A stretch of 64,000 bases of DNA from a bacterium BMS3Bbin03 (GTDB lineage Bacteria > Zhuqueibacterota > JdFR-76 > BMS3Abin05). The translations under genes were made by a program, and so were the position numbers. The stretch spans positions 74,418 through 138,417 of the forward strand of contig BDTM01000128.1 of assembly GCA_002898015.1 (NCBI GenBank), read 5' to 3'. Positions 1 to 64,000 of this stretch are shown one piece after another (positions within the stretch are counted from its first letter, which is position 1; each line of letters begins with the position of its first letter). The notes beneath the pieces are model-generated. The model made no database searches. It was given only the letters and a program-made list of their open reading frames with translations, and had not been told where the DNA came from.

Positions 1-173
1 GCGTAAATCTGCGGTGTGCGTTCGGCCAATTCAACGGCTTTCCGACTGCTCTCTTCATCGACAGAAGCCACGATAATTCTGTCCACGCCGGCTTCCACGG
101 CCCGATGCACCACCGCATCCAGGTCTTCATCGAATGCACTAAAATTTAAATGGCAATGGGAGTCAATGAACAT
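1..173 (-). CDS. TatD-family metal-dependent hydrolase, N-terminal fragment (gene continues beyond the window start)
   Basis: The reverse-strand translation from the ATG at 171-173 gives MFIDSHCHLNFSAFDEDLDAVVHRAVEAGVDRIIVASVDEE. The FIDSHCHL motif is the canonical TatD N-terminus. This start overlaps the metG stop by 1 nt. Confidence 0.6.
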   Translation of the reverse strand, partial: MFIDSHCHLNFSAFDEDLDAVVHRAVEAGVDRIIVASVDEESSRKAVELAERTPQIY

Positions 174-2275
174 TACTTGATTTTTGCTCCGGGTTCAATG
201 TCCCGGTCCACCGTCAGGATTGAGAGGTAATCACCCGAGGAGGCCGCCAGCAGCATCCCATTGGACTCCACGCTCCGAATCACGGCCGGCTCTAAATTTG
301 CCACTACGATGATTGTTTTCCCGACCAGCGTTTCCGGCGGGTAGGCTTTTGCAATGCCGGCCACAATCTGACGCGTTTCCGTGCCCAGATCGACTTGCAT
401 TTTCACCAGGCGGTCGGTCCCTTCTACGGGTTCCGCCGCCAGAATTTTTGCCGTGCGAAGATCTATTTTTTTAAATACATCGATCGAGAGTTTATCCATC
501 GTTTTATCCTTTCCGGCTTTTAGATCAGCCGTTTTTTGTGCGTCGGGTCGAATCTCCGGTTTCTTTTCGGGTTGAGGAGACGTTTGGCCGGCGGCAATAG
601 CTGCCAGGCGGGCGGATTCCCGCTCGATCACGGAATCTTCAATTTTTTTGAAAAGGATGGAGCTGTTTCCCAGACGATGTCCCGGGCGAAGGGACAATCT
701 TGCCGCACTGCGCCATTCCTGATCCTGAACCGTTCCGGACAGGTTTAACATCCGCCAGATTTTTTCCGCCGAAAACGGAATAATCGGATACCATAGAATG
801 GCCAGAGCGCGGCCGAGTTCCAGACACAAATAGAGCGTGGTTTTGCATTTTTCCGTATTATTATTTCGCGTTTTCCAGGGTTCCTGATCGTTAAAATATT
901 TATTTGCAAAACGGGAAAATTCCATCAGATCCCGAGTAGCGGCACGCACCTCGTAGTTCTCAAATAACCGGCCGATTTTTTCAGGAGCTTTCATTAAAAA
1001 TTTAACGAGCTCCTCATCGAGCGGATCAAATGCGCCCGGCGCCGGCACCCGGCCCTCGAAATAGCGTTCCACAAATGAAAGGGTCCGGTTAATAAAATTT
1101 CCCAAAATATCGGCAAGCTCATTGTTGTTTCGGCTCTGAAAATCCTTCCATGAAAAATCAGAGTCCTTCGATTCGGGCGCATTGGCTGCCAGCGTGTACC
1201 GAAGCGGATCCGGCGGGAATTTCCTGAGGTAGTCATCCAGCCAGACGGCGTAATTTTTACTGGTGGAGAGTTTGCGTCCCTCCAGATTGAGGAATTCATT
1301 CGCCGGAATATCCGTTGGCAGAATGTACTCGCCCCGCCCCATAAGCATCGCCGGCCAGACGATGGCGTGAAACACGATGTTATCCTTCCCAATGAAATGC
1401 ACCAATTTGGTTTTGGGGTCGAGCCAGTAATCCTTCCACCGGTCGGGCTGTCCCATTTTTAGGGCCCATTCTTTTGTGGAAGAAATGTACCCGATCGGCG
1501 CTTCAAACCAGACATACAACACCTTACCGCCATGGTTTTTTAACGGCACAGGAACGCCCCAGTCCAGGTCCCGTGTGACTGCCCGGTCTTCCAGCCCTTC
1601 CTGAAACCAGCCGCGGCAGAAGTTTTTAACATTGTCCCGCCAGTTCTTTTTTGAATCGATCCAGGCGCTAATCTGGTCCTGAAAACGCGCCAGAGGCAAG
1701 AACCATTGGGTAGTCTGTTTTAGAATGGGCTGGGTGCCGCAGACGGCGCATTTCGGCTCGATGAGCTGCGTGGGTTCCAGCCACTTGCCGCACTTTTCAC
1801 ACTGATCCCCCCGGGCGTCCGGATTGCCGCAGGTGGGGCAGGTTCCCACCACGTAGCGATCCGCCAGAAACCGCCTGCATTGGATGCAGTAAAATTGCTC
1901 ACTGGTGTGTGTGAGCAAAAGTTTTTTCCGGTACAATCGAAGAAAAAATTCCTGCGAAGTCCGGTGGTGTGTTTTCAGCGAAGTTCGCGAAAAATTGTCA
2001 AAATGAATCCCGAATCCTTCAAAAGAAACTTTATGATTGACATAGTAATAATCCACAATTTCCTGCGGGGTGGTATGCTTTTTTTCGGCGGCAATAGTAA
2101 TGGGAACGCCGTGCTCATCTGTTCCGCAGATAAAAATAACATCGTTTTTCATTAACTTCTGATAGCGCACATAAATATCTGCGGGCAAATAGGCACCCGC
2201 CAGATGCCCCAGATGAATCGGACCATTTGCATAAGGAAGTGCGCTGGTCACCAGGATCTTTTTCGTTTCACTCAT
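173..2275 (-). CDS. metG: Methionyl-tRNA synthetase
   Basis: 700-aa ORF with an N-terminal HIGH-type motif (PYANGPIHLGHLAG), a KMSKS-region equivalent, Cys-rich zinc knuckles (CPTCG, CEKCG) and a C-terminal EMAP/tRNA-binding domain. The start overlaps the upstream gene stop (ATGA). Confidence 0.95.
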   Translation of the reverse strand: MSETKKILVTSALPYANGPIHLGHLAGAYLPADIYVRYQKLMKNDVIFICGTDEHGVPITIAAEKKHTTPQEIVDYYYVNHKVSFEGFGIHFDNFSRTSLKTHHRTSQEFFLRLYRKKLLLTHTSEQFYCIQCRRFLADRYVVGTCPTCGNPDARGDQCEKCGKWLEPTQLIEPKCAVCGTQPILKQTTQWFLPLARFQDQISAWIDSKKNWRDNVKNFCRGWFQEGLEDRAVTRDLDWGVPVPLKNHGGKVLYVWFEAPIGYISSTKEWALKMGQPDRWKDYWLDPKTKLVHFIGKDNIVFHAIVWPAMLMGRGEYILPTDIPANEFLNLEGRKLSTSKNYAVWLDDYLRKFPPDPLRYTLAANAPESKDSDFSWKDFQSRNNNELADILGNFINRTLSFVERYFEGRVPAPGAFDPLDEELVKFLMKAPEKIGRLFENYEVRAATRDLMEFSRFANKYFNDQEPWKTRNNNTEKCKTTLYLCLELGRALAILWYPIIPFSAEKIWRMLNLSGTVQDQEWRSAARLSLRPGHRLGNSSILFKKIEDSVIERESARLAAIAAGQTSPQPEKKPEIRPDAQKTADLKAGKDKTMDKLSIDVFKKIDLRTAKILAAEPVEGTDRLVKMQVDLGTETRQIVAGIAKAYPPETLVGKTIIVVANLEPAVIRSVESNGMLLAASSGDYLSILTVDRDIEPGAKIK

Positions 2276-3111
2276 AAAATCGCCTTTTCCGTTCTTTTTT
2301 CCTGAAGCAGCAGATTCGAAATCTCATCCAGACTGTAGCGAACGGTGCCTTCACCATTTATTCTTAAGTAAACTTCTTCCTTTAAAATGTCAATCCTTTC
2401 GACGACTCCCAAACCATCCGGAATTTGAATTCGGCTCCCCACGTCCGGAAAGCGCTGATTGGACTCCTGATAAAACTCCCGCTCAAAACGCAGGCAGCAT
2501 TTTAAGCGCCCGCAAACGCCGGAAAGCTTTGTGGGATTCAACGGAAGATTTTGTTCTTTGGCAAACTGCGTGGTCACCGGATCGAATTCGTGCAAAAAAC
2601 TGGTGCAGCAGAGCTGACGGCCGCACGGCCCATAACCTCCCAGACGTCTCGCTTCATCCCGCACGCCAATTTGCCGAAGTTCGATGCGGGTCCGGTAGAT
2701 CGCCGCCAGGTCTTTCACCAGCTCCCGAAAATCAACCCGTCTTTCCGCCGTGAAATAAAAGGTCAGCTTGTTGCGGTCAAATTGGTATTCCACATCAACG
2801 AGCTTCATGATGAGCCGGTGTTCTAAAATCTTTTCCTTGCAAACTTCAAACGCATCTTTTTCGAGGGCACGATTTTCATTGTACCAATCCAGATCTTCCT
2901 TGTTCGGCTTGCGAAGAATTTTCCGGAGGCCGGCTTCGTCATCAATGCCCTTCAGAAACGCCAAAATCCCTACTTGAAGAATAATTCCGAGATCTTCTCC
3001 GCGGTCGGCTTCAACAATGGCATAATCACCCACACGAAATGGAAACTGAAGCGGATTGCTGCAATATTCCTTGCGATTCCCAATAAATCCAATTTCGAGA
3101 ACTTGATTCAT
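2272..3111 (-). CDS. PSP1 C-terminal domain protein (YaaT/RicT-like)
   Basis: 279 aa with Cys-rich motifs (GPCGRQLCC, CGRLKCCLRFE) typical of the PSP1/YaaT family. Conserved placement next to holB, as in Firmicutes. Confidence 0.8.
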   Translation of the reverse strand: MNQVLEIGFIGNRKEYCSNPLQFPFRVGDYAIVEADRGEDLGIILQVGILAFLKGIDDEAGLRKILRKPNKEDLDWYNENRALEKDAFEVCKEKILEHRLIMKLVDVEYQFDRNKLTFYFTAERRVDFRELVKDLAAIYRTRIELRQIGVRDEARRLGGYGPCGRQLCCTSFLHEFDPVTTQFAKEQNLPLNPTKLSGVCGRLKCCLRFEREFYQESNQRFPDVGSRIQIPDGLGVVERIDILKEEVYLRINGEGTVRYSLDEISNLLLQEKRTEKAIL

Positions 3112-3123
3112 CTATTTTTCCTC

Positions 3124-4218
3124 TCATGCCACGCGTTCCTGAAGATTCCGGAAAATTGTCATAAAATCAATTAAAATCAAATTAATATAAATATTTTTGT
3201 CTACTAAATCAACAAGTAATTCTGTCTTTGCGATTGCCTGTTCCACGTCTTGATCTTCCAGTAAAAGGGCTAATTTTTGAATATCATTCAACCGGTCGAA
3301 GTTTGTGAGTACCGCCTCCCAGTCGGGATGGCCGAAGCGCAGTTCGTGAAAGAAAAAAACATCCCGAAACCAGAGAAGCGCCAGGGACAAAAAATCTCTG
3401 ATCATCGACTTGTTTTTGCCGGAAGTCAGCGTTTCAATGAATGCAAATTGCTCAAGATAATCTCCGGAGACACCGGTCACAATGGCCTGAAAGGCCATAT
3501 TCCGCAAGGCCTGATGATCCTCCTGCAGCAAGATCATTGCCTTTCGAAAATTACCGCCGGCCAATCGGGACACAATGGTGGCCTGAATTTTTTCGGTGCC
3601 CCGTTTGATGAGTTCGTCCCGAATTTCATCCGCCTTCAAAGGCGAGAATTTGATGACCTGACATCGGGAGACAATTGTCGGCAGAAGCCGGTCTATTTGG
3701 GACGTGGTCAAAATAAACATCGTTTTTTCAGGCGGCTCTTCCAGCAGTTTTAAAATGGAATTGGCTGCCTGTTCGGTCATCCGGTCCGCTTCGGAAATGA
3801 TGATTACCCGGTGCTTTACGTTGAAAATTTTAAGGGAAAGAAATTGCTTCAATTCTCGCGTACTATCAATTAAAATTTTTGCCAGCGAATTTTTTGCCAG
3901 GGGGATGTACGGATCCTTTGCTTTGATTTGAAATCTTCCGGCGGACTCCTTTTCCAGATTTTTCTTGGAACCCGCGTACAGAATGCGCAGATCGGGATGG
4001 GTGAGCGCCCCAATTTGCCGGCAATTCGTGCAGACATCACAGGGAACCCGGGTCTCATCCAGACAGTTAATGGCCTTGGCAAATTCGATTGCCATGGCAT
4101 CCTTGCCGCCCCCCTCCGGGCCGTAAAAAATGTACGTCTTTGACAATCGCCCATTGGTTATGATTTTTTGGAGTGTATCTTTTATGGGTGCCTGCCCGAT
4201 AATGCGGTCAAAGCTCAT
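3124..4218 (-). CDS. holB: DNA polymerase III subunit delta' (AAA+ clamp-loader subunit)
   Basis: Walker A-like YIFYGPEGGGK and an SRC/zinc-module region (CDVCTNCRQI). The ORF track starts at 4284, but the internal Met (MSFDRIIGQAPIK) at 4218 matches typical HolB N-termini and removes the 55-nt overlap with the upstream M23 gene. Confidence 0.8.
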   Translation of the reverse strand: MSFDRIIGQAPIKDTLQKIITNGRLSKTYIFYGPEGGGKDAMAIEFAKAINCLDETRVPCDVCTNCRQIGALTHPDLRILYAGSKKNLEKESAGRFQIKAKDPYIPLAKNSLAKILIDSTRELKQFLSLKIFNVKHRVIIISEADRMTEQAANSILKLLEEPPEKTMFILTTSQIDRLLPTIVSRCQVIKFSPLKADEIRDELIKRGTEKIQATIVSRLAGGNFRKAMILLQEDHQALRNMAFQAIVTGVSGDYLEQFAFIETLTSGKNKSMIRDFLSLALLWFRDVFFFHELRFGHPDWEAVLTNFDRLNDIQKLALLLEDQDVEQAIAKTELLVDLVDKNIYINLILIDFMTIFRNLQERVA

Positions 4219-4229
4219 GGCGGTCCTTT

Positions 4230-5429
4230 CTACCCCCGGCGTTTCAGCCAGATTTCGGGATTGATGATTTTTGTGTTTTTCCATATTTCAAAATGCAGCA
4301 TGGCACCGGTCAGAGAACCGGAGTTGCCCACTTTCCCGATTTCCTCGCCCCGGCGCACCTTTTGCCCTGGAACAACCGATATTTCGGACAGATGGGCATA
4401 AACCGTGTAGTACCCGCCGTAGTGGTCAATGATCAAGATGTTCCCCCGGCTCCTCTGCCAGGTAATGGCCGTCACCACGCCGGCGGCGGCCGAACGGACA
4501 GGCGTGCCGAAAGGGGCTTTGATGTCGATTCCGATATTTTCCTGAATGGTGTTGAGCTTTTTGTTTTTTACTCTTCCGTAGTGATTGATAATTCTTCCCC
4601 GCGTTGGCCAGGGAAGCCTGCCCTTAAGTGCGGCAAAACGGCTCACTTCCGTCCGCCGGTTTGCCGTCGCCGTCCGTGTTCTCTCGTTTAATCGAATGAG
4701 TCTTTTAATGGCGGCTTCCGCCTCTTTGTACTCTTTTATTTTTTGTGCATAAATTTTCTTATTGTTCCGAATTTTTGCCAGCAGCTTTTTGCGTCTGCGC
4801 CTCTGGATGGAAAGATTTCTCCGTTCTCTCTTCTTCTCCGCAATTAAAAGTTTTTGTCTTTCCCAGCTTTTTCGAAGACGATTGGTCTGACCGGCAATTT
4901 TCAGCTTTTGTATTTTAAGCGTTTCGATGCGGCGCTTATCGGCGTCCATGATTCGCTTTCTGTATTTCAGCCAAACAAGCGCCTGGTTGATCGATTTCGC
5001 AGAAAGAAGAACTTCCAGATCAAGAAGCGGCCCCTCTTTATAATAGCGCACAACCCGCCGCGTGTAATCCCGTTTAAGCGTCTGATAATCGGCTGTTAAT
5101 TTCAGCAGTTCCCGGTTCTGCTTGAAAATCTGATTTCTCTGGCGGGTCTCTTCAACCGAAAGTCTTTGCAGGAGGGTGTGAATGAGATCGATTTCCCGTT
5201 CCGTACGGCCTAATTTTTCAAGGGTCGACGCTTCCTTTTTCTTCGAGGTTTGATATTTCTTCCGGTATTTGTGAATTTCCTGCCGAATGGAAGTCAATTT
5301 TTTTTGCTGCGGCTTCGAAGAAGCTGACTGGGCAAAGGCGCGTTTTGTGCTCAGACTTCCGGAAAACAAGACCCCAAGAAGAAAAAAAGCGAGAAAAAAT
5401 TTGGCAATTTTTTGTTTATAAAAACACAT
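4230..5429 (-). CDS. Coiled-coil peptidase M23 family protein (EnvC-like murein hydrolase activator)
   Basis: Signal peptide, about 250 aa of Lys/Arg/Glu-rich coiled coil, and a C-terminal LytM/M23 domain (GNILIIDHYGGYYTVYAHL...GAMLHFEIW). The HxH motif reads MLH, so it may be partially degenerate, as in E. coli EnvC. Confidence 0.75.
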   Translation of the reverse strand: MCFYKQKIAKFFLAFFLLGVLFSGSLSTKRAFAQSASSKPQQKKLTSIRQEIHKYRKKYQTSKKKEASTLEKLGRTEREIDLIHTLLQRLSVEETRQRNQIFKQNRELLKLTADYQTLKRDYTRRVVRYYKEGPLLDLEVLLSAKSINQALVWLKYRKRIMDADKRRIETLKIQKLKIAGQTNRLRKSWERQKLLIAEKKRERRNLSIQRRRRKKLLAKIRNNKKIYAQKIKEYKEAEAAIKRLIRLNERTRTATANRRTEVSRFAALKGRLPWPTRGRIINHYGRVKNKKLNTIQENIGIDIKAPFGTPVRSAAAGVVTAITWQRSRGNILIIDHYGGYYTVYAHLSEISVVPGQKVRRGEEIGKVGNSGSLTGAMLHFEIWKNTKIINPEIWLKRRG

Positions 5430-5498
5430 TGGTTAAAAATTAATAGAAAAAGGCGCCGAAATCAACCCTAAAGAGAACAAAAAACTTAAAAATTTTAC

Positions 5499-5527
5499 TT
5501 GACATAATGCTATTTTTTTTGTAAAAT
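5499..5527 (+). promoter_or_regulatory. Sigma70-type promoter, TTGACA-17-TAAAAT
   Basis: Exact consensus -35 (5499-5504), 17-nt spacer and TAAAAT -10 (5522-5527). About 58 nt upstream of the ATG at 5586, which is preceded by an AGGAGGG Shine-Dalgarno site. Confidence 0.6.
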
Positions 5528-5585
5528 TAAGGCAATTAGAATCACATTTTTAGGGATTGCTGATTAAATAAGGCAAGGAGGGAAG

Positions 5586-6776
5586 ATGGTTAAACTGCAT
5601 TTTGACTACAGGGATTTGTTCCGGTCCGCACGGTTGGCATTCAGCATCCAGCGCGTGTGGATTAATTTTATCGGTTTATTTTTTGGGTTCTTGCTGTATG
5701 ATGTGTTGACGTACGTCAGTTTTCTCACGGCCAGCCAGGGATTTATTCCCATGTGGGAACGCTTTGGCCTGTTTCCCTGCCTGTTCGGCATCGGGGGGCC
5801 ATGGTACAGCTGGGTCATTTATGCGATCGGCGTTTTGCTCCTGATTGCCATTGTTTTGCTGACAAACACGGCGGTCTCCCGCGCGGTTTACATGAATTTA
5901 AAGGGAGAGACTTTTTACACCTGGAAGGAAGCGTTCGGGTTTTCTCTCAAGCGCTGGGGATCGGTACTGGCTGCCCCTACGGCCATTATCGGAATTATTG
6001 TTTTCTTCGGCGTCGGCGCCATCATCATGGGCTTGTTGGGCCGTATCCCCTACGTCGGTGAATTGGGAACCGGTCTAATGACCCTCTTCTATATGAGCTC
6101 CTCGCTTTTTGTGTTTTTCCTGATTTTGGTTTTATTCGTCGCTTTCCTTTTTGTCCCTTCTATTATCGCCACAACCGATGAAGATGCGTTTGAAGCCGTT
6201 TTTCAATCATTCTCAATTTCGACCGGACAACCCTGGCGAATCATTGCGTACGGAGTGGTGGTGGCGGCAATCGAGATTCTGGGATTTGTGATCCTCGCTT
6301 GGGCTGTAAAAGAGGCTTTCCTGATATTTAACTTTCTCTTCTTAATTGGAATGGGCGACAAATTTTCCGATTTAATGAACAACGGAATGGCTCTTATTCA
6401 GGGATGGGTTTACCCGACATTAAACTGGATTCAATACGCTTTTGGCGATATGTCACGCTACTTCTATTTTGCGCGTGATTTCGTGCCGAAAGAATTGTCC
6501 GCCGTCATGCAAATTTCCGCCTGGTTCTTTGCCGTCCTGATGGGGGTTGTGGGCGGATTGATTGTTTCTTATGCAGAAGCGATCGGCAACTCCGGCTTGA
6601 CTCTGGTGTACCTGATTATGCGGAAACATCAGGATGATGAAAATCTCTTAGAAAGAAAAGAAGAAGAAGAGGAAGAAGAATCTTCCGAAGAAGAAAAAAC
6701 AGAAGAAACCCCTAAAGACGAGAAAACGGAAGAAAAAGGTGAATCTTCCGATTCCGAAGAGAAAAAAAGCGAATAA
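5586..6776 (+). CDS. Multi-pass membrane protein of unknown function with an acidic Glu/Ser-rich C-terminal tail
   Basis: 396 aa with 8 or more hydrophobic helices. The last roughly 50 residues are low-complexity (EEEEEEESSEEEKTEETPKDEKTEEKGESSDSEEKKSE). Strong promoter and RBS upstream. No recognisable family motif. Confidence 0.55.
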   Translation: MVKLHFDYRDLFRSARLAFSIQRVWINFIGLFFGFLLYDVLTYVSFLTASQGFIPMWERFGLFPCLFGIGGPWYSWVIYAIGVLLLIAIVLLTNTAVSRAVYMNLKGETFYTWKEAFGFSLKRWGSVLAAPTAIIGIIVFFGVGAIIMGLLGRIPYVGELGTGLMTLFYMSSSLFVFFLILVLFVAFLFVPSIIATTDEDAFEAVFQSFSISTGQPWRIIAYGVVVAAIEILGFVILAWAVKEAFLIFNFLFLIGMGDKFSDLMNNGMALIQGWVYPTLNWIQYAFGDMSRYFYFARDFVPKELSAVMQISAWFFAVLMGVVGGLIVSYAEAIGNSGLTLVYLIMRKHQDDENLLERKEEEEEEESSEEEKTEETPKDEKTEEKGESSDSEEKKSE

Positions 6777-6808
6777 ATAGTTTTTTTTAATCATCAAAGT
6801 TTTACCAG

Positions 6809-6843
6809 GGCGTTGGCAAGGTTTTCTGTTGACGCCTTTTTTA
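6809..6843 (+). terminator. Weak candidate intrinsic terminator
   Basis: GGCGT...ACGCC stem (5 bp, 18-nt loop) followed by a TTTTTTATTT run, directly after the 5586-6776 gene. Confidence 0.25.
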
Positions 6844-6907
6844 TTTCTTTACGGTTATTTTTTTATCGCAGTTTTGCAGTGATGGGTCTTATGAAGAGAA
6901 GCGGGAA

Positions 6908-8047
6908 ATGAAGCCTTTACAATACACCTATTCCGGAAATTTGAGTCTACAGGATCTTCTGGGTGAAAATATTCTTTACCGGGATTTGAATCCGGTTTCG
7001 GAGCACTACCCGTCTTTTCAAATGCTCCGCCGGAAATTGGGCATTCAACAGGCGTTTCCCCCGAGAAAAAACTCGCCTCAATACGTCGAAATCATTCTGG
7101 AATATTTGCGTCTCTCACAACCGGAGCCGTTTGATCAACTTCTTTTTTTCGGAGACACGCCCGGGTACGACGGCGCTTTGATTCGCAATTTATCGAAAAT
7201 AAATGATCTGCGAGTCTTCGGATTTATCGGAAAAGAAGCCCTTTCTGAAGCACCCGCGCTCGCGGACCACACCCCCATCTTTTTATCGAATCGATGGAAT
7301 TTGATTCCTGCGTTTTTAGGTCTCATTCAAAAAAAAGGCTTTCACAGGGACAGGCCGACCGCGGTGATCTTCGATATGGATAAAACCCTTATCGGGGCTC
7401 GCGGCAGGAATGATGCGGTTATTGATGAAGCCCGAATGGAGGGCGTCAAAAAACTCATTCAAAAAACACTGCAGGAAGAATGGGACAAGGCACATTTTTT
7501 TTTAATCTACAACACCTTTAATCAGGCCCGCTATCATTTCCTGACCGAAGACAACCAGGACTACCTGGCTTTTGTCTGTCTCATGATCCTTGCCAATGTT
7601 TGGCGTTTTGAAGAACTTTTGGACTTTTTCATTCAGAAGAAAATCACCACGTTTCAGGCGTTTTTGGATCAAACCGCCGCACGTTTACAAACACATATGT
7701 CACCCGCCGTTCAGGATTATTTTGAAGAGGTCTTTCCGGCTGTTTCAAGGGGCGATCCGACGCCATTTGTGTCCTTTAGGCGAATGGAATATCTGGCCAC
7801 TATTGAAAGAATCGATTCGGGTTTGAACCGTGATCCCGAAGAAATTCTGCGGTCTGAAATTACGCTGACTCAAGAGTTGGTCGATCTGATCACATTTTTG
7901 AAGGACAAAAACTTCGGGCCAATCTGGTGTATCTCCGACAAACCGCCGCAAAGCACTTTCCCCACCGAAAGCCTGGAAAAACAGGGTTACATTGCCCTGC
8001 ACAAGAAACCGATGAAAGTGGTCGGTCTTTCGTTGAAAAACCTTTGA
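6908..8047 (+). CDS. Hypothetical protein with a HAD-like motif I (DxDxT)
   Basis: 379 aa. It contains AVIFDMDKTLIGARG, which resembles HAD-superfamily motif I. The rest is not recognisable. Confidence 0.45.
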   Translation: MKPLQYTYSGNLSLQDLLGENILYRDLNPVSEHYPSFQMLRRKLGIQQAFPPRKNSPQYVEIILEYLRLSQPEPFDQLLFFGDTPGYDGALIRNLSKINDLRVFGFIGKEALSEAPALADHTPIFLSNRWNLIPAFLGLIQKKGFHRDRPTAVIFDMDKTLIGARGRNDAVIDEARMEGVKKLIQKTLQEEWDKAHFFLIYNTFNQARYHFLTEDNQDYLAFVCLMILANVWRFEELLDFFIQKKITTFQAFLDQTAARLQTHMSPAVQDYFEEVFPAVSRGDPTPFVSFRRMEYLATIERIDSGLNRDPEEILRSEITLTQELVDLITFLKDKNFGPIWCISDKPPQSTFPTESLEKQGYIALHKKPMKVVGLSLKNL

Positions 8048-8102
8048 GGGACTTAAACCCGCAAAGGTCCGGATTGAACGGACCGGCCGCCCCAATTTTG
8101 TG

Positions 8103-8131
8103 TTGACAATTTCTTTAAAAAAGGTTAAAAT
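8103..8131 (+). promoter_or_regulatory. Sigma70-type promoter, TTGACA-17-TAAAAT
   Basis: Exact consensus hexamers with a 17-nt spacer, about 58 nt upstream of the ATG at 8190 (RBS AAAGGAG). It is preceded by a GGTCCG/CGGACC hairpin at 8066-8084. Confidence 0.6.
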
Positions 8132-8189
8132 ATATTGAGCCAAATTTAAAATGGTGGTGTGTGGGTCTTTAAAAAGAAAGGAGTGAGCC

Positions 8190-9350
8190 ATGATTACAAT
8201 CGAACTGGTGGAGGAGTTATTGGCGCTTAAAACCGATCCCTTTCTTATCAGCAGTTTGTATTTAAATGTCAATGAAAAGCGGTTCTCAAGAAAAGATTAT
8301 AAAATCCAATTAAAAGATCTGATAAAAAAACGCCGTCAGGATATTAAAAATATAGATTTCGATGAAGAAATCAAAACCTCGCTCGAGGAGGATTTCAAGA
8401 AAATGCTGCATTATGTGGATCAGGAGTTTTCAGGGCGCGGCGTCCGCAGTCTGGTGATTCTTTCTTCATCGAAAAAGAATTTCTGGCAGGTTTATCACCT
8501 GCCGCAGCCGGTAAAAAGCCGGCTGCTGATCAGCAGTGAACCTTATGTCCGTCCACTGATCGCGCTTCTGGATGAATATAAACGCTATTGTTCTGTGGTC
8601 ATCAGCCGCGATAAAGCACGGATTTTTGAAGTTTATCTGGGTGAAATTACGGAACACACGGAAATTATTAATCAGGTGCCCGGTAAAATACGAATTGCAG
8701 GCTGGTATGGTCTGGAAGAACGGCGAATCGAACGGCATATCGAAGATAAAGTCCATCATCATTTTAAAGAAATCGCAGATGCCACACTTAACTTATTTAA
8801 GAAAAAGGGGTTTGACTGGCTTATTCTCGGCGGGAAAAAGGAGAACCTGACCAGTTTTGAAAGTCATTTGCACACGTATTTACGCGATCGAATTGTGGGA
8901 AGAATCGATTTGGAGCCGGACACATCTCTTCACGATGCCCTCATGAAAACAAGGGAGGTGGCCCTGCGGGTGGAACGGGAAGAGGAAGAACAACTGATTC
9001 GCCGGTTATTGAATGAGGCCAATTCAAATGGCCTCGGGGTAATTGGAATAGAAGACACCTTGAAAGCGATCTGGCAAGGGCAGGTCAACACGTTAATTTT
9101 AAAAGATGATCTTGCCGTACCCGGAAGTATTTGCCCCACATGCGGCTACATGAGTACTGAAGAATCGGAGTGCCCGCACGACAGCATTCCGATGGACTTT
9201 ACACCGGATGTTCTGGAAGAGGCCATCGAATCGGCCATCATCCAAAACTGCCGGATTGAACACATCACGGAATCACAAGAATTGGACAATGTAGGTGGAA
9301 TTGGTGCCATCCTGCGGTTTAAAATTAATCGTACGGGTCTCAACTTCTAA
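8190..9350 (+). CDS. eRF1/Pelota-like protein (bacterial eRF1 paralogue, GGQ replaced by AGW) with a zinc ribbon
   Basis: Domains 2 and 3 align clearly with eukaryotic/archaeal eRF1. [38 protein letters not shown] corresponds to VPGKIRIAGWYGLEERRIERHIEDKVHHHFKEIADATLNLF. GVEDTLKALEMGAVEILIV corresponds to GIEDTLKAIWQGQVNTLIL. The C-terminal GFGGIGGILRY corresponds to GGIGAILRF. There is a CPTCG...ECPHD zinc-ribbon insertion. Confidence 0.6.
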   Translation: MITIELVEELLALKTDPFLISSLYLNVNEKRFSRKDYKIQLKDLIKKRRQDIKNIDFDEEIKTSLEEDFKKMLHYVDQEFSGRGVRSLVILSSSKKNFWQVYHLPQPVKSRLLISSEPYVRPLIALLDEYKRYCSVVISRDKARIFEVYLGEITEHTEIINQVPGKIRIAGWYGLEERRIERHIEDKVHHHFKEIADATLNLFKKKGFDWLILGGKKENLTSFESHLHTYLRDRIVGRIDLEPDTSLHDALMKTREVALRVEREEEEQLIRRLLNEANSNGLGVIGIEDTLKAIWQGQVNTLILKDDLAVPGSICPTCGYMSTEESECPHDSIPMDFTPDVLEEAIESAIIQNCRIEHITESQELDNVGGIGAILRFKINRTGLNF

Positions 9351-9389
9351 GTTTCCGGAGCCGCCCCGAGAAATAAGGGCGGCCCGTCT

Positions 9390-10460
9390 TTGTTTCCTAT
9401 GCATCACGATTGGGAAAGGAAATTCAACATGAATGAATTGCGGCGTGATCCTGTCAGCGGGCGATGGACGATCGTTTTAATGGGAAAAAAATTCAGATTA
9501 GAGGATTTAAGAAACCTCTTCCAGCCCATTACAAAGCAGGCCGTTGAATCCTGCCCATTTTGTGAAAACAATGAAGCACGAACACCCTCCGAAATTTATG
9601 CGCTTCGACCGCCTGGCTCCCGTCCCAATTCACCCAACTGGGAAATCCGGGTTATCCCAGACTATTACCCGATTCTCCAAACCCACGGTGATATCGATAA
9701 TCGGGCCGCCGGAATTTACGATGTGCTGAATGGGATCGGTGCTCACGAAATTTTAATCGAACATCCCAGTCACAATGTAAATCTCCCGGAATTTTCGGCG
9801 GCGCATACGGTGGATGTGTTAAAAACCATGCAGATGAGAATCATCGCCTTAAAAAAGGATCCGCGCTTTCGCTACGTGCTGATCCACAAAAATTACGGGG
9901 AGGCCACGGGAAATACGCTGAGGCACGCCTATTCACAAATTTTGGCGACGCCAATCACACCCCGCAGAATTCGGGATGAATTGCTAAATGCTAAGGAATA
10001 TTTTAGTTACAAAGAGCGCTGTGTGTTTTGCGATATTGTGGACGAAGAGACACTGAGGCAAAAGCGTATTGTGTTGGAAGACCAAAATTTCATCGCGTTT
10101 GAACCCTTTGCCTCAGGACGATCGTTTGAGACCTGGATAATGCCCCGCCGCCATGAAACTTTTTTTGAGACAAATGAAAATCTTCAATCGCTTGCAGAAA
10201 TGTTGATTGCCACGATGAAAAAAATAAAGACCCTGCTGGATGATCCTTCTTACATTATCACGCTGCACAACGGCCCGAATATTTCCGTCTCGGTAAAACG
10301 CCGGTACTGGAAAACCATTAGAAAGGATTACCATTGGCACTTTGAAATTGTGCCGAGGCTGCGCAGCCGGAGTAGTTTTGAATTGGGGTCGGGCATCCCC
10401 ATCAATCCGGTGGCGCCGGAAAAGGCCGCCCAGATATTACGAGAAGAGGAGTGGGAATGA
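9390..10460 (+). CDS. GalT-like HIT-superfamily nucleotidyltransferase (galactose-1-phosphate uridylyltransferase family, divergent)
   Basis: The likely true start is the ATG at 9429 (MNELRRDPVSGRWTIV, GalT-like N-terminus). CPFC zinc motif. First half-barrel GIGAHEILIEHPSHN. The second-half HIT-like motif is HWHFEI. The first-half HPHGQ position reads RHAYSQ. The stop overlaps the tdk start (ATGA). Confidence 0.6.
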   Translation: MFPMHHDWERKFNMNELRRDPVSGRWTIVLMGKKFRLEDLRNLFQPITKQAVESCPFCENNEARTPSEIYALRPPGSRPNSPNWEIRVIPDYYPILQTHGDIDNRAAGIYDVLNGIGAHEILIEHPSHNVNLPEFSAAHTVDVLKTMQMRIIALKKDPRFRYVLIHKNYGEATGNTLRHAYSQILATPITPRRIRDELLNAKEYFSYKERCVFCDIVDEETLRQKRIVLEDQNFIAFEPFASGRSFETWIMPRRHETFFETNENLQSLAEMLIATMKKIKTLLDDPSYIITLHNGPNISVSVKRRYWKTIRKDYHWHFEIVPRLRSRSSFELGSGIPINPVAPEKAAQILREEEWE

Positions 10461-11017
10461 ATATTTTTCGCGACCGGGAAACGGGCTGGATCGAAGTGAT
10501 CTGCGGGCCGATGTACAGCGGCAAAACAGAGGAACTCATTCGAAGGCTTCGCCGGGCACAAATTGCCAGACAAAAAGTGGCCATTTTTAAACCCAAAATC
10601 GACACCCGCTACAGTGACGACCACATCGTTTCCCACAGCGAACAACAGCTTCCTTCCGTTTCGGTTGAAACCGTGGATGAAATCCGCCGGCATTCGGCCG
10701 AGGCAGAAGTCATTGGAATTGATGAAGCGCAATTTTTTGGAATGGAGCTGATTCAGTTGTGCCAGAATTTGGCCGATAAGGGCAAACGCGTCATTGTGGC
10801 CGGCCTGGATCTGGACTACAGGGGGGAGCCGTTCGAGCCGATTCCGCAGCTCCTGGCGGTTGGGGAATACATTACGAAAACGCTTGCGATTTGTATGGTG
10901 TGCGGAAATCCGGCAAGCCGCACCCAGCGGCTCACGAAAGACGCTGCACGTGTTGTTGTGGGCGGGCAGGACATTTACGAAGCGAGATGCCGAAAATGCT
11001 TTGTTCCGCCTGTGTAA
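10457..11017 (+). CDS. tdk: Thymidine kinase
   Basis: MNIFRDRETGWIEVICGPMYSGKTEEL (P-loop) and C-terminal zinc-binding Cys pairs (CMVCG...CRKC). The ATG at 10457 overlaps the upstream stop. Confidence 0.9.
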   Translation: MNIFRDRETGWIEVICGPMYSGKTEELIRRLRRAQIARQKVAIFKPKIDTRYSDDHIVSHSEQQLPSVSVETVDEIRRHSAEAEVIGIDEAQFFGMELIQLCQNLADKGKRVIVAGLDLDYRGEPFEPIPQLLAVGEYITKTLAICMVCGNPASRTQRLTKDAARVVVGGQDIYEARCRKCFVPPV

Positions 11018-11047
11018 AAATCAAAATTACGGCCGTTTTTGATTTTT
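11016..11047 (+). other. Perfect 11-bp A/T-only inverted repeat with a CGGCCG-containing loop, immediately after the tdk stop
   Basis: AAAAATCAAAA-ttacggccgt-TTTTGATTTTT. This could be a weak terminator or attenuator. It has no G/C in the stem. Confidence 0.3.
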
Positions 11048-11150
11048 AAAAATCTGCGGTAATGTCATTTGCCGGACACGTTTAAATGAACCGGGAAGGA
11101 AGGATGTATTTTCGCAAAGAACCGAAATTCCCTTAAACGGAGGCTTTTGC

Positions 11151-12419
11151 ATGGTTGAAAGGTTAATTAGTTTTTCGGGTATTTTTGTCTTGTTGGGCAT
11201 TGCCTGGTTAATGTCGAATAATCGAAAGAAAATTCATTTTCGCACGGTGTGGGTCGGTATTTCGCTTCAGCTCATCTTTGCCGTCTTCATTTTAAAAACC
11301 AGAGTGGGGCTGATGGTATTCGATTTTTCCCGAGTCGTGATTACCAAGCTGTTGGATTTTACGGATTACGGTTCGGTTTTTCTGTTTGGAAATCTTTACA
11401 GGGCAACACCGGACATTGTTAAGGGTTTGGGCAGCAGCGGGCCGTATCAGCTTATGAACAGTGCCACAGGCCGCTTTGTCAATATTGGGACGATCTTTGC
11501 GATTCACGTGCTTCCCACAATCATTTTCTTTGCTTCCATCATGTCCATTCTGTACCACCTGGGTATCATGCAAAAGTTTGTGGCCGCGATGGCCTGGGTC
11601 ATCAGCAGGGCCATGAAAGTGAGCGGGGCGGAATCGCTTTCGGCCGCATCCAATATTTTTGTGGGACAGACGGAGGCGCCTCTGGTCATTAAACCGTATA
11701 TTTCCGATATGACCATGTCGGAACTGATGGCGGTTATGGTGGGCGGGTTTGCCACGGTGGCCGGCGGCATTATGGCGGCTTATGTCCGGTTTGGAATCGA
11801 TCCGGGAAATTTAATGGCCGCCAGCGTGATGTCTGCACCGGCGTCGCTGGTCATGGCCAAAATTATTTACCCGGAAACAAAAACGCCGAAAACAGCCGAA
11901 ACTGTAAAGGTCTTTATCGAAAAAAAGACGGAGAATGTCATTGATGCGGCGGCACAAGGGGCCGCAGAAGGGCTGAAGCTTGCCCTGAATGTGGGCGCCA
12001 TGCTGCTCGCATTTATCGCGATAATCGCCATGATTAATTTTGGATTGGGATTTTTACACACCAGTTTAAAAGAGATTTTCGGGTATATTTTTATGCCGAT
12101 TTCTTTTTTCATGGGCGTACCCACAAAAGATCTGGTTGAATTTGGGAACTTGCTGGGGACAAAAATTTCCGTCAACGAATTTGTGGCTTATGTGGAACTG
12201 GGCGCGATAAAAGATCAGCTCTCACCCCGTACAGTCATTATCGCCACGTATGCCCTGTGCGGATTCGCCAATTTCAGTTCCATTGCGATCCAGATTGGCG
12301 GCATTGGCGGAATCGCACCCAATCGAAGGAGCGATCTGGCAAAATTGGGGATGCGGGCCATGTTTGGAGGCGCGCTGGCGTCCTGGCTCACCGCCACAAT
12401 CGCAGGGATGATTATTTAG
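11151..12419 (+). CDS. nupC: Concentrative nucleoside transporter (NupC/CNT family)
   Basis: 422-aa polytopic membrane protein. It has conserved CNT motifs (GQTEAPL, and GGIAPNRRSDLAKLGMRAMFGG at the C-terminus). Confidence 0.85.
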   Translation: MVERLISFSGIFVLLGIAWLMSNNRKKIHFRTVWVGISLQLIFAVFILKTRVGLMVFDFSRVVITKLLDFTDYGSVFLFGNLYRATPDIVKGLGSSGPYQLMNSATGRFVNIGTIFAIHVLPTIIFFASIMSILYHLGIMQKFVAAMAWVISRAMKVSGAESLSAASNIFVGQTEAPLVIKPYISDMTMSELMAVMVGGFATVAGGIMAAYVRFGIDPGNLMAASVMSAPASLVMAKIIYPETKTPKTAETVKVFIEKKTENVIDAAAQGAAEGLKLALNVGAMLLAFIAIIAMINFGLGFLHTSLKEIFGYIFMPISFFMGVPTKDLVEFGNLLGTKISVNEFVAYVELGAIKDQLSPRTVIIATYALCGFANFSSIAIQIGGIGGIAPNRRSDLAKLGMRAMFGGALASWLTATIAGMII

Positions 12420-12666
12420 GGCTTGAGTAAAGTCATCTTGAAAAAGATGCTTATTCAGCCGCAACGGAAAGATATGAATTTTAATGGTCCCCACAGTAAA
12501 AATGGGATTCGAAGATTTATTATATGATCTTAGTGCCTTCGGGACTTCGCGGCAGACAAATACCTGAATTATTATGAAAAAAGTGGCCGGGTACATCTGG
12601 AGACATCGGCGTGAAGTTGGCAGAGCGCTTTTCCACGCCGTTCAGAAGAAAATGAGACACCGAAAA

Positions 12667-13494
12667 ATGTCAAATTATAAACGTGACCTGAATGAAGCGA
12701 AGAAATTCCTGGAAAAACAGGTCGATCAATTTCCCAAAATAGGGATTATTCTGGGATCGGGATTGGGAAATTTTGCGGAGGAGGTCTCGGAAGCCGTCAG
12801 CATTCCGACAGAAAACATTCCGCACTACCCGGTTTCGACTGTGTCCGGTCATGCAGGGAAATGGGTGTTTGGGGTCATTTCAGGGAAGCGCGTGCTGGTC
12901 ATGAAGGGCCGGGTGCATTTTTACGAAGGCTACCCGATGCGGCAGGTGGTTTTTCCGGTACATCTCATGGGCGAGACCGGCATCAAAACCCTGATTGTAA
13001 CAAACGCTTCCGGCGGCATTAATCCGCTGTTCCGGCCGGGTGATTTGATGCTCATTGAAGATCACATCAATCTCTTTTTCACGAATCCGATGATCGGGGG
13101 TGAAGAATCGGCATTTGGAGCGCGTTTTTCGGACATGTCGCACCCGTACGATCCGGAGCTGTGCGCACTGACTGAAAAAATCGCAAGTGAGGAAAAAATT
13201 TTGCTGCGAAAAGGCATATTGGTGGGAAGCCGCGGCCCGACTTACGAAACGGCTGCTGAGATTCGCATGTTTCAGCGTCTGCGCGGAGACGCAGCCACCA
13301 TGTCCACCGTACCCGAAGTAATTGCAGCAAACCACAGAGGGATGAAGGTCCTGGGAATCTCCTGTATTACCAATATGGCCACAGGATTCTCGGCACAGCC
13401 GTTATCGCATAAAGAGGTGACAGTCGTCGCCGATCAGGTCAAAGAAAAATTTCATCGCCTCGTGAAAGCAATCTTGAAAGCAATGCCGGACTAA
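12667..13494 (+). CDS. punA: Purine nucleoside phosphorylase (PNP family 2, PunA-type)
   Basis: GIILGSGLG, GHAGKWVFG, VMKGRVHFYEGY, IVTNASGGIN and MLIEDHIN motifs. The start is chosen at the internal ATG 12667 (MSNYKRDLNEAKKFL), which fits PNP N-termini. The ORF track begins at 12574. Confidence 0.8.
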   Translation: MSNYKRDLNEAKKFLEKQVDQFPKIGIILGSGLGNFAEEVSEAVSIPTENIPHYPVSTVSGHAGKWVFGVISGKRVLVMKGRVHFYEGYPMRQVVFPVHLMGETGIKTLIVTNASGGINPLFRPGDLMLIEDHINLFFTNPMIGGEESAFGARFSDMSHPYDPELCALTEKIASEEKILLRKGILVGSRGPTYETAAEIRMFQRLRGDAATMSTVPEVIAANHRGMKVLGISCITNMATGFSAQPLSHKEVTVVADQVKEKFHRLVKAILKAMPD

Positions 13495-13524
13495 ACCTTT
13501 TTCAACTGCAAAAACGGAGGTGAC

Positions 13525-15195
13525 ATGCAGAAGATTGTGGAGTGTGTGCCCAATTTTAGTGAAGGCCGGGACCGGTCGATTATAGAGGCGATTGCCGCCG
13601 AAGTTTCTTCCACCGAAAACATCCTGCTGCTGGATGTGGATCCGGGAAAGGCGACCAACCGGACCGTTTTTACGTTTATCGGTTCACCGGAAGGTGTGAA
13701 AGAAGCGGCTTTTAAGGCTATAAAAAAGGCGTCGGAATTAATCGATATGCAGAAGCAGACCGGTGAACATCCCCGGATTGGTGCCGCAGATGTGGTCCCT
13801 TTTGTGCCGGTTTCGGGGGTGACCATGGAAGACTGCGTGCAGTTGGCACATGACTTGGGGCAACGGGTGGGAGAAGAGCTGCATATCCCGGTCTATTTAT
13901 ACGAAGAAGCGGCGACGCAGCCGGAACGAAGAAATCTGGCGGACATTCGCAAGGGAGAGTACGAAAGCCTGCCGGAAAAACTAAAAGACCCTCACTGGAA
14001 ACCCGATTACGGCCCGGCGGAATTCAATCCCCGCACCGGTGCCACCGTGATAGGCGCCCGGGAGTTTTTGATCGCTTACAATATCAATTTAAACACGCGG
14101 GACCGCAAACTGGCACAGGAAATTGCCTTGAATTTGCGGGAATCCGGGCGGGCCAAACGGGACGAAACGGGTCAGATTGTCCGGAATCCCGACGGAACGG
14201 CCCTGAAAGTCCCCGGGCGGCTGAAAGCGGTCAAAGGCGTCGGCTGGTACATCGACGAATACGGTATTGCACAGGTTTCATACAATTTGACGAATTACAA
14301 AGTGACCCCGCTTTACCGGGTATTTGAAGAATCTCAAAAAGAGGCCGGGAAGTTGGGGCTCCGCGTGACGGGAAGTGAATTGGTGGGCTTAATTCCGCTG
14401 GAGGCTATTAAACAGGCGGGCTGCTATTTTCTTGAGAAACAGGGGAAAACGGCCGGCGTTCCGGAGGAAGAGATTATTCACATCGCCGTAAAATCGCTGG
14501 GACTGGATGACTTGGGCCCGTTCGACCCGGAGCAGAAGATTATCGAGTACCGGTTTCAGGAGCGGTTTGGCCCGCTGGCAAAAATGCGCCTCTGGGAGTT
14601 TTCCAATGAATTGTCTATGGATTCGCCGACGCCGGGCGGGGGCAGTGCGGCGGCACTCTCCGGTGCACTGGCGGCGGCACTCGTTTCGATGGTGGCAAAT
14701 TTGACGTACGGAAATAAAAAATACGAACAACATTGGGATGCCGTAAAGCCGCTTGCCGTGAAGGCACAGGAGCTGAAGGATCGGCTTTTGAAAGCCGTCG
14801 ATCGTGACACGGCTGCATTCGACGCGGTGATGGATGCCTACCGGCGCCCGAAGAAAACGGAAGAAGACCAAAAAGCACGGGAAAATGCCATTCAACAGGC
14901 CACGAAAGGAGCCACCGGCGTGCCGCTGGAAGTGATGGAACTGGCGTTTGAAACGCTGCAATTGGCAAAAACCGCCGCCGAAAAAGGAAATGTAAATTCC
15001 ATTAGCGATGCCGGCGTGGCCGCTTTAATGGCTCTTTCGGCCGTAGAAGGCGCTTATTTGAATGTGAAGATCAATTTGGGGGCGATTGAAGATAATTCTT
15101 TTAAAACCGGTGCGGAAACGAAGGCGGGCGAAATCCGGAAAAAAGCCATGGAATTGAAGCACGAAATTTGGAATCTTGTTGAGAAAAACAGATGA
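13525..15195 (+). CDS. Formimidoyltransferase-cyclodeaminase (glutamate formiminotransferase + formimino-THF cyclodeaminase)
   Basis: The N-terminus MQKIVECVPNFSEGRD is canonical for the formiminotransferase domain. The length of 556 aa fits the bifunctional FTCD with a C-terminal cyclodeaminase domain. Confidence 0.8.
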   Translation: MQKIVECVPNFSEGRDRSIIEAIAAEVSSTENILLLDVDPGKATNRTVFTFIGSPEGVKEAAFKAIKKASELIDMQKQTGEHPRIGAADVVPFVPVSGVTMEDCVQLAHDLGQRVGEELHIPVYLYEEAATQPERRNLADIRKGEYESLPEKLKDPHWKPDYGPAEFNPRTGATVIGAREFLIAYNINLNTRDRKLAQEIALNLRESGRAKRDETGQIVRNPDGTALKVPGRLKAVKGVGWYIDEYGIAQVSYNLTNYKVTPLYRVFEESQKEAGKLGLRVTGSELVGLIPLEAIKQAGCYFLEKQGKTAGVPEEEIIHIAVKSLGLDDLGPFDPEQKIIEYRFQERFGPLAKMRLWEFSNELSMDSPTPGGGSAAALSGALAAALVSMVANLTYGNKKYEQHWDAVKPLAVKAQELKDRLLKAVDRDTAAFDAVMDAYRRPKKTEEDQKARENAIQQATKGATGVPLEVMELAFETLQLAKTAAEKGNVNSISDAGVAALMALSAVEGAYLNVKINLGAIEDNSFKTGAETKAGEIRKKAMELKHEIWNLVEKNR

Positions 15196-16505
15196 CTGAA
15201 ATCACCCTAAAAAATGCCGTGGTCCTTTCGATGGCGCCCGGTCAGGAAGAACCCTTTCCGGCCGATATTTTCATCGGAAACGGCCGGATTAAAGCGATTG
15301 GAACAAATCTGCCTTCAAGCGGAAAAGTGATTGATGCGGACGGTTTGGTGGTCATGCCCGGGTTTGTGCAGAGTCACATTCACCTGTGTCAGACCCTTTT
15401 CAGAAACATGGCTGAAGACATGGAACTGCTAAATTGGCTGCATCAGAAAATCTGGCCACTGGAAGCCGCCCACTCGGAGCGCTCTTTGCGGGCATCGGCC
15501 CGGCTGGGATTGGCCGAACTTATTTCGGGTGGAACGACGGCTATTCTGGATATGGGCAGCGTTCGAATGACCGATGTCCTTTTCGAGGAAGCGGCAAAGG
15601 CCGGAATTCGAGCCAACATCGGTAAGACACTTATGGATAAAGGGGATCGAATCCCGAAAGCCCTTTCGGAAAACGGCCGCAAAAGCGTGGAAGACGGCCT
15701 GCGTCTTCTGAAACGCTGGCGAGGTGCCGCCAACGGCCGTCTGGATTTTAATTTTGCGCCGAGATTTGCGCTCTCCTGTTCGGAGAACGTGTTTCGGGAC
15801 GTTGCCGGCATTTCGGTTGAAAACGAAATCATCGTCCACACGCATGCTTCAGAAAATCAGGATGAGCTTCGGAAAGTCCGGGGAGCGACCGGGATGCGCA
15901 ACCTTGAGTATTACCACGCCGCCGGTCTGGACCGTTTTCATTTATCGGTGGCACATTGCATCTGGCTGGATGACGGCGAAATGGACATTCTGGCCCATAC
16001 CAACACGCACGTGCTGCACTGCCCGTCGTCAAATCTTAAACTGGGCTCCGGAATTGCAAAGGTGCCGGAAATGCTCCGGCTCGGCATTAAGGTGTCACTC
16101 GGCGCCGACGGAGCCCCCTGCAACAACAACCTGGATATGTTTCAGGAAATGCGGCTTGCCGGTCTGATTCAAAAGCCGCGTGCCGGAGTCAAAAGTCTGC
16201 CGGCCGGAGAGATTGTCCGGATGGCGACGGTCGGCGGCGCCCGTGCGCTCGGGCTGGCGCATGAAATAGGGACCCTCGAGATTGGCAAAAAAGCCGATCT
16301 CATTTTAATTAATTTGAATCGGGTACACACATTTCCGATGCAGGACATTTACACACAACTGGTGTACGCCGCCCGCGCCACCGATGTACAAACCGTCATT
16401 ATCGACGGCGAAATCGTGATGGAAAACAGAGAATTGATTTCTTTGAATCACGAAGAAATTCTGGCCCGGGCTCAGGAAGAATTGAAGAACATTTTAAGGG
16501 CTTAA
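15192..16505 (+). CDS. Amidohydrolase, MtaD/SAH-deaminase-like (guanine/chlorohydrolase deaminase subfamily)
   Basis: The N-terminal pattern KNAVVLSM...GNGRIKAIG...VIDADGLVVMPGFVQSHIHLCQTLFRNMAEDMELLNWLHQKIWPLE matches the MtaD/SsnA family metal-binding HxH region. The 4-nt overlap with FTCD suggests an operon. Confidence 0.65.
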   Translation: MTEITLKNAVVLSMAPGQEEPFPADIFIGNGRIKAIGTNLPSSGKVIDADGLVVMPGFVQSHIHLCQTLFRNMAEDMELLNWLHQKIWPLEAAHSERSLRASARLGLAELISGGTTAILDMGSVRMTDVLFEEAAKAGIRANIGKTLMDKGDRIPKALSENGRKSVEDGLRLLKRWRGAANGRLDFNFAPRFALSCSENVFRDVAGISVENEIIVHTHASENQDELRKVRGATGMRNLEYYHAAGLDRFHLSVAHCIWLDDGEMDILAHTNTHVLHCPSSNLKLGSGIAKVPEMLRLGIKVSLGADGAPCNNNLDMFQEMRLAGLIQKPRAGVKSLPAGEIVRMATVGGARALGLAHEIGTLEIGKKADLILINLNRVHTFPMQDIYTQLVYAARATDVQTVIIDGEIVMENRELISLNHEEILARAQEELKNILRA

Positions 16506-16507
16506 AT

Positions 16508-17035
16508 ATGTGGAATCGAATTTTAGTCATTGTGACGTCGACACTCGTGCTCATTCTTTTGTATGTGTTTATTCCCGGCTTAAGGAATGATCGAGACCGA
16601 ATTCTGGGGGACAAGCAGTTTAAATCGGATCATTGGAAAAAAGCCGCCAAACTTTATGAAAAAGTAATCGATTACAATGCCAATTCTCCAAAAGAGATGA
16701 CACGCCTCGGCTATTGTTATTTTAAAACAGGGGATGTCAAAAAAGCCATTGCCACATTTAAAAAATCGATTCAGATAGATTCAACAAAGCTCAAAACATA
16801 TCGCTGGCTGGGAGACGCATTTTTACAAGAAGAAGATTTTTTGAATGCCGGAAAAGCGTACCAAAAGTTAATTTCACTCTATCGTGCGCATCACTTACTC
16901 GACAAAACAGACGCCGACGACTATATGTACGCACTGGATAAATCCGTGTTTTGCGAATTAAAATTAAAAAACGATTCGCTGGCGCTGCGCCAATTGCACA
17001 GTTTTGCCAGCGCGCTTCGCATGAAAATTCAATAA
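16508..17035 (+). CDS. Membrane-anchored TPR-repeat protein
   Basis: N-terminal transmembrane helix followed by TPR-like repeats (LGYCYFKTGDVKKAIATFKKSIQID..., WLGDAFLQEEDFLNAGKAYQK). Confidence 0.55.
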   Translation: MWNRILVIVTSTLVLILLYVFIPGLRNDRDRILGDKQFKSDHWKKAAKLYEKVIDYNANSPKEMTRLGYCYFKTGDVKKAIATFKKSIQIDSTKLKTYRWLGDAFLQEEDFLNAGKAYQKLISLYRAHHLLDKTDADDYMYALDKSVFCELKLKNDSLALRQLHSFASALRMKIQ

Positions 17036-17052
17036 GTTCCCCATGAGTTAAG

Positions 17053-17628
17053 ATGATTGTTGCCATCGGTTCGACACGTCCCGCGAAGGTTCAGGCTGTG
17101 AAAGACGCCTTTGAAGCCGTTCGGGCTTATTTTCTCCGGCCGGGAGAAGCGTTTGAATTTGAAACCTACAGCATTCCCAGCCATGTGGCGGACATGCCGA
17201 CAACTCTGCCGGAACTGATGGCGGGTGCGAGAAACAGGGCAAAGAATCTCCAAAAAATAAGGGAAAAGGCCGATTTTTATGTGGGTCTGGAAGGCGGGTT
17301 TTTTCAGCAGCGGCCGCAGGAAAATGATCCGGTTCAAACTTTTTTACAGGGATGGGCGTTTGTGACGAACGGCCGGTCGGAGAGCTTCGGCGCCAGTTAT
17401 TGTGCGCCTGTTCCCGACGCGCTGGTGAAAGCCGTTTACGAAGATCATCTTGAATTGGGCGTCATTATCGACCGGTTTTCCGGGGCGAAAAATGTGCGCG
17501 ACCATCGCGGCGCCTTCGGCATATTTACCCTGGACATACTTACGAGATCGCACTCTTTTAAAACGGCCTTGTGGGGCGCACTGGCCCCTTTCTACAATCC
17601 TTCCCTTTACCAGAAATCCCTGGATTGA
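17053..17628 (+). CDS. yjjX: Inosine/xanthosine triphosphatase (YjjX/DUF84 non-canonical NTP pyrophosphatase)
   Basis: Collinear with E. coli YjjX. Shared segments: GSTRPAKVQAV, GARNRA, GLEGG, GAFGIFT, and ALWGALAPFYN matching AVILALSPFHN. Confidence 0.7.
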   Translation: MIVAIGSTRPAKVQAVKDAFEAVRAYFLRPGEAFEFETYSIPSHVADMPTTLPELMAGARNRAKNLQKIREKADFYVGLEGGFFQQRPQENDPVQTFLQGWAFVTNGRSESFGASYCAPVPDALVKAVYEDHLELGVIIDRFSGAKNVRDHRGAFGIFTLDILTRSHSFKTALWGALAPFYNPSLYQKSLD

Positions 17629-17629
17629 A

Positions 17630-18220
17630 ATGAAAATCCGTGCAGGCAGATGGGTCTGGGATCTAAAATCGTTTATTTACAAATGGCTGCGGTCCTTTTT
17701 TGTGTATGACCGGATTTACCGGGCCGAAATTCGCCCTTTCCGGAAGTGGCTCACCGACCGCATTCAATACGATAAAAAATATCTGGATCTGGGGGCGGGC
17801 AGCGGCGATTCTTTTGCGGTTTACCCCAAACAGTGCCATCCGGCCGGATTAGATTTTTCCCTTCGGATGCTTAAGCTTTTGCGGAAGAAAACAGCCTCGC
17901 CGCTCGTTCAGGGAGACGCCGCGTTCCTGCCGTTTAAAAACGGGGCTTTCGCCGGGATTACCGCCATCGGACTGGTTGAATACGTGGATTCGCTGCCGGA
18001 CGTTCTGTCTGAGATTCACAGAATTCTGCAGCCGGACGGCTGGCTTGCCGTTACAATTTCACAGCCGAACGGGTTAAACCTGCTCCGCAGCTTGACCGGA
18101 AGCCGTCTGCACCTGTATTCAATCGAGAAATTTAAAACACTTGTTTCAGACAGGGGATTTCAAACGCACGAAACGAACAAGACTCTGTTCCAATACCAGT
18201 TGTATCTAAAAAAGAGCTGA
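17630..18220 (+). CDS. Class I SAM-dependent methyltransferase
   Basis: Motif I LDLGAGSGD. The start is set at ATG 17630, which removes the 180-nt overlap with yjjX. The ORF track begins at 17450. Confidence 0.65.
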   Translation: MKIRAGRWVWDLKSFIYKWLRSFFVYDRIYRAEIRPFRKWLTDRIQYDKKYLDLGAGSGDSFAVYPKQCHPAGLDFSLRMLKLLRKKTASPLVQGDAAFLPFKNGAFAGITAIGLVEYVDSLPDVLSEIHRILQPDGWLAVTISQPNGLNLLRSLTGSRLHLYSIEKFKTLVSDRGFQTHETNKTLFQYQLYLKKS

Positions 18221-18275
18221 CCTGCCCGGGCAAGGCACCGTTTCTTTGCCGCAGTTCTTTCAGAAAAATCCTTCA

Positions 18276-19253
18276 TCATAAACTATTATTCGGTAAATGA
18301 CACCAGACTTGGTGCCGGGCAGCGAGGGTTTTCCACTCCGGCTCTTTTGTGAAACAAATTTTCCGGGTTTTCGGACACCTTGGGGCAAACGGACAGGCCG
18401 GCAGCGGCCGGGTCAGATCCGGCGGTTCCCCCTGAACAAAAAGTTTTTTTTCGAGAGAATTGCCGGTCATTTTGGGTGTCGATCGAAGCAGCGCTCCGGA
18501 GTAAGGATGGGCGGGTGCGGCAAAAAAAGAATCGGCCGGCGCTTTTTCCAGAATTTTTCCGGCATACATCACCAGAACATGCTCCGCAATTTGACGAACC
18601 ATCCGCAGATCATGGCTGATCATCAAGATGGTAAGCCCTTTTTTTGATTCCAGAGATTGCAGCAATTTTAATATCTGCACCTGGTTGGATACATCCAACG
18701 ATGAAACCGGCTCATCGGCAACCAGAAATTTCGGATTCACGGCCAACGCCCGGACAATGGCCAGACGCTGCTGCTGCCCCCCGGAGAACTGTGCCGGGTA
18801 TTTTTCGAGAGAATCTTCGGGTAAATTGACCTGCCTGAGGTGTTCGACCATTCTCGCCTGCATTTCGTTTCGGGAAAGTGAAAAATGTGCCTTTAGTACT
18901 TCTTTTAAAACCGATTTAATTTTCAGGTGCGGATTGAATGACAGATAGGGATTCTGAAAAATCATCTGAATTTCCCGGCGTAAAAAACGTTGATCCTTCT
19001 TGGATGCCCCGGCCAGAGAAATTCCCTTGTAGGCAATTTGGCCCGAATTGGGTTTGATTAACTGTAAAATAAGTTTTGCTACCGTAGATTTTCCGCTTCC
19101 CGATTCGCCCACCAATCCGGTGACGGAGCCTTCGGTCAATTCAAAGGAAATGTCATCGACGGCTCTGAGAGCAGCTTTTTTTCCAAAACGAAGGGAATAA
19201 TTCTCTAAAAGAAACTGTTTTTTCAAATGAGAGACAGATAATACCACACTCAC
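18276..19253 (-). CDS. ABC transporter ATP-binding protein, oligopeptide/dipeptide (OppF/DppF-like), orphan
   Basis: Walker A GESGSGKST, signature LSGGQQQR, Walker B LVADEP, and the Cys-containing C-terminal extension typical of Opp/Dpp ATPases. No permease or substrate-binding protein gene is adjacent. Confidence 0.8.
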   Translation of the reverse strand: MSVVLSVSHLKKQFLLENYSLRFGKKAALRAVDDISFELTEGSVTGLVGESGSGKSTVAKLILQLIKPNSGQIAYKGISLAGASKKDQRFLRREIQMIFQNPYLSFNPHLKIKSVLKEVLKAHFSLSRNEMQARMVEHLRQVNLPEDSLEKYPAQFSGGQQQRLAIVRALAVNPKFLVADEPVSSLDVSNQVQILKLLQSLESKKGLTILMISHDLRMVRQIAEHVLVMYAGKILEKAPADSFFAAPAHPYSGALLRSTPKMTGNSLEKKLFVQGEPPDLTRPLPACPFAPRCPKTRKICFTKEPEWKTLAARHQVWCHLPNNSL

Positions 19254-19281
19254 AAGAATTCCTTTTCAAACACCTCTAAAA

Positions 19282-20625
19282 TCAGAACATTTTTTCGACC
19301 GCAGCAATGGCCTCGGGAAGTGCGAAAATAATGACCTTATCTTCCGGCTCGATCATCGTATCCCCCGTGGGGATGATGACCTCTTCTCCGCGGGTCACCG
19401 CACCGACGATGGAACCCTGAGGAATTTTCACTTTTTTTAACGGCGAGCCGATAATTCTGGATGATTTGTGGGCGAGAAATTCCAGCACCTCGGCATCCAG
19501 ACCCGGGATGCTGGTCACAGAGACCACATCTCCGCGGCGGATGAAGCGTAAGATCACATTAGAGGTGACGAGATTGGTGTTGACCGCGGCATCAATTCCG
19601 ATCGGTGCCATAATCGGCAGATAATTCTCCTGGTTGATTAAAACGATTGTCCGCTTCACGCCGAGGTGTTTGGCCAGCAACGCGGTCAGCAGGTTGGTCT
19701 CTTCGTCACTGGTGAGCGCAATGAAGGCATCCATTTCCATGATGCCCTCCGATCCCAGCAAATCGATGTCCCGTCCATCGCCCTGAATCACGAGAGTCTG
19801 TTCCAATTGTTCGGCAACGACCTGTGTTTTTTCGGGATTGGATTCGATCAATTTAATCTCGATATCTTTCTCTTTTTCAAGAAGGCGGGCGACGGAGCGG
19901 CCCATTTTACCGCCGCCGAGAATCATTACCTTTTCAATTTTGGCCTCCGCTTTTCCCGCAAGCGTGACTATTTTCGAGATTTCCTCGGTTTTTGCAATGA
20001 AAAAAACTTCATCGCGCCGGACGAGATAGTCCTTACCGGAAGGAATAATGGTTCGATTGTTGCGGAAAATGGCCACGATGCGAAATTTCAACTCCGGATT
20101 TTCACGCGCGATTTCGATCAGATTTTTGCCGCTCAGGGGTGAATGCATGTCCAGCCGAATCCCGACCAATTGAACGTGTCCGTTGGCAAAATCATAAACT
20201 TCGGAAGCGGTCGAGCGTTTGATGAGACGAACCACTTCCTGGGCGGTCTCTTCTTCGGGATGAATGACAATATCGACGTGAAATTTGTCCACGCTTAACT
20301 GGGGCGGATCGGTGTAAAAATGAGAATTCCGCACCCGGGCAATTTTGTGCGGCACACCGTACATCTGAGCCATTTCACAGGCCACTAAATTCACTTCATC
20401 CGAATTGGATACCGCCAACAGCATATCCGCCTGATCGATTTTAGCCTGTTTCAGCAGGTTAATGTCTGTTCCGTAGCCCTGAATGGCCATAATGTCCATG
20501 TGTTCTTCCATCCAGTCGCAGATTTCCGGGCTGGGATCGATCACGACCACATCATGATTCTCGGATGAGAGTATTTTTGCCAGGTGCGACCCGACACGTC
20601 CGGCACCAATAATAATTGTTCGCAA
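19282..20625 (-). CDS. trkA: Trk potassium uptake system NAD-binding protein TrkA (two RCK domains)
   Basis: From the TTG at 20625 the protein begins MRTIIIGAGRVGSHLAKILSSENHDVVVID, which aligns residue-for-residue with the E. coli TrkA N-terminus. A second GGGKMG Rossmann motif lies mid-protein. The ORF track extends to 20658. The shorter start leaves a 5' UTR with GGAG downstream of the predicted promoter. Confidence 0.8.
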   Translation of the reverse strand: MRTIIIGAGRVGSHLAKILSSENHDVVVIDPSPEICDWMEEHMDIMAIQGYGTDINLLKQAKIDQADMLLAVSNSDEVNLVACEMAQMYGVPHKIARVRNSHFYTDPPQLSVDKFHVDIVIHPEEETAQEVVRLIKRSTASEVYDFANGHVQLVGIRLDMHSPLSGKNLIEIARENPELKFRIVAIFRNNRTIIPSGKDYLVRRDEVFFIAKTEEISKIVTLAGKAEAKIEKVMILGGGKMGRSVARLLEKEKDIEIKLIESNPEKTQVVAEQLEQTLVIQGDGRDIDLLGSEGIMEMDAFIALTSDEETNLLTALLAKHLGVKRTIVLINQENYLPIMAPIGIDAAVNTNLVTSNVILRFIRRGDVVSVTSIPGLDAEVLEFLAHKSSRIIGSPLKKVKIPQGSIVGAVTRGEEVIIPTGDTMIEPEDKVIIFALPEAIAAVEKMF

Positions 20626-20667
20626 AAGAAAATGTTCTCCTATTCTATTTTGAATCAAATCCGAACT

Positions 20668-20696
20668 AAAATAAACTAAATCCTTCTGAAATGCAA
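20668..20696 (-). promoter_or_regulatory. Candidate sigma70 promoter for trkA (TTGCAT-17-TATTTT on the minus strand)
   Basis: -35 revcomp at 20691-20696, -10 revcomp at 20668-20673. Confidence 0.35.
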
Positions 20697-20718
20697 GGAA
20701 AATTAGCGGTGAAGACGC

Positions 20719-20748
20719 AAAAAATGAATCACGGCCGATCGGCGGCCG
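20719..20748 (-). terminator. Intrinsic terminator after ftsX (minus strand)
   Basis: On the minus strand, a CGGCCG-ccgat-CGGCCG hairpin (containing the perfect palindrome GCCGATCGGC) is followed by TGATTCATTTTTTG. Confidence 0.45.
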
Positions 20749-20788
20749 GTTGAACCCAATCGTCGCCCGGATAAATCCGGCGGCCGGT

Positions 20789-21649
20789 TCAAATCTCCTC
20801 TTTCAAATATTTCCCGATGGCTCTCCAACTCCCCAGAACGCCCAAAATGATTCCCCATCCCATCACAAAACCAAAAATTTCGCGTGCATTCAGGATTTGA
20901 AGGCTTAACTCATGTCTTGCCGCCCAGATGACCACGAGCAAAAGAAAAAGGGAAAGGATTCCCCCAAAAACTCCGAGATAAAAACCCTGAACTAAAAACG
21001 GCCGGCGAATAAATTGGGGCGTTGCTCCGAGGAGACGCATCACCTTAATTTCCTCGCTCCGGCTGACAATGGCCATTCGAACCGTGTTTGAAATTAAAAG
21101 GAGAGAGATAAACGCAATAATGGCACCCAGAGAAATTCCGATCCCGAAAAAGATTTTTAAATACTTCTCAATGATTTTCAGCAAGTCGTAACGATATGTC
21201 ACGTCCTCCACACCGGAGAGTTTTTTAATCTGCCCCATTATTTTTTGAACCCGGACTCTCGTATGAAAACTTTTCTTTAATCGAATCCTGAAAGAGGATT
21301 GCAGCGGATTCTCCCCCAGAATATCGATGATATTTTCACCAAATTCTTTCTGAAATTTTTGCAGTGCATCATATTTTGATACGAATTTTACGGAATCCAC
21401 CCCGGGGATTTTTAAAAGTGATTTTCGAATGTGATACGCATCCTGCACTTTCACCGTATCCAGCAAAAATACTTCCATTTCCAGTTTATCTTTTAATTTC
21501 TGCAAAACCTGCCACCCGTTCCAGGCGCCGATCAGGAAAATACCGACCAGCCAGAGTGAAAGGGCTATTGTGATAATCGACACCCAGACCGAACCGCGGG
21601 CGCGGCGTAAATTTGCAAATCCTTCCCGTACGGCGTACCACCATGTCAT
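20789..21649 (-). CDS. ftsX: Cell division permease FtsX
   Basis: 286 aa with four TM helices and a large periplasmic loop. Overlaps ftsE by 4 nt. Confidence 0.85.
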   Translation of the reverse strand: MTWWYAVREGFANLRRARGSVWVSIITIALSLWLVGIFLIGAWNGWQVLQKLKDKLEMEVFLLDTVKVQDAYHIRKSLLKIPGVDSVKFVSKYDALQKFQKEFGENIIDILGENPLQSSFRIRLKKSFHTRVRVQKIMGQIKKLSGVEDVTYRYDLLKIIEKYLKIFFGIGISLGAIIAFISLLLISNTVRMAIVSRSEEIKVMRLLGATPQFIRRPFLVQGFYLGVFGGILSLFLLLVVIWAARHELSLQILNAREIFGFVMGWGIILGVLGSWRAIGKYLKEEI

Positions 21650-22296
21650 GATATGATTTTCCCTTTGTCGATTCGAATCACACGGCGGCCTGTTTTTTTG
21701 GCCATTTCATAATTGTGAGTGGCCATGATGATCGACGTGCCCCGCTCATTTATTTTATGAAGAAGCGCCAGAATCTCCTCTCGATTTTCCTCATCCAGAT
21801 TTCCGGTGGGTTCATCCGCCAGAATGACAAACGGCTCATTGACAAGCGCCCGCGCGATTGCCACGCGCTGCTGCTCACCGCCTGAAAGCGCCTGGGGCAT
21901 TTTCAGCTTTTTATGAGAAAGACCAACGTCCCGCAAAATTTCAAGCACGCGTTTATTTATCCGGGAACGGCGCACCCCGATAATTCTCAGCGCAAACGCA
22001 ATATTCTCAAACACATTTCGATCGCGAAGCAATCGAAAATCCTGAAAAACCATTCCTATTTTTCGCCGAATATAAGGAATGTCTTTGCGGGTAATTTCCT
22101 GTGTGTTGTATCCGTCCAGCAAAATATTCCCGCGCTGGGGGAATTCTTCAAGATAAATAAGTTTCAAAACCGTACTTTTCCCCGCTCCCGACGGGCCGGT
22201 TAAAAAAACAAATTCGCCGTTTTTAACGTACAGGTTAATATTCTCCACACCCGCGCTGCGCGGATAAGAAAAACTCACATTGAAAAATCGAACCAC
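21646..22296 (-). CDS. ftsE: Cell division ATP-binding protein FtsE
   Basis: Walker [10 protein letters not shown], signature LSGGEQQR, Walker [12 protein letters not shown]. Confidence 0.9.
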
Positions 22297-22305
22297 ATCG
22301 CCACC

Positions 22306-23070
22306 TTATTTTATTAATACAAAATGAATTCGATTTGAATTCTGATGAGCCGCGTCAAACGAAAATCCGTCGAGTGCATATTTGAGCGTCCAGTTCGTCT
22401 TTTCGATGAGGTCGAAAAACAGTTCCGTCGGATAAATCCGCTGCCGGTGTACTTCATGATAAAGTCTCGGGTCATTCTTAAATTTTATCTGAAATTCCGT
22501 TATTTGAATATGCTTTTTTCGATCAAAACGACTGCGGCGCGTGTAAGAAAAACCGTTTTCCTTTTTCACTTCGTAGTAGTTTGAAAAATTTAGCTCCGAA
22601 TTCTGAATGGTGCAAATATCAAAGATCAGAACGCCCCTTTCTTTCACAGTCTCGTAAAAATTTTCCAGAGCCAGTAAAATTTCATCCGAAGTTTTCAGAT
22701 AATTGATGCTGTCGTAAAGACAAACAATGGCATCTACCTGTTTTTTAAGGCCGAATCTCCGCATGTCATTCACCCAGAGCGGAATCCGGTTCAATTTTTC
22801 TTTCATCCGGGCCTGACGTATCATCGGGAAGGATCCGTCACATCCGTACAGTTCCGTTATTTTTCCGCTCAGATTGACCAAAAAAGAGCCGGTGCCGCAG
22901 GACGTATCAAGAAGCGATTCCGGAGAAAAATGAAGCTTTTTGTAAATGCTTAAAATGTGTTCCGCCCACATCTGATAATCCACGTGGCGCATCAAAAAGT
23001 CGTAAATAGGTGCTAATTTTTCATAGGGCGGCACATGTTTAATATTTTTTTGAAGCCAATTGAACAGCAA
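22306..23070 (-). CDS. Class I SAM-dependent methyltransferase
   Basis: LLDTSCGTGSF motif I. The N-terminus YEKLAPIYDFLMRHVDY is typical of small-molecule methyltransferases. Confidence 0.65.
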   Translation of the reverse strand: MLFNWLQKNIKHVPPYEKLAPIYDFLMRHVDYQMWAEHILSIYKKLHFSPESLLDTSCGTGSFLVNLSGKITELYGCDGSFPMIRQARMKEKLNRIPLWVNDMRRFGLKKQVDAIVCLYDSINYLKTSDEILLALENFYETVKERGVLIFDICTIQNSELNFSNYYEVKKENGFSYTRRSRFDRKKHIQITEFQIKFKNDPRLYHEVHRQRIYPTELFFDLIEKTNWTLKYALDGFSFDAAHQNSNRIHFVLIK

Positions 23071-23998
23071 GACGAATGGCCTCCTTCATGCTTTGTGCAT
23101 TGGCCAGACCCTTTCCGGCAATATCGAATGCCGTTCCGTGGTCCGGCGATGTGCGGGGTACCGGTAAACCCGACGTAAAATTTACGGCAGAACCAAAGCC
23201 GTACATCTTGATCGGAATCATTCCCTGGTCATGGTACTGAACCATATAGGCGTCGAAGTTTTTTTGATCTATTCCGGTGAAAAGCGTATCGGCCGGAAAC
23301 GGCCCGTGAATATCGATGCCCTTATGAATGAGCTGTTTGACCGCCGGGCGAATGATTTTTTCCTCTTCCGTTCCCAACCTGCCGTGTTCACCGGCGTGTG
23401 GATTTAACGCCGCCATGGCCAATTTGGGATGAGCCGCGCCAAAGTACTTTTTCAGATCATTCACCACGGCAAACACCTTGTCGATAATGATATCAATCGA
23501 TATTTTCGATGCCACCTCCCGAATCGGCTGGTGTGTGGTGACAAAGCCCACCCGGAAACGCCCGGAGAGAAGCACCATGGCGAAACGCCCCACACCGAAT
23601 CCCTGCGCCAGGAACTCCGTCTGCCCGGGGTACTGCCGGTAACCGGCCATCCACAACGCCTCTTTTGAAATCGGGGCCGTCACGATGGCGCAGCTTTCGC
23701 ATCGATTGGCAAGCTCGATCGCTTTCTTCAAAAAAAGAGCACTCATTTTTCCGGCCTGTTCAGAAATCTGTCCGGGCTGAATCCGGAGCTCCTTTTCCCC
23801 GGCGCACTCGATTACTTCAAATTTAGGGAGCAGATTCTCCAATTTCAAGCGTTTTGCATAAAAATCCAAAATAGGCCGGGAACCGAGGAGAACCGGCGTT
23901 AATGTGCCGAAAAGCGTTTTGTCCTGCAGCGCCTTTAGCGTGACTTCCGGCCCAACGCCGTTGAAATCCCCCATTGTAATTAAAATTTTTCGTTTCAT
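23039..23998 (-). CDS. pdxA: 4-hydroxythreonine-4-phosphate dehydrogenase
   Basis: The N-terminus ILITMGDFNGVGPEV and the C-terminal SPDHGTAFDIAGKG metal-site motif match the PdxA family. Confidence 0.85.
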   Translation of the reverse strand: MKRKILITMGDFNGVGPEVTLKALQDKTLFGTLTPVLLGSRPILDFYAKRLKLENLLPKFEVIECAGEKELRIQPGQISEQAGKMSALFLKKAIELANRCESCAIVTAPISKEALWMAGYRQYPGQTEFLAQGFGVGRFAMVLLSGRFRVGFVTTHQPIREVASKISIDIIIDKVFAVVNDLKKYFGAAHPKLAMAALNPHAGEHGRLGTEEEKIIRPAVKQLIHKGIDIHGPFPADTLFTGIDQKNFDAYMVQYHDQGMIPIKMYGFGSAVNFTSGLPVPRTSPDHGTAFDIAGKGLANAQSMKEAIRLAVQLASKKY

Positions 23999-25275
23999 GA
24001 AATCGCCCGTGCATCTCCCGATTTTATAAGCGCGTATTTGAACAACACCGGCCCTACAATTTGATTAATGGCAATAATCGCAAGAATCGTGGTTTTAAAA
24101 TCGGCGCCCCAGCCCGGAAACGTGCGTTCCACCAAAATAGCCAGGCCCAGCCCGACACCCGCCTGTGAGATGAATCCCATCCAGGAATATTTTCGAATAG
24201 AATCCTGTGCTTTTGCCAGCACGCTTCCGGCCAGCGTACTGCTCCAGACGGCAAACAGCCGAATACCCACAATAATCAGAGCGAGCAGCCAGGTTTCTTT
24301 AAGTGCAATTAGGTTCAGGCTTGCTCCTGCGACGGCAAAAAACAACACATAAATAATTAACGAACTTCGATCGACAATCCGCAGCAGATGTGTCCCGAGC
24401 GGGGTAAAATTTTCCACAATAAAACCGGCCATGATAAAAATTAATAAAATATTTAAATGAATCAAGGGGGCAAATTTCGAAACAAAAAAGAGTACACCCA
24501 AAATGAACAAAGAAACATATGGAATATTTCGTTTAAGATAAACAATCAGCAGCCAGCCGATGACACCGCCTGCCAGAAACGAGCCGAATAATTCAGTAAA
24601 AAGGACTAACAAAAGGTTGTTTTCAGCCAAATTGTCTGTTAAAAATATTTTTTTCGATAGAAAAAAAATCAACGCAAAGAAGAGAATCACAATCACATCT
24701 TTTAAAATAGTGATGCCCAGCACAATTTCCGTAAATTTTCCTTTTGCCTTTAATTCGCTGATCATGGCAATGGTTGTGGAGGGCGATTTAGTGACCAGAA
24801 CAATCCCGAAAATCATGGCCACACCCAATATCCGGATGGCATTCATCTCTTTTAAAAATCCGATGGCCGGGGCGAGTGCGTACACCAACCCTGTAATAAT
24901 CGCAAACATTCCCAGTGTTTGCACCACCGTGATGGAAATCAGGACTTTTGAATCTTCCTTCAATTGATTGAGGCGTAATTCCCCGCCGGCGGATAAGGCG
25001 ATCACGCTTAATGCCAGATCATCGATCATGCGGAGTTTTTCAACCGTTTGATGGGTCAGGAATCCAAAAACGTAGGGGCCAAACAGAATGCCGACCACAA
25101 TGTAACCCGTCAACTTCGGCAATTTTATCTTAAAAAGCAGCCGTCCCAGCAAATAGCCGTCCAACAACAAAAATCCCACGGCAAATGTGACCAGACTCCC
25201 ATTGGAAAAGCGGGCTGAAAAGAACGTTAAATATCCGACGAGACTGATGAAAAAAAATCCGATAAATTCAAACAT
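23995..25275 (-). CDS. Cation:proton antiporter (Na+/H+ exchanger family, CPA)
   Basis: 426-aa polytopic membrane protein, about 12 helices, CPA-type. Confidence 0.65.
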   Translation of the reverse strand: MFEFIGFFFISLVGYLTFFSARFSNGSLVTFAVGFLLLDGYLLGRLLFKIKLPKLTGYIVVGILFGPYVFGFLTHQTVEKLRMIDDLALSVIALSAGGELRLNQLKEDSKVLISITVVQTLGMFAIITGLVYALAPAIGFLKEMNAIRILGVAMIFGIVLVTKSPSTTIAMISELKAKGKFTEIVLGITILKDVIVILFFALIFFLSKKIFLTDNLAENNLLLVLFTELFGSFLAGGVIGWLLIVYLKRNIPYVSLFILGVLFFVSKFAPLIHLNILLIFIMAGFIVENFTPLGTHLLRIVDRSSLIIYVLFFAVAGASLNLIALKETWLLALIIVGIRLFAVWSSTLAGSVLAKAQDSIRKYSWMGFISQAGVGLGLAILVERTFPGWGADFKTTILAIIAINQIVGPVLFKYALIKSGDARAIS

Positions 25276-26455
25276 TTCGCTGAAAATCTTTCTTTAGATA
25301 GGCTTCCATAAAATAGCGTGCCGCCGGCATGGCCACTAACACCGATACAAACAGCGCCAAAAACAGCCTGTTCATAATGAAAGCGCTCGATGCGCCAAGC
25401 ATCCGGAAATCGATCAGAGCGGCGAAAAGGACAGATGTCTGGCAAAGAAGGCTGCCGGCGAGGGCAAAGGTGTTTTCTCCTGAAAAAATTTTTATCAGAA
25501 AAGATCCGAACAATTTTCCGAAGTACCGAAGCAAAAAATAAATAAAACCAATGATAAGCGCCGGTAACAGAATTTGTTTCATGTTTTCCAGACGAACGGA
25601 CCACAACGCCCCAAAGAGCACATAAATCAGAACCATCATAAGCTGTTCGGCTTCATTTAAAATCGCGGCCACCCGGCTTCTTTTAAGCGACGAATTCGCC
25701 ACAACGATCCCGGTAATCGCATTCACAAAAAGGGGCGAGATTTTAAGCAGCCCGGACAATCCGCTGGACAGAAAAATAATTCCGTACACAAATAGAAGCA
25801 TTTCATTGTGTTTGCGGGCGCCGATAACCATCATGTTGATAAATAACCCGGAACTGATTCCGATGACGAGTGCCAGCCCCAGATTCCGCCACCAGGCGTG
25901 CTGCTCCAAAAAGCAGGTGATGATGCCGTAAACCAAAACGCCTAAAATTCCGCCCAAAACCGTGATGAGTGAAAGCTGTTCTATTTTGAAGGACCTTTTC
26001 CGCTCTTTTCGAATCATGAGACGGAGCAGAATCGGGGACGTCGCCACAGAAAGTGCCGCAAGAAGCCAGGCGGTCGATTGTGGAAAGCCTCTCAAAAACG
26101 TCCCGAAAATCAGGGTAAACCCAATGCCAACCGCCAAAAAAGCACCCCCGGAAAAAAGAAGCGAATAGGCAATATCCCGCGTATCGATTTTTTTAATCAG
26201 ACGCACATCAAAATCGATGGTAATTAAAAATCCCAGCCAGCCCAGGGAGAAACCGATGATCGGCAAAATTTGAAGCAGGACATCATCCGTGAAGATATTT
26301 AAACCGGTCTGGCTGAATAGAATCCCAATGAAAACAAACATAATGCCGTAGAACGGAGTCTTCTCAATTCCCAATTTCGACCGGGTAAACTTGACAACCG
26401 GCGCTCCGAACAATACGATCGCCGCCAAAATAAATAATGCTAAAAATATTTTCAT
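25268..26455 (-). CDS. Cation:proton antiporter (Na+/H+ exchanger family, CPA), tandem paralogue
   Basis: 395-aa polytopic membrane protein. It overlaps the downstream antiporter gene by 8 nt. Confidence 0.65.
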   Translation of the reverse strand: MKIFLALFILAAIVLFGAPVVKFTRSKLGIEKTPFYGIMFVFIGILFSQTGLNIFTDDVLLQILPIIGFSLGWLGFLITIDFDVRLIKKIDTRDIAYSLLFSGGAFLAVGIGFTLIFGTFLRGFPQSTAWLLAALSVATSPILLRLMIRKERKRSFKIEQLSLITVLGGILGVLVYGIITCFLEQHAWWRNLGLALVIGISSGLFINMMVIGARKHNEMLLFVYGIIFLSSGLSGLLKISPLFVNAITGIVVANSSLKRSRVAAILNEAEQLMMVLIYVLFGALWSVRLENMKQILLPALIIGFIYFLLRYFGKLFGSFLIKIFSGENTFALAGSLLCQTSVLFAALIDFRMLGASSAFIMNRLFLALFVSVLVAMPAARYFMEAYLKKDFQRNV

Positions 26456-26497
26456 TTTTTAAACGGATTTAAGTTAATGCTATTTGATTCAGGCCAA

Positions 26498-26531
26498 GAT
26501 AAAAAAATATCCCGTCACACGGGATATTTTT
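26498..26531. terminator. Bidirectional intrinsic terminator
   Basis: AAAAAAA-ATATCCCG-tcaca-CGGGATAT-TTTTTA. A perfect 8-bp stem with a 5-nt loop is flanked by an A-run and a T-run. It terminates yjbQ on the minus strand. Confidence 0.7.
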
Positions 26532-26557
26532 ATACGATCATTTTATAATTTTATTCT

Positions 26558-26956
26558 CTATTCGCCGACAATCTGAATCCAGGCCTTCCTGTGGCGGGGG
26601 CCGTCAAATTCGCAAAAGTAAATGGATTGCCAGGTTCCCAATTTCAGACGCCCGTTTTGAATGATAATTGCTTCCGAAGGGCCAAACAGGCTCGATTTTA
26701 TATGCGCTGCCGAATTTCCTTCGGCGTGATGATAGCCGTCTTCAAAAGGAATCATCTTTATGGTTTCCATAATAATGTCCCGCACCACATTGGGATCGGC
26801 GTTTTCATTGATGGTAATGCCGGCGGTTGTGTGAGGCGCAAAGATCAGACAGATGCCTTTTTGAACACCGCTGGTGTTCACTACTTTTTGAACCTCGGCA
26901 TCGATTCGAATAAATTCTGTCTGTGAATGGGTTCGGATTGGTATTTCCGCAAACAT
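26558..26956 (-). CDS. yjbQ: YjbQ/UPF0047 family protein (secondary thiamine-phosphate synthase-like)
   Basis: 132 aa with the characteristic GICLIFAPHTTAGITINENADP...HIKSSLFGPS motifs. Confidence 0.8.
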   Translation of the reverse strand: MFAEIPIRTHSQTEFIRIDAEVQKVVNTSGVQKGICLIFAPHTTAGITINENADPNVVRDIIMETIKMIPFEDGYHHAEGNSAAHIKSSLFGPSEAIIIQNGRLKLGTWQSIYFCEFDGPRHRKAWIQIVGE

Positions 26957-26977
26957 TTTTAGGCGCTCCGTTGTTGG

Positions 26978-27751
26978 TTATTTTAAGCCGAGCGTTTTAT
27001 CACGCTTAAGATTCCAGTTTACCCAGTCGGCTTTGTTTTTCATATCTTTTATCGAAAACGATCCGGCAAATTTTACCTGGCCGTGTTTATCAATTTTTAA
27101 CATCTGCATTTCTTTCACGATATAAAGCCACCGTTCCATGGTCACTTTATGGGGTCCGGGAACCTGATGGGGGCCTTGAATTTGGTATGGCTTGATCAAT
27201 TTGGGTGAGATTTTCAGGCGGTCGATATCTTCTTTGGCGTTTGAAACTTTTACCTCACCTTTGTACACCCGGACTTCCGAGGTGGAATCCAGAGCAAAAC
27301 GCACTTCCAACTTTGTTCCGGTTACGGCGGTTCCGGCAATCGGCGTATCCAGTTTGAATTTTATCTTTTTCGTCTTTTTTGAAACGGTCGCCCACAAATC
27401 GCCGGCCTCTATTTTGATTTTTGTCGTTCTGACCTGCGTATCCTTCGATTCTTCGTAAAGTTTTACGATATCGATGGTGGTCTCCGGTGCCAGGCGCACA
27501 ATATCCATGCCCGCTAATTTAATTTCCGCACGGGAACGCTGATAGGTGCGCACCTTTTCTCCCCGAACAACTTCCGTATTTTTATGCGCCGTAATCCAAT
27601 TTTCCAGTTTGGGCTTTTTCTTCTTCACCCTGCCGTCGACATAAGTGACGACACCCTTTTCTTCAAATTTGTCTGAAAATAACAGGTACGGAACGAATAC
27701 TAAAACGACCAGTAAAGGCAAAACCGAAAAATATATTTTCTTGTTTTTCAT
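26978..27751 (-). CDS. Secreted FecR-domain protein
   Basis: Signal peptide followed by a beta-rich FecR-like pattern (GVVTYVDGRV...AEIKLAGMDIVRLAPETTIDI...FKLDTPIAGTAVTGTKLEV). Confidence 0.5.
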   Translation of the reverse strand: MKNKKIYFSVLPLLVVLVFVPYLLFSDKFEEKGVVTYVDGRVKKKKPKLENWITAHKNTEVVRGEKVRTYQRSRAEIKLAGMDIVRLAPETTIDIVKLYEESKDTQVRTTKIKIEAGDLWATVSKKTKKIKFKLDTPIAGTAVTGTKLEVRFALDSTSEVRVYKGEVKVSNAKEDIDRLKISPKLIKPYQIQGPHQVPGPHKVTMERWLYIVKEMQMLKIDKHGQVKFAGSFSIKDMKNKADWVNWNLKRDKTLGLK

Positions 27752-27819
27752 AGGCTTACCTTTCTTTATTTGAATTGTGAAGCCTTCTTTTCCGCACTTT
27801 TCGGATGCGCGCAGAAAGT

Positions 27820-30261
27820 TTACTCTTTTTCGTTTTCGTCCTCTTTCACCACCCGGGCCACATCCGCAATGCGATCGCCTTTGTCCAGTCTGATAAGCCG
27901 AAAGCCCTGCGTGTTTCTGCCGATAATCGAAATGCCTTTTATCGGCTGCCGGATAATAACCCCGTTCGCCGTGATAATCATGATGTCATCCCGGTCCATC
28001 ACAACTTTCATGGCGATCATTTTGCCCATTTTTTCATTGATTTTCACGGCGATGATCCCCTTGCCCCCGCGGTGCGTCAGCCTGTAATCCTCTATCCTGC
28101 TCCTCTTTCCGTAGCCCTGCTCCGTGATCACCAAAAGTGTCGATCCCCGCTGGACCGGAACCATTCCAATCACCCGATCATCATTCGAAAGTTTGATTCC
28201 GTGAACACCGGCCGCATTACGGCCCATTTCACGCAGCTCCGATTCTTTAAATCGAATCGCCTTACCGTTCAAAGTTCCCAAAAGAACTTCCTGTGTCCCG
28301 TTGGTAAGCATCGCTTCGATCAATCGATCGTTTTCATTGATGGAAATCGCCACGATTCCGCCGCGGCGCGGCCGGCTAAAGGCTTTGAGATTCGTTCTTT
28401 TTACAAGGCCTTTCTTTGTGGCCATGATGATATCGTGCTGATCGTCAAATTCTTTTACGGGCAGAAAAGTCCGAATGTTTTCGCCTTTCGAGATGTCCAG
28501 CAGATTAACAATCGAACGGCCGCGCGAAGTCCGCCCGCCCTCCGGAATTTCGTACACCTTAAGCCAGTAACATTTTCCCTTGTCCGTAAAAAATAAAATA
28601 TAGTGGTGTGTCGAGGCAATGAACAAGTGCTCGACAAAATCTCCGTTCGTCGGTGAGGCGCCGGTGTAACCCCGCCCCCCTCTCATCTGGCGCTTGTATC
28701 CGGAGACCGGAAATCGCTTAATAAACCCATTGTGCGAAATCGTAATCACCATATCTTCTTCGGCAATCAGGTCTTCTATCTGAAAATCTTCGGCATTTCT
28801 AATGATTTCCGTCCGGCGTTCGTCACCGTATTTTTTCTGAAGTTCGATCAATTCATCTTTCACAATCTGCATGCGCAAAGAGCGGCTGTCCAGAATCGCC
28901 TTTAACGTCGAAATTAATTTTATCAGCGCCAGATATTCATCTTCAATTTTCTTGCGTTCCAATCCGGTCAGACGCTGGAGCCGCATGTCCAGAATGGCCT
29001 GCGCCTGAACTTCGGACAGTTTGAAATTGCGCATTAAATTGTGTTTGGCCGTTTTTGGATCGCGGGATTTGCGAATCGTGCTGATGACGGCATCCAGATT
29101 GTCCAGAGCAATTTTCAGCCCCTCCAGAATGTGCGCGCGTTTTTCCGCTTTTTCCAGCTCAAATTTAGTGCGGCGCACAACCACGTAATGTCTGAAATCG
29201 ACAAAATGCCGGAGCGCTTCCTTTAAATTCATCACTTTCGGCTGCCCGTTAACCAGGGCCAGCATGATCACACCAAAGGTCGTTTGCATTTGTGTGTGTT
29301 TGTAAAGCTGGTTCAGAACCACGTCGGCCTGGGCGTCCCGCTTCAATTCAATAACAATTCTCATCCCGTCTCGATCGGATTCATCCCGGATGTCGCTGAT
29401 CCCGATGACCTTCTTATCCCGGACCAGATCTCCCATTTTTTCAAGAAGATTATTTTTATTCACCTGGTAAGGGATCTCCGAAACAATAATTCTCTCTCTG
29501 CCGTTCTTCTGCGTTTCGACATTTGCCCGGGCACGAATGGCCAATTTTCCACGGCCGGTTTCGTAGATTCTCGGTATCTCGGACGCGCCGTAAATGATAG
29601 CGCCTGTGGGAAAATCGGGGCCTTTGATGGATTTCATCAAATCTGCAACGGTCGCTTCGGGATTGTCGATCAATGTGATCAAACCGTCGATCACCTCTGT
29701 GAGATTGTGAGGCGGAAAATTGGTTGCCATTCCCACGGCAATTCCGGAGGCGCCGTTCACAACCAAATTTGGCAGCACGGAGGGGAGAACGGTCGGCTCT
29801 TTTAAAGATTCATCAAAATTAGGGACGAAGTCGACCGTGTTTTTTTCAATGTCACGTAAAATTTCAAGAGAAATAGAGGAAAGCCGAACTTCTGTGTACC
29901 GCATCGCCGCCGGTGAATCCCCATCAACCGAACCAAAGTTGCCCTGGCCGTCAATAAGCGGATAGCGCAAAGAAAAATCCTGCACCATTCGTACCATCGT
30001 GTCATAAACCGCCGAATCTCCGTGCGGATGGTATTTACCAAGGACTTCTCCCACGATTCTCGCACTCTTTTTATAGGCACGATTCGGAAGCAGCCCCAAA
30101 TCGTACATGCCGTAAAGGACACGCCGATGGACCGGCTTCAGACCGTCTCTTACATCCGGCAGGGCTCTTGCCACAATGACCGACATGGAATAGTCCAGAT
30201 AGGACCCCTTCATTTCTTCTTCAATCAGAACGGGTAATACTCTTTCTCGATTTACTGCCAT
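27820..30261 (-). CDS. gyrA: DNA gyrase subunit A
   Basis: 813 aa. Active-site region AAMRYTE, QRD region and C-terminal beta-pinwheel repeats. Confidence 0.97.
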
Positions 30262-30337
30262 TCTTTTAGTTTTCTCCTTGTATATAATTACTAAGTATTT
30301 AGATATCTATTTGCCGCAAAATCAAAAAGGCACCGGG

Positions 30338-32287
<1,950 letters not shown>

Positions 32288-32291
32288 TCAT

Positions 32292-32576
32292 TTAGATAAA
32301 AATTATGTCAGTTATCGCATCCACACCGATTCTTGTGTTTAAACGTTTAATAATACTCCCTTTCAAATGGATTAATTCAATTCGCCAGCCCGGACTATCC
32401 ACACGGACAAAAAGCTTTCCGTTAACCACTCTTTCGGGTTTCGATATTTTTGAAATTTTTTCGCCGACCGCTTCATTCCACACAACAAGTGCCTGACTCT
32501 GATAAACTTTTTTTTCGATGTGCAGATCCCGCAGCACTTTATTTATAACGGTCCCTAATTCATATGGACGTTTCAT
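32292..32576 (-). CDS. DUF721 domain protein (DciA-like, candidate helicase-loading factor)
   Basis: 94 aa. Conserved position between recF and gyrB. 4-nt overlap with recF. Confidence 0.55.
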   Translation of the reverse strand: MKRPYELGTVINKVLRDLHIEKKVYQSQALVVWNEAVGEKISKISKPERVVNGKLFVRVDSPGWRIELIHLKGSIIKRLNTRIGVDAITDIIFI

Positions 32577-33709
32577 TCCGTTTGTCCCAGTTCTGTGTGG
32601 GGAATGGGCTGTGTTGTATCCACAAAATAATAAGAAATTTTTTTGTGTTTTTCCAGTCCGGAATCAATTTTTAAATCCACATCGCTGGTCGTGAGAAAAA
32701 TCTGACCGAGGTCTTCAAAGAATTCCGTCAGGTTCTTTTCACGAATTTTGTCGATCTCCGTGTAAACATCATCCAATAAAAAAATCGGTTTTTCTTTTTT
32801 GATCTGATACACATAAAAATATTCGGCAATTTTCAGGGCAATGACCGCCGTTCGATGTTGTCCCCGAGATCCGTATTTTCGTAAATCCCATTCGTTGTTT
32901 AGAAAAGAAATTTCATCCCGGTGAGGCCCGATAAACGTGTTTCCCCTCAGAATCTCAAGGTTTAGAATTTTTTCCAATTCATGAAGGAAAACTTCTTTTT
33001 CCTGAAATTCTTGTTTAAAAGACGGCACATACGAAATAGAAATGTCTTCCTGATCCAGCGTCAATTGTTTGAAAATGGGCCGAAAGATTTCCTGAAAATC
33101 CCTTATAAATTGGATGCGTTTATTGGTAATAACTTTATTTAACTCGTAAAGTTCTAAATTCCAGGGCTCGATTTTCTCCCGGAATCCATATCGATTATTT
33201 TGCGCGTCAAACAATATTTTATTGCGTTGACGAACAACTCTTCGAAAGTCCTGAATACGGGTTAAATAGAATTTATCCGTCTGGGATAAAATAAAATCTA
33301 AAAAACGGCGCCTTTCAGAAGGGCTGCCATAAGTGATCGCTTCATTTTCCGGCGTTAAAATAATAATCGGAAACAGCCCGACCACTTCGGAAGCCGACTG
33401 CACGCGCACGCCGTCAATGTAAATGCGTTTTCCCTCCCCCTGAATGTACTCTACCGTTACATCTTTTTTAATACTCGGATCAAATATAAAATGCGATGTG
33501 ATTTTAAAAAAATTGGTATGAAAGGGTATCGCTTCAGCGTCTGTATTTGTGCGGAAACTTTTTGTGATACACGTGTACGAAATTGCTTCTAATAGATTCG
33601 TTTTCCCCTGACCGTTGTATCCGTAAATAACATTTACCCCGTCTTCAAACGTAAAATCATGTTTTAGGTAATTTCTAAATTGTTGCAAATAAATAGATTT
33701 TAAAATCAT
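32573..33709 (-). CDS. recF: DNA replication and repair protein RecF
   Basis: P-loop GYNGQGKTNLLEAISY and C-terminal SMC-like signature. The start is set at MILKSIYLQQFRNY, which aligns with the RecF N-terminus. The ORF track extends to 33718. Confidence 0.88.
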   Translation of the reverse strand: MILKSIYLQQFRNYLKHDFTFEDGVNVIYGYNGQGKTNLLEAISYTCITKSFRTNTDAEAIPFHTNFFKITSHFIFDPSIKKDVTVEYIQGEGKRIYIDGVRVQSASEVVGLFPIIILTPENEAITYGSPSERRRFLDFILSQTDKFYLTRIQDFRRVVRQRNKILFDAQNNRYGFREKIEPWNLELYELNKVITNKRIQFIRDFQEIFRPIFKQLTLDQEDISISYVPSFKQEFQEKEVFLHELEKILNLEILRGNTFIGPHRDEISFLNNEWDLRKYGSRGQHRTAVIALKIAEYFYVYQIKKEKPIFLLDDVYTEIDKIREKNLTEFFEDLGQIFLTTSDVDLKIDSGLEKHKKISYYFVDTTQPIPHTELGQTE

Positions 33710-33714
33710 CCGTA

Positions 33715-34914
33715 TCAATATTCATAATCGACAGAAGAATCTTTACGGTTGTCGTCACCACCTGTTTCGTCTATTTCTTCTTCCTCTTTTTCTTCCGTCC
33801 CCAAAAGACGAACAGGCATGACCAACATTAAAAGTTCTTCGTTTTTTTGTTGTTCTGTCGGGAAAACGATCCCGGCAGACGTCGGCATATCCAACATAAA
33901 CATGACTTCTTCCGTGTCAATATGTCGAATCGTTTCCATGACATATTGGGCATTGTAGCCAATGTCCATCTCTTCTCCGTTGTATTCGGCGGGCAAAACT
34001 TCCATGCCTTCACCGCCGACGTCCAAATCCTGTGAAAACAGTTCCACTTTATCACTCTTCAGTGAAAGACGCACCTGCTTTGTGAGTAAATTTGAAAAGA
34101 TAGAAACTCTTTTTAAACTGCTGTAAAAAAGATCTCGGTTCAGAATTAATTTTTTCTCGTTTGCGGTCGGAATGACGGCTTCGTATTCCGGATACTGACT
34201 TTCAACAAGTCTGGAAATAATTTCAGTGTGATTTAGTTTAAAAACGAGATAATTTTCACCAAATGAAATTTTTATCAGTCCCGGTTCTTCAGAAATATTT
34301 TTCAACAAGAGGTTCAGGGCTTTTGTCGGAACGATCATTTTTTTTTCAGATACATTCGCCTTAAAATCTTTGTTGATAATTCGAGAGAGTCGATGACCGT
34401 CCGTTGCCACCATCCGAAATTCATTTTCAAAAACCTGAAACAGAACGCCCATGAGAGCCGGACGGAGTTCATCATGAGACACGGCAAAAATGGTTTTATC
34501 AATCATTCTGGATAATTTCGCGCTGGGAATTGAAAATTCTTCCACTAATTGAGAGATCGGCATCAATGGAAAATCTTCGCTGGAATCAACAGCTATTTTA
34601 TAGACTCCCCGGTCACTGATCATACGGAGGCGATGGTTGTCTTCCGTCAGCACTTCAATTTGAACATCGCCCAGCTCTCGTAAAATATCCCCCAGTATTT
34701 TTGACGAGACTGCTAAAGCGCCGTCTTCAATTCCGTCCACGGTGATTTCCGTCGATATTAAAATTTCCAAATCCGTGGCATAAATTTTTAAGATATTTTC
34801 TTCGAGGCTGAGCAGCACATCGCTTAGAATAGGTGTGGCTGTCTTTTGGGGAACAACTCCGATAATTCGTTGTATGGCTTTAAAAAATTCCGACCGGGGT
34901 ACGGAAAATTTCAT
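33715..34914 (-). CDS. dnaN: DNA polymerase III beta sliding clamp, with an unusual acidic C-terminal extension
   Basis: The N-terminus MKFSVPRSEFFKAIQRI is canonical for DnaN. The last roughly 30 residues (EEKEEEEIDETGGDDNRKDSSVDYEY) extend beyond the typical clamp length. Confidence 0.9.
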   Translation of the reverse strand: MKFSVPRSEFFKAIQRIIGVVPQKTATPILSDVLLSLEENILKIYATDLEILISTEITVDGIEDGALAVSSKILGDILRELGDVQIEVLTEDNHRLRMISDRGVYKIAVDSSEDFPLMPISQLVEEFSIPSAKLSRMIDKTIFAVSHDELRPALMGVLFQVFENEFRMVATDGHRLSRIINKDFKANVSEKKMIVPTKALNLLLKNISEEPGLIKISFGENYLVFKLNHTEIISRLVESQYPEYEAVIPTANEKKLILNRDLFYSSLKRVSIFSNLLTKQVRLSLKSDKVELFSQDLDVGGEGMEVLPAEYNGEEMDIGYNAQYVMETIRHIDTEEVMFMLDMPTSAGIVFPTEQQKNEELLMLVMPVRLLGTEEKEEEEIDETGGDDNRKDSSVDYEY

Positions 34915-35056
34915 ATCTGCCTCCTAAAGATGCTTTTTCTTTTAATACATATTATAATTTATTTAAAATAACCAATTTTTAGATTAAATTCAAGAAAAAC
35001 TTCTTAACTATCTTTAAATAGAGATAAGATTAAATAACAATAATATTAATAAATCC

Positions 35057-35065
35057 TGTGGATAA
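35057..35065 (-). promoter_or_regulatory. DnaA box (perfect TTATCCACA on the minus strand)
   Basis: TGTGGATAA on the plus strand. Confidence 0.6.
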
Positions 35066-35212
35066 GTGGATAACGTGTGGTGATATTCGGTTTGCTTTTT
35101 AAAAATAAACAATTTAAAAAACCTCGTTTTGTTCCATTCGATGTGAAAAGAATGTGATAAAATTGTTTATAGATATCCTTTTTTTATTTTTGATTTAACG
35201 GCTGTTTAAAAT

Positions 35213-35221
35213 TGTGGATAA
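35213..35221 (-). promoter_or_regulatory. DnaA box (perfect)
   Basis: TGTGGATAA on the plus strand. Confidence 0.6.
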
Positions 35222-35251
35222 GAAAGCATTTGTTCACAAAGATTCACAAAG

Positions 35252-35260
35252 TTATCCACA
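35252..35260 (+). promoter_or_regulatory. DnaA box (perfect TTATCCACA)
   Basis: Exact consensus, 18 nt from the dnaA stop. Confidence 0.6.
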
Positions 35261-35277
35261 AATTTTGTGAATAACGT

Positions 35278-36642
35278 TTACTGCGCTTCCAGTTCGATTT
35301 TATCCTGGATGTCCTGAATCATTTCCCTGAATGTCGGCTCTGTTTGAATCCTTTTTTCGATGGTCTGAAATGCATGAATAACCGTTGTGTGATCCCGACC
35401 GCCGAAATGAAGCCCGATCGTTTTTAATGAATTGTGGGTCAGATTTTTCGATAAATACATCGAAATTTGACGGGCACCCACAATCTCTTTTTTGCGCGTT
35501 TTTGCACGAATAAGGTCTTCTTTAATTGAAAAATAATGACTGACAACACTTTGAATAAGCTCAATCGATAAACTTGTATTTTTCTTTTTGATTAAATCTT
35601 TCAGCACGTGTTTTGCCATTTTTAGGGTGATGTCTTCTCCGTTTAAAGAGGAATAAGCGAGAAGCTTAATGAGTGCTCCCTCCAATTGACGAATATTGGA
35701 GGTGATATTCGTGGCAATAAATTGCGTGATTTCATCCGGCAATTGGAGTTCATCTTGTTCGGCCTTCCTTTGCAGGATGGCAATACGGGTTTCCAAATCG
35801 GGGGGTTGAACGTCTGCGATTAATCCGGAGCTAAAACGGGAAATGAGTCGATTTTCTAATCCCGCCAATTCCTGCGGAGGACGATCTGATGAAAGAACGA
35901 TCTGTTTTCCTTTCTGCTGTAAATCATTAAAGGTATGAAAAAACTCCTCCTGTGTGCGTTCTTTATTAATAAAAAACTGGACATCATCCACCAGCAGAAT
36001 ATCAACATTTCTGTAATGCAGGCTAAATTCCGGCACACGGTTGTTTTTAATAGAGTTTATGAATTCCAATGTAAATTTTTCACTCGACACATATTGAATG
36101 CGCTTATTGGGATATTTTGTAGAAACATGGTTTCCGATGGCCTGAATTAAATGCGTTTTACCAAGTCCCACACCCCCATAAATCAGGAGCGGATTAAAGG
36201 AGGTCTTTCCGGGGGACTCCGCCACGGCAAATGAAGCGGCTCTCGCAAATTGATTGCTGTCTCCTTCCACGAAATTTTCGAACGTGTACCGGGAATTTAA
36301 ATACGAACCGTTGGAGTTAAATTGGATATAGGCATTCTGCTCGCCAAATTTTTTCTCTGAAGAGACCGGTTTAATCTTTTCATCGATGAGAACGGAATAG
36401 TTCAGCTTAATGGGTTTACCGAAGGTTTCATAAAGCGCCTGGTCAACGATGTCACGAAAATGTTCATCAATCCATTCGTAAAAGAACCGGCTGGGGACCT
36501 GAATCGTGAGCCGGCTATCGCTTAGTTTAAGCGGTACGACGGGTTTGAACCAGGTGCTAAAACTTTGGGGGCTGATTTTTGACCGGACAAAGTCAAGACA
36601 GGCCCCCCAGGTGTCTTCAAGAGTGTCGGTTGCACTTTCCAT
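35278..36642 (-). CDS. dnaA: Chromosomal replication initiator DnaA
   Basis: AAA+ Walker A GGVGLGKTHL and C-terminal helix-turn-helix (box-binding) domain. The N-terminus MESATDTLEDTWGACLDFVRSKISPQSFSTWF aligns with DnaA domain I. The ORF track extends to 36675 (MCCIIGIMKVF...). Confidence 0.93.
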   Translation of the reverse strand: MESATDTLEDTWGACLDFVRSKISPQSFSTWFKPVVPLKLSDSRLTIQVPSRFFYEWIDEHFRDIVDQALYETFGKPIKLNYSVLIDEKIKPVSSEKKFGEQNAYIQFNSNGSYLNSRYTFENFVEGDSNQFARAASFAVAESPGKTSFNPLLIYGGVGLGKTHLIQAIGNHVSTKYPNKRIQYVSSEKFTLEFINSIKNNRVPEFSLHYRNVDILLVDDVQFFINKERTQEEFFHTFNDLQQKGKQIVLSSDRPPQELAGLENRLISRFSSGLIADVQPPDLETRIAILQRKAEQDELQLPDEITQFIATNITSNIRQLEGALIKLLAYSSLNGEDITLKMAKHVLKDLIKKKNTSLSIELIQSVVSHYFSIKEDLIRAKTRKKEIVGARQISMYLSKNLTHNSLKTIGLHFGGRDHTTVIHAFQTIEKRIQTEPTFREMIQDIQDKIELEAQ

Positions 36643-36675
36643 AAATACCTTCATGATTCCAATAATACAACACAA

Positions 36676-36933
36676 TAATCATTAATATTTCTTCACAGTT
36701 GTTGTTTGTTTAGTTCGTTGAAGATGAAAGGATTAAAAGGCTATTAAATAACTTTTCCACAATTTATCCACAAACCGCTGACCACCTTTTGCAGTCTCAA
36801 ATATAAAACTATTTTCGTAAAAATCAATTAATTTATTTATAAAAAAAACTTGATTTTTTACGATTTTTAATATTATATTTAGAGTTATTACCCAAAACGC
36901 TAAGTAAAAGAAAAACATACTGAAGGAGATTTT
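36676..36933. other. oriC, upstream half (dnaA-rpmH intergenic) with two DnaA boxes
   Basis: TTTTCCACA at 36753-36761 (1 mismatch) and TTATCCACA at 36764-36772 (perfect), in an AT-rich context. Confidence 0.6.
36850..36879 (+). promoter_or_regulatory. Candidate promoter for rpmH (TTGATT-18-TATATT)
   Basis: -35 at 36850-36855, -10 at 36874-36879. The GAAGGAG RBS precedes the ATG at 36934. Confidence 0.35.
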
Positions 36934-37089
36934 GATGAAACGCACTTTTCAACCGAGCAATCGAAAACGCCGGAATAAGCATGGTTTCATGGAAAGGATG
37001 TCGACCACAGCGGGTCGGGATGTGTTAAAAAGAAGGAGAGCGAAGGTCCGCAAGAAGTTGACGGTGAGCGATGAATACACAACAAAATA
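36934..37089 (+). CDS. rpmH: 50S ribosomal protein L34
   Basis: Hand translation gives [51 protein letters not shown] (51 aa). The L34 signature is MKRT(F/Y)QPS..KR...HGF. It is absent from the ORF track because it is shorter than 60 aa. Confidence 0.9.
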
Positions 37090-37125
37090 GTGATCCGCAT
37101 TTGCGCAAAAAGAAGGTTTAAATGT

Positions 37126-37440
37126 GTGATTAATCAAAAGTTGAGAAAAAAAGACATTCTTCGGGGAAAAGCCTCTTATGATGAAATCTTTACATCGGGC
37201 AGGAAAGCTAAAGGGCGGCGGGTGACATTGTTCTGGGTTTCTTCTGAAAAGTCGCAAATGGGTGTCGCCGTGAGTCGACATTATAAACGAGCTGTGGATA
37301 GAAATCGTATGAAACGCTATATTCGGGAGATTTATCGAAAAAACAGGGGGTGGTTTGAAAAAAAAAAGTGGTTTTTTATATTCGCAAAACAAAAGAAAAT
37401 CCCGGCTATTGGGATCTCTATTATGATATTTCAAATTTAA
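37126..37440 (+). CDS. rnpA: Ribonuclease P protein component
   Basis: [18 protein letters not shown]...[13 protein letters not shown] is typical of RnpA. The start codon is uncertain. The choices are GTG 37090 (overlapping the rpmH stop), GTG 37126 or TTG 37141. Confidence 0.7.
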
Positions 37441-37456
37441 AAGGGCTCTTGGACGA

Positions 37457-37669
37457 ATGTTAAAAAAAGGTGTTATATTTCTAATCAAAATATACAAAAC
37501 ATTATTTTCACCTTTTTTTCCTCCTTCTTGCAGATTTTATCCGACATGTTCCACATACAGCATTCAGGCATACGCAAAATACAATTTTTTCAAAGCGACA
37601 TACTTATCCCTCTGGCGGATTTTAAGGTGTAATCCTTTTAATAAAGGCGGATATGATCCATTACCGTAA
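37457..37669 (+). CDS. yidD: Membrane protein insertion efficiency factor YidD
   Basis: 70 aa containing the invariant YidD core FYPTCS.Y. Confidence 0.85.
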
Positions 37670-37696
37670 ATTCATAATAGAAACATAAGGGAAATC

Positions 37697-39541
37697 ATGA
37701 AAAAAGACACCATTATTGCGTTCTTAATTATTGGAATTATTTTAATTTTTACACAAACCTCGTACTATAAAAAATTGGTGATGCCGAATGCCCAGCCGGT
37801 CAAACAAAGCCGGACTACGGAAGATACGCTGAGAAGAGAACAGCCTGTCGCAAAACCGGCCGAAAAAGAAAGAATCGTTGTCCCCGCAGAAAAAAAAGTG
37901 CAGGAGAAGAAGAAGCCGTCTGCCATAAGTATCAATAGAAATAATATATTAGAAGGAATTGTCTCCGGATATGCCGTTCAGGGAAAACCCAAAGTGATCA
38001 CAATTGAAACGGATTTGTACGAAGCAAAACTGTCTTCACGGGGCGGCACCATCATGAGCTGGAAATTAAAAAAATATAAAAATTACCAGGGCAAACAGGT
38101 TCAATTAATTGCGGACAAGGGAAAAGGCGACCTTTCACTGTCGTTTTTTGTAAACAACGATACCATTAATTTCGGAAAGGTAAATTATGATTTGCAGGTC
38201 GAAAACAATCCGATGAGCGATACGTTGGTTATTCTCAATCAGGACCATCCCACCGCCACAATTTTTGGAAAAGTGCTTTTAAATGATGGGAAGGAAATTG
38301 TTAAAAAATACACCTTTTTTTATAACAAATATAATTTCAACTTTCAGGTCAAATTAGATGGGTTTGATAATTGGGTAAACAACAAAAGCTACTACTTGTC
38401 CTGGAAATCGGGACTTCTGCCGACGGAAAAGAGAATTCACGATGATGAGGGGTATGCAAAAGTTTATATGATGCTTGGCAAAGAATTGGATGAATTCGCC
38501 ATAGGAAACAAGAGGGAGTACAAAAAGAAAAAGATTACCGGCTCCGTGGTTTGGGGAGATATCAGAACAAAATATTTTACGATGGCCATTATCTCAAAAG
38601 AAAAAGAGGGAAGAGGGGCAATTATTGAAGGGAGAGGCATTCCGCTCACAAAGAAAAATGTGATTAAACGGTATTCCATCACAATCGAAATGCCTTTAAA
38701 TTCCGGCAATATCACTTCGGACAATTTTACAGTTTTTATTGGTCCCCTTGAATACAATACCGTCCGAAAATTAGGTGTTAAACTGGACAAAATCATCATG
38801 TCGTCGGGCTGGTACGAACGCTTATTCCGTCCGTTTAGCATTGCCATTTTAGTTTCATTTAAATTTCTGCACAAATTTATTCCGAATTACGGGTGGGTCA
38901 TTGTCCTTTTCTCCATTCTGATAAAAATACTGGTTTATCCTCTGACCCATAAAAGTTATGTGTCTATGAAGAAAATGCAGCTTGTTCAGCCCAAAATGGC
39001 CGAATTGAAAGAAAAATACAAAAGCGACCCCCAGCGCATGAATAAAGAGACCATGAAGCTGTATAAAAGCTATGGGGTTAATCCGATGGGGGGGTGTCTC
39101 CCGTCCCTGCTGCAGATGCCTCTTTTAGTGGGACTCTTTATCGTTTTCCGGTCAACGATAGAATTGAGGGGTGCGCCGTTTATTTTCTGGATAAATAATC
39201 TTTCCATGCCGGATACGGTGGCCACATTGCCGTTTTCCTTACCCATGTTCGGAAATGCAATCAATGTGCTGCCGATTCTGATGGGGATCACCATGTTTTT
39301 TCAACAGAAAATGACCACACAAGACCCGAAGCAGAAATCATTGACATATTTGATGCCCATTTTCTTTGTATTGTTATTTAATACGTTTCCGTCCGGTTTG
39401 AATCTTTATTACACACTCTTTAATCTGTTTACCATTGTTCAGCAGCATCTGATCAAACCGGATGTCGTTCAATTAAAAGCCGTCGAAAAAAAGCAGACAA
39501 AACAAAACGTAAGGCAAAAAAGCCATCGACCCAGAAAGTAA
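37697..39541 (+). CDS. yidC: Membrane protein insertase YidC
   Basis: 614 aa. N-terminal TM helix, large periplasmic domain and C-terminal five-TM core (KMQLVQPKMAELKEKY, GGCLPSLLQMPLL). Basic C-terminal tail. Confidence 0.9.
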   Translation: MKKDTIIAFLIIGIILIFTQTSYYKKLVMPNAQPVKQSRTTEDTLRREQPVAKPAEKERIVVPAEKKVQEKKKPSAISINRNNILEGIVSGYAVQGKPKVITIETDLYEAKLSSRGGTIMSWKLKKYKNYQGKQVQLIADKGKGDLSLSFFVNNDTINFGKVNYDLQVENNPMSDTLVILNQDHPTATIFGKVLLNDGKEIVKKYTFFYNKYNFNFQVKLDGFDNWVNNKSYYLSWKSGLLPTEKRIHDDEGYAKVYMMLGKELDEFAIGNKREYKKKKITGSVVWGDIRTKYFTMAIISKEKEGRGAIIEGRGIPLTKKNVIKRYSITIEMPLNSGNITSDNFTVFIGPLEYNTVRKLGVKLDKIIMSSGWYERLFRPFSIAILVSFKFLHKFIPNYGWVIVLFSILIKILVYPLTHKSYVSMKKMQLVQPKMAELKEKYKSDPQRMNKETMKLYKSYGVNPMGGCLPSLLQMPLLVGLFIVFRSTIELRGAPFIFWINNLSMPDTVATLPFSLPMFGNAINVLPILMGITMFFQQKMTTQDPKQKSLTYLMPIFFVLLFNTFPSGLNLYYTLFNLFTIVQQHLIKPDVVQLKAVEKKQTKQNVRQKSHRPRK

Positions 39542-39560
39542 TAGAGCCTAAAATAGGCCA

Positions 39561-39592
39561 GCCCTGCAATATGAACTGGCAGGGCTTTTTTT
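39561..39592 (+). terminator. Intrinsic terminator ending the rpmH-rnpA-yidD-yidC operon
   Basis: GCCCTGC-aatatgaactg-GCAGGGC followed by TTTTTTT. Confidence 0.7.
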
Positions 39593-39596
39593 ATAT

Positions 39597-40994
39597 ATGG
39601 ATGAAAAACAGACAATTACAGCTATTTCGACGCCGGCGGGCAGTGGCGGAATTGCGGTCATCCGGTTAAGCGGGAGAAACGCTCTTGAAATAGCGCGGAA
39701 GATTTTTAAGGGGCGGGCGGCGCTGAAAGATGCGGCATCCCATACGGCACATTTTGGAACCATTGTCAATCCAAAGACAAAGGAACCGCTGGATCAGGGT
39801 GTTTTTACCGTTTTCCGGGCGCCGCATTCGTACACGGGGGAGGATGTTGTTGAAATCAGTTGTCACGGGGGCGTATTTGTCACAGAGAAGGTTCTGGAGG
39901 CGTCGCTTGAAGCCGGCGCCAGGCTTGCAGAACCGGGTGAATTTACAAAACGGGCCTTCCTGAACGGCAAACTCGATCTCTCACAGGCGGAAGCCGTTGC
40001 TGATCTTATTCAGGCACGGACGGAAAGAAGCCTTACCGCATCGCTGCAGCAACTCACCGGGAAATTGTACCAAAAAGTGCAAGCCATACGAAAAGGCCTG
40101 ATTGAAATTCTGGGCCTGCTTGAAATCGAATTGGATTTTTCAGAGGAAGACATCGAGCTTATTTCAACCGAAAAACTGCTGAAGCAAATAAAACGCGTCG
40201 AGAAGGATTTGAGAAAAACGATTGTCACGTATGAAAAGGGGCGGTTTTTGCGGGATGGCGTGAAAATGACTATTGTAGGGCGGCCGAATGTCGGAAAATC
40301 AAGCCTGCTGAATCTGCTGCTCGGAAGCGAGCGCGCCATTGTGGATGAAACGCCGGGCACCACGCGCGACGCACTGGAAGCTTTGCTGAATATCGACGGA
40401 ATTTTGTTCCGGATTATCGATACGGCGGGTCTTCGGCAGACGAAGGAGCGTGTGGAAGCAAAAGGGGTCGAGATTGCTCAGTTTCATTTGAAAGAGGCCG
40501 ATCTGATCGTGTTTATTTTTGACAATTGCGACGGATGGACAGAAGCGGATGATTTCGTCTGGCAAAGCGTGGAGGCGGCCATTCGGGAAAAAAAGAGCCG
40601 CGTGTTGATTGTCCGGAACAAAATTGATTTGACGGCAACGGGGAAGGGCACCGGTTTGCCCGAACGGGTGTTAAAAAACACGGTTATTCCCATGTCTGCC
40701 AAAAGGGGCACGGGACTGAAGCATTTTCACAACGCGCTGCAGCGGTTGACGCGTGTCGATGACAATTTAGGTCGACACGAATTTATCATCTCAAATATAC
40801 GCCATGTGAGAGCGATGGCAGACGCGGCAGACGCACTTGCTTCTGCGGAAAAAGCGATTAAAAGCGGGCTCAGCCAGGAGTTTACCGCGGTCGATATCCG
40901 GAGTGCGCTCGACCATTTAGGTGAAATTATCGGCGAAACATCGCCGGAGGATGTGTTGGATTATATTTTTAATAATTTCTGTGTCGGAAAATGA
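39597..40994 (+). CDS. mnmE: tRNA modification GTPase MnmE (TrmE)
   Basis: N-terminal IAVIRLSG, G-domain [16 protein letters not shown] and NKIDL motifs, and the C-terminal CVGK tetrapeptide (FCVGK). Confidence 0.95.
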
Positions 40995-42934
40995 CGGATA
41001 ACACGAACAAACCTGAAATGTTCCACGTGAAACATTCGGCGGGCCATTTTTATACCGATTACGATGTCATTGTGATTGGCGCCGGTCACGCCGGTTGTGA
41101 AGCGGCGCTCGCCGCGGGCGGAATGGGTGCAAAAACACTTCTGCTCACGATGAACATTTTTACAATCGCCCAGATGTCCTGTAATCCGGCAATAGGGGGG
41201 TTGGCGAAGGGACATCTTGTGCGGGAGATTGACGCCCTGGGGGGTGTGATGGCCCGGGTGACCGATAAAACCGGCATCCAATTTAGAATGCTCAATCGGT
41301 CAAAAGGCCCCGCGGTTTGGTCGCCGCGGGCGCAGACCGACCGCCTCGCCTACTCGCAGGAAATGCGGCAGGCGCTGGAGCGCCGGGAAAATGTGGACAT
41401 TAAGCAATTGCAGGCGACCGGGCTGCTGGTGGAGAACGGCCGGATCAAAGGCGTTAAAGTGCAGACCGGTGCAAAACTATTTGGGAAAGCGGTCATTCTC
41501 ACGGCAGGTACTTTCCTGAACGGAAAGATTTTTATCGGACTGCAGGCGTTCGACGCCGGACGTGCGGGGGAATTTCCCTCTAGGGGCATTACGGAGGATT
41601 TGGCTGCTCTTGGTTTTGAGACCGGACGGCTAAAAACAGGCACCCCTCCGCGGATCGACGGCCGGAAAGTGGATTTTTCAAAAACAACTCTTCAGCCGGG
41701 CGATGAAATCCCTGTTCCCTTTTCACATCGGACCGAAAAACTGGAGATTGAGCAAATCCCCTGCTATTTAACGTACACAAATTCCGAAACACACCGGATT
41801 CTCGCTTTGGGTCTGGACCGGTCGCCGCTGTACACGGGAATGATCCGCGGTGTGGGACCCAGATATTGCCCGTCGATTGAAGATAAAATTGTTCGCTTTC
41901 ACGACAAAGAGCACCATCAAATCTTTCTTGAACCGGAAGGGAGAGAGACGGCGGAAATGTATGTGAATGGATTCGCCACAAGCCTTCCGGAAGATATTCA
42001 GCTTCAAGCCATTCGAACGATTCCCGGCCTGGAACGCGTGGAAATCACCCGGCTTGGGTATGCGGTCGAATACGATTATTTTCCGCCGACACAGCTCAAA
42101 CCGGGCCTCGAGACCAAGCGGGTTAAGAATCTTTTCTTTGCCGGCCAGATTAACGGGACCTCCGGTTATGAAGAGGCGGCGGCACAGGGAATCATGGCCG
42201 GAATTAATGCGGTTCTGAGCATTCGGGAAGAAGAGCCGTTTATCCTGAACCGGTCAGAGGCCTACACCGGTGTGCTGATTGACGATCTGGTGACCAAAGG
42301 GACAAAAGAGCCGTACCGCATGTTCACGTCCCGTGCCGAATACAGGTTGATTCTCCGCCAGGACAATGCGGATCTTCGTCTGATGGATTACGGGCGGAAA
42401 TACGGACTTTTGCCTGCAGAAGTGCACCGGAGAATGACCGCCAAGAGAGAATTGATTCGCGAACTCATCGAATTTCTTCAAAAAAAGAAGATCGCCCCGG
42501 AGGAGATTAATCCCATTATTCGGAAGCGGGGCGGAAATGAATCGGCCAAAGTGGATTCGTTGTACAATTACCTGAAACGTCCCGAGATTGAAATTGATGC
42601 GCTTCGTCCCTGGCTTGGGAGATTCCCTCTGGAGGGCCGCATTGGAAAAGAAGCGTTGGAGCAGGTCGAAATCGACATAAAATACGAAGGTTACATTCAT
42701 CGTCAGCAGGAACAGGTTGATCGGTTTCGCCGAATGGAAAGTAAACGAATTCCTGATAATTTCGATTACGGTGTCATCTCGTCGCTCTCTTCCGAAGGGC
42801 GGGAAAAATTGAGGAAGATTCGTCCGCGCTCCATCGGCCAGGCCTCCCGCATTTCAGGGGTGTCTGTTTCAGATGTTTCGATTCTCATGATTTTTCTCTC
42901 CCGCAGCGAACGAAAGACCGCCCCGGTCCGGTAA
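40991..42934 (+). CDS. mnmG: tRNA uridine 5-carboxymethylaminomethyl modification enzyme MnmG (GidA)
   Basis: FAD-binding [16 protein letters not shown]. 647 aa. ATGA overlap with the mnmE stop. Confidence 0.95.
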
Positions 42935-43650
42935 TGTTTCACGTGGAACAATCACCCCCGGCGGATTGGCTGGCGAACCGGCTTCGAGAACTTTTCGATG
43001 GCCTGGAAAAACTTCAAATCCGGATCTCGGCGCAGCAGCGGGAGCAGTTTTCGATGTATTTGTCGCTGCTCTGGGAAGGGAATCAAAAAGTCAATCTCTT
43101 TTCAAGAAAGGATTTCGATCGGCTGGCAAACCGGCATATTCTGGAGTCGATCGGTTGGGTAAAGCTGTTGAAAATTTCTCTCTCCGGAAATTGTGTGGAT
43201 GTGGGGTCCGGGGCAGGCTTTCCGGGAATTCCTCTGAAAATTGTGTTTCCCGACATAAATCTGGTGTTGATTGAATCGATTGCCAAAAAGGCTCTCTTTT
43301 TAAAAGAAGTGATTCAGAAACTGGGATTGCCGTTCACGACCGTTCTGCGGGAGCGGGCGGAGATTCTGTCCGGACAGGCGGAATATCGCGGGAAATTCAA
43401 TTTTGGCTTTGCACGGGCGGTCTCCAGCCTCTCAAATCTCATTCAATGGACTCGCCCGTTTTTTGTTCCGGGCGGACATCTTTTTTCGATTAAAGGGGGG
43501 AATCTTGCCTCAGAAATAAAGCCCCTCGACGTATTAGTCCGACAGAAGAAAATAAAATTGAAAATTTACGATTATTTTATAAATTTTACTGCAGATCCGG
43601 ACTTGTTTGTGAACAGAAAGATTGTGGACGTGGAATTTTTGTCTTATTAA
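42934..43650 (+). CDS. rsmG: 16S rRNA (guanine527-N7)-methyltransferase RsmG (GidB)
   Basis: The WNQKVNL-like region (WEGNQKVNLFS) and the SAM motif DVGSGAGFPGIPLKI. TAATG overlap with mnmG. Confidence 0.9.
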   Translation: MFHVEQSPPADWLANRLRELFDGLEKLQIRISAQQREQFSMYLSLLWEGNQKVNLFSRKDFDRLANRHILESIGWVKLLKISLSGNCVDVGSGAGFPGIPLKIVFPDINLVLIESIAKKALFLKEVIQKLGLPFTTVLRERAEILSGQAEYRGKFNFGFARAVSSLSNLIQWTRPFFVPGGHLFSIKGGNLASEIKPLDVLVRQKKIKLKIYDYFINFTADPDLFVNRKIVDVEFLSY

Positions 43651-43669
43651 TTGAATAAAGGAAAAACAA

Positions 43670-44596
43670 TTGAAATCGGAAAAAAAATTGTTCGATGAAA
43701 TATCTAATTTGGTAACAGAACAGAGAAATCCCCGGTCGATGGATATCGATTCTAAAACCACGGAAGAAATGCTGCGGATCATAAACGATGAAGACAAAAC
43801 AGTTCCGTTCGCCATCGAAAAGGAGATTCCCTACATTGCCCGGGGAGTCGATCTGATTGCGGATGCCCTTAAAAAGGGGGGACGGCTTTTTTATATCGGC
43901 GCCGGCACCAGCGGTCGACTGGGCGTGCTGGATGCTTCAGAAATTCCACCCACGTATGGGGCCGATCGGGAAATGGTGCAGGGGATCATCGCCGGAGGCA
44001 CCAAGGCGCTTGTCGAGGCGCAGGAAGGCGCTGAGGATATCGAAGAAGACGGCGCCCGGGATTTAAAGGCAAAAAACATCTCGGCCAAAGATGTTGTGTG
44101 CGGGATTGCGGCGAGCCGGCGAACGCCTTACGTGATCGGCGCCGTTAAATATGCCCGGTCTATCGGCGCAAAAACGCTCTACGTGACTTGTACGCCGAGG
44201 CACGAGATGACACTTCCGGTCGATGTGGCCATTTGTCCGGTGGTCGGCCCTGAGGTTGTAATGGGCTCCACACGGATGAAAGCCGGGACGGCGACAAAGT
44301 TGGTGCTCAATATGTTGACCACGGCGGCGATGATTAAGCTCGGCAAGGTGTATGAAAATATGATGGTCGACCTGCAGATGAACAGCCAAAAGCTCATTGA
44401 GCGCTCCAAACGGACGCTCATCATTGTGACCGGGGTCGACTACGAGGCGGCGGCTCGATATCTTGAAGCGGCAGAGGGGCATGTGAAGACGGCCATTGTC
44501 ATGATTAAGGCGGGGGTTTCTAAAGAAGAGGCCCGGAAAAGATTGCAGATGACGGAAGGCAATGTGCGTCGGGCCATCGAAGTTAATCCATTGTAA
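43670..44596 (+). CDS. murQ: N-acetylmuramic acid 6-phosphate etherase
   Basis: SIS domain GGRLFYIGAGTSGRLGVLDASE. The MurQ-typical C-terminal motif is present. Confidence 0.85.
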   Translation: MKSEKKLFDEISNLVTEQRNPRSMDIDSKTTEEMLRIINDEDKTVPFAIEKEIPYIARGVDLIADALKKGGRLFYIGAGTSGRLGVLDASEIPPTYGADREMVQGIIAGGTKALVEAQEGAEDIEEDGARDLKAKNISAKDVVCGIAASRRTPYVIGAVKYARSIGAKTLYVTCTPRHEMTLPVDVAICPVVGPEVVMGSTRMKAGTATKLVLNMLTTAAMIKLGKVYENMMVDLQMNSQKLIERSKRTLIIVTGVDYEAAARYLEAAEGHVKTAIVMIKAGVSKEEARKRLQMTEGNVRRAIEVNPL

Positions 44597-44610
44597 CCCT
44601 TTAAAATAGA

Positions 44611-47600
44611 GTGTCTGTATTCGTGTTTAATCACTTTTTAGAGAAATACAAAAATAGCGGTTTCTTTCAAAAATCATTGAATTCATTGTCGAAAGAGCGT
44701 TCGCTTTCAATTAAGGGACTACGGGGGAGTTCGCTGTCTTTTTTTACGGCTATTTTGTATAACATACTTAAAACACAAATAGTTATAATTGCACCGGAAT
44801 CCTCCCGGGCGGAATCCCTTTATTCCGATTTAAGATTTCTTCTGGGAGATTCGTTTATTCATTATTATCCCGAGGCTTTTGATGGAAAAGCCGCCTACGC
44901 CCACATTCAGTTTGAAGTCAAAGGGCAGCGCCTTCGCGCCATGGAAAATCTGCTGAACCGGGAAAACGGCATTTTGGTTTCTACAATAAAAGCCGCCTCT
45001 GAAAAGATCCAGTCGCCGGCGCAGTTAAGAGGCACCCGAATTCATATTCAAGCCAACCGGGAGACGGATTTTGACGCATTTATGCAGAACCTGTTTGATT
45101 TTGGGTACGAGCGGGTGGACCTGGTGAGCGGCGTCGGAGAGTTCAGCGTTCGCGGCGGAATCATCGATGTGTTTCCGTATGAAGAAGAAAATCCGGTTCG
45201 GATTGAATTTTTCGGGAATATTGTGGATTCAGTGCGCCGGTTTGACGTCATCACGCAGCGCTCAACCGGCCGGATTAATCAGATGACGCTGTTGCAGCCG
45301 GACGTCAACGGCGAGGCTCATTCTGCGGGCAGTTCGTTGTTTCAATATCTGGGAGAGGATGCCGTTGTCGTGCTGGATCAACCCGAATTGTACGAAAAAA
45401 TTCTCTCCGGAGAACTGTCTCTTTCGGGGGATCCCTTCAAAGAAATTCTGAATGAAAACAACCGCCCGGAGCTCATCGATCTGTCCGGAATCATGGAAGA
45501 CCTGGACGGGAAAATCCTTGTAAAAAATTGCTTTCTCTCTTTTGAAGAAATTCAACAGGACGTGAAAATTATCACGCACGAAAATTTCAAGGGAAACATC
45601 GTTCGGTTGGAAGAATCCATTCGAAATCATCTGAACAAAAAAGAGAATGGAGAGACGGACATTTTTATTTCGCTGGAAGAGGATTTCGAAATTCAGCGCT
45701 TCAGAGAGCTTTTTGAGGAATCCTCCCTTTTGACAAAATCCATTCACATTCAAAAAGGATTTCTGTCTGATGGGTTTTTCTTCCCGGAAGCGGGATTGGC
45801 ACTCTTTACGGAAAAGGATATTTACGGCCGTGCACCCCGCAGAAAACGCTGGGGGAAATACCGCGGCGGAACGCCTGTCCGGGATGTGAATGCGTTATCC
45901 GTGGGGGACGCCGTTGTTCATGAAGATTTTGGGGTCGGAAGATTTCTCGGGCTGGCGCGAATTCAGGTGGCCGGAAACGAGCGGGAAACCCTTCAATTGG
46001 AGTACCGGGATGGCGACAAACTTTATGTTCCCATCGATAAGCTGCAGCGTGTGAAAAAATTTACCGGCCGGGAGGGCTTTCAACCGCAATTAAATAAGCT
46101 GGGCGGCACCGATTGGGAGCGGATTAAAAATCGCACCCAAAAAGCGGTTGAAAAGATGGCTCGTAAACTTATCGATATTTATGCGCTGCGAAAAGCGAAG
46201 ACGGGCTTTTCCTTTTCACCGGACTCGCTGTGGCAAAAAGAGCTGGAAGCCTCTTTCATCTACGACGAAACACAGGATCAGTTGCGGACCATTGAAGAAA
46301 TCAAGCGGGACATGGAATCGCTCATCCCAATGGATCGCCTGGTTTGCGGAGATGTGGGTTTTGGTAAAACAGAAGTGGCGCTTCGGGCGGCGTTTAAAGC
46401 GGCCATGGACAACAAACAGGTGGCGATTTTGGTGCCCACAACGGTTCTGGCACAGCAGCACTACATTACATTCCGTGAAAGGCTTCAGCGCTTTCCCCTA
46501 AAAATCGGTCTCCTCTCGCGGTTTAAATCACAGAGAGAACAAAAGAAGATTGTGGAAGAAGTCCGGCAGGGCAATGTTGATATTTTGATCGGTACGCACC
46601 GCATTTTATCAAAAGATGTTGAATTCAAAGATTTAGGGTTGTTAATTATCGATGAAGAGCACCGTTTTGGTGTGGCTCAAAAGGAACGGCTGAAAGAAAG
46701 ATTTAAACTGGTGGATGTGCTGACGCTCACCGCCACCCCGATTCCGCGCACACTCCATTTTTCGATAATGGGCGCGCGGGACATGTCTGCCATTAACACC
46801 TCTCCGCTGAACCGGCTGCCAATCCTGACCGAAGTCATGCCGTTTGATAAAAAGCTGATTCGATACGCCATCCTGAATGAGGTGCACAGAGGCGGGCAAG
46901 TCTTTTTTGTGCACAACCGGGTGCAGTCAATAGAGGCTGTGGCGGAAATGGTGCAGCGGCTTGTGCCGGAAATTCGATTGCAGGTGGCTCACGGAAAAAT
47001 GCACGGCCATGAATTGGAGAAAGTCATGCTGGCTTTTCTGAACAAAGAGTTCGATTGTCTGGTGTCGACCATGATTATTGAATCCGGGCTGGATTTACCC
47101 AACGTGAATACGCTGATTGTGAACCGGGCGGACAAATTCGGACTGGCACAGCTCTATCAGCTCCGGGGACGGGTGGGACGCTCCAACCGGCAGGCCTACG
47201 CGTATTTTCTGGTTCCGCCGGTGAAATATCTGACCGATTCTGCGCTGCAGAGGCTGCGGACCCTGGAGGAATTTGTGGAATTGGGTTCGGGGCTCAAGGT
47301 GGCGATGAAAGATCTGGAAATCAGGGGGGCCGGAAATTTGCTGGGTGCACAGCAGAGTGGGTACATCAATGTCGTGGGCTTCGACATGTACACGAAATTT
47401 CTGGAGGAAACCGTACGGAAATTGAAGCGTGAAGCGGCGGACGAATCGCCGGAGGAGCCCCAAACGGAAATCGAAACGGAGGTCGATTCCGATTTTGATG
47501 CGCTTATTCCATCAAACTACATTCCTTCGGACATCCTTCGGTTAAACCTGTACCAGCGCATCACGCGGGCCCGCAGGGACGAAGCGCTCCCGGCGTTAAA

Positions 47601-47943
47601 GGAGGAACTTCGGGATCGTTTTGGCCCCGTTCCGGAGGAAGTGCAGAATCTGCTGGCCATGGCGAAACTGCGGATTTTAGCGGCCGATATCGGAATCGAA
47701 AAACTGCGGATTCGAAAGGGGATATTAACGGCTTATTTCTCGGTCTCTGTGTTTCAGGAAGAAAAGAACAAGGAACTTTTGCAAAAGCTCATCGGTAAAA
47801 TCCTCAATTACTCAAGCCAAAAAATAAAATTCTTGAAAGGGAACAAATTTGGTCTTAAATTTGCGTTGGAAGGCACGGCTGAAAAGCAATTTCAGGAAGC
47901 AGAGGACTTTTTAAAAAACGTGCGTTTATTCAGTCGCCAGTAA
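44611..47943 (+). CDS. mfd: Transcription-repair coupling factor
   Basis: 1110 aa. UvrB-homology N-terminus, RNAP-interacting domain, and superfamily-2 translocase motifs (GDVGFGKTEVA, DEEHRFG, QLRGRVGRS). Confidence 0.95.
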   Translation: MSVFVFNHFLEKYKNSGFFQKSLNSLSKERSLSIKGLRGSSLSFFTAILYNILKTQIVIIAPESSRAESLYSDLRFLLGDSFIHYYPEAFDGKAAYAHIQFEVKGQRLRAMENLLNRENGILVSTIKAASEKIQSPAQLRGTRIHIQANRETDFDAFMQNLFDFGYERVDLVSGVGEFSVRGGIIDVFPYEEENPVRIEFFGNIVDSVRRFDVITQRSTGRINQMTLLQPDVNGEAHSAGSSLFQYLGEDAVVVLDQPELYEKILSGELSLSGDPFKEILNENNRPELIDLSGIMEDLDGKILVKNCFLSFEEIQQDVKIITHENFKGNIVRLEESIRNHLNKKENGETDIFISLEEDFEIQRFRELFEESSLLTKSIHIQKGFLSDGFFFPEAGLALFTEKDIYGRAPRRKRWGKYRGGTPVRDVNALSVGDAVVHEDFGVGRFLGLARIQVAGNERETLQLEYRDGDKLYVPIDKLQRVKKFTGREGFQPQLNKLGGTDWERIKNRTQKAVEKMARKLIDIYALRKAKTGFSFSPDSLWQKELEASFIYDETQDQLRTIEEIKRDMESLIPMDRLVCGDVGFGKTEVALRAAFKAAMDNKQVAILVPTTVLAQQHYITFRERLQRFPLKIGLLSRFKSQREQKKIVEEVRQGNVDILIGTHRILSKDVEFKDLGLLIIDEEHRFGVAQKERLKERFKLVDVLTLTATPIPRTLHFSIMGARDMSAINTSPLNRLPILTEVMPFDKKLIRYAILNEVHRGGQVFFVHNRVQSIEAVAEMVQRLVPEIRLQVAHGKMHGHELEKVMLAFLNKEFDCLVSTMIIESGLDLPNVNTLIVNRADKFGLAQLYQLRGRVGRSNRQAYAYFLVPPVKYLTDSALQRLRTLEEFVELGSGLKVAMKDLEIRGAGNLLGAQQSGYINVVGFDMYTKFLEETVRKLKREAADESPEEPQTEIETEVDSDFDALIPSNYIPSDILRLNLYQRITRARRDEALPALKEELRDRFGPVPEEVQNLLAMAKLRILAADIGIEKLRIRKGILTAYFSVSVFQEEKNKELLQKLIGKILNYSSQKIKFLKGNKFGLKFALEGTAEKQFQEAEDFLKNVRLFSRQ

Positions 47944-47964
47944 GGACAAAAGGGAGGCAGGCAT

Positions 47965-49725
47965 ATGTCTTTGATTAAAAGGTCGATTTATGTTAAATTT
48001 GGAGCGGTTTTTGTTTTATTCGGTCTAACGGTTTGGGGGTGCGGTAAGACAAACGAGCCGGTTGCGCGGGTTGGCAACAGTTCTATTACAACGAGCCAGT
48101 TTGAAGAGACGTTTATCAAAAAGCGTTCGATCGATGCGGCTCAGCAGGCGACATTAGCTCAAAAAGAAAATGTCTTGAACGAGATGGTGAACCGCCGTCT
48201 CCAATACTTAGAGGCCGTGGCACAGGGTCTGGACAGGCGCCCGGATTTCCTGAAGAAGAAAAAGGATTTCATTAAACAGACGACTTTCTGGGCAGGCATT
48301 GAAGCGAATGTTATTCCGAGAGTCATTCCTGAAAAAGAGATCAAAAATATCTGGCGACATTCCAACATCAACCTGAAGATTCGTCACATCCTTTTAAAAA
48401 TAGCCCCGAATGCCACTAAAAAGCAAATTGATTCGACACGGGTTCTGGCGGGCGTGATTCTAAAAAAACTGAGAAGCGGAAACGACTTTGTTCAGATGGC
48501 TGAAAAATATTCCGGTGATGAGCGTACGAAAAGATATGGCGGAAATATGGGATATGTGAAATGGGAACAACTGGATCCTAAAATCAGAAACATCGTTTTT
48601 TCTTTGAAACGCTATCAAATTTCAGAGCCGCTTCGCACGGCCGAGGGGTTTGAAATTATTCAGGTACTCCAAAGACGAATTTTTCCGAGAAAGCCGTATG
48701 AATTGGCGCGTGTCCAAATACTAAATACGCTTATGAGGCGAAACACCAGAGCCCTGAACCAGGCTTACATAGCCTATTGGGGTGAATTACAGAAAAAGTA
48801 TAAAGTGGTCTGGTTTGATAAAAATATAAAATTATTGGCGGACAGTTTATATTTTCCGAGACCGAGAAGAACACCAAAGGGATTTGCACCCGATACCAGC
48901 AGCCAGTTTAAAAAACTTTCTCCGAAGCAGATGGATCTTCCCCTTGTAAAATATTCCGAAAAAACATATACCATTAATGCGTTTGCCGATTTGGTGAGCA
49001 CAGGACCCAGTCACAGGACCCGGAAACCCCTTCGCGGCGAAAAAGCGATTCGGAGCATCCTGGATAATATTCTACAGCGGGAAATCATTGCAAAAGAAGC
49101 GCAAAAAAGAGGGTTGGTGAATAAGGAGCGGTACCAGAAACAAATCAGCGATTTTCTGAATCGCCAACTGTACCAGACCATTCGTTCAGAAGAAATCACG
49201 AAAAAAGTGGTCGTTACGGACAGCATGCTGAAGAGATTTTACAAAGAACATCCCGGACTGTACAAAGAGGCGCCCCGGGTGAAGGTGCAGGTCGTTATGG
49301 TTAAAAACAAAGATCTTGCAGATAAGGTTTACCGTCTTGCCCGGAAGGGACAAAACTTTACCCGGTTGGCGGAGAAATACAATCAAATGGCCGGCACGAA
49401 AAAGAGCAAAGGGATGCTGGGCTACATCGGGCAAAATTCGTATGGGCTCATTGGTACCGAAGCCTTTCGCGGAAAAGTGGGTGAGGTACGGGGTCCCTTG
49501 AATCAGGGAAGCAATTATTACGTGCTCAAGATTTTAGCCCGTAAACCTGAACGCCTGAAGACATTTAAGGAGGCGAGGTTTGACGTTGAAAAAGATCTTC
49601 GCGGCCGGTTAACCCGATACAGAGAGAAAGAATGGTTAAATCAATTGCACAAAAAGTTTCCCGTTGTGATTTTCAAGAAAAATCTGGAAAATACGTTTCA
49701 AGAATATTCAACGGAAGGAATTTGA
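47965..49725 (+). CDS. SurA N-terminal domain / parvulin-type peptidyl-prolyl isomerase, secreted
   Basis: Signal peptide, SurA-like chaperone region and PpiC-type rotamase signatures (HILLKIAP..., GGNMGYV, GEVRGP). Confidence 0.65.
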   Translation: MSLIKRSIYVKFGAVFVLFGLTVWGCGKTNEPVARVGNSSITTSQFEETFIKKRSIDAAQQATLAQKENVLNEMVNRRLQYLEAVAQGLDRRPDFLKKKKDFIKQTTFWAGIEANVIPRVIPEKEIKNIWRHSNINLKIRHILLKIAPNATKKQIDSTRVLAGVILKKLRSGNDFVQMAEKYSGDERTKRYGGNMGYVKWEQLDPKIRNIVFSLKRYQISEPLRTAEGFEIIQVLQRRIFPRKPYELARVQILNTLMRRNTRALNQAYIAYWGELQKKYKVVWFDKNIKLLADSLYFPRPRRTPKGFAPDTSSQFKKLSPKQMDLPLVKYSEKTYTINAFADLVSTGPSHRTRKPLRGEKAIRSILDNILQREIIAKEAQKRGLVNKERYQKQISDFLNRQLYQTIRSEEITKKVVVTDSMLKRFYKEHPGLYKEAPRVKVQVVMVKNKDLADKVYRLARKGQNFTRLAEKYNQMAGTKKSKGMLGYIGQNSYGLIGTEAFRGKVGEVRGPLNQGSNYYVLKILARKPERLKTFKEARFDVEKDLRGRLTRYREKEWLNQLHKKFPVVIFKKNLENTFQEYSTEGI

Positions 49726-50603
49726 TGCGCCGTTTTAAACTGTTTTTCTTCCCGGTCACGCTCCTGCTGATTTTTTTTAATTGCTCGGGATCGCATGAAA
49801 ATAGATCGAAAGACATGATTGTGGCTCAGGTGGGAAAATCCATCCTGTGGAAATCAGAGATCGACCGGGACGTTCCGAGAAATCTGTCGAGGAATATTAA
49901 CCTTGATGAAAAGAAAAATTACGTGCGCCGCTGGATTAATACCGAGCTTCTCAGCCAGGAAGCCGAAAGGCGGGGGTACGATCATCTGCCGGGAATCCGG
50001 GCGGAACTCAAACGGGTGGATAAATCACTGCTGGCGAACAAACTTCTGGAAAAAGAGCTTCCTGAAAAACCGGTTATTTCGGAAGCCGAAGCAAAAGATT
50101 ATTACGCAAAGAATAAAAGGAGTTTTGTTCGAAATAAAAATGAAATTCGCCTGGCGTTTATTTTGCTGACGACCCGAAAAGAGGCGGGTAATTTAATCAA
50201 GCGTCTGCGTAAGGGGGAATCCTTCCGCAAAATAATTCAAAAGGGCTTTCCGGTCAGGCGGGATCCGACGGAATGGGATACGGGCTATATTCCGGAGACC
50301 GAGGTTTCGGCGGATTTTGCCAAAGCAGTGAAGCGTGTCAGGATTGGCGGGATAGTGGGGCCGGTAAAATCAGATGCGGGTTTTTATGTCCTTCAGGTTC
50401 TGGATCGAAAAAAAGCGGGCACGCCTCGAACCTATAAAGAAGTGCATGCCAAAATTTTCGCGCTGCTGCGAGAAGAGAAAATGAGAGAACTTTACCATCA
50501 ATATATTAACTCATTGAAAAACAAGCAAAAAATTATTATGAATTTGAAAGCACTTGAAAGCACCCAAAAAGATACCATTAAGACCATAAAAGAAGGGATG
50601 TAA
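49725..50603 (+). CDS. Parvulin-type PPIase lipoprotein (SurA-like, short)
   Basis: Start at ATG 49725 (MRRFKLFFFPVTLLLIFFNCSGS), which has a lipobox Cys. Parvulin-like core. TGATG overlap with the upstream gene. Confidence 0.6.
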   Translation: MRRFKLFFFPVTLLLIFFNCSGSHENRSKDMIVAQVGKSILWKSEIDRDVPRNLSRNINLDEKKNYVRRWINTELLSQEAERRGYDHLPGIRAELKRVDKSLLANKLLEKELPEKPVISEAEAKDYYAKNKRSFVRNKNEIRLAFILLTTRKEAGNLIKRLRKGESFRKIIQKGFPVRRDPTEWDTGYIPETEVSADFAKAVKRVRIGGIVGPVKSDAGFYVLQVLDRKKAGTPRTYKEVHAKIFALLREEKMRELYHQYINSLKNKQKIIMNLKALESTQKDTIKTIKEGM

Positions 50604-50605
50604 TT

Positions 50606-51904
50606 TTGAAGATAAAATTTATTTTAGCCGTTTTATTGATCGGTCTTGCGGGGTTTGCCGCAAAAGCGGCTGCACAAAAACCGCAGATTATTGATGGAAT
50701 CGCGGCCATTGTCGGCAATGAGATTGTGCTCCGTTCGGAAGTGAACCAATACACCGTCAACACCGCTCTGCAGATGGGAATCGATCTGCAGAAAAATCCT
50801 GAGAAACTGAAAAAATTAAGGAAACAGGTTCTGGAAAATCTGATTGTTCAAAAAATTCTTTTGCAGAAAGCCCGTGAAGACAGCATCGAGGTTGATGACA
50901 GCCAGGTTAATCAGGCGCTTGACAATCAAATCAAGCAGTGGATCCAGCAAATGGGTTCCAAAGAGAAGGTACAAAAGTATTTTGGCGGTTCGATCGACAA
51001 AATTAAAAGGCAGTTTCGCGAAGATGTAAAGAATCGAATGCTGGTCGACAAACTCCAGCAAGAGAAATTTCAGAAAATCCGGATTTCCAGATCAGAAGTT
51101 GAACAATTTTACAATACGATGAAAGACAGTCTGCCGAAAAGGGGCACATCGGTCAATTTGAGTCATCTCCTTTTAATGGTTAAACCGGGCAAAGATGCCA
51201 AAGAAGAAGCGTATAAAAAAATCAGTGAAATTGAGAAAGAGCTTAAGGCCGGTGCCGATTTCGCGGCATTAGCCAAAAAATACTCACAAGATCCCGGCTC
51301 TGCGGCAAAAGGAGGGGATTTGGGTTACGTCACAAGAGGTGATCTGGTAAAACCATTTGAGGAGGCCGCCTTTAAATTGAAACCGGGGCAAATGTCAGGC
51401 ATTGTGGAAACCAAGTATGGTTATCACATTATTAAAATGATTGATCGCAAGGGCGATAAAATTCGTGTGCGGCACATTCTGATTCGGGTCATCCCCACAC
51501 AACAGGATGAATTAAAAGTGGTTAAAGAGATTAAAGTCCTTTATCGACGCGCAAAAGCCGGTGCAAATTTTGCAGAATTGGCGAAAAAATACTCCGATGA
51601 TAAAACAACCCGGGACAAAGGCGGAGAATTGGGATGGTTTGAATTAAGCCAATTAAAGATAAAGGAATTTAGAAATATTGCCGACACTTTGAAAATCGGC
51701 GAAGTGAGTGAACCCTTTAAGACCCGGTTTGGGTACCACATTATGAAGCTGAATGACAAAAGAGAAGGCGGTAAATGGAATCTGCAGAAGGACTGGGAGC
51801 AGCTCGAACAAATGGCGCTTGCCAGAAAGCGAAATGCGGAATTTAAGAAATGGGTTCAGGGTTTGAAAAAAGATGTGTACATTAACATAAAAATGGCCGA
51901 GTAA
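50606..51904 (+). CDS. surA: Periplasmic chaperone SurA (N-terminal domain + two parvulin domains)
   Basis: Signal peptide. N-terminal domain GIAAIVGNEIVL.SEV. Two PpiC domains, each with HILI and G(G)DLG(W/Y) motifs. Confidence 0.8.
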   Translation: MKIKFILAVLLIGLAGFAAKAAAQKPQIIDGIAAIVGNEIVLRSEVNQYTVNTALQMGIDLQKNPEKLKKLRKQVLENLIVQKILLQKAREDSIEVDDSQVNQALDNQIKQWIQQMGSKEKVQKYFGGSIDKIKRQFREDVKNRMLVDKLQQEKFQKIRISRSEVEQFYNTMKDSLPKRGTSVNLSHLLLMVKPGKDAKEEAYKKISEIEKELKAGADFAALAKKYSQDPGSAAKGGDLGYVTRGDLVKPFEEAAFKLKPGQMSGIVETKYGYHIIKMIDRKGDKIRVRHILIRVIPTQQDELKVVKEIKVLYRRAKAGANFAELAKKYSDDKTTRDKGGELGWFELSQLKIKEFRNIADTLKIGEVSEPFKTRFGYHIMKLNDKREGGKWNLQKDWEQLEQMALARKRNAEFKKWVQGLKKDVYINIKMAE

Positions 51905-51906
51905 AG

Positions 51907-53421
51907 ATGAAAAAGATTTTGCGCTTTAGGACGATTTCTGTTCTTTTTTTCCTGCTGTTTTTTACGCTGAACGTTTTTGGGCAGGCACACATTCGCATCT
52001 TACACTGGAATGATTTTCACGCCCACAATATGCCGATGGATTGGAAGGAAAACGGAAAGATTTACAAAGCCGGCGGATCCGCCTATCTGGAAGCCTATCT
52101 GGAGAAATACGGCCAGGGAAAAAATTGGGTGGTCACAGTCGACGCGGGGGATGAATTCCAGGGCACGCCGATTTCGGTTCTCACAAAAGGTATGTCACAA
52201 ATTGAACTGTTGAATCTCATTCGGCCGGATGTGTTTACACTCGGAAACCACGAGTTTGATTACGGAGAAGGCGTCTTGTTGAAAGATCTGGCGCGGGCAA
52301 AATTTCCGGTGATTTCCGCCAATATTTTCAACAAAAAAACAGGAAAACTGTTTGTAAAACCGTATCTCATCAAAACGGTGGGAACCGTGAAAATCGGATT
52401 CATCGGGGTGATCACACCCGATTTGCTGGGTCTGACGCTTCCTGCCAATGTGAGAGGATTGAAAATTCTTAAGCCGGAACAGGTTGTCCGGAAATACAAG
52501 GCCATGCTCAGAGACTCTGTCAATATTTTTGTGGTCGTCAGTCACATGGGCGTCGATCGGGATATGGAATTGGCGTCGAACGTGCCCGGAATCGATGTCA
52601 TTATCGGCGGACACAGCCACACGGCGCTGCAGCAGCCCAAAATTATCAACGGAACCATCATATGCCAGGCCGGGTCTTACGGAAGGTTTCTGGGTAAATT
52701 GGACCTCTGGGTGGATACAAAGCAAAACGCCGTGGTTCGATATGACGAACGCCTGATTCCTGTGCTCCCGAGTGCGATTCAGCCGAATCCTGTTGTGGCA
52801 AAAAAGGTGAACGAGCTGGAGAAACAGGTTTCGGATGAATTAGATGTGGTCATTGGTGAATTAAAAACCGATTGGCTTCGAAGCGGAAGGTCGGAGAGTA
52901 ACCTCGGTGACTGGGAGGCCGATGTGATGAGACAGTACACCGGAACAGATGTGGCGTTTCAGAACAGCGGCGGCATGCGCAAAAATCTCTTCGCCGGCCC
53001 CATTCGAAAACGGGATTTATGGGAGATCAATCCCTTTTCAAACTACTTTGTCACCTTTTCGGTCACCGGAAAAGAGCTGCGCAAAATCCTTGAGAATAAC
53101 GTCAACGGAAAGGGTGAGTTTTTACAGGTCTCCGGACTCCGGTTTACCTACACGTCTCAAAAGCCTGCCGGGCAGCGGGTCCTGTCTGTTTCAGTCGACG
53201 GAAGACCTTTGGACGAGACGAAAACGTACTCGGTTTGCACGAACAACTTTCTGGCGGATCATTTTTATCGGGATTTTGGAATTCCCCGCAATAAACGTCC
53301 GATCACCACCTGGCCTGAACTGGACCGCAATGTGTTTATTCAGGCCGTCGAAAAACAAAAAGTAATCGATTCCAAAATCGACGGGCGCATCCTGGACGTT
53401 TCGGCTTCTCACAAAAAATAG
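51907..53421 (+). CDS. Bifunctional metallophosphatase / 5'-nucleotidase (UshA family), secreted
   Basis: Calcineurin-like metal motifs (ILHWNDFH, GDEFQG, GNHEFD, GGHSH) plus a C-terminal 5'-nucleotidase domain. Confidence 0.8.
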   Translation: MKKILRFRTISVLFFLLFFTLNVFGQAHIRILHWNDFHAHNMPMDWKENGKIYKAGGSAYLEAYLEKYGQGKNWVVTVDAGDEFQGTPISVLTKGMSQIELLNLIRPDVFTLGNHEFDYGEGVLLKDLARAKFPVISANIFNKKTGKLFVKPYLIKTVGTVKIGFIGVITPDLLGLTLPANVRGLKILKPEQVVRKYKAMLRDSVNIFVVVSHMGVDRDMELASNVPGIDVIIGGHSHTALQQPKIINGTIICQAGSYGRFLGKLDLWVDTKQNAVVRYDERLIPVLPSAIQPNPVVAKKVNELEKQVSDELDVVIGELKTDWLRSGRSESNLGDWEADVMRQYTGTDVAFQNSGGMRKNLFAGPIRKRDLWEINPFSNYFVTFSVTGKELRKILENNVNGKGEFLQVSGLRFTYTSQKPAGQRVLSVSVDGRPLDETKTYSVCTNNFLADHFYRDFGIPRNKRPITTWPELDRNVFIQAVEKQKVIDSKIDGRILDVSASHKK

Positions 53422-53430
53422 GACATCCCG

Positions 53431-56061
53431 ATGAAACCTCTCTCCGGAAGGCCGGTTTTTTTTCTGGTGCTGATCGCGGTAATTTCGATTTTCACTTTTC
53501 AAAAACAAATTATTTTCGCTCAACCTGCCCGCCCGGAAATTGTTTCTCCAAATGAATTTTTAAACGGAAAATTTGAAAAAAGATTTACGCCTGCCTCAGA
53601 AGTGGCGGCCTATTGTCAACGGCTTGCCGGCACGTCGGAACGGGTGATGCTCCGGACGTACGGAAGGACCCCGGAAGGCCGGATTTTATCCGTGCTGATC
53701 ATAAGTTCGCCGGAAAATTTAAAAAATCTTGAGCAAATTCGCGCGGACAATCTGCGGTTAACCCGGCCGCGGAAAGCGCGGTCCGTTTCGGAATTAGAGG
53801 CGATTTTCCAAAACAATCCGGTTATTGTCTGGTTAAGTTACAACGTGCACGGTTCGGAAGCCAGCGGTTCGGAGGTCGCGATGAAAGTCGCTTACACATT
53901 GGCCGGCGCGAGGGACCGGAAAACAGAGCTTCTGTTGAAACACGCCGTTGTGATCATTGACCCCATGCTGAACCCGGACGGCCGCGATCGCTACGTGAAT
54001 TGGTTTAATTCGGTTGTGGGTGATTCGGCGAATTCCAATCCTGAGAGTGTGGAACACCATCCCCCCTGGCCGGGCGGCCGGTTTAATCATTACTTGTTTG
54101 ATCTAAACCGGGATTGGGCCTGGGGGACGCAGCCCGAAACGCAGGCGCGGGTGCGTTTATTCCGCCGGTGGATGCCGGAAGTCCATGTGGATTTCCACGA
54201 GATGAACTACAATTCCACTTATTTTTTCTTTCCGTCTACCAGACCGAGAAATCCGGATATTCCGCCCAGTCTTTTCCGCTGGGCGGCCGTGTTCGGGCGT
54301 GAAAATGCAAGGGCATTTGACCGGCACGATTATCTTTACTACACAAAAGAAGGGTTCGATTTGTACTACCCGGGCTACGGTGATTCCTGGCCGAGTTTTA
54401 ACGGCGCCGTCGGAATGACCTACGAGCAGGCGGGCGGCGGCGGATCCGGTGTGCTGGTCCGGCAGACGGACGGCAGCCTGCTTTCACTGCGGGATCGAAT
54501 CGCCCGCCACACATTGAGTTCGTTCACCACAATTCAAACGGCGGTCAAATACAGGAAAAAGCTCCTTCGGGATTTTTACACCTTTTGGGAAAAAAGCCTG
54601 GCGCGTGCAAAACAATCCGGACTGAAAGCGGTCATCATTTCACCCACGCAGGATTTACAAAAGTTATCGGATTTTGTGGCCTTGTTGGAACGCCAGGGCA
54701 TTGAAGTCAAACGGGCACGGGCGGATTTTCGGCTTAAAAATGTGCATCCGTACGGCAGTCACCGGAAAGTGCGGCGAAAATTTCAAGCGGGCAGTTTGAT
54801 AATCGACATGCAGCAGCCCCATTACTATCTGGCAAAAGCGCTGCTGTCGCCTGAAATCCCCGCACCCGACACGCTCTATTTTTATGATATCGTCTCCTGG
54901 TCTCTGCCGTTCGCTTTTCAACTGCCGGCCGCCTGGACGGAAAATGAGCCTGAAGTTTCCGCCGGAAAAATCACGGCGGCGGAAATACTTCAGAACAAAG
55001 AAAAATTCCCGTTTGAAAAAGGGAAAGCTTATCTTATTCCCTGGGACAATCTGGCGAGTGTCAATGTCCTTTCCCGAATCTTTCAGAAAAATCTGAAAGT
55101 GCGGGTGGCCACGAAGCCATTCACCCTTCAGACGAATTTGGGTAAAAGAGCATTTAAGCGGGGCACATTGATTGTTTTGAGAGGGGACAATTCAGGGGAC
55201 AAATCGTTTTTTAAAAAGGTGAAAGACTGCCTTACCGGCACGCCCGCCCCGTTTTTTATCGCGCAGACCGCCCTGGCGGAAAAGGGGTTCGACCTGGGGT
55301 CGCCCCACAAGAAATTGCTCAAGAAACCGAAAATTGCCGTTGTTCGAGGTGCACCGGTGGTGCCGACGGCATTGGGTGCTGTCCGGTACTGGGTGGAACA
55401 GCGGGCCCATTTTCCGGTAACGGACATTTCCATCGGTCAGGTGAAATCCGGTCATCTGAAAGATTTCAATGTGTTAATCCTGCCGGATGATTACGGAAAA
55501 GGCTACAGCGCAAAAATCGACAGCGCCTCCGCCGGAAAATTGAAGGATTGGATTAAAAACGGCGGGACACTTATCGGTATCGACGGCGGCGCCGAATTTG
55601 CAAGCGGATCGCAGTGTAAACTGGCTTCGATCAAAATAAGGGTTGAAAAAAAGGAAAAGGACGAAACTCAAAAATCCTTCAGATTTCGTACTCTGGAGGA
55701 AAAGGAAAAATCCCAGTGGGAAAATCGTATTCCGGGCACCATTTTAAAGGTGACGCTGGACACCACACACCCGCTTGGATTCGGTTATTCCGGTTTGGCT
55801 TACGTTTTAAAAACAAATAAACTTTTTTTAGTCCCCTCTCAAAGCGGAAACAATGTCGGCGTTTATTTGCCCGGGGCGAAAGTGAGCGGATTCTTATCCA
55901 AAAAAAATGAAACCCGATTGATGAAATCGGTGTTTCTATATGAAGAGCGGGTGGGTAAAGGGCATATCATTTTGTTTGCGAGTGATCCGCTTTTCCGGGG
56001 TTTTTGGGAGGGTCCGGTGAAGCTGTTTTTTAATGCCGTCTTTATTGAGCCGGGGATGTAA
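53431..56061 (+). CDS. Secreted M14 zinc carboxypeptidase with a C-terminal class-I-glutamine-amidotransferase-like (ThuA/DJ-1-like) domain
   Basis: M14 HxxE zinc motif NVHGSEASGSE. C-terminal region FNVLILPDDYG...LKDWIKNGGTLIGIDGGAEFA. Confidence 0.65.
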   Translation: MKPLSGRPVFFLVLIAVISIFTFQKQIIFAQPARPEIVSPNEFLNGKFEKRFTPASEVAAYCQRLAGTSERVMLRTYGRTPEGRILSVLIISSPENLKNLEQIRADNLRLTRPRKARSVSELEAIFQNNPVIVWLSYNVHGSEASGSEVAMKVAYTLAGARDRKTELLLKHAVVIIDPMLNPDGRDRYVNWFNSVVGDSANSNPESVEHHPPWPGGRFNHYLFDLNRDWAWGTQPETQARVRLFRRWMPEVHVDFHEMNYNSTYFFFPSTRPRNPDIPPSLFRWAAVFGRENARAFDRHDYLYYTKEGFDLYYPGYGDSWPSFNGAVGMTYEQAGGGGSGVLVRQTDGSLLSLRDRIARHTLSSFTTIQTAVKYRKKLLRDFYTFWEKSLARAKQSGLKAVIISPTQDLQKLSDFVALLERQGIEVKRARADFRLKNVHPYGSHRKVRRKFQAGSLIIDMQQPHYYLAKALLSPEIPAPDTLYFYDIVSWSLPFAFQLPAAWTENEPEVSAGKITAAEILQNKEKFPFEKGKAYLIPWDNLASVNVLSRIFQKNLKVRVATKPFTLQTNLGKRAFKRGTLIVLRGDNSGDKSFFKKVKDCLTGTPAPFFIAQTALAEKGFDLGSPHKKLLKKPKIAVVRGAPVVPTALGAVRYWVEQRAHFPVTDISIGQVKSGHLKDFNVLILPDDYGKGYSAKIDSASAGKLKDWIKNGGTLIGIDGGAEFASGSQCKLASIKIRVEKKEKDETQKSFRFRTLEEKEKSQWENRIPGTILKVTLDTTHPLGFGYSGLAYVLKTNKLFLVPSQSGNNVGVYLPGAKVSGFLSKKNETRLMKSVFLYEERVGKGHIILFASDPLFRGFWEGPVKLFFNAVFIEPGM

Positions 56062-56062
56062 A

Positions 56063-56566
56063 ATGCTTTCGGTTTTAGGAATGATCCTTTTCTGGCTGGT
56101 TCTGCTTGCGGGGATCGCTGTCATTCCTTTTGGTATTGCCGGCACATTCATCATTGTGGGGGACACTTTGGTGTACGGCTTACTTACACAGTTTAGTAAA
56201 TTTACAATCGGATTTGTCGGCATCCTGTTGGTCATTTCGGTCCTCGTTGAAGGAGCTGAGTTTGTTTTAGGGGCGTGGGCGGCTAAAAAATACGGTTCCT
56301 CCTCCTGGGGAATGTGGGGGGCTATTTTGGGCGGATTTTTCGGAGCCATCTGGTTTACGCCGGTCGCGCCGCCTTTCAGCACACTTCTGGGCGCTTTTAT
56401 CGGGGCGTTTCTGGGTGCCTTTTTGCTGGAAGTGCTGCACGAACGAAACGTTCAAAAAGCTTTGAAAGTGGGGTGGGGCGCCTTTTTAGGCGCCGTCAGC
56501 GGAAAGATTTTGAAAATTGTCGCGGCCGTCGGGATGATTGTGGCGATCGGGATTCAGGTGTTTTAG
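56063..56566 (+). CDS. DUF456-like small membrane protein
   Basis: Start at ATG 56063 (MLSVLGMILFWLVLLAG...). Four hydrophobic helices with Gly-rich GxxxG packing motifs. Confidence 0.55.
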   Translation: MLSVLGMILFWLVLLAGIAVIPFGIAGTFIIVGDTLVYGLLTQFSKFTIGFVGILLVISVLVEGAEFVLGAWAAKKYGSSSWGMWGAILGGFFGAIWFTPVAPPFSTLLGAFIGAFLGAFLLEVLHERNVQKALKVGWGAFLGAVSGKILKIVAAVGMIVAIGIQVF

Positions 56567-56573
56567 GGTGAAA

Positions 56574-57254
56574 ATGTTAAAAGATTTGAAAATAAAAATT
56601 CTTATTATGTTTGTAATTGCTTTAGGAACAGTTACTTGTGTTTCAGCCGCAGAGCCTGCAAAAGCGTTTACGATCGCTCGCGTCTGGTACCAGGGCGGCG
56701 GTGACTGGTACAACGACCCATCCGTTATTCCGAATCTTTTGAAATATATTGCCGGTGCAACCGGCATGAGAGTGGCGACCACCGAAGCCCGGATCAAGCT
56801 CACGGACGAGAGGCTTTTTTCGTATCCCATTTTGTACTTGACCGGACACGGGAATATTGTGTTCTCTGAAACGGAGGTTCGTAATCTCCGAAAATATTTA
56901 ATACACGGCGGATTTCTGTACGCCGACGATGATTATGGAATGGACAAATATTTTCGGCGGGAAATTAAAAAGGTTTTTCCGGGAAAAAAATTGGTCGAAC
57001 TGCCGCGCTCACACAGCATTTACCACATTCGTTTCAATTTTCCGAAGGGGCTGCCCAAAACACACGAACATTATCCCGGGCCTCCCCGCGGCTACGGAAT
57101 TTTTTACAACGGACGAATGGTGGTTTATTACACATACAACACCAACATTTCCGACGGCTGGGCCGACCCGCACGTGCACAACGATCCTGAACCGGTACGC
57201 ATTCAGGCGTTGAAAATGGGTGTCAATATTGTTATCTGGGCATTGTTCAATTAA
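56574..57254 (+). CDS. Secreted DUF4159-like protein (GATase1/ThuA-like fold, no catalytic Cys)
   Basis: Start at ATG 56574 (MLKDLKIKILIMFVIALGTVTCVSA, a signal peptide). ILYLTGHGNIVFSE...LIHGGFLYADDDYG motif. Confidence 0.5.
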   Translation: MLKDLKIKILIMFVIALGTVTCVSAAEPAKAFTIARVWYQGGGDWYNDPSVIPNLLKYIAGATGMRVATTEARIKLTDERLFSYPILYLTGHGNIVFSETEVRNLRKYLIHGGFLYADDDYGMDKYFRREIKKVFPGKKLVELPRSHSIYHIRFNFPKGLPKTHEHYPGPPRGYGIFYNGRMVVYYTYNTNISDGWADPHVHNDPEPVRIQALKMGVNIVIWALFN

Positions 57255-57256
57255 AC

Positions 57257-60200
57257 ATGAACCAACAAAAATCACAAACCTATTATACCAGGATTTTACA
57301 AAAGCTTCACCTGTACAGACGGAAAAAGCGCACCACGCTTTTTTTAACGGGTTTGTTTCGCTTTTGGGCTTACGAAGGTGCGTTTATTCTTTTTTTGCTG
57401 GTGCTGGAGGCGCTTTTTCAATTTCCCCCGGCTGTCCGGCAGGCGCTTTTGGGAGTGTTCGTTCTGGGAACACTCCTTTGTCTGGCCGGGACGTTTTTTG
57501 CGGCCGGAAGATTTCCCTGGAGCAAGTCTCTATTTTCGGATGACCGGCTGGCCGGTGAAGCAGGAGAAGCCTTTCCGGATATCAGAGATCAATTGGTAGA
57601 TGCCCTTCAAATTATTCGAAATCTTTCGCAAAACAAAGAAAACTACTCGCCTGACCTGGCCGAAGCTTCCCTGAAAAGCGTTTACGAGAGAATTAAAAGT
57701 AAAGATTTTCAGTCGCTTGTCTCCAAAAGACCGCTGTTTCAATCCGTTCGAAATTTCTCGATTGTGGTGGTTTTCTTTACCTTTTCGGCACTCCTTTTTA
57801 ATCGGCCGCTTATGCAGAGTGTGGTTCATTTTTCACACCCGGGACAATCGTTTAAAGAGAAAGCCATTGAAGCGATTCGGGTTACACCGGGCGATTGGCA
57901 ATGCCTTACGGGAGACACATTACTTGTGGCTGTTCGGATTCAGGGAAAATTTAACCGGCCGATCGAGATTTTCTGGAAAGAACAATCGAAAAAGAGGGTT
58001 CAATCGAAAATACTCCGCCCGGATTCTTCACAATCCTACCATTTTCAATTGGCGCATTTGAAAGAAAACCTGGTGTACTCTGTGAAAGCCGGTAAAGAGA
58101 AAACCCGGGATTTTACGGTTACAGTTGAAAAGCGCCCCATGGTGAGGAGTCTGCGGGTCGAGCTGATTTTTCCGGCTTACACGGGCTTACCCTCTCGAAT
58201 ACTGGAAGAAAACCAGGGGGAAATTACGGCCCTCAGGGGCACGCGGGTGCGTTTAAAAATCAGGGCGAACAAAGGACTTTCAAAAGCAAAAGTTGTTTTT
58301 AAACATCAAAGACCGCTGAAATTACGGATACGGAACCGCGAGGCCGGCGGCGCGTTTCGGGTGATGCGGGACGATTCCTATTTTGTCCGGTTGGAGGACA
58401 CACAGGGACACGGAAACGCAGAGCCGATTCATTACAAGATTGCGATGGTGACCGACCAGCCGCCGGTGGTGGAAATTACACAGCCTGGCCAGGATGTGGA
58501 TTTGAGTGAAGAGATGATTTTACCTCTGCAGGTGCAGGCTGAAGATGATTTTGGCTTCTCGAGCGCCGAGCTCCGCTACAGGGTGCATCACGCGGTGGTT
58601 GTGACAAAACCGGACACCAATTTTCACGGGTTTCCGTTGATTCTGCCGGAGGCGGGCGGCACGAAAATTCAATTCGACTTCACCTGGAGACTGGGCAATT
58701 TGCAGATGCTTCCTGGGGATTATGTGGAATATTTTGTAAAAATTCTGGACAATGACGCGGTTGCGGGGTTTAAACCGGCTGTTTCCAGGACATTTCTGGC
58801 GCGCTTTCCATCCATGGCTGAAATCTACCGGGAAACAACCTCTGCGCAGGACGAGTCGATACAGGAGCTGGAAGAATTGGTTCGTGAGAGCGGCGACCTC
58901 AAAAAAGAAGTGGATAAAATCACGGATGAGATGAAACGAAATCCGGAAATGAACTGGACGAAGAAGCAGGAATTAAAAGAATTGGCTGAAAAGCAGCAGC
59001 GCCTGGCGCAAAAAGCCGAAAAGTTAAAAAACAAGCTGAATGAAGCGATGGACCGCCTGCAGCAAAATAATATGCTCAGCGAAGAGACGATTCAGAAATA
59101 TGCAGAGGTTCAAAAATTGTTTGACGAGGCGCTCACACCCGAGATGAAGAAAATGCTGCGGGATCTGCAAAAAGCCCTGGAAAAAATGGACTCCAAAAAA
59201 CTGGACCGGGCGGGAAATAAATTTAAAATGAATGAAGATAATTTTCAGAAATCTCTTGAACGAACACTGAATTTACTCAAGCGCCTGCGAATCGAGCAAA
59301 AATTAGATCAGGCCAAAAAGATGGCTGAAAATTTAAGAGCCCGGCAAAAGGCGGTGAACAAATCGCTTGAAAAGGCCTCTCGCCGGGAAAAAGAAGACCT
59401 TCAAAAATTGGAAAAGAAAATAGAAGAAGATACACAGCAACTCAAAGAAGCGCTGAAAAAGCTGCAGCAGGAAATGAGGGAATTTCCGGATATGCAGGCC
59501 GCCAAACTGAAACCTTCCGTCGACAAGGCGCAGGAATCGGCCGAAAATATGCAGAAAATGGGGCAGGAACTTCAGGCGGACAATCAGCAGGGCGCCCGGC
59601 AGGCGGGGAGCAAAAGTGAACAGAATTTGCAGCAGTTAAGCCAGATGCTGGGCAAGATGAAGCAGGGGATTGTGAACAAACAGAAAAAAGAAGTCATGAA
59701 GCAGATGGCCCGATCCTCGTCTGAGCTGCTTCGTCTTTCGGAGGAACAGGAAGCTCTGCAGCGCCGGACCCGGAAATTATCGTCCATGAGCCCCAAATTT
59801 AATCAGATGGCCGAGAAACAATTGAGCCTGTTAAATCGTTTAAATCAAATTACGAAAGAGCTTTACCGGCTTTCGCAAAAGACCTTTTTTGTGACGCCGG
59901 AAATTGGAAAAGCCGTCGGCAAAGGGATGGGAAATATGCGGCAATCGCTGTCGCAGATGGAAGAGCGCAACGGCCGCGGCGCATCGGCGCACCAGAAATC
60001 GGCGATGGGCGCCTTAAATGAAGCCGTACTGCACATTCAGCAATCCATGAAAAGCCTTTCATCGGCATCATCCTCGGTCGGAATGGAAGAGTACCTGAAG
60101 CAGTTGCAGAAAATGGCGGGCCGGCAGCAGGGGCTTAATCAGCAGACCTTGCAATTGAGTCTGAAAATGGCGCAGCAGGGACGGCTGACCGAAAGTCAGC

Positions 60201-60643
60201 AGGGCCGTTTGAGACGGCTGGCGGCGCAGCAGCGCCAATTGGCGAAAGCCATGAATGAATTGCAAAAGCAGTACGGCGGCCATTCGAATGTGCTGGGAAA
60301 CATGCAGGAGATGGCGCGGCAAATGGACGAGGTGGCGAAACGAATGGCGTTAAGCCAATTGGATCGTGAGACGATTCAGCGGCAGAAAAAGATTTTGTCC
60401 CGGCTTCTGGATGCACAGCGTTCGGTGCGTCAGAGAGATTTCAGCAAACGGAGAAAATCCGAAGCGGGGAAAAACTTTGTCGCCAGGAATCCGGGGGCTC
60501 TGCCGGTGGAAATTTTGCAAAAACGGGATCGATTACGGGAAGACATTCTGCGGGCCAAAAAAGCCGGCTATTCGGAGGACTTCCTGAATTTGATTCAGTC
60601 CTACTACGAGGCACTTTATGAAGTTAAGCGTGAGAAAAAGTAA
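57257..60643 (+). CDS. Large membrane-anchored protein (1128 aa) with a beta-rich domain followed by a roughly 600-aa Gln/Lys-rich coiled coil (DUF4175/BatA_N-like architecture)
   Basis: Two N-terminal TM helices (BatA_N-like), a middle beta-rich region and a long low-complexity coiled coil (KLKNKLNEAMDRLQQNN..., QQGRLRRLAAQQRQLAKAMNELQKQ). It starts 3 nt after the DUF4159-like gene. Confidence 0.55.
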   Translation: MNQQKSQTYYTRILQKLHLYRRKKRTTLFLTGLFRFWAYEGAFILFLLVLEALFQFPPAVRQALLGVFVLGTLLCLAGTFFAAGRFPWSKSLFSDDRLAGEAGEAFPDIRDQLVDALQIIRNLSQNKENYSPDLAEASLKSVYERIKSKDFQSLVSKRPLFQSVRNFSIVVVFFTFSALLFNRPLMQSVVHFSHPGQSFKEKAIEAIRVTPGDWQCLTGDTLLVAVRIQGKFNRPIEIFWKEQSKKRVQSKILRPDSSQSYHFQLAHLKENLVYSVKAGKEKTRDFTVTVEKRPMVRSLRVELIFPAYTGLPSRILEENQGEITALRGTRVRLKIRANKGLSKAKVVFKHQRPLKLRIRNREAGGAFRVMRDDSYFVRLEDTQGHGNAEPIHYKIAMVTDQPPVVEITQPGQDVDLSEEMILPLQVQAEDDFGFSSAELRYRVHHAVVVTKPDTNFHGFPLILPEAGGTKIQFDFTWRLGNLQMLPGDYVEYFVKILDNDAVAGFKPAVSRTFLARFPSMAEIYRETTSAQDESIQELEELVRESGDLKKEVDKITDEMKRNPEMNWTKKQELKELAEKQQRLAQKAEKLKNKLNEAMDRLQQNNMLSEETIQKYAEVQKLFDEALTPEMKKMLRDLQKALEKMDSKKLDRAGNKFKMNEDNFQKSLERTLNLLKRLRIEQKLDQAKKMAENLRARQKAVNKSLEKASRREKEDLQKLEKKIEEDTQQLKEALKKLQQEMREFPDMQAAKLKPSVDKAQESAENMQKMGQELQADNQQGARQAGSKSEQNLQQLSQMLGKMKQGIVNKQKKEVMKQMARSSSELLRLSEEQEALQRRTRKLSSMSPKFNQMAEKQLSLLNRLNQITKELYRLSQKTFFVTPEIGKAVGKGMGNMRQSLSQMEERNGRGASAHQKSAMGALNEAVLHIQQSMKSLSSASSSVGMEEYLKQLQKMAGRQQGLNQQTLQLSLKMAQQGRLTESQQGRLRRLAAQQRQLAKAMNELQKQYGGHSNVLGNMQEMARQMDEVAKRMALSQLDRETIQRQKKILSRLLDAQRSVRQRDFSKRRKSEAGKNFVARNPGALPVEILQKRDRLREDILRAKKAGYSEDFLNLIQSYYEALYEVKREKK

Positions 60644-60648
60644 ACGGA

Positions 60649-62517
60649 ATGTTAACGAAAAACAAAAAAACGTTTAAAGCCATTGTACGGATTTTATTTT
60701 TATGGCTGATTCTGGCCGCTTTGATGACCCCGTCCGTGTTCGCACAGCCCACCGGTGTTGAGGAAAGCCGGTTCCGGCTGGCGCGTCAGTTTGAACAGTT
60801 GGGTCAATACCGGCAGGCTGCGGATCTCTACAAAAAATTATATACCGGTTACCCTAAAAATCTGACGTATTTTGAAGGGTTCCGCCGGAACTTATTAAGA
60901 CTCAAGAAATATCCGGAACTGGCAGTCATCATTCAGGATCGCTTGCGGACGCGTCCCGCGGACATTGGGCTTGAGACACAATTGGGCGATGTGTATTTCA
61001 AGATGGGCGACGAAGTTCGCGCCTACCGGGTGTGGAGCGGCATTTTGCGGAAGCATCCCGGCCAAACGGCCGTTTACCGTGTTGTCGCCAGTGTGATGCT
61101 GCAAAACCGCCTGTTCGACAGGGCGATTGCCGTTTATCTTCGCGGGCGGAAAGCATCGAATAAGCCGGCCCAATTTGCGCTGGAACTGGCCCAGCTTTAT
61201 ATGTTCCGGCAAACGTACCCGGCTGCCGTGGATGAGTATCTGCGCTTTTTGAGGCAGAAACCTTACCAATTGTTTTTTGTCCGGAATCAAATTGCCCGGC
61301 TGCCGTTGAACGAAAACAGCTATCCGGCAGTTGAGAAGGAAATCCGTAAGTGGGTTAAAAAATATCCGAAAGATTACACCCTTCGCAAATTGTTGGCCGG
61401 ATTTTACCAGAGTTTCGGGAACTACGAATCGGCGCTTAATGAAATTCTGGCGCTTAAAGGATCGTCCGCCCGGAAAGGTGTGAAAAAGGGGTTTCCTGCC
61501 GCGGATTTGTACCAGTTTGCGCTGGACACATACCGTGAAAAGGAGTACAAAATTTCGGAAAAAGCCTTTCGCAAATTACTGGAGGGATTTCCGGATTTTT
61601 CGCAGAAAGATCGCGTGACGTACTACCTTGCCGACATTTCGTACCAGACAAAGGATTTTGATCAGGCAAAGCAATTGTACCGGCAGGTGATCCGGCGCTT
61701 TCCGAAATCGAGGTGGTCGCTGCAGGCGTCTCTTCGCCTCGGGAGCATTTTTCTGAATCAGGAGAATAATCCCGCCGAAGCCATTGTTTATTTTGAAAGG
61801 ATTGTTCGGAATTTCCCCGGAACGCGGCAGCAGATAGAAGCCACTTTCAGCCTGGCGGATTGCTACCTGTCTGAAGGAAATCTGGGAGAGGCCGTTTCGA
61901 CACTGCAGAATTCTTTAAAGAATCCCTCGCTAAATTCCGGCAGGGATCGGTCGCTGCAGGATGAGGCTTTGTTCAGGCTGGCTCAGGTGAAATTCTACGG
62001 GAAAGATTTCAAGGGGAGTCTGAAAAACATCAATCAGATATTGGACAACGCGTTTGGAAAATATGACAGTCCGTATGTGAACAATGCTCTGGATTTGGAA
62101 CTCATCATTCAGGAAAATGAAAAAAAGTATTTATCTTCACTGAAATTATTTGCTTCCGGGATGTACCTGGCACGCCGGAATCTGTACGGTGCGGCGGTCG
62201 ACACCTTGTTAAAAGCGGCAGCAGAGAATGACCAGGCGGCTTTGGCGGACCGGGCATTGCTGGAAGCGGGGCGAATCAAAGAGAAGATGAAAGATTGGTA
62301 CGGCGCCATAAAGATTTATCAAATGCTGGTGGGCACGTACTCGCAGAGTGTTTATGCAGATGTAGCGCTCGACAGGGAGGGAAAGATTTATGAAAACGAC
62401 ATCAAAGATTTCGAGAAAGCCAGACAGACGTACGAATCTATTTTAATTCAATATCCAAACAGTGTTTTGGCAGATGAGCTCCGGAAAAAAGTCAGACAAT
62501 TAGAAGGTCAGCCATGA
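60649..62517 (+). CDS. Secreted TPR-repeat protein
   Basis: Signal peptide plus about 12 TPR-like repeats. It starts 6 nt after the upstream gene and overlaps the downstream gene by 4 nt. Confidence 0.65.
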   Translation: MLTKNKKTFKAIVRILFLWLILAALMTPSVFAQPTGVEESRFRLARQFEQLGQYRQAADLYKKLYTGYPKNLTYFEGFRRNLLRLKKYPELAVIIQDRLRTRPADIGLETQLGDVYFKMGDEVRAYRVWSGILRKHPGQTAVYRVVASVMLQNRLFDRAIAVYLRGRKASNKPAQFALELAQLYMFRQTYPAAVDEYLRFLRQKPYQLFFVRNQIARLPLNENSYPAVEKEIRKWVKKYPKDYTLRKLLAGFYQSFGNYESALNEILALKGSSARKGVKKGFPAADLYQFALDTYREKEYKISEKAFRKLLEGFPDFSQKDRVTYYLADISYQTKDFDQAKQLYRQVIRRFPKSRWSLQASLRLGSIFLNQENNPAEAIVYFERIVRNFPGTRQQIEATFSLADCYLSEGNLGEAVSTLQNSLKNPSLNSGRDRSLQDEALFRLAQVKFYGKDFKGSLKNINQILDNAFGKYDSPYVNNALDLELIIQENEKKYLSSLKLFASGMYLARRNLYGAAVDTLLKAAAENDQAALADRALLEAGRIKEKMKDWYGAIKIYQMLVGTYSQSVYADVALDREGKIYENDIKDFEKARQTYESILIQYPNSVLADELRKKVRQLEGQP

Positions 62518-63788
62518 AATTCTGGAAAATTGTTTTTGCCGTATTTTTTATGATTTTGATGGGGGGATTTGGAAACCTGCGTGCCCAGAAAATACTAATT
62601 CCGATGGATTTAACACAGACCGACCATTTGAAGGCGTACGGCGTAGCCTACTGGACCCTGGAGCGCAACATTAATGTGGAGTGGCTTTTGAACTATCGGG
62701 GCGGCTCTTTTTTGACGGATTATTATCCTGAAATTGAACGGGAATTGCGCCTGCGGGGTGTGTCGTTTGAAAAAATCGGCGGTCCGGAAGTGGCTCAAAT
62801 CTACAGCACCATTCAATCCAACAATATGGATGTGGTCCTGCTGGAGAAAGCGCCGAAAATTGCCGTGTACACGCCGCCAAACAAGCGCCCCTGGGACGAT
62901 GCGGTGACGCTGGCATTGACTTACGCCGAAATTCCTTATACAAAAATATGGGACGCGGAGGTGGCGCACGGCGATCTCGAAAAATATGACTGGCTGCATC
63001 TGCATCACGAAGACTTTACCGGGCAGTACGGAAAGTTTTACGCCAGTTTTCGAAATGCGCCCTGGTATATCGAAGATGTGAGACGAAATGAAGCCATGGC
63101 CCGCAAACTGGGCTTTAAAAAGGTTTCGGAAGAGAAGAAATTTATTGCCCGGATCATTCAGGATTTTGTGCGAAGGGGCGGGTTTTTATTCGCCATGTGT
63201 TCAGCAACCGACACGATCGACATTGCCCTGGCCGCCCAAAATGTGGATATTGTGCCGGCTGTGTTCGACGGCGATCCGCCGGACCCGAATTACCGGGCAA
63301 AATTGGACTATTCAAAGACGTTTGCGTTTACCAATTTTAGACTGGAATTGAACCCTTATGTTTACGAATATTCAGACATTGACATTCCGCCCAGTTATGC
63401 GGCGCCTTTGAAAGGCCCGGAGGCGGAAGCCTTCACGCTGTTTGACTTTTCGGCAAAATACGATCAGGTGCCGACCATGCTCACGCAGGATCATGTGAAT
63501 ATTATCAAAGGTTTTATGGGGCAGACAACCGCCTTTAACCGTAAGCGGATTAAACCGTATGTGACCATTTTGGGGGAAGTACCGGGCACCGACATGGTGA
63601 AATATATCCACGGGAATCTTGGTAAGGGCACTTTTACGTTCCTGGGCGGTCACGATCCGGAGGATTATCAGCACGCTGTAGGCGATCCGCCCACACAGCT
63701 CTCTCTGCACCGCAATTCACCGGGATACCGTTTAATTTTGAATAATGTTCTGTTTCCGGCGGCCAAAAAGAAGAAACAAAAAACTTAG
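62514..63788 (+). CDS. Secreted GATase1/ThuA-like protein with a candidate nucleophile Cys (paralogue of the DUF4159-like protein)
   Basis: Signal peptide. YDWLHLHHEDFTGQ...RGGFLFAMCSATD parallels ILYLTGHG...HGGFLYADDDYG of the 56574 gene. Lys-rich C-terminus. Confidence 0.45.
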   Translation: MKFWKIVFAVFFMILMGGFGNLRAQKILIPMDLTQTDHLKAYGVAYWTLERNINVEWLLNYRGGSFLTDYYPEIERELRLRGVSFEKIGGPEVAQIYSTIQSNNMDVVLLEKAPKIAVYTPPNKRPWDDAVTLALTYAEIPYTKIWDAEVAHGDLEKYDWLHLHHEDFTGQYGKFYASFRNAPWYIEDVRRNEAMARKLGFKKVSEEKKFIARIIQDFVRRGGFLFAMCSATDTIDIALAAQNVDIVPAVFDGDPPDPNYRAKLDYSKTFAFTNFRLELNPYVYEYSDIDIPPSYAAPLKGPEAEAFTLFDFSAKYDQVPTMLTQDHVNIIKGFMGQTTAFNRKRIKPYVTILGEVPGTDMVKYIHGNLGKGTFTFLGGHDPEDYQHAVGDPPTQLSLHRNSPGYRLILNNVLFPAAKKKKQKT

Positions 63789-63793
63789 AATAC

Positions 63794-63822
63794 AATTCTT
63801 AATCGTGAAAAGAATTTTTTAT
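63794..63822 (+). terminator. Candidate intrinsic terminator
   Basis: AATTCTT-aatcgtgaa-AAGAATT followed by TTTTTAT. Confidence 0.4.
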
Positions 63823-63823
63823 C

Positions 63824-63852
63824 TTGACAAAAGTCTTAAAAATTATTATTTT
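63824..63852 (+). promoter_or_regulatory. Candidate hrcA promoter (TTGACA-17-TATTTT)
   Basis: Consensus -35 at 63824-63829. -10 at 63847-63852. Confidence 0.4.
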
Positions 63853-63918
63853 AGAATTTGAAAATCTTGAAATTAGCAGTGCAATTTTGTTTAATCGGTT
63901 AATGGGTGGTGATTAATT

Positions 63919-64000
63919 GTGGCAGAAGAACTAAAAGAGCGGGAAAAACAAATTCTTCGGCTTGTGGTTCATGAGTTTATTTTAACCGTGAATCCGGTCA
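63919..64000 (+). CDS. hrcA: Heat-inducible transcription repressor HrcA, N-terminal fragment (continues past the window end)
   Basis: From GTG 63919 the translation is VAEELKEREKQILRLVVHEFILTVNPV, which matches the HrcA N-terminal winged-helix consensus (L.eRe..IL..iVeeYi.t.ePV). Confidence 0.5.
   Translation, partial: MAEELKEREKQILRLVVHEFILTVNPV

Follow-up and report, generated by a model that had tools for sequence, protein, structure and literature searches.

The locus and the family assignment of the 386-residue protein

The analysed window is a 64,000-nt stretch of the BMS3Bbin03 genome (GCA_002898015.1, contig BDTM01000128.1, positions 74,418-138,417), and all coordinates below are positions within it. 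The region of interest holds a gene for a release factor-like protein, followed by genes for a HIT-superfamily protein, thymidine kinase and two further nucleoside-related proteins. The features are as follows.

8103..8131, + strand: candidate sigma-70-like promoter, TTGACA-17 nt-TAAAAT (11/12 matches, the best in 6 kb)
8177..8183, + strand: Shine-Dalgarno-like AAAGGAG, 6 nt ahead of the ATG (read from the sequence)
8190..9350, + strand: baeRF1 family 10/Balon-like protein, 386 aa, unbroken ORF
8190..8540, + strand: N-terminal Balon/eRF1-type alpha-beta domain, residues 1-117, with no NIKS and no Balon HP motif
8541..8957, + strand: middle (RNase H-fold) domain, residues 118-256 (envelope of Pfam PF18854)
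8697..8705, + strand: A170-G171-W172 at the eRF1 G-G-Q position (eRF1/aRF1 alignment; family motif [AGS]-G-[WFY]-x-G)
8982..9326, + strand: C-terminal eRF1_3/Pelota-type domain, residues 265-379 (Pfam PF03465, E 1.4e-7)
9132..9182, + strand: zinc ribbon C315-x2-C318 ... C328-x2-D331 in domain 3 (motif reading in the protein and its homologues)
9356..9397, + strand: terminator-like GC-rich hairpin and U-rich tract in the gap between the baeRF1 and GalT-like genes (86-nt fragment, -30 kcal/mol, z -2.6)
9429..10460, + strand: GalT-like protein of HIT branch III, 343 aa, closest to ADP-glucose phosphorylase (1z84, At5g18200, E 1.4e-49)
10457..11017, + strand: thymidine kinase (tdk), 186 aa by independent gene calls
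11151..12419, + strand: NupC-type nucleoside transporter
12574..13494, + strand: nucleoside phosphorylase, PNP/MTAP-like (PNP_UDP_1 in an orthologous locus)

The 386-aa protein has the three-domain layout of the aeRF1 superfamily, with an N domain, an RNase H-fold middle domain and a Pelota/eRF1_3 C domain. It scores 111.3 bits against Pfam PF18854 (baeRF_family10; gathering threshold 27.1), and is thus a direct member of the baeRF-1 clade described by Burroughs and Aravind in 2019 (PMC6514570), with which it shares the three domains and a retained zinc ribbon. The likeness to eRF1 noted in the original prediction is real: phmmer pairs GIEDTLKAIWQGQVNTLIL with GVEDTLKALEMGAVEILIV of human eRF1, and GGIGAILRF with GGIGGILRY. 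The Pfam matches and the eRF1/aRF1 alignment likewise bear out an eRF1-superfamily protein that lacks the catalytic Gln. The original prediction took such proteins to be rare in bacteria, which is wrong, since the family is large, has its own Pfam model, and has members named "baeRF10 domain-containing protein" by NCBI; with E<=1e-3 as the threshold, a profile search returned 8,384 cluster representatives. The protein is a further member of an already catalogued, very large family. For Balon homologues, the reported share of representative bacteria is about 20% (PMC10901736). A second baeRF1 copy was not found within the window.

The closest characterized proteins are the Balon ribosome hibernation factors. 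Among NCBIfam models the MSMEG_1130-family ribosome hibernation factor matches best (E 5e-27), with residues 11-377 covering positions 11-387 of its 387; the P. urativorans Balon family matches with an E of 4e-22, and the top PDB sequence match, over the full length, is Balon 8v9j_z (E 2e-14). The scores nevertheless fall below all three curated Balon equivalog cutoffs (NF052287, 79 vs 330; NF052288, 95 vs 480; NF052289, 52 vs 320). By sequence comparison the protein is a Balon homologue but of another subfamily, at about 15-18% identity to the solved Balons, and baeRF1 family 10 is a sister group to the experimentally characterized factors. Against TIGR03676 (aRF1/eRF1) it scores 87 bits (cutoff 234.7), with an alignment that begins only at residue 100. 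These searches establish the family membership and fold of the protein, and the alignments described below its motif content and conservation.

Membership of two other groups was rejected. The protein has neither the Pelota-type N domain nor the model score of TIGR00111 (Pelota/Dom34), which rules out Pelota itself, and the Vms1/VLRF1 clade is ruled out by the lack of a VLRF1 family among Pfam matches at E<=0.01 and by a loop without the Gln of the GxxQ type. A Pelota/Dom34-like rescue function, as originally proposed, would have the protein enter stalled ribosomes and promote subunit splitting or recycling without peptide hydrolysis. Dom34 belongs to the same superfamily and also has no catalytic Gln, and Dom34-like relief of stalled ribosomes is one of the options that Burroughs and Aravind offered for baeRF-1 proteins (PMC6514570); we nevertheless consider this role unlikely.

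Gene order around baeRF1 family 10 genes

Adjacency of the baeRF1 gene to the GalT-like HIT gene and tdk in the window was confirmed, as was the ATGA overlap of the GalT-like stop and the tdk start (10457-10460). The gap of 39 nt reported between the first two genes assumed a TTG start at 9390. According to an alignment of orthologues and to independent gene calls, the GalT-like gene starts at the ATG at 9429, which makes the gap 78 nt. This gap contains the terminator-like hairpin, which was not among the candidates listed by a simple terminator scan. Clearer hairpin and U-run structures lie at the equivalent position in the two closest relatives (L001 and L002), and with such hairpins between the genes in these three loci a simple operon is not supported. 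Upstream, the promoter described as perfect consensus matches at 11 of 12 positions, and the region holds, in total, as many promoter-like matches as expected from shuffled sequence. Comparable candidates precede orthologues (TTGATT-17-TAAAAT in L001, TTGACT-17-TATATT in L003). Judged from sequence, the baeRF1 gene has a candidate sigma-70-like promoter and a candidate terminator-like hairpin of its own.

The GalT-like protein does not have the features of a galactose-1-phosphate uridylyltransferase. Its HAYSQ aligns with HSHSQ, placing Tyr at the position of the nucleophilic His of H-x-H-x-Q, and its score against TIGR00209 (galT) is 72.3 bits, below the cutoff of 102.1. It matches the Arabidopsis ADP-glucose phosphorylase At5g18200 (1z84) over its full length, with the zinc-site CxxC and His and the surroundings of the H-x-[H]-S-Q motif in common, and differs from it in the Tyr. 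This variant does not track adjacency to baeRF1: L006 has His and is adjacent, and P0299 has Tyr and is not.

Conservation of the gene pair across relatives was assessed in 50 loci, comprising the window and 49 that were fetched. The baeRF1/GalT-like pair occurs in only six of them (the window and 5 of the 49), all from one lineage, and the functional link to the GalT-like gene and tdk that the original prediction suggested is not supported as a general one. In the window, L001, L002, L004, L006 and L058, the order is baeRF1, GalT-like, (radical SAM), tdk, nupC and nucleoside phosphorylase, with varying upstream flanks; the baeRF1 gene heads this conserved block in the window lineage only. Other lineages have unrelated genes beside baeRF10, for instance those for rhomboid, galK, enolase, rpoD and homoserine kinase. 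In the 50 loci, neither HPF/RaiA nor a classical stress gene was seen beside baeRF10. Within the window, tblastn with E. coli HPF/RaiA queries, a weak test, found neither of these two, and no structured RNA or tRNA was found. PADLOC, used to look for an anti-phage defence context, gave no match for the baeRF1 gene and three neighbours.

The protein might cooperate with the nucleoside-salvage genes and the downstream GalT-like HIT enzyme, and could, for instance, tie the silencing of ribosomes in starvation to the turnover of nucleotides or alarmones (NpnN, nucleotide-sugar). The block is retained in its six loci despite the changing flanks, the gap between the baeRF1 and GalT-like genes narrows to 12-13 nt in L006 and L058 and is even less in L004 (crude ORF calls), and in eight Atribacteria loci a nucleoside phosphorylase gene and MtnA lie just upstream of the baeRF10 gene. 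Against this stand the restriction to one lineage, the hairpins between the genes and the unrelated neighbours in other lineages; moreover, the same GalT-like family has no baeRF1 neighbour in other KSB1/Caldithrix genomes. We judge such coupling distinctly improbable.

The loop at the GGQ position, the N domain and the zinc ribbon

In the phmmer alignment, human eRF1 has R-G-G-Q and an archaeal aRF1 has K-G-G-Q opposite I169-A170-G171-W172, as the reported change of GGQ to IAGW required; the protein thus has no GGQ, the motif of classical aRF1/eRF1 (TIGR03676). A GGQ hidden by a frameshift was ruled out, as the ORF is continuous and orthologues at 73-95% identity share AGW. The loop VPGKIRIAGWYG is aRF1-like, differing from VPGKQRKGGQSA of aRF1 by only a 3-residue gap, whereas the loop region of Balon is divergent. 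In the structure model the AGW loop is exposed, at lower confidence (pLDDT 57-67), immediately ahead of helix 175-206.

An alignment of 30 sequences, with labels including Eisenbacteria, Acidobacteria and Atribacteria, gives the conserved loop as [AGS]-G-[WFY]-x-G-x-E-E-R-R-I-E-R-H. Among the 150 best representatives, 118 carry W, F or Y at the Gln-equivalent position and five carry Gln, and a few read GGxSQ; of the 112 nearest homologues in which the loop was read, 105 have an aromatic residue there, and none of the loop motifs of the 120 nearest homologues has Gln there. The Pfam family 10 model itself favours W over Q at the position of residue 172 by 3.1 bits, and a Y173Q point mutant, which puts Gln one residue downstream of W172, gains just 1.9 bits. 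"GGQ" strings occur in 23 homologues; the one checked (P0041, LIIGGQAEIV) is apparently in the later LIIGG strand, outside the loop. The published description of family 10 has a well-conserved Gln (PMC6514570), in contrast to the aromatic residue of the window clade and the small minority of Gln among the best 150.

Because the catalytic Gln is missing, the protein is most likely non-hydrolytic. In bacterial RF1, Gln mutants keep part of the in vitro release activity and the glycines are critical, which counts for a still-catalytic peptidyl-tRNA hydrolase for special circumstances, whose G-G backbone would position water without the Gln side chain. Consistent with such an enzyme are the aRF1-like loop VPGK-x-R-x-[G/A/S]-G, which retains the tiny residue and Gly, the minority of sequences that keep Gln, and the flagging of family 10 as possibly active by Burroughs and Aravind (PMC6514570), but the prevalence of aromatic residues, the preference of the Pfam model for W, the replacement of the first Gly by Ala in the window protein and the expectation that a bulky aromatic would exclude water instead of positioning it make this very improbable.

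The N domain also sets the protein apart from aRF1/eRF1. Alignments to the Balon-family HMMs and to PDB Balon chains begin at residue 11 or 22; the aRF1 model leaves the domain unaligned. NIKS is present neither in the protein nor in 120 homologues. The HP motif of Balon is not matched either: "EHPAND" of P. urativorans aligns with "KRFSRK", with R-F at HP, in a weak alignment (E 0.03). From aRF1/eRF1 the protein differs in Trp for Gln, Ala for the first Gly, the lack of NIKS, the unaligned N domain and the sub-cutoff score. The zinc ribbon is shared: the CPTCG (residue 315) and ECPHD (residue 327) elements that had been reported are present in domain 3, although not as a new insertion, since the ribbon is a classical aeRF1 feature retained in family 10 (PMC6514570). 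Of the 150 best representatives, 130 have all four Cys; in the clade of the window protein, which makes up 16 of the 120 nearest homologues, Asp stands in place of the fourth Cys.

A predicted Balon-like role in ribosome silencing

The best explanation, which we hold to be probable, is that this three-domain baeRF1 family 10 protein reversibly silences and protects ribosomes from within the A site. Published work shows A-site binding and ribosome hibernation with EF-Tu for Balon, Msmeg1130 and Rv2629, none of which has NIKS or GGQ (PMC10901736), and baeRF-1 families without the Gln were predicted to insert into the A site non-catalytically (PMC6514570). From Balon we infer A-site binding, non-hydrolysis, an EF-Tu partner and a hibernation role. 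Under starvation or stress, the protein would enter the ribosomal A site, mimicking tRNA or a release factor. Its N domain would touch the decoding centre without reading stop codons, and the middle-domain loop would extend to the peptidyl-transferase centre (PTC), where the conserved aromatic W172, in place of the catalytic Gln, would fill the site and leave peptidyl-tRNA unhydrolysed. The C domain and zinc ribbon would be turned to a translational GTPase, probably EF-Tu, and the outcome would be reversibly silenced and protected ribosomes.

The Balon factors of P. urativorans, M. smegmatis (Msmeg1130) and M. tuberculosis (Rv2629) share with the window protein the three-domain aeRF1 fold without NIKS and GGQ that defines Balon structurally (PMC10901736), and are its top matches in both sequence and structure, along the whole protein with its N domain. 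Both have a C-terminal-domain insertion; the window protein has an intact zinc ribbon and Balon a two-strand hairpin, and in many baeRF-1 families a two-strand insert occupies the zinc-ribbon site (PMC6514570). Balon forms a lasso loop around A2602, has a bL27 trap, binds EF-Tu(GDP) through a beta-hairpin and contacts the decoding centre through its HP motif (PMC10901736). The window protein differs in its low identity and short aRF1-like loop with a conserved aromatic, and neither RaiA nor a classical stress gene neighbours its family in the 50 loci. Counted against the hibernation reading are the sub-cutoff Balon scores, the absent HP motif, the aRF1-like loop, the lack of an HPF/RaiA or stress-gene neighbour, and the singling out of family 10 as possibly catalytic.

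More tentatively, the window clade could be a mechanistically distinct Balon-like branch that kept the aRF1-like loop and the zinc ribbon and exchanged Gln for an aromatic residue (G-G-W/F/Y). The aromatic could plug the hydrophobic A-site cleft of the PTC, or could stack against A2602 or against the CCA end in the P site, which would block the centre in another way than the lasso loop and bL27 trap of Balon, and in the window lineage silencing may be coupled to the HIT enzyme and nucleoside salvage; we regard this as possible, if doubtful. The branch has kept the zinc ribbon and, in the catalytic loop, is nearer to aRF1; a ribosome-bound structure of a member would reveal how release factors turned into silencing factors and whether the conserved aromatic residue was central to that change. 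The annotation "peptide chain release factor subunit 1", used by several sources, is unsuitable for such genes. The branch is large and, in the homologues collected here, comes almost exclusively from metagenome-assembled genomes.

Family and structural model of the bacterial eRF1 homologue

The eRF1 homologue of the window (window baeRF1) is encoded, as predicted, by a real and uninterrupted ORF, with the following features in and after it.

8190-9350, + strand: window baeRF1, 386 aa, a baeRF1 family 10/Balon-like protein
9132-9182, within window baeRF1 (residues 315-331): zinc ribbon with Asp at the fourth ligand position
9429-10460, + strand: GalT-like gene of the HIT superfamily
10457-11017: tdk (thymidine kinase), followed by nupC and a nucleoside phosphorylase gene

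Eleven metagenome contigs, at least one of them labelled marine metagenome, encode a baeRF1 of identical sequence. The similarities to eRF1 quoted in the original prediction were reproduced by phmmer with PDB sequences: GIEDTLKAIWQGQVNTLIL of the window aligns with GVEDTLKALEMGAVEILIV of human eRF1, the terminal GGIGAILRF/GGIGGILRY alignment was recovered, and I-A-G-W (residues 169-172) lies opposite R-G-G-Q of eRF1 and K-G-G-Q of archaeal aRF1. CPTCG at residue 315 and ECPHD at residue 327 are both present.

Pfam matches were to baeRF_family10 (PF18854; 111 bits, cutoff 27.1) and eRF1_3. Of the NCBIfam models, that of the MSMEG_1130-family ribosome hibernation factor matches best (full length, E 5e-27), ahead of aRF1/eRF1 (E 1e-24), which covers window baeRF1 only from residue 100, and then of the Balon family of P. 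urativorans (E 4e-22) and the Rv2629 family; all of these score far under their equivalog cutoffs. The best PDB sequence match is the Balon protein Msmeg1130 (8v9j_z, E 2e-14, residues 11-376), and eRF1 chains are next at ~1e-8. An AlphaFold2 model made with 30 homologues as input has a mean pLDDT of 88, and with this predicted model as query, the top Foldseek match was ribosome-bound Msmeg1130 Balon (E 2e-25, TM 0.66), followed by aRF1/eRF1 and P. urativorans Balon. Window baeRF1 is therefore a bacterial member of the aeRF1 superfamily, nearest to the Balon hibernation factors yet in a separate subfamily.

When 1.84 billion cluster representatives were searched in full with a HMMER profile, 8,384 matched at E<=1e-3, of which 1,586 reached E<=1e-30; this, together with the occurrence of Balon homologues in ~20% of representative bacteria (Helena-Bueno et al., PMC10901736), contradicts the supposed rarity of such proteins in bacteria. 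The baeRF-1 clade and its families were described in 2019 by Burroughs and Aravind (PMC6514570), and the family of window baeRF1 is known, large, and already named. Source names among the 179 homologues found by a word-indexed search (E<=1e-5) include Eisenbacteria, Latescibacteria, Acidobacteria, Atribacteria, Manganitrophaceae, Chlamydiae, Syntrophaceae, and Binatia; one homologue bears the NCBI name 'baeRF10 domain-containing protein'.

The Gln-less loop, N domain, and zinc ribbon

In a 30-sequence alignment, the region equivalent to the eRF1 GGQ loop and the helix after it read VPGKV-x-x-[A/G/S]-G-[W/F/Y]-x-G-L-E-E-R-R-I-E-R-H-I-E-D-H, with G174, E177, I180, and R182 invariant. The loop was readable in 112 of the 120 nearest homologues, none of which has Gln at the eRF1-Gln position; the commonest tripeptides are AGW (28), GGW (23), GGF (17), SGW (17), and GGY (12). 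W occupies this position in 85 of the 150 best cluster representatives, F in 27, Y in 6, and Q in 5, and a few have GGxSQ. Family 10 was said to have a well-conserved Gln and to be possibly catalytic (PMC6514570), whereas only a small fraction of the nearest relatives in the present data carry Gln. By point-mutant scoring, the Pfam family 10 model itself favours W over Q at this position by 3.1 bits. The window loop is far more like that of aRF1 (VPGKQRKGGQSA) than is the equivalent region of Msmeg1130. In the AlphaFold2 model it is exposed, of lower confidence, and immediately precedes a long helix, as in eRF1. The remaining interest lies in this conserved G-G-aromatic loop of the subfamily.

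In Manganitrophaceae homologues (proteins P0045 and P0062; loci L012, L015, and L019) the catalytic-type loop is longer by an insertion of ~45 residues. The YGLAERRIER segment is repeated there (…EYGLAERRIERRGRR…SGVYGLAERKIERH…), so that the loop-helix junction is internally duplicated; the aligned tip residue is Val.

The N domain of window baeRF1 can be aligned with both Balon types and not with the aRF1 model; NIKS is absent from it, and in a weak alignment R-F stands where Balon has its HP motif. Of 150 representatives, 130 have all four Cys of the zinc ribbon, a classical aeRF1 feature (PMC6514570). In the window clade the fourth ligand position is Asp (C-P-H/I/Y-D; 16 of 120 homologues, the others having Cys; C-P-H-D in the window). 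Many baeRF-1 families have a two-strand insert at the zinc-ribbon site (Burroughs and Aravind, PMC6514570), and in Balon a beta-hairpin insertion in the C-terminal domain touches EF-Tu (Helena-Bueno et al., PMC10901736). If both inserts share one site, the ribbon of window baeRF1 probably faces the GTPase.

Gene neighbourhood and the GalT-like protein

A promoter-like site (8103-8131, TTGACA-17-TAAAAT) precedes window baeRF1; it matches at 11 of 12 positions and is not the perfect consensus first claimed. The 39-nt gap reported downstream had been measured from a TTG at 9390. All GalT-like orthologues begin with MNELRRDP, and the product has 343 aa where identical metagenome contigs were independently annotated; the start is therefore ATG 9429 and the gap 78 nt. 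It holds a GC-rich, terminator-like hairpin followed by UCUUUGUUU. This matches the clear hairpin-plus-U-run terminator of L001 and L002 (spacing ~80-95 nt); in L003, L004, and L006 the two genes are no more than ~13 nt apart. The GalT-like stop and tdk start do overlap by ATGA (10457-10460).

A one-genome-per-species scan yielded 49 loci, 50 with the window. GalT-like directly follows baeRF1 in only six (window, L001-L004, and L006). These belong to a single lineage, which bears the label 'Deferribacteres' or candidate division KSB1, and their baeRF1 identity to the window is as low as 43%; one more metagenome locus of this lineage has the pair. In five of the six (window, L001, L002, L004, and L006), tdk, nupC, and nucleoside phosphorylase come next, and since the upstream genes of L004 and L006 are unlike those of the window, this block is conserved beyond general synteny. 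Elsewhere the neighbours vary: nucleoside phosphorylase (MTAP-like), a small membrane protein, MtnA, then baeRF10 on the same strand in Atribacteria (L020, L021, L024, L025, L032, and L034-L036); baeRF10 then galK in Kryptoniota and Bacteroidota; rpoD, baeRF10, then enolase in Synergistales; a divergent homoserine kinase in Acidobacteria; and a rhomboid in Eisenbacteria and Calditrichota. No HPF/RaiA neighbour was seen in any of the 50 loci. With the pair confined to one lineage and varied neighbours elsewhere, the predicted functional link of baeRF1 to GalT-like and tdk is weak and lineage-specific.

Besides the window, with its PNP-like gene downstream, Atribacteria too have a nucleoside phosphorylase close to baeRF10, which makes two such lineages. 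The galactokinase of L042-L045 and L047 follows distant baeRF1 relatives (24-30% identity) with no G-G-aromatic motif in the aligned loop; this and the GalT-like gene of the window lineage may stem from an arrangement inherited in common or may be a coincidence. The other KSB1 and Caldithrix genomes with a gene of this GalT-like family (47-51% identity) have no baeRF1 beside it. There (L050, L051, L053, and L054; 5001-6038 and upstream) it comes right after phoH, 7TMR-HD, and ybeY, with corC also in the Caldithrix cluster; ybeY is again a ribosome/rRNA-related neighbour, though different from baeRF1.

The best solved relative of GalT-like is Arabidopsis At5g18200 (1z84, E 1.4e-49), an ADP-glucose phosphorylase. 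Its H-S-H-S-Q is H-A-Y-S-Q in the window, with Tyr for the nucleophilic His; L001-L004 also have Tyr, and L006 has His. Across 120 GalT-like homologues (P0266-P0385) this position is His in ~66, Tyr in 26, Arg in 23, and Phe in 5, and H-W-H-x-E in the C-terminal half is almost invariant. The product is therefore not a bona fide GalT, and the pattern suggests that the classical active site has been lost repeatedly or has shifted to the other pseudo-dimer half.

Two conserved upstream genes are syntenic only in L001 and L002: 5586-6776, for a polytopic membrane protein of 396 aa whose long acidic tail is rich in Glu, Lys, and Ser, and 6908-8047 (379 aa), with only a sub-threshold HAD-hydrolase match. 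Neither could be assigned convincingly to a family. The 64-kb window (1-64000; GC 46.9%) has neither a tRNA gene nor an Rfam family that reaches the gathering threshold.

Proposed function

We favour, with some reserve, a hibernation-type factor as the explanation of window baeRF1. Judging from the Balon structures (PMC10901736), it would bind the A site without need for a stop codon, leave the peptide unreleased, contact EF-Tu, and silence ribosomes under stress. We infer that the aromatic loop residue would lie in the A-site cleft of the peptidyl-transferase centre or stack on A2602. A Pelota-like rescue role, originally proposed for a Gln-less protein, is unlikely, and Pelota is not the best analogy. 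Foldseek gives Balon at 2e-25 and Pelota at ~1e-10. A role bound up with the HIT and salvage genes would fit the conserved block and is improbable given its restriction to one lineage. Residual catalytic release is very doubtful for a protein with W at that position. The alignment bears out the predicted absence of Gln, and the protein is probably non-hydrolytic. Many sources label such Gln-less homologues 'peptide chain release factor subunit 1' or 'peptide chain release factor 1', probably a functional misannotation.

Follow-up and report, generated by a model that had tools for sequence, protein, structure and literature searches.

Four consecutive genes in the 64-kb window (the whole stretch of DNA analysed), encoding a DUF4159 protein (g2), a DUF4175-family giant (g3), a TPR protein (g4) and a highly conserved exported protein (g5), form the conserved core of an envelope gene cluster. 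Our preferred interpretation, to which we give about an even chance, is that this core supplies the extracytoplasmic half of a system for envelope maintenance of the MoxR/DUF58 type, similar to Bat and RL3499.

The initial annotation described five tightly packed co-directional genes, beginning with a DUF456 gene (g1) and closed by a terminator. The five open reading frames and their spacing are real, with intergenic gaps, from g1 to g5, of +7, +2, +5 and −4 nt, the last being a 4-nt overlap between the g4 stop and the g5 start (Table 1). A Pfam profile search agreed with the DUF456, DUF4159, DUF4175 and TPR assignments and, as had been stated, none of the five proteins was assigned to a family of known function by Pfam or NCBIfam. 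The description as an envelope cluster was also borne out, with signal peptides on g2, g4 and g5 and a membrane anchor on g3. The limits of the unit had to be redrawn. The same close packing continues upstream through an M14 peptidase gene (g0, 1-nt gap), a 5'-nucleotidase gene and SurA-like genes to yidC at 37.7 kb; for this reason, spacing fails to delimit the cluster, which is part of 26 kb of closely packed genes that share a direction but are unrelated in function. The terminator proposed as the cluster end corresponds to an AT-only hairpin of 7 bp; 156 of 200 shuffled sequences folded equally well or better, and the terminator scan reported nothing at this hairpin, which argues against such a role. 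The g1 product matched DUF456 clearly (103 bits, cut-off 29.4, E 2e-29), but a homologue adjoins the cluster in only one of 81 related loci (L015), which speaks against its membership. Homologues of g0 were not found by phmmer (E ≤ 1e-5) in loci L001–L082; the C-terminal 316 aa of its product gave weak BPL_N, LBP_M and ThuA matches in a relaxed Pfam search, and the protein aligns weakly to g5 residues 108–228. Both g1 and g0 are mere neighbours, outside the conserved unit.

Table 1. Features of the cluster and its surroundings (positions counted from the first nucleotide of the window).
Feature	Position	Strand	Basis or remark
g0, exported 876-aa M14-like peptidase with C-terminal GATase1-like domain	53431..56061	+	Pfam Peptidase_M14
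g1, DUF456 four-helix membrane protein	56063..56566	+	Pfam PF04306; four hydrophobic segments
g2, exported DUF4159 protein, 226 aa	56574..57254	+	Pfam PF13709, full length
g3, DUF4175-family membrane protein, 1128 aa	57257..60643	+	Pfam PF13779, partial coverage
g3 membrane region	57347..57805	+	Kyte-Doolittle scan
g3, three tandem Ig-like beta-sandwich domains, residues ~205-520	57869..58816	+	Region to which the DUF4175 model aligns
g3 residues 521-1128, Q/K/E/L-rich, Pro-poor	58817..60640	+	Composition and conservation profile
g4, exported TPR protein, 622 aa	60649..62517	+	Many TPR Pfam models; signal-like N-terminus
g5, exported 424-aa protein	62514..63788	+	No Pfam model covers this highly conserved family
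g5 HLHHED, residues 162-167	62997..63014	+	Five of six positions invariant (H162, H164, H165, E166, D167)
g5 Cys229, candidate nucleophile	63198..63200	+	Between strand 224-228 and helix 231-240 (model); invariance of at least 98% across 82 sequences
g5 H380-D381-P382-E383	63651..63662	+	Invariant
Proposed terminator, a weak AT-rich hairpin with a T-run behind it	63794..63816	+	-3 kcal/mol, z 0.77

Gene order was compared across the 81 related loci. The order g2-g3-g4-g5 is kept in 20 of them, and two more retain only g3-g4-g5, one being cut by the contig end (L003) and the other having no detected g2 (L040); g3 was accordingly found in 22 loci and g2 upstream of it in 20. The carriers are MAGs labelled Neomarinimicrobiota, Latescibacterota, KSB1, Eisenbacteria, Krumholzibacteriota and Gemmatimonadota. 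The DUF4159–DUF4175–TPR–g5 order is conserved, recurring in 20–22 of the 81 loci and in several named phyla, relatives of Bacteroidetes. The TPR gene lies upstream of g5 in 55 loci, and TPR–g5 is the older pair; in 33 loci this pair occurs without g2-g3, and in 26 g5 is found alone. In Pedobacter g5 is solitary, and in Ignavibacteria it follows TPR-ClpX; therefore, g5 does not need g2 or g3.

As had been reported, no MoxR (AAA_3), DUF58 or VWA gene, nor any BatA gene, was detected among the 56 largest non-overlapping ORFs covering the 64-kb window. The likeness to MoxR/Bat modules pointed out in the initial annotation nevertheless proved to be a good lead. A MoxR gene is located downstream of g5 in each of the four Latescibacterota loci, directly in three (L027, L031 and L034) and about 1.3 kb away in L040, and DUF58 follows MoxR in two of the four, the order in L031 being DUF4159-DUF4175-TPR-g5-MoxR(AAA_3)-DUF58. 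Because the Latescibacterota cluster adjoins MoxR, the cluster reads as part of a MoxR module, and this adjacency speaks against the earlier suggestion of a system distinct from such modules. Two of three distant relatives of the DUF4175 protein are likewise encoded beside MoxR, in the orders MoxR-DUF58-BatA (L084) and MoxR-DUF58 (L085). Taken together, the Latescibacterota adjacency and the surroundings of these relatives make the envelope half of a MoxR/Bat-type system the best reading of the cluster.

Outside Latescibacterota, none of the 17 loci with the full cluster has a MoxR, DUF58, VWA or BatA gene within about 10 kb; a dependence on MoxR may therefore be confined to certain lineages, or be lacking here. 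In an alternative that follows the initial annotation, the cluster is a self-contained periplasmic scaffold or stress system that works independently of MoxR, and the Latescibacterota adjacency is secondary. Such a system would agree with the lack of MoxR and DUF58 in the window, with the 17 of 20 full-cluster loci without an adjoining MoxR or DUF58, and with a cluster devoid of VWA/BatA proteins, which are the usual MoxR partners. However, we consider it unlikely in view of the position of MoxR in every Latescibacterota locus and of the DUF4175-family relatives located beside MoxR-DUF58 elsewhere. A second alternative, that two unrelated units happen to be adjacent (an ancient TPR–g5 pair that has a separate function, and a DUF4159–DUF4175 pair of MoxR modules, forming no common complex), appears still less probable. 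The loci in which TPR–g5 lacks g2-g3 or g5 is solitary are in line with it, as is the run of functionally unrelated genes surrounding the cluster, but the identical order of the four genes in at least six named phyla is not. Furthermore, MoxR-DUF58 in L031 lies on the g5 side and not beside g2-g3; the four genes are therefore bracketed as one unit.

The g3 product, deposited as a hypothetical protein (GBD94096), matched PF13779 with 65.5 bits (cut-off 27.3, E 3e-18), residues 294–479 aligning to profile positions 192–359 of 825, and its C-terminus gave a weak second match to positions 665–746. Instead of the two transmembrane helices assigned previously, the Kyte-Doolittle scan revealed three hydrophobic segments (residues ~31–55, ~60–82 and ~165–183) preceded by a basic N-terminus; according to the positive-inside rule, the loop of about 80 residues that separates segments two and three would be cytoplasmic. 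The BatA_N-like anchor attributed to this protein was not recovered, since its N-terminus gave no BatA_N match in Pfam even at E ≤ 10. The Ig-like domains were modelled with a pLDDT of 88.8. The C-terminal region of about 600 residues, previously described as Q/K-rich, has a composition that confirms this description; its conservation peaks near residues 1041–1080, it shows weak matches to SMC coiled coils, and it is presumably helical or coiled-coil, judging from these sequence features. We propose that g3 is an inner-membrane scaffold.

The g2 product, which starts with a hydrophobic segment (Kyte-Doolittle scan), matched PF13709 over profile positions 1–202 of 202 (215.7 bits, cut-off 25.9, E 6e-64) and is a sequence relative of the Haliangium ochraceum DUF4159 structure 4i66 (Hoch_4089; E 5e-8 over residues 42–224), a structural-genomics entry to which no function has been assigned. 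The g2 protein belongs to a GATase1-like family. It had been presented, together with g5, as one of two paralogues sharing a pair of motifs. The second motif does exist in both proteins, as GGFLYADD in g2 and GGFLFAMCSATD in g5, with an Asp in g2 at the position of the g5 Cys; the first is not common as written, this site being LYLTGHG in g2 and LHLHHED in g5. A profile-profile comparison aligned only 16 residues (probability 32%) and thus detected no family-level sequence relationship that would make g5 a paralogue of the DUF4159 protein; g2 and g5 have in common only the superfamily fold.

The g4 product was deposited as 'tol-pal system protein YbgF' and passes the cut-off of TIGR02795, a 119-position TPR model (93.9 bits, cut-off 90.1). 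The match behind this name is limited to an internal stretch of 113 of the 622 residues (286–398). The full-length CpoB model NF008068 failed (39.9, cut-off 383) and no tol or pal genes are present in the 64-kb window, so that a CpoB/YbgF identity is not supported.

The g5 product has more than 8000 homologues, with 59–77% identity across phyla, and matched no model in NCBIfam or, even at E ≤ 10, in Pfam, including ThuA, GATase and DJ-1. Comparison of its structure model revealed a GATase1-like alpha/beta fold whose closest neighbours are ThuA-like proteins, IFT52 and OST48, several of these families being, we assume, non-catalytic or not Cys-dependent. Identity to structures with the ThuA-like/class I glutamine amidotransferase-like fold (PDB 4e5v, 4jqs, 1t0b and 3rht) is 9–13%, and g5 differs from them in having a signal peptide, an invariant Cys, an additional N-terminal alpha/beta part and an insertion of about 55 residues before the elbow. 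The N-terminus of g5 shows a hydrophobic signal-like segment that ends in a conserved A-Q. In an alignment of 82 sequences, 99 positions were at least 98% invariant, among them C229, H380, D381, P382, E383, H162, H164, H165, E166 and D167. The Cys at an elbow-type position noted earlier was confirmed as Cys229, at a strand-helix junction. HLHHED is a possible metal or substrate site. The GGHDPED sequence resembles His-Pro-Glu, the triad motif of class I amidotransferases, and its H380–E383 segment lies in the C-terminal 40% of the model, which is poor (pLDDT < 50 for residues 283–339 and 370–424). Six relatives of about 500 residues carry the type IX secretion C-terminal sorting domain PF18962, which places the family outside the cytoplasm; at 39–47% identity, they retain both the Cys and GGHDPED. 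The g5 of the window has no PF18962 domain and ends in FPAAKKKKQKT, without a Pfam match.

From these features we predict that g5 is probably a Cys-based hydrolase. It could instead serve as a binding module without catalytic activity, comparable to the GATase1-like folds of IFT52/GldG-type or OST48 proteins, with structural or metal-binding roles for the invariant Cys and His; we find this somewhat doubtful, given the strand-Cys-helix position, the resemblance of GGHDPED to the amidotransferase motif, and the conservation of both in the secreted long forms. Many homologues are named 'asparagine synthetase B' in NCBI records, and this name is the sole support for such an activity, to which we assign a negligible probability. 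Since no Pfam or NCBIfam model matches, no Asn_synthase or Ntn-amidotransferase domain was detected in g5; in addition, it shows a signal-like N-terminus in place of a Cys2 nucleophile and a class I GATase-like fold, and some relatives are type IX secretion cargo. This identity was therefore rejected.

If the cluster is indeed part of a MoxR/DUF58-type system, a model can be proposed for the topology, physical interactions, catalysis and substrate of its proteins. Three helices would anchor g3 in the inner membrane, and its cytoplasm-facing loop could be the site of action of the MoxR-DUF58 pair where this is encoded; here, no such ATPase was detected in the 64 kb. The three Ig-like domains and the helical region of g3 would extend into the periplasm as a scaffold on which g2, exported and catalytically dead, and the exported g4 may dock, g4 in turn recruiting g5. 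The latter would be an exported GATase1-fold enzyme with Cys229 as nucleophile, a probable His380/Glu383 pair and the His-rich HLHHED site, and might hydrolyse an amide-type bond of a substrate in the envelope or on the surface that the entire FCB superphylum has in common. TPR–g5 would be an ancient pair, connected through g2-g3 with MoxR-type modules in some of the phyla.

Among known systems, the Acinetobacter baumannii division protein AdvA also has a DUF4175 annotation, with its DUF4175 domain and two transmembrane helices located upstream of residues 203–238 (PMC7481262). In g3, by comparison, it is the Ig-like and the C-terminal regions of the DUF4175 model that find a match, and orthology is unsupported. 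Another parallel is the Rhizobium leguminosarum operon RL3499–RL3502 (Vanderlinde et al. 2011), composed of MoxR, DUF58 and two membrane proteins, which we take to belong to the BatA_N/DUF4159 and DUF4175 (TIGR02302) families. Loss of this broadly conserved, MoxR-linked operon is reported to impair membrane integrity and cell morphology (PMC3893208; title cited in PMC5118466). Unlike the present cluster, it encodes the ATPase in cis and no TPR–g5 pair. The Bat (Bacteroides aerotolerance) or MoxR-DUF58-BatA-E operons of Bacteroides, Leptospira and Borrelia, the function of which is likewise unresolved (PMC3557215), differ from our window, which has no MoxR, DUF58, VWA or BatA_N genes; here DUF4159 forms an exported protein by itself, g5 belongs to a family not recognised as part of Bat systems, and g4, a TPR protein, scores 24.6 bits with the Leptospira BatC model (cut-off 175). 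In contrast, both are envelope-associated multi-gene modules with a TPR protein and with membrane proteins that have large extracytoplasmic parts; in addition, the cluster is contiguous with MoxR-DUF58 in Latescibacterota, and DUF4175 relatives lie beside MoxR-DUF58-BatA.

Five ORFs on the forward strand lie between 56.0 and 63.8 kb, as the initial annotation had them, and Pfam bore out the domain families it had proposed for the first four (g1 to g4). The genes follow one another at gaps of +7, +2, +5 and −4 nt. In the public records of bacterium BMS3Abin05 that contain the exact window proteins (GBD94094-97, on a 324-kb contig), three are hypothetical proteins and g4 is a 'tol-pal system protein YbgF'.

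Coordinates of the gene cluster and of other features in the window
Feature	Position	Strand	Description
g1	56063-56566	+	167 aa; Pfam DUF456
g2	56574-57254	+	226 aa; Pfam DUF4159, full length, E 6e-64
g3	57257-60643	+	1128 aa; Pfam DUF4175, E 3e-18, partial
g4	60649-62517	+	622 aa; broad set of TPR Pfam models
g5	62514-63788	+	424 aa; without Pfam or NCBIfam match
M14-like peptidase	53431-56061		876 aa, exported; C-terminal GATase1-like domain
Promoter-like site	63824-63852		TTGACA-17-TATTTT, in the spacer 3′ of g5
Replication-origin neighbourhood	27820-39541		dnaA, dnaN, recF, gyrB, gyrA on −; yidC, mnmE, mnmG, rsmG on +
Release-factor region	5586-9350		two ORFs (396, 379 aa) without Pfam match, then 386-aa eRF1-like release factor, baeRF_family10
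ORF next to Na+/H+ exchanger gene	25268-26455	−	395 aa; no Pfam match at E ≤ 1e-5

The limits proposed for the cluster did not hold. The hairpin at 63794, which had been read as a terminator, consists of a 7-bp AT-only stem of −3 kcal/mol (z = 0.77) and is missing from the output of a consensus terminator scan; it was discarded because its folding is insignificant, 156 of 200 shuffles folding equally well or better. The 3′ border is a ~130-nt AT-rich spacer, followed by a putative hrcA (assigned by eye), and HrcA is also found downstream in one relative. Tight spacing does not define the 5′ border either, since the same packing extends upstream past g1 through the M14-like peptidase (1-nt gap), a 5′-nucleotidase, three SurA-like isomerases, mfd, rsmG, mnmG and mnmE as far as yidC. 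In the neighbourhood of the origin, GC content falls to 0.38-0.40 at 32-38 kb, and the cumulative GC skew reaches its minimum at ~32-36 kb.

The C-terminal domain of the M14-like protein gave weak BPL_N, LBP_M and ThuA matches and no PDB relative by sequence; it aligns weakly to residues 108-228 of g5 (PKIAV..., ...GGTLIGI), with Asp at the position of the g5 Cys. Signal-peptidase I sites predicted by eye leave an N-terminal Gln in the genes at 50606 (AAA/QK), 51907 (VFG/QA), 53431 (IFA/QP), 60649 (VFA/QP) and 62514 (LRA/QK), g2 (VSA/AE) being the exception. An N-terminal Gln after signal cleavage, the 'Q-rule', has been described for exported proteins of Bacteroidetes; the predicted sites match it and would fit an FCB-group origin.

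Scanning a single genome of each species gave at least 597 loci with a g5 relative. The best 80 of these and one metagenome locus were compared, and gene orders were called with profile HMMs made from the window proteins and their orthologues. The order is kept in relatives: g2-g3-g4-g5 was observed in 20 of these 81 loci, carried by MAGs labelled Neomarinimicrobiota, Latescibacterota, KSB1, Eisenbacteria, Krumholzibacteriota and Gemmatimonadota. Two loci have g3-g4-g5 without g2 (L003, which is cut by a contig end, and L040, where no g2 was detected despite ~5.8 kb upstream of g3), 33 have g4-g5 without g2 or g3, and 26 have g5 without any of the three, contig ends also limiting some loci of the last two classes. 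The order is TPR-ClpX-g5 in Ignavibacteria and LepA-LepB-HemN-like-TPR-g5-YjbQ in Caldithrix, and in Pedobacter a solitary g5 has divergent genes on both sides. A ClpX gene lies between the TPR gene and g5 in L030 (6835-11254 of that locus) and in about 13 other Ignavibacteria-type loci. Unsupervised clustering of the neighbours in the 81 loci gave g2, g3, g4, ClpX (14 loci) and one downstream family (found in 11 loci at a median of +1.35 kb; a fumarylacetoacetate hydrolase gene occupies this place in L030) as recurrent partners of g5, and no other. A DUF456 homologue is adjacent in only one of the compared loci, so that g1 was dropped from the cluster, and no M14 peptidase homologue was detected in any. 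The gene orders, the rarity of DUF456 neighbours and the lack of M14 neighbours show that the conserved unit is g2-g5, TPR-g5 being the wider and older pair.

The family of g5 comprises more than 8000 homologues, many of which are named 'asparagine synthetase B' in public records. Nothing backs this name: the lack of any Pfam or NCBIfam match ruled out a real asparagine synthetase B (AsnB), and Pfam was empty even at E ≤ 10. A PDB sequence search with the g5 profile gave no match at the same threshold. An exhaustive representative search returned about a dozen full-length clusters at 50% identity and no bridge to any named family. Across the 81 loci, drawn from many phyla, g5 is 59-77% identical to the window protein, with 99 positions invariant to at least 98%. 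In the AF2 model, which is of medium quality (pLDDT 66, pTM 0.71; residues 283-339 and 370-424 poor), Cys229 is flanked by strand 224-228 and helix 231-240, a nucleophile-elbow position. The sequence GGHDPED (378-384) resembles the His-Pro-Glu motif of the class I amidotransferase superfamily, and HLHHED (162-167) is a further invariant His/acid cluster. A non-catalytic g5 seems somewhat unlikely to us; the elbow position of the Cys and the GGHDPED sequence speak against it.

The 420-residue forms of g5 end in a conserved Lys-rich tail (...FPAAKKKKQKT). In six of seven tested relatives of ~500 residues (P0121, P0125, P0130, P0131, P0133 and P0143), a type IX secretion C-terminal sorting domain replaces this tail or comes after it, and the Cys and GGHDPE/GHDP are kept in all five aligned long forms with this domain. 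Another relative, P0150, has lost both Cys and His. The sorting domains on the long relatives thus point to an extracytoplasmic family. Culturable Bacteroidota, among them Pedobacter and Mucilaginibacter, also have g5, which should allow tests by genetics and enzymology.

The view of g2 and g5 as paralogues sharing a pair of motifs was only partly sustained. GGFL[YF]A is common to both, but the other motif is not (LYLTGHG in g2, LHLHHED in g5), and the term paralogue was abandoned because profile-profile comparison (hhalign) aligned just 16 residues with a probability of 32%. At the position of the g5 Cys, g2 has Asp; its relative with a solved structure, 4i66, is uncharacterised. The DUF4175 match of g3 covers only residues 294-479, against profile positions 192-359 of 825. 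This protein had been described with two TM helices and a BatA_N-like anchor; three hydrophobic segments are present (~31-55, ~60-82 and ~165-183), and the N-terminal 200 residues gave no BatA_N match. The chain opens with a basic N-terminus and a hairpin of two helices, then has a loop of ~80 residues and the third helix. Gln, Lys and Leu each make up 12% of residues 521-1128, Glu 10% and Pro 1%. By the positive-inside rule, the large part of g3 would be periplasmic, in line with g2, g4 and g5, whose N-termini are signal-like. Residues 1-540 of g3, used as query in a word-indexed protein search, gave just 13 weak matches and missed known orthologues; the matches served solely to add rows to the alignment and to find distant loci. 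Regarding g4, it exceeds the TIGR02795 'YbgF' cut-off (93.9 vs 90.1 bits) solely through an internal TPR stretch of 113 residues and falls below the cut-offs of the full-length CpoB, BamD, PorW and BatC models, those of CpoB and PorW by so much that both identities were rejected. Its public name is likely an over-annotation of this 622-aa protein.

When 56 large ORFs that together span the whole window were scanned with Pfam, no MoxR (AAA_3 ATPase), DUF58, VWA or BatA domain was detected, in agreement with the initial annotation as regards MoxR, DUF58 and VWA. The resemblance to MoxR/Bat modules that it had noted was upheld, but the proposed distinctness from them was not, given that Latescibacterota loci and distant g3 relatives tie the cluster to MoxR. 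Three distant g3 relatives were looked up for gene context: one, in a Gemmatimonadetes locus, has the order MoxR-DUF58-BatA-[g3 relative], the second has DUF4175-TPR/peptidase-MoxR-DUF58, and the third is without MoxR. When MoxR and DUF58 queries from these loci were run by phmmer against all compared loci, all four Latescibacterota loci proved to have MoxR downstream of g5, directly 3′ in L027, L031 and L034 and at a distance of ~1.3 kb in L040, with DUF58 after it in L031 and L040. Pfam confirmed the order DUF4159-DUF4175-TPR-g5-MoxR(AAA_3)-DUF58 in L031, where suf genes follow. In the other 17 full-cluster loci, phmmer found no MoxR within ~10 kb. These 17 loci would suit an autonomous scaffold independent of MoxR, an unlikely reading in our judgement, set beside the four Latescibacterota loci and the two distant g3 relatives. 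That two unrelated units merely stand side by side would suit the 33 loci with TPR-g5 but no g2-g3 and the 26 with g5 alone; with g2-g3-g4-g5 recurring in at least six named phyla, and MoxR-DUF58 on the g5 side in L031, we regard it as very doubtful.

The genes present, their conserved order, the folds, the invariant residues and the adjacency to MoxR are observed, and for the reading built on them we consider the chances about even. In it, g2-g5 would form the envelope half of a system of the MoxR/DUF58 type, g3 would be a scaffold in the inner membrane, g2 and g4 would act as adaptors, and g5 would be an exported Cys-based amidohydrolase whose substrate would be common to the FCB superphylum; topology, contacts, catalysis and substrate are predictions. 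A fuller proposal, quite unlikely as it stands, is that the g5 family is an unrecognised exported Cys-His-Glu amidohydrolase of the FCB superphylum, possibly metal-assisted, and the enzymatic effector of MoxR/Bat-type envelope systems, held by a TPR adaptor on the inner-membrane DUF4175 scaffold or, in the long forms, released by type IX secretion.

In the literature searched, DUF4159 is mentioned only in a Pfam database paper and DUF4175 is treated only for AdvA; we found no description of the g2-g5 gene order or of the g5 family, and no paper on BMS3Abin05. MoxR-DUF58-Bat modules are widespread, and their mutants show envelope, stress and morphology phenotypes; to our knowledge, their membrane partners have not been credited with any biochemical activity. 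The invariant Cys, the His-rich sites and the physical MoxR-DUF58 linkage in one phylum make g5 a concrete candidate enzyme, from a very large and extremely conserved family that has no Pfam or NCBIfam model and is wrongly named in public records. Within this conserved set of uncharacterised genes, experiments would be worthwhile on the g5 family and its physical link to MoxR. According to PMC3893208 and PMC5118466 (citing Vanderlinde et al. 2011), MoxR operons of this subfamily have a reported role in membrane integrity and morphology in Rhizobium, and Bat proteins have no demonstrated function (PMC3557215). The window cluster lacks, in cis, the ATPase, DUF58 and VWA genes by which a Bat operon is defined and is therefore not one; its relation to MoxR/Bat-type modules is the linkage found in one phylum.
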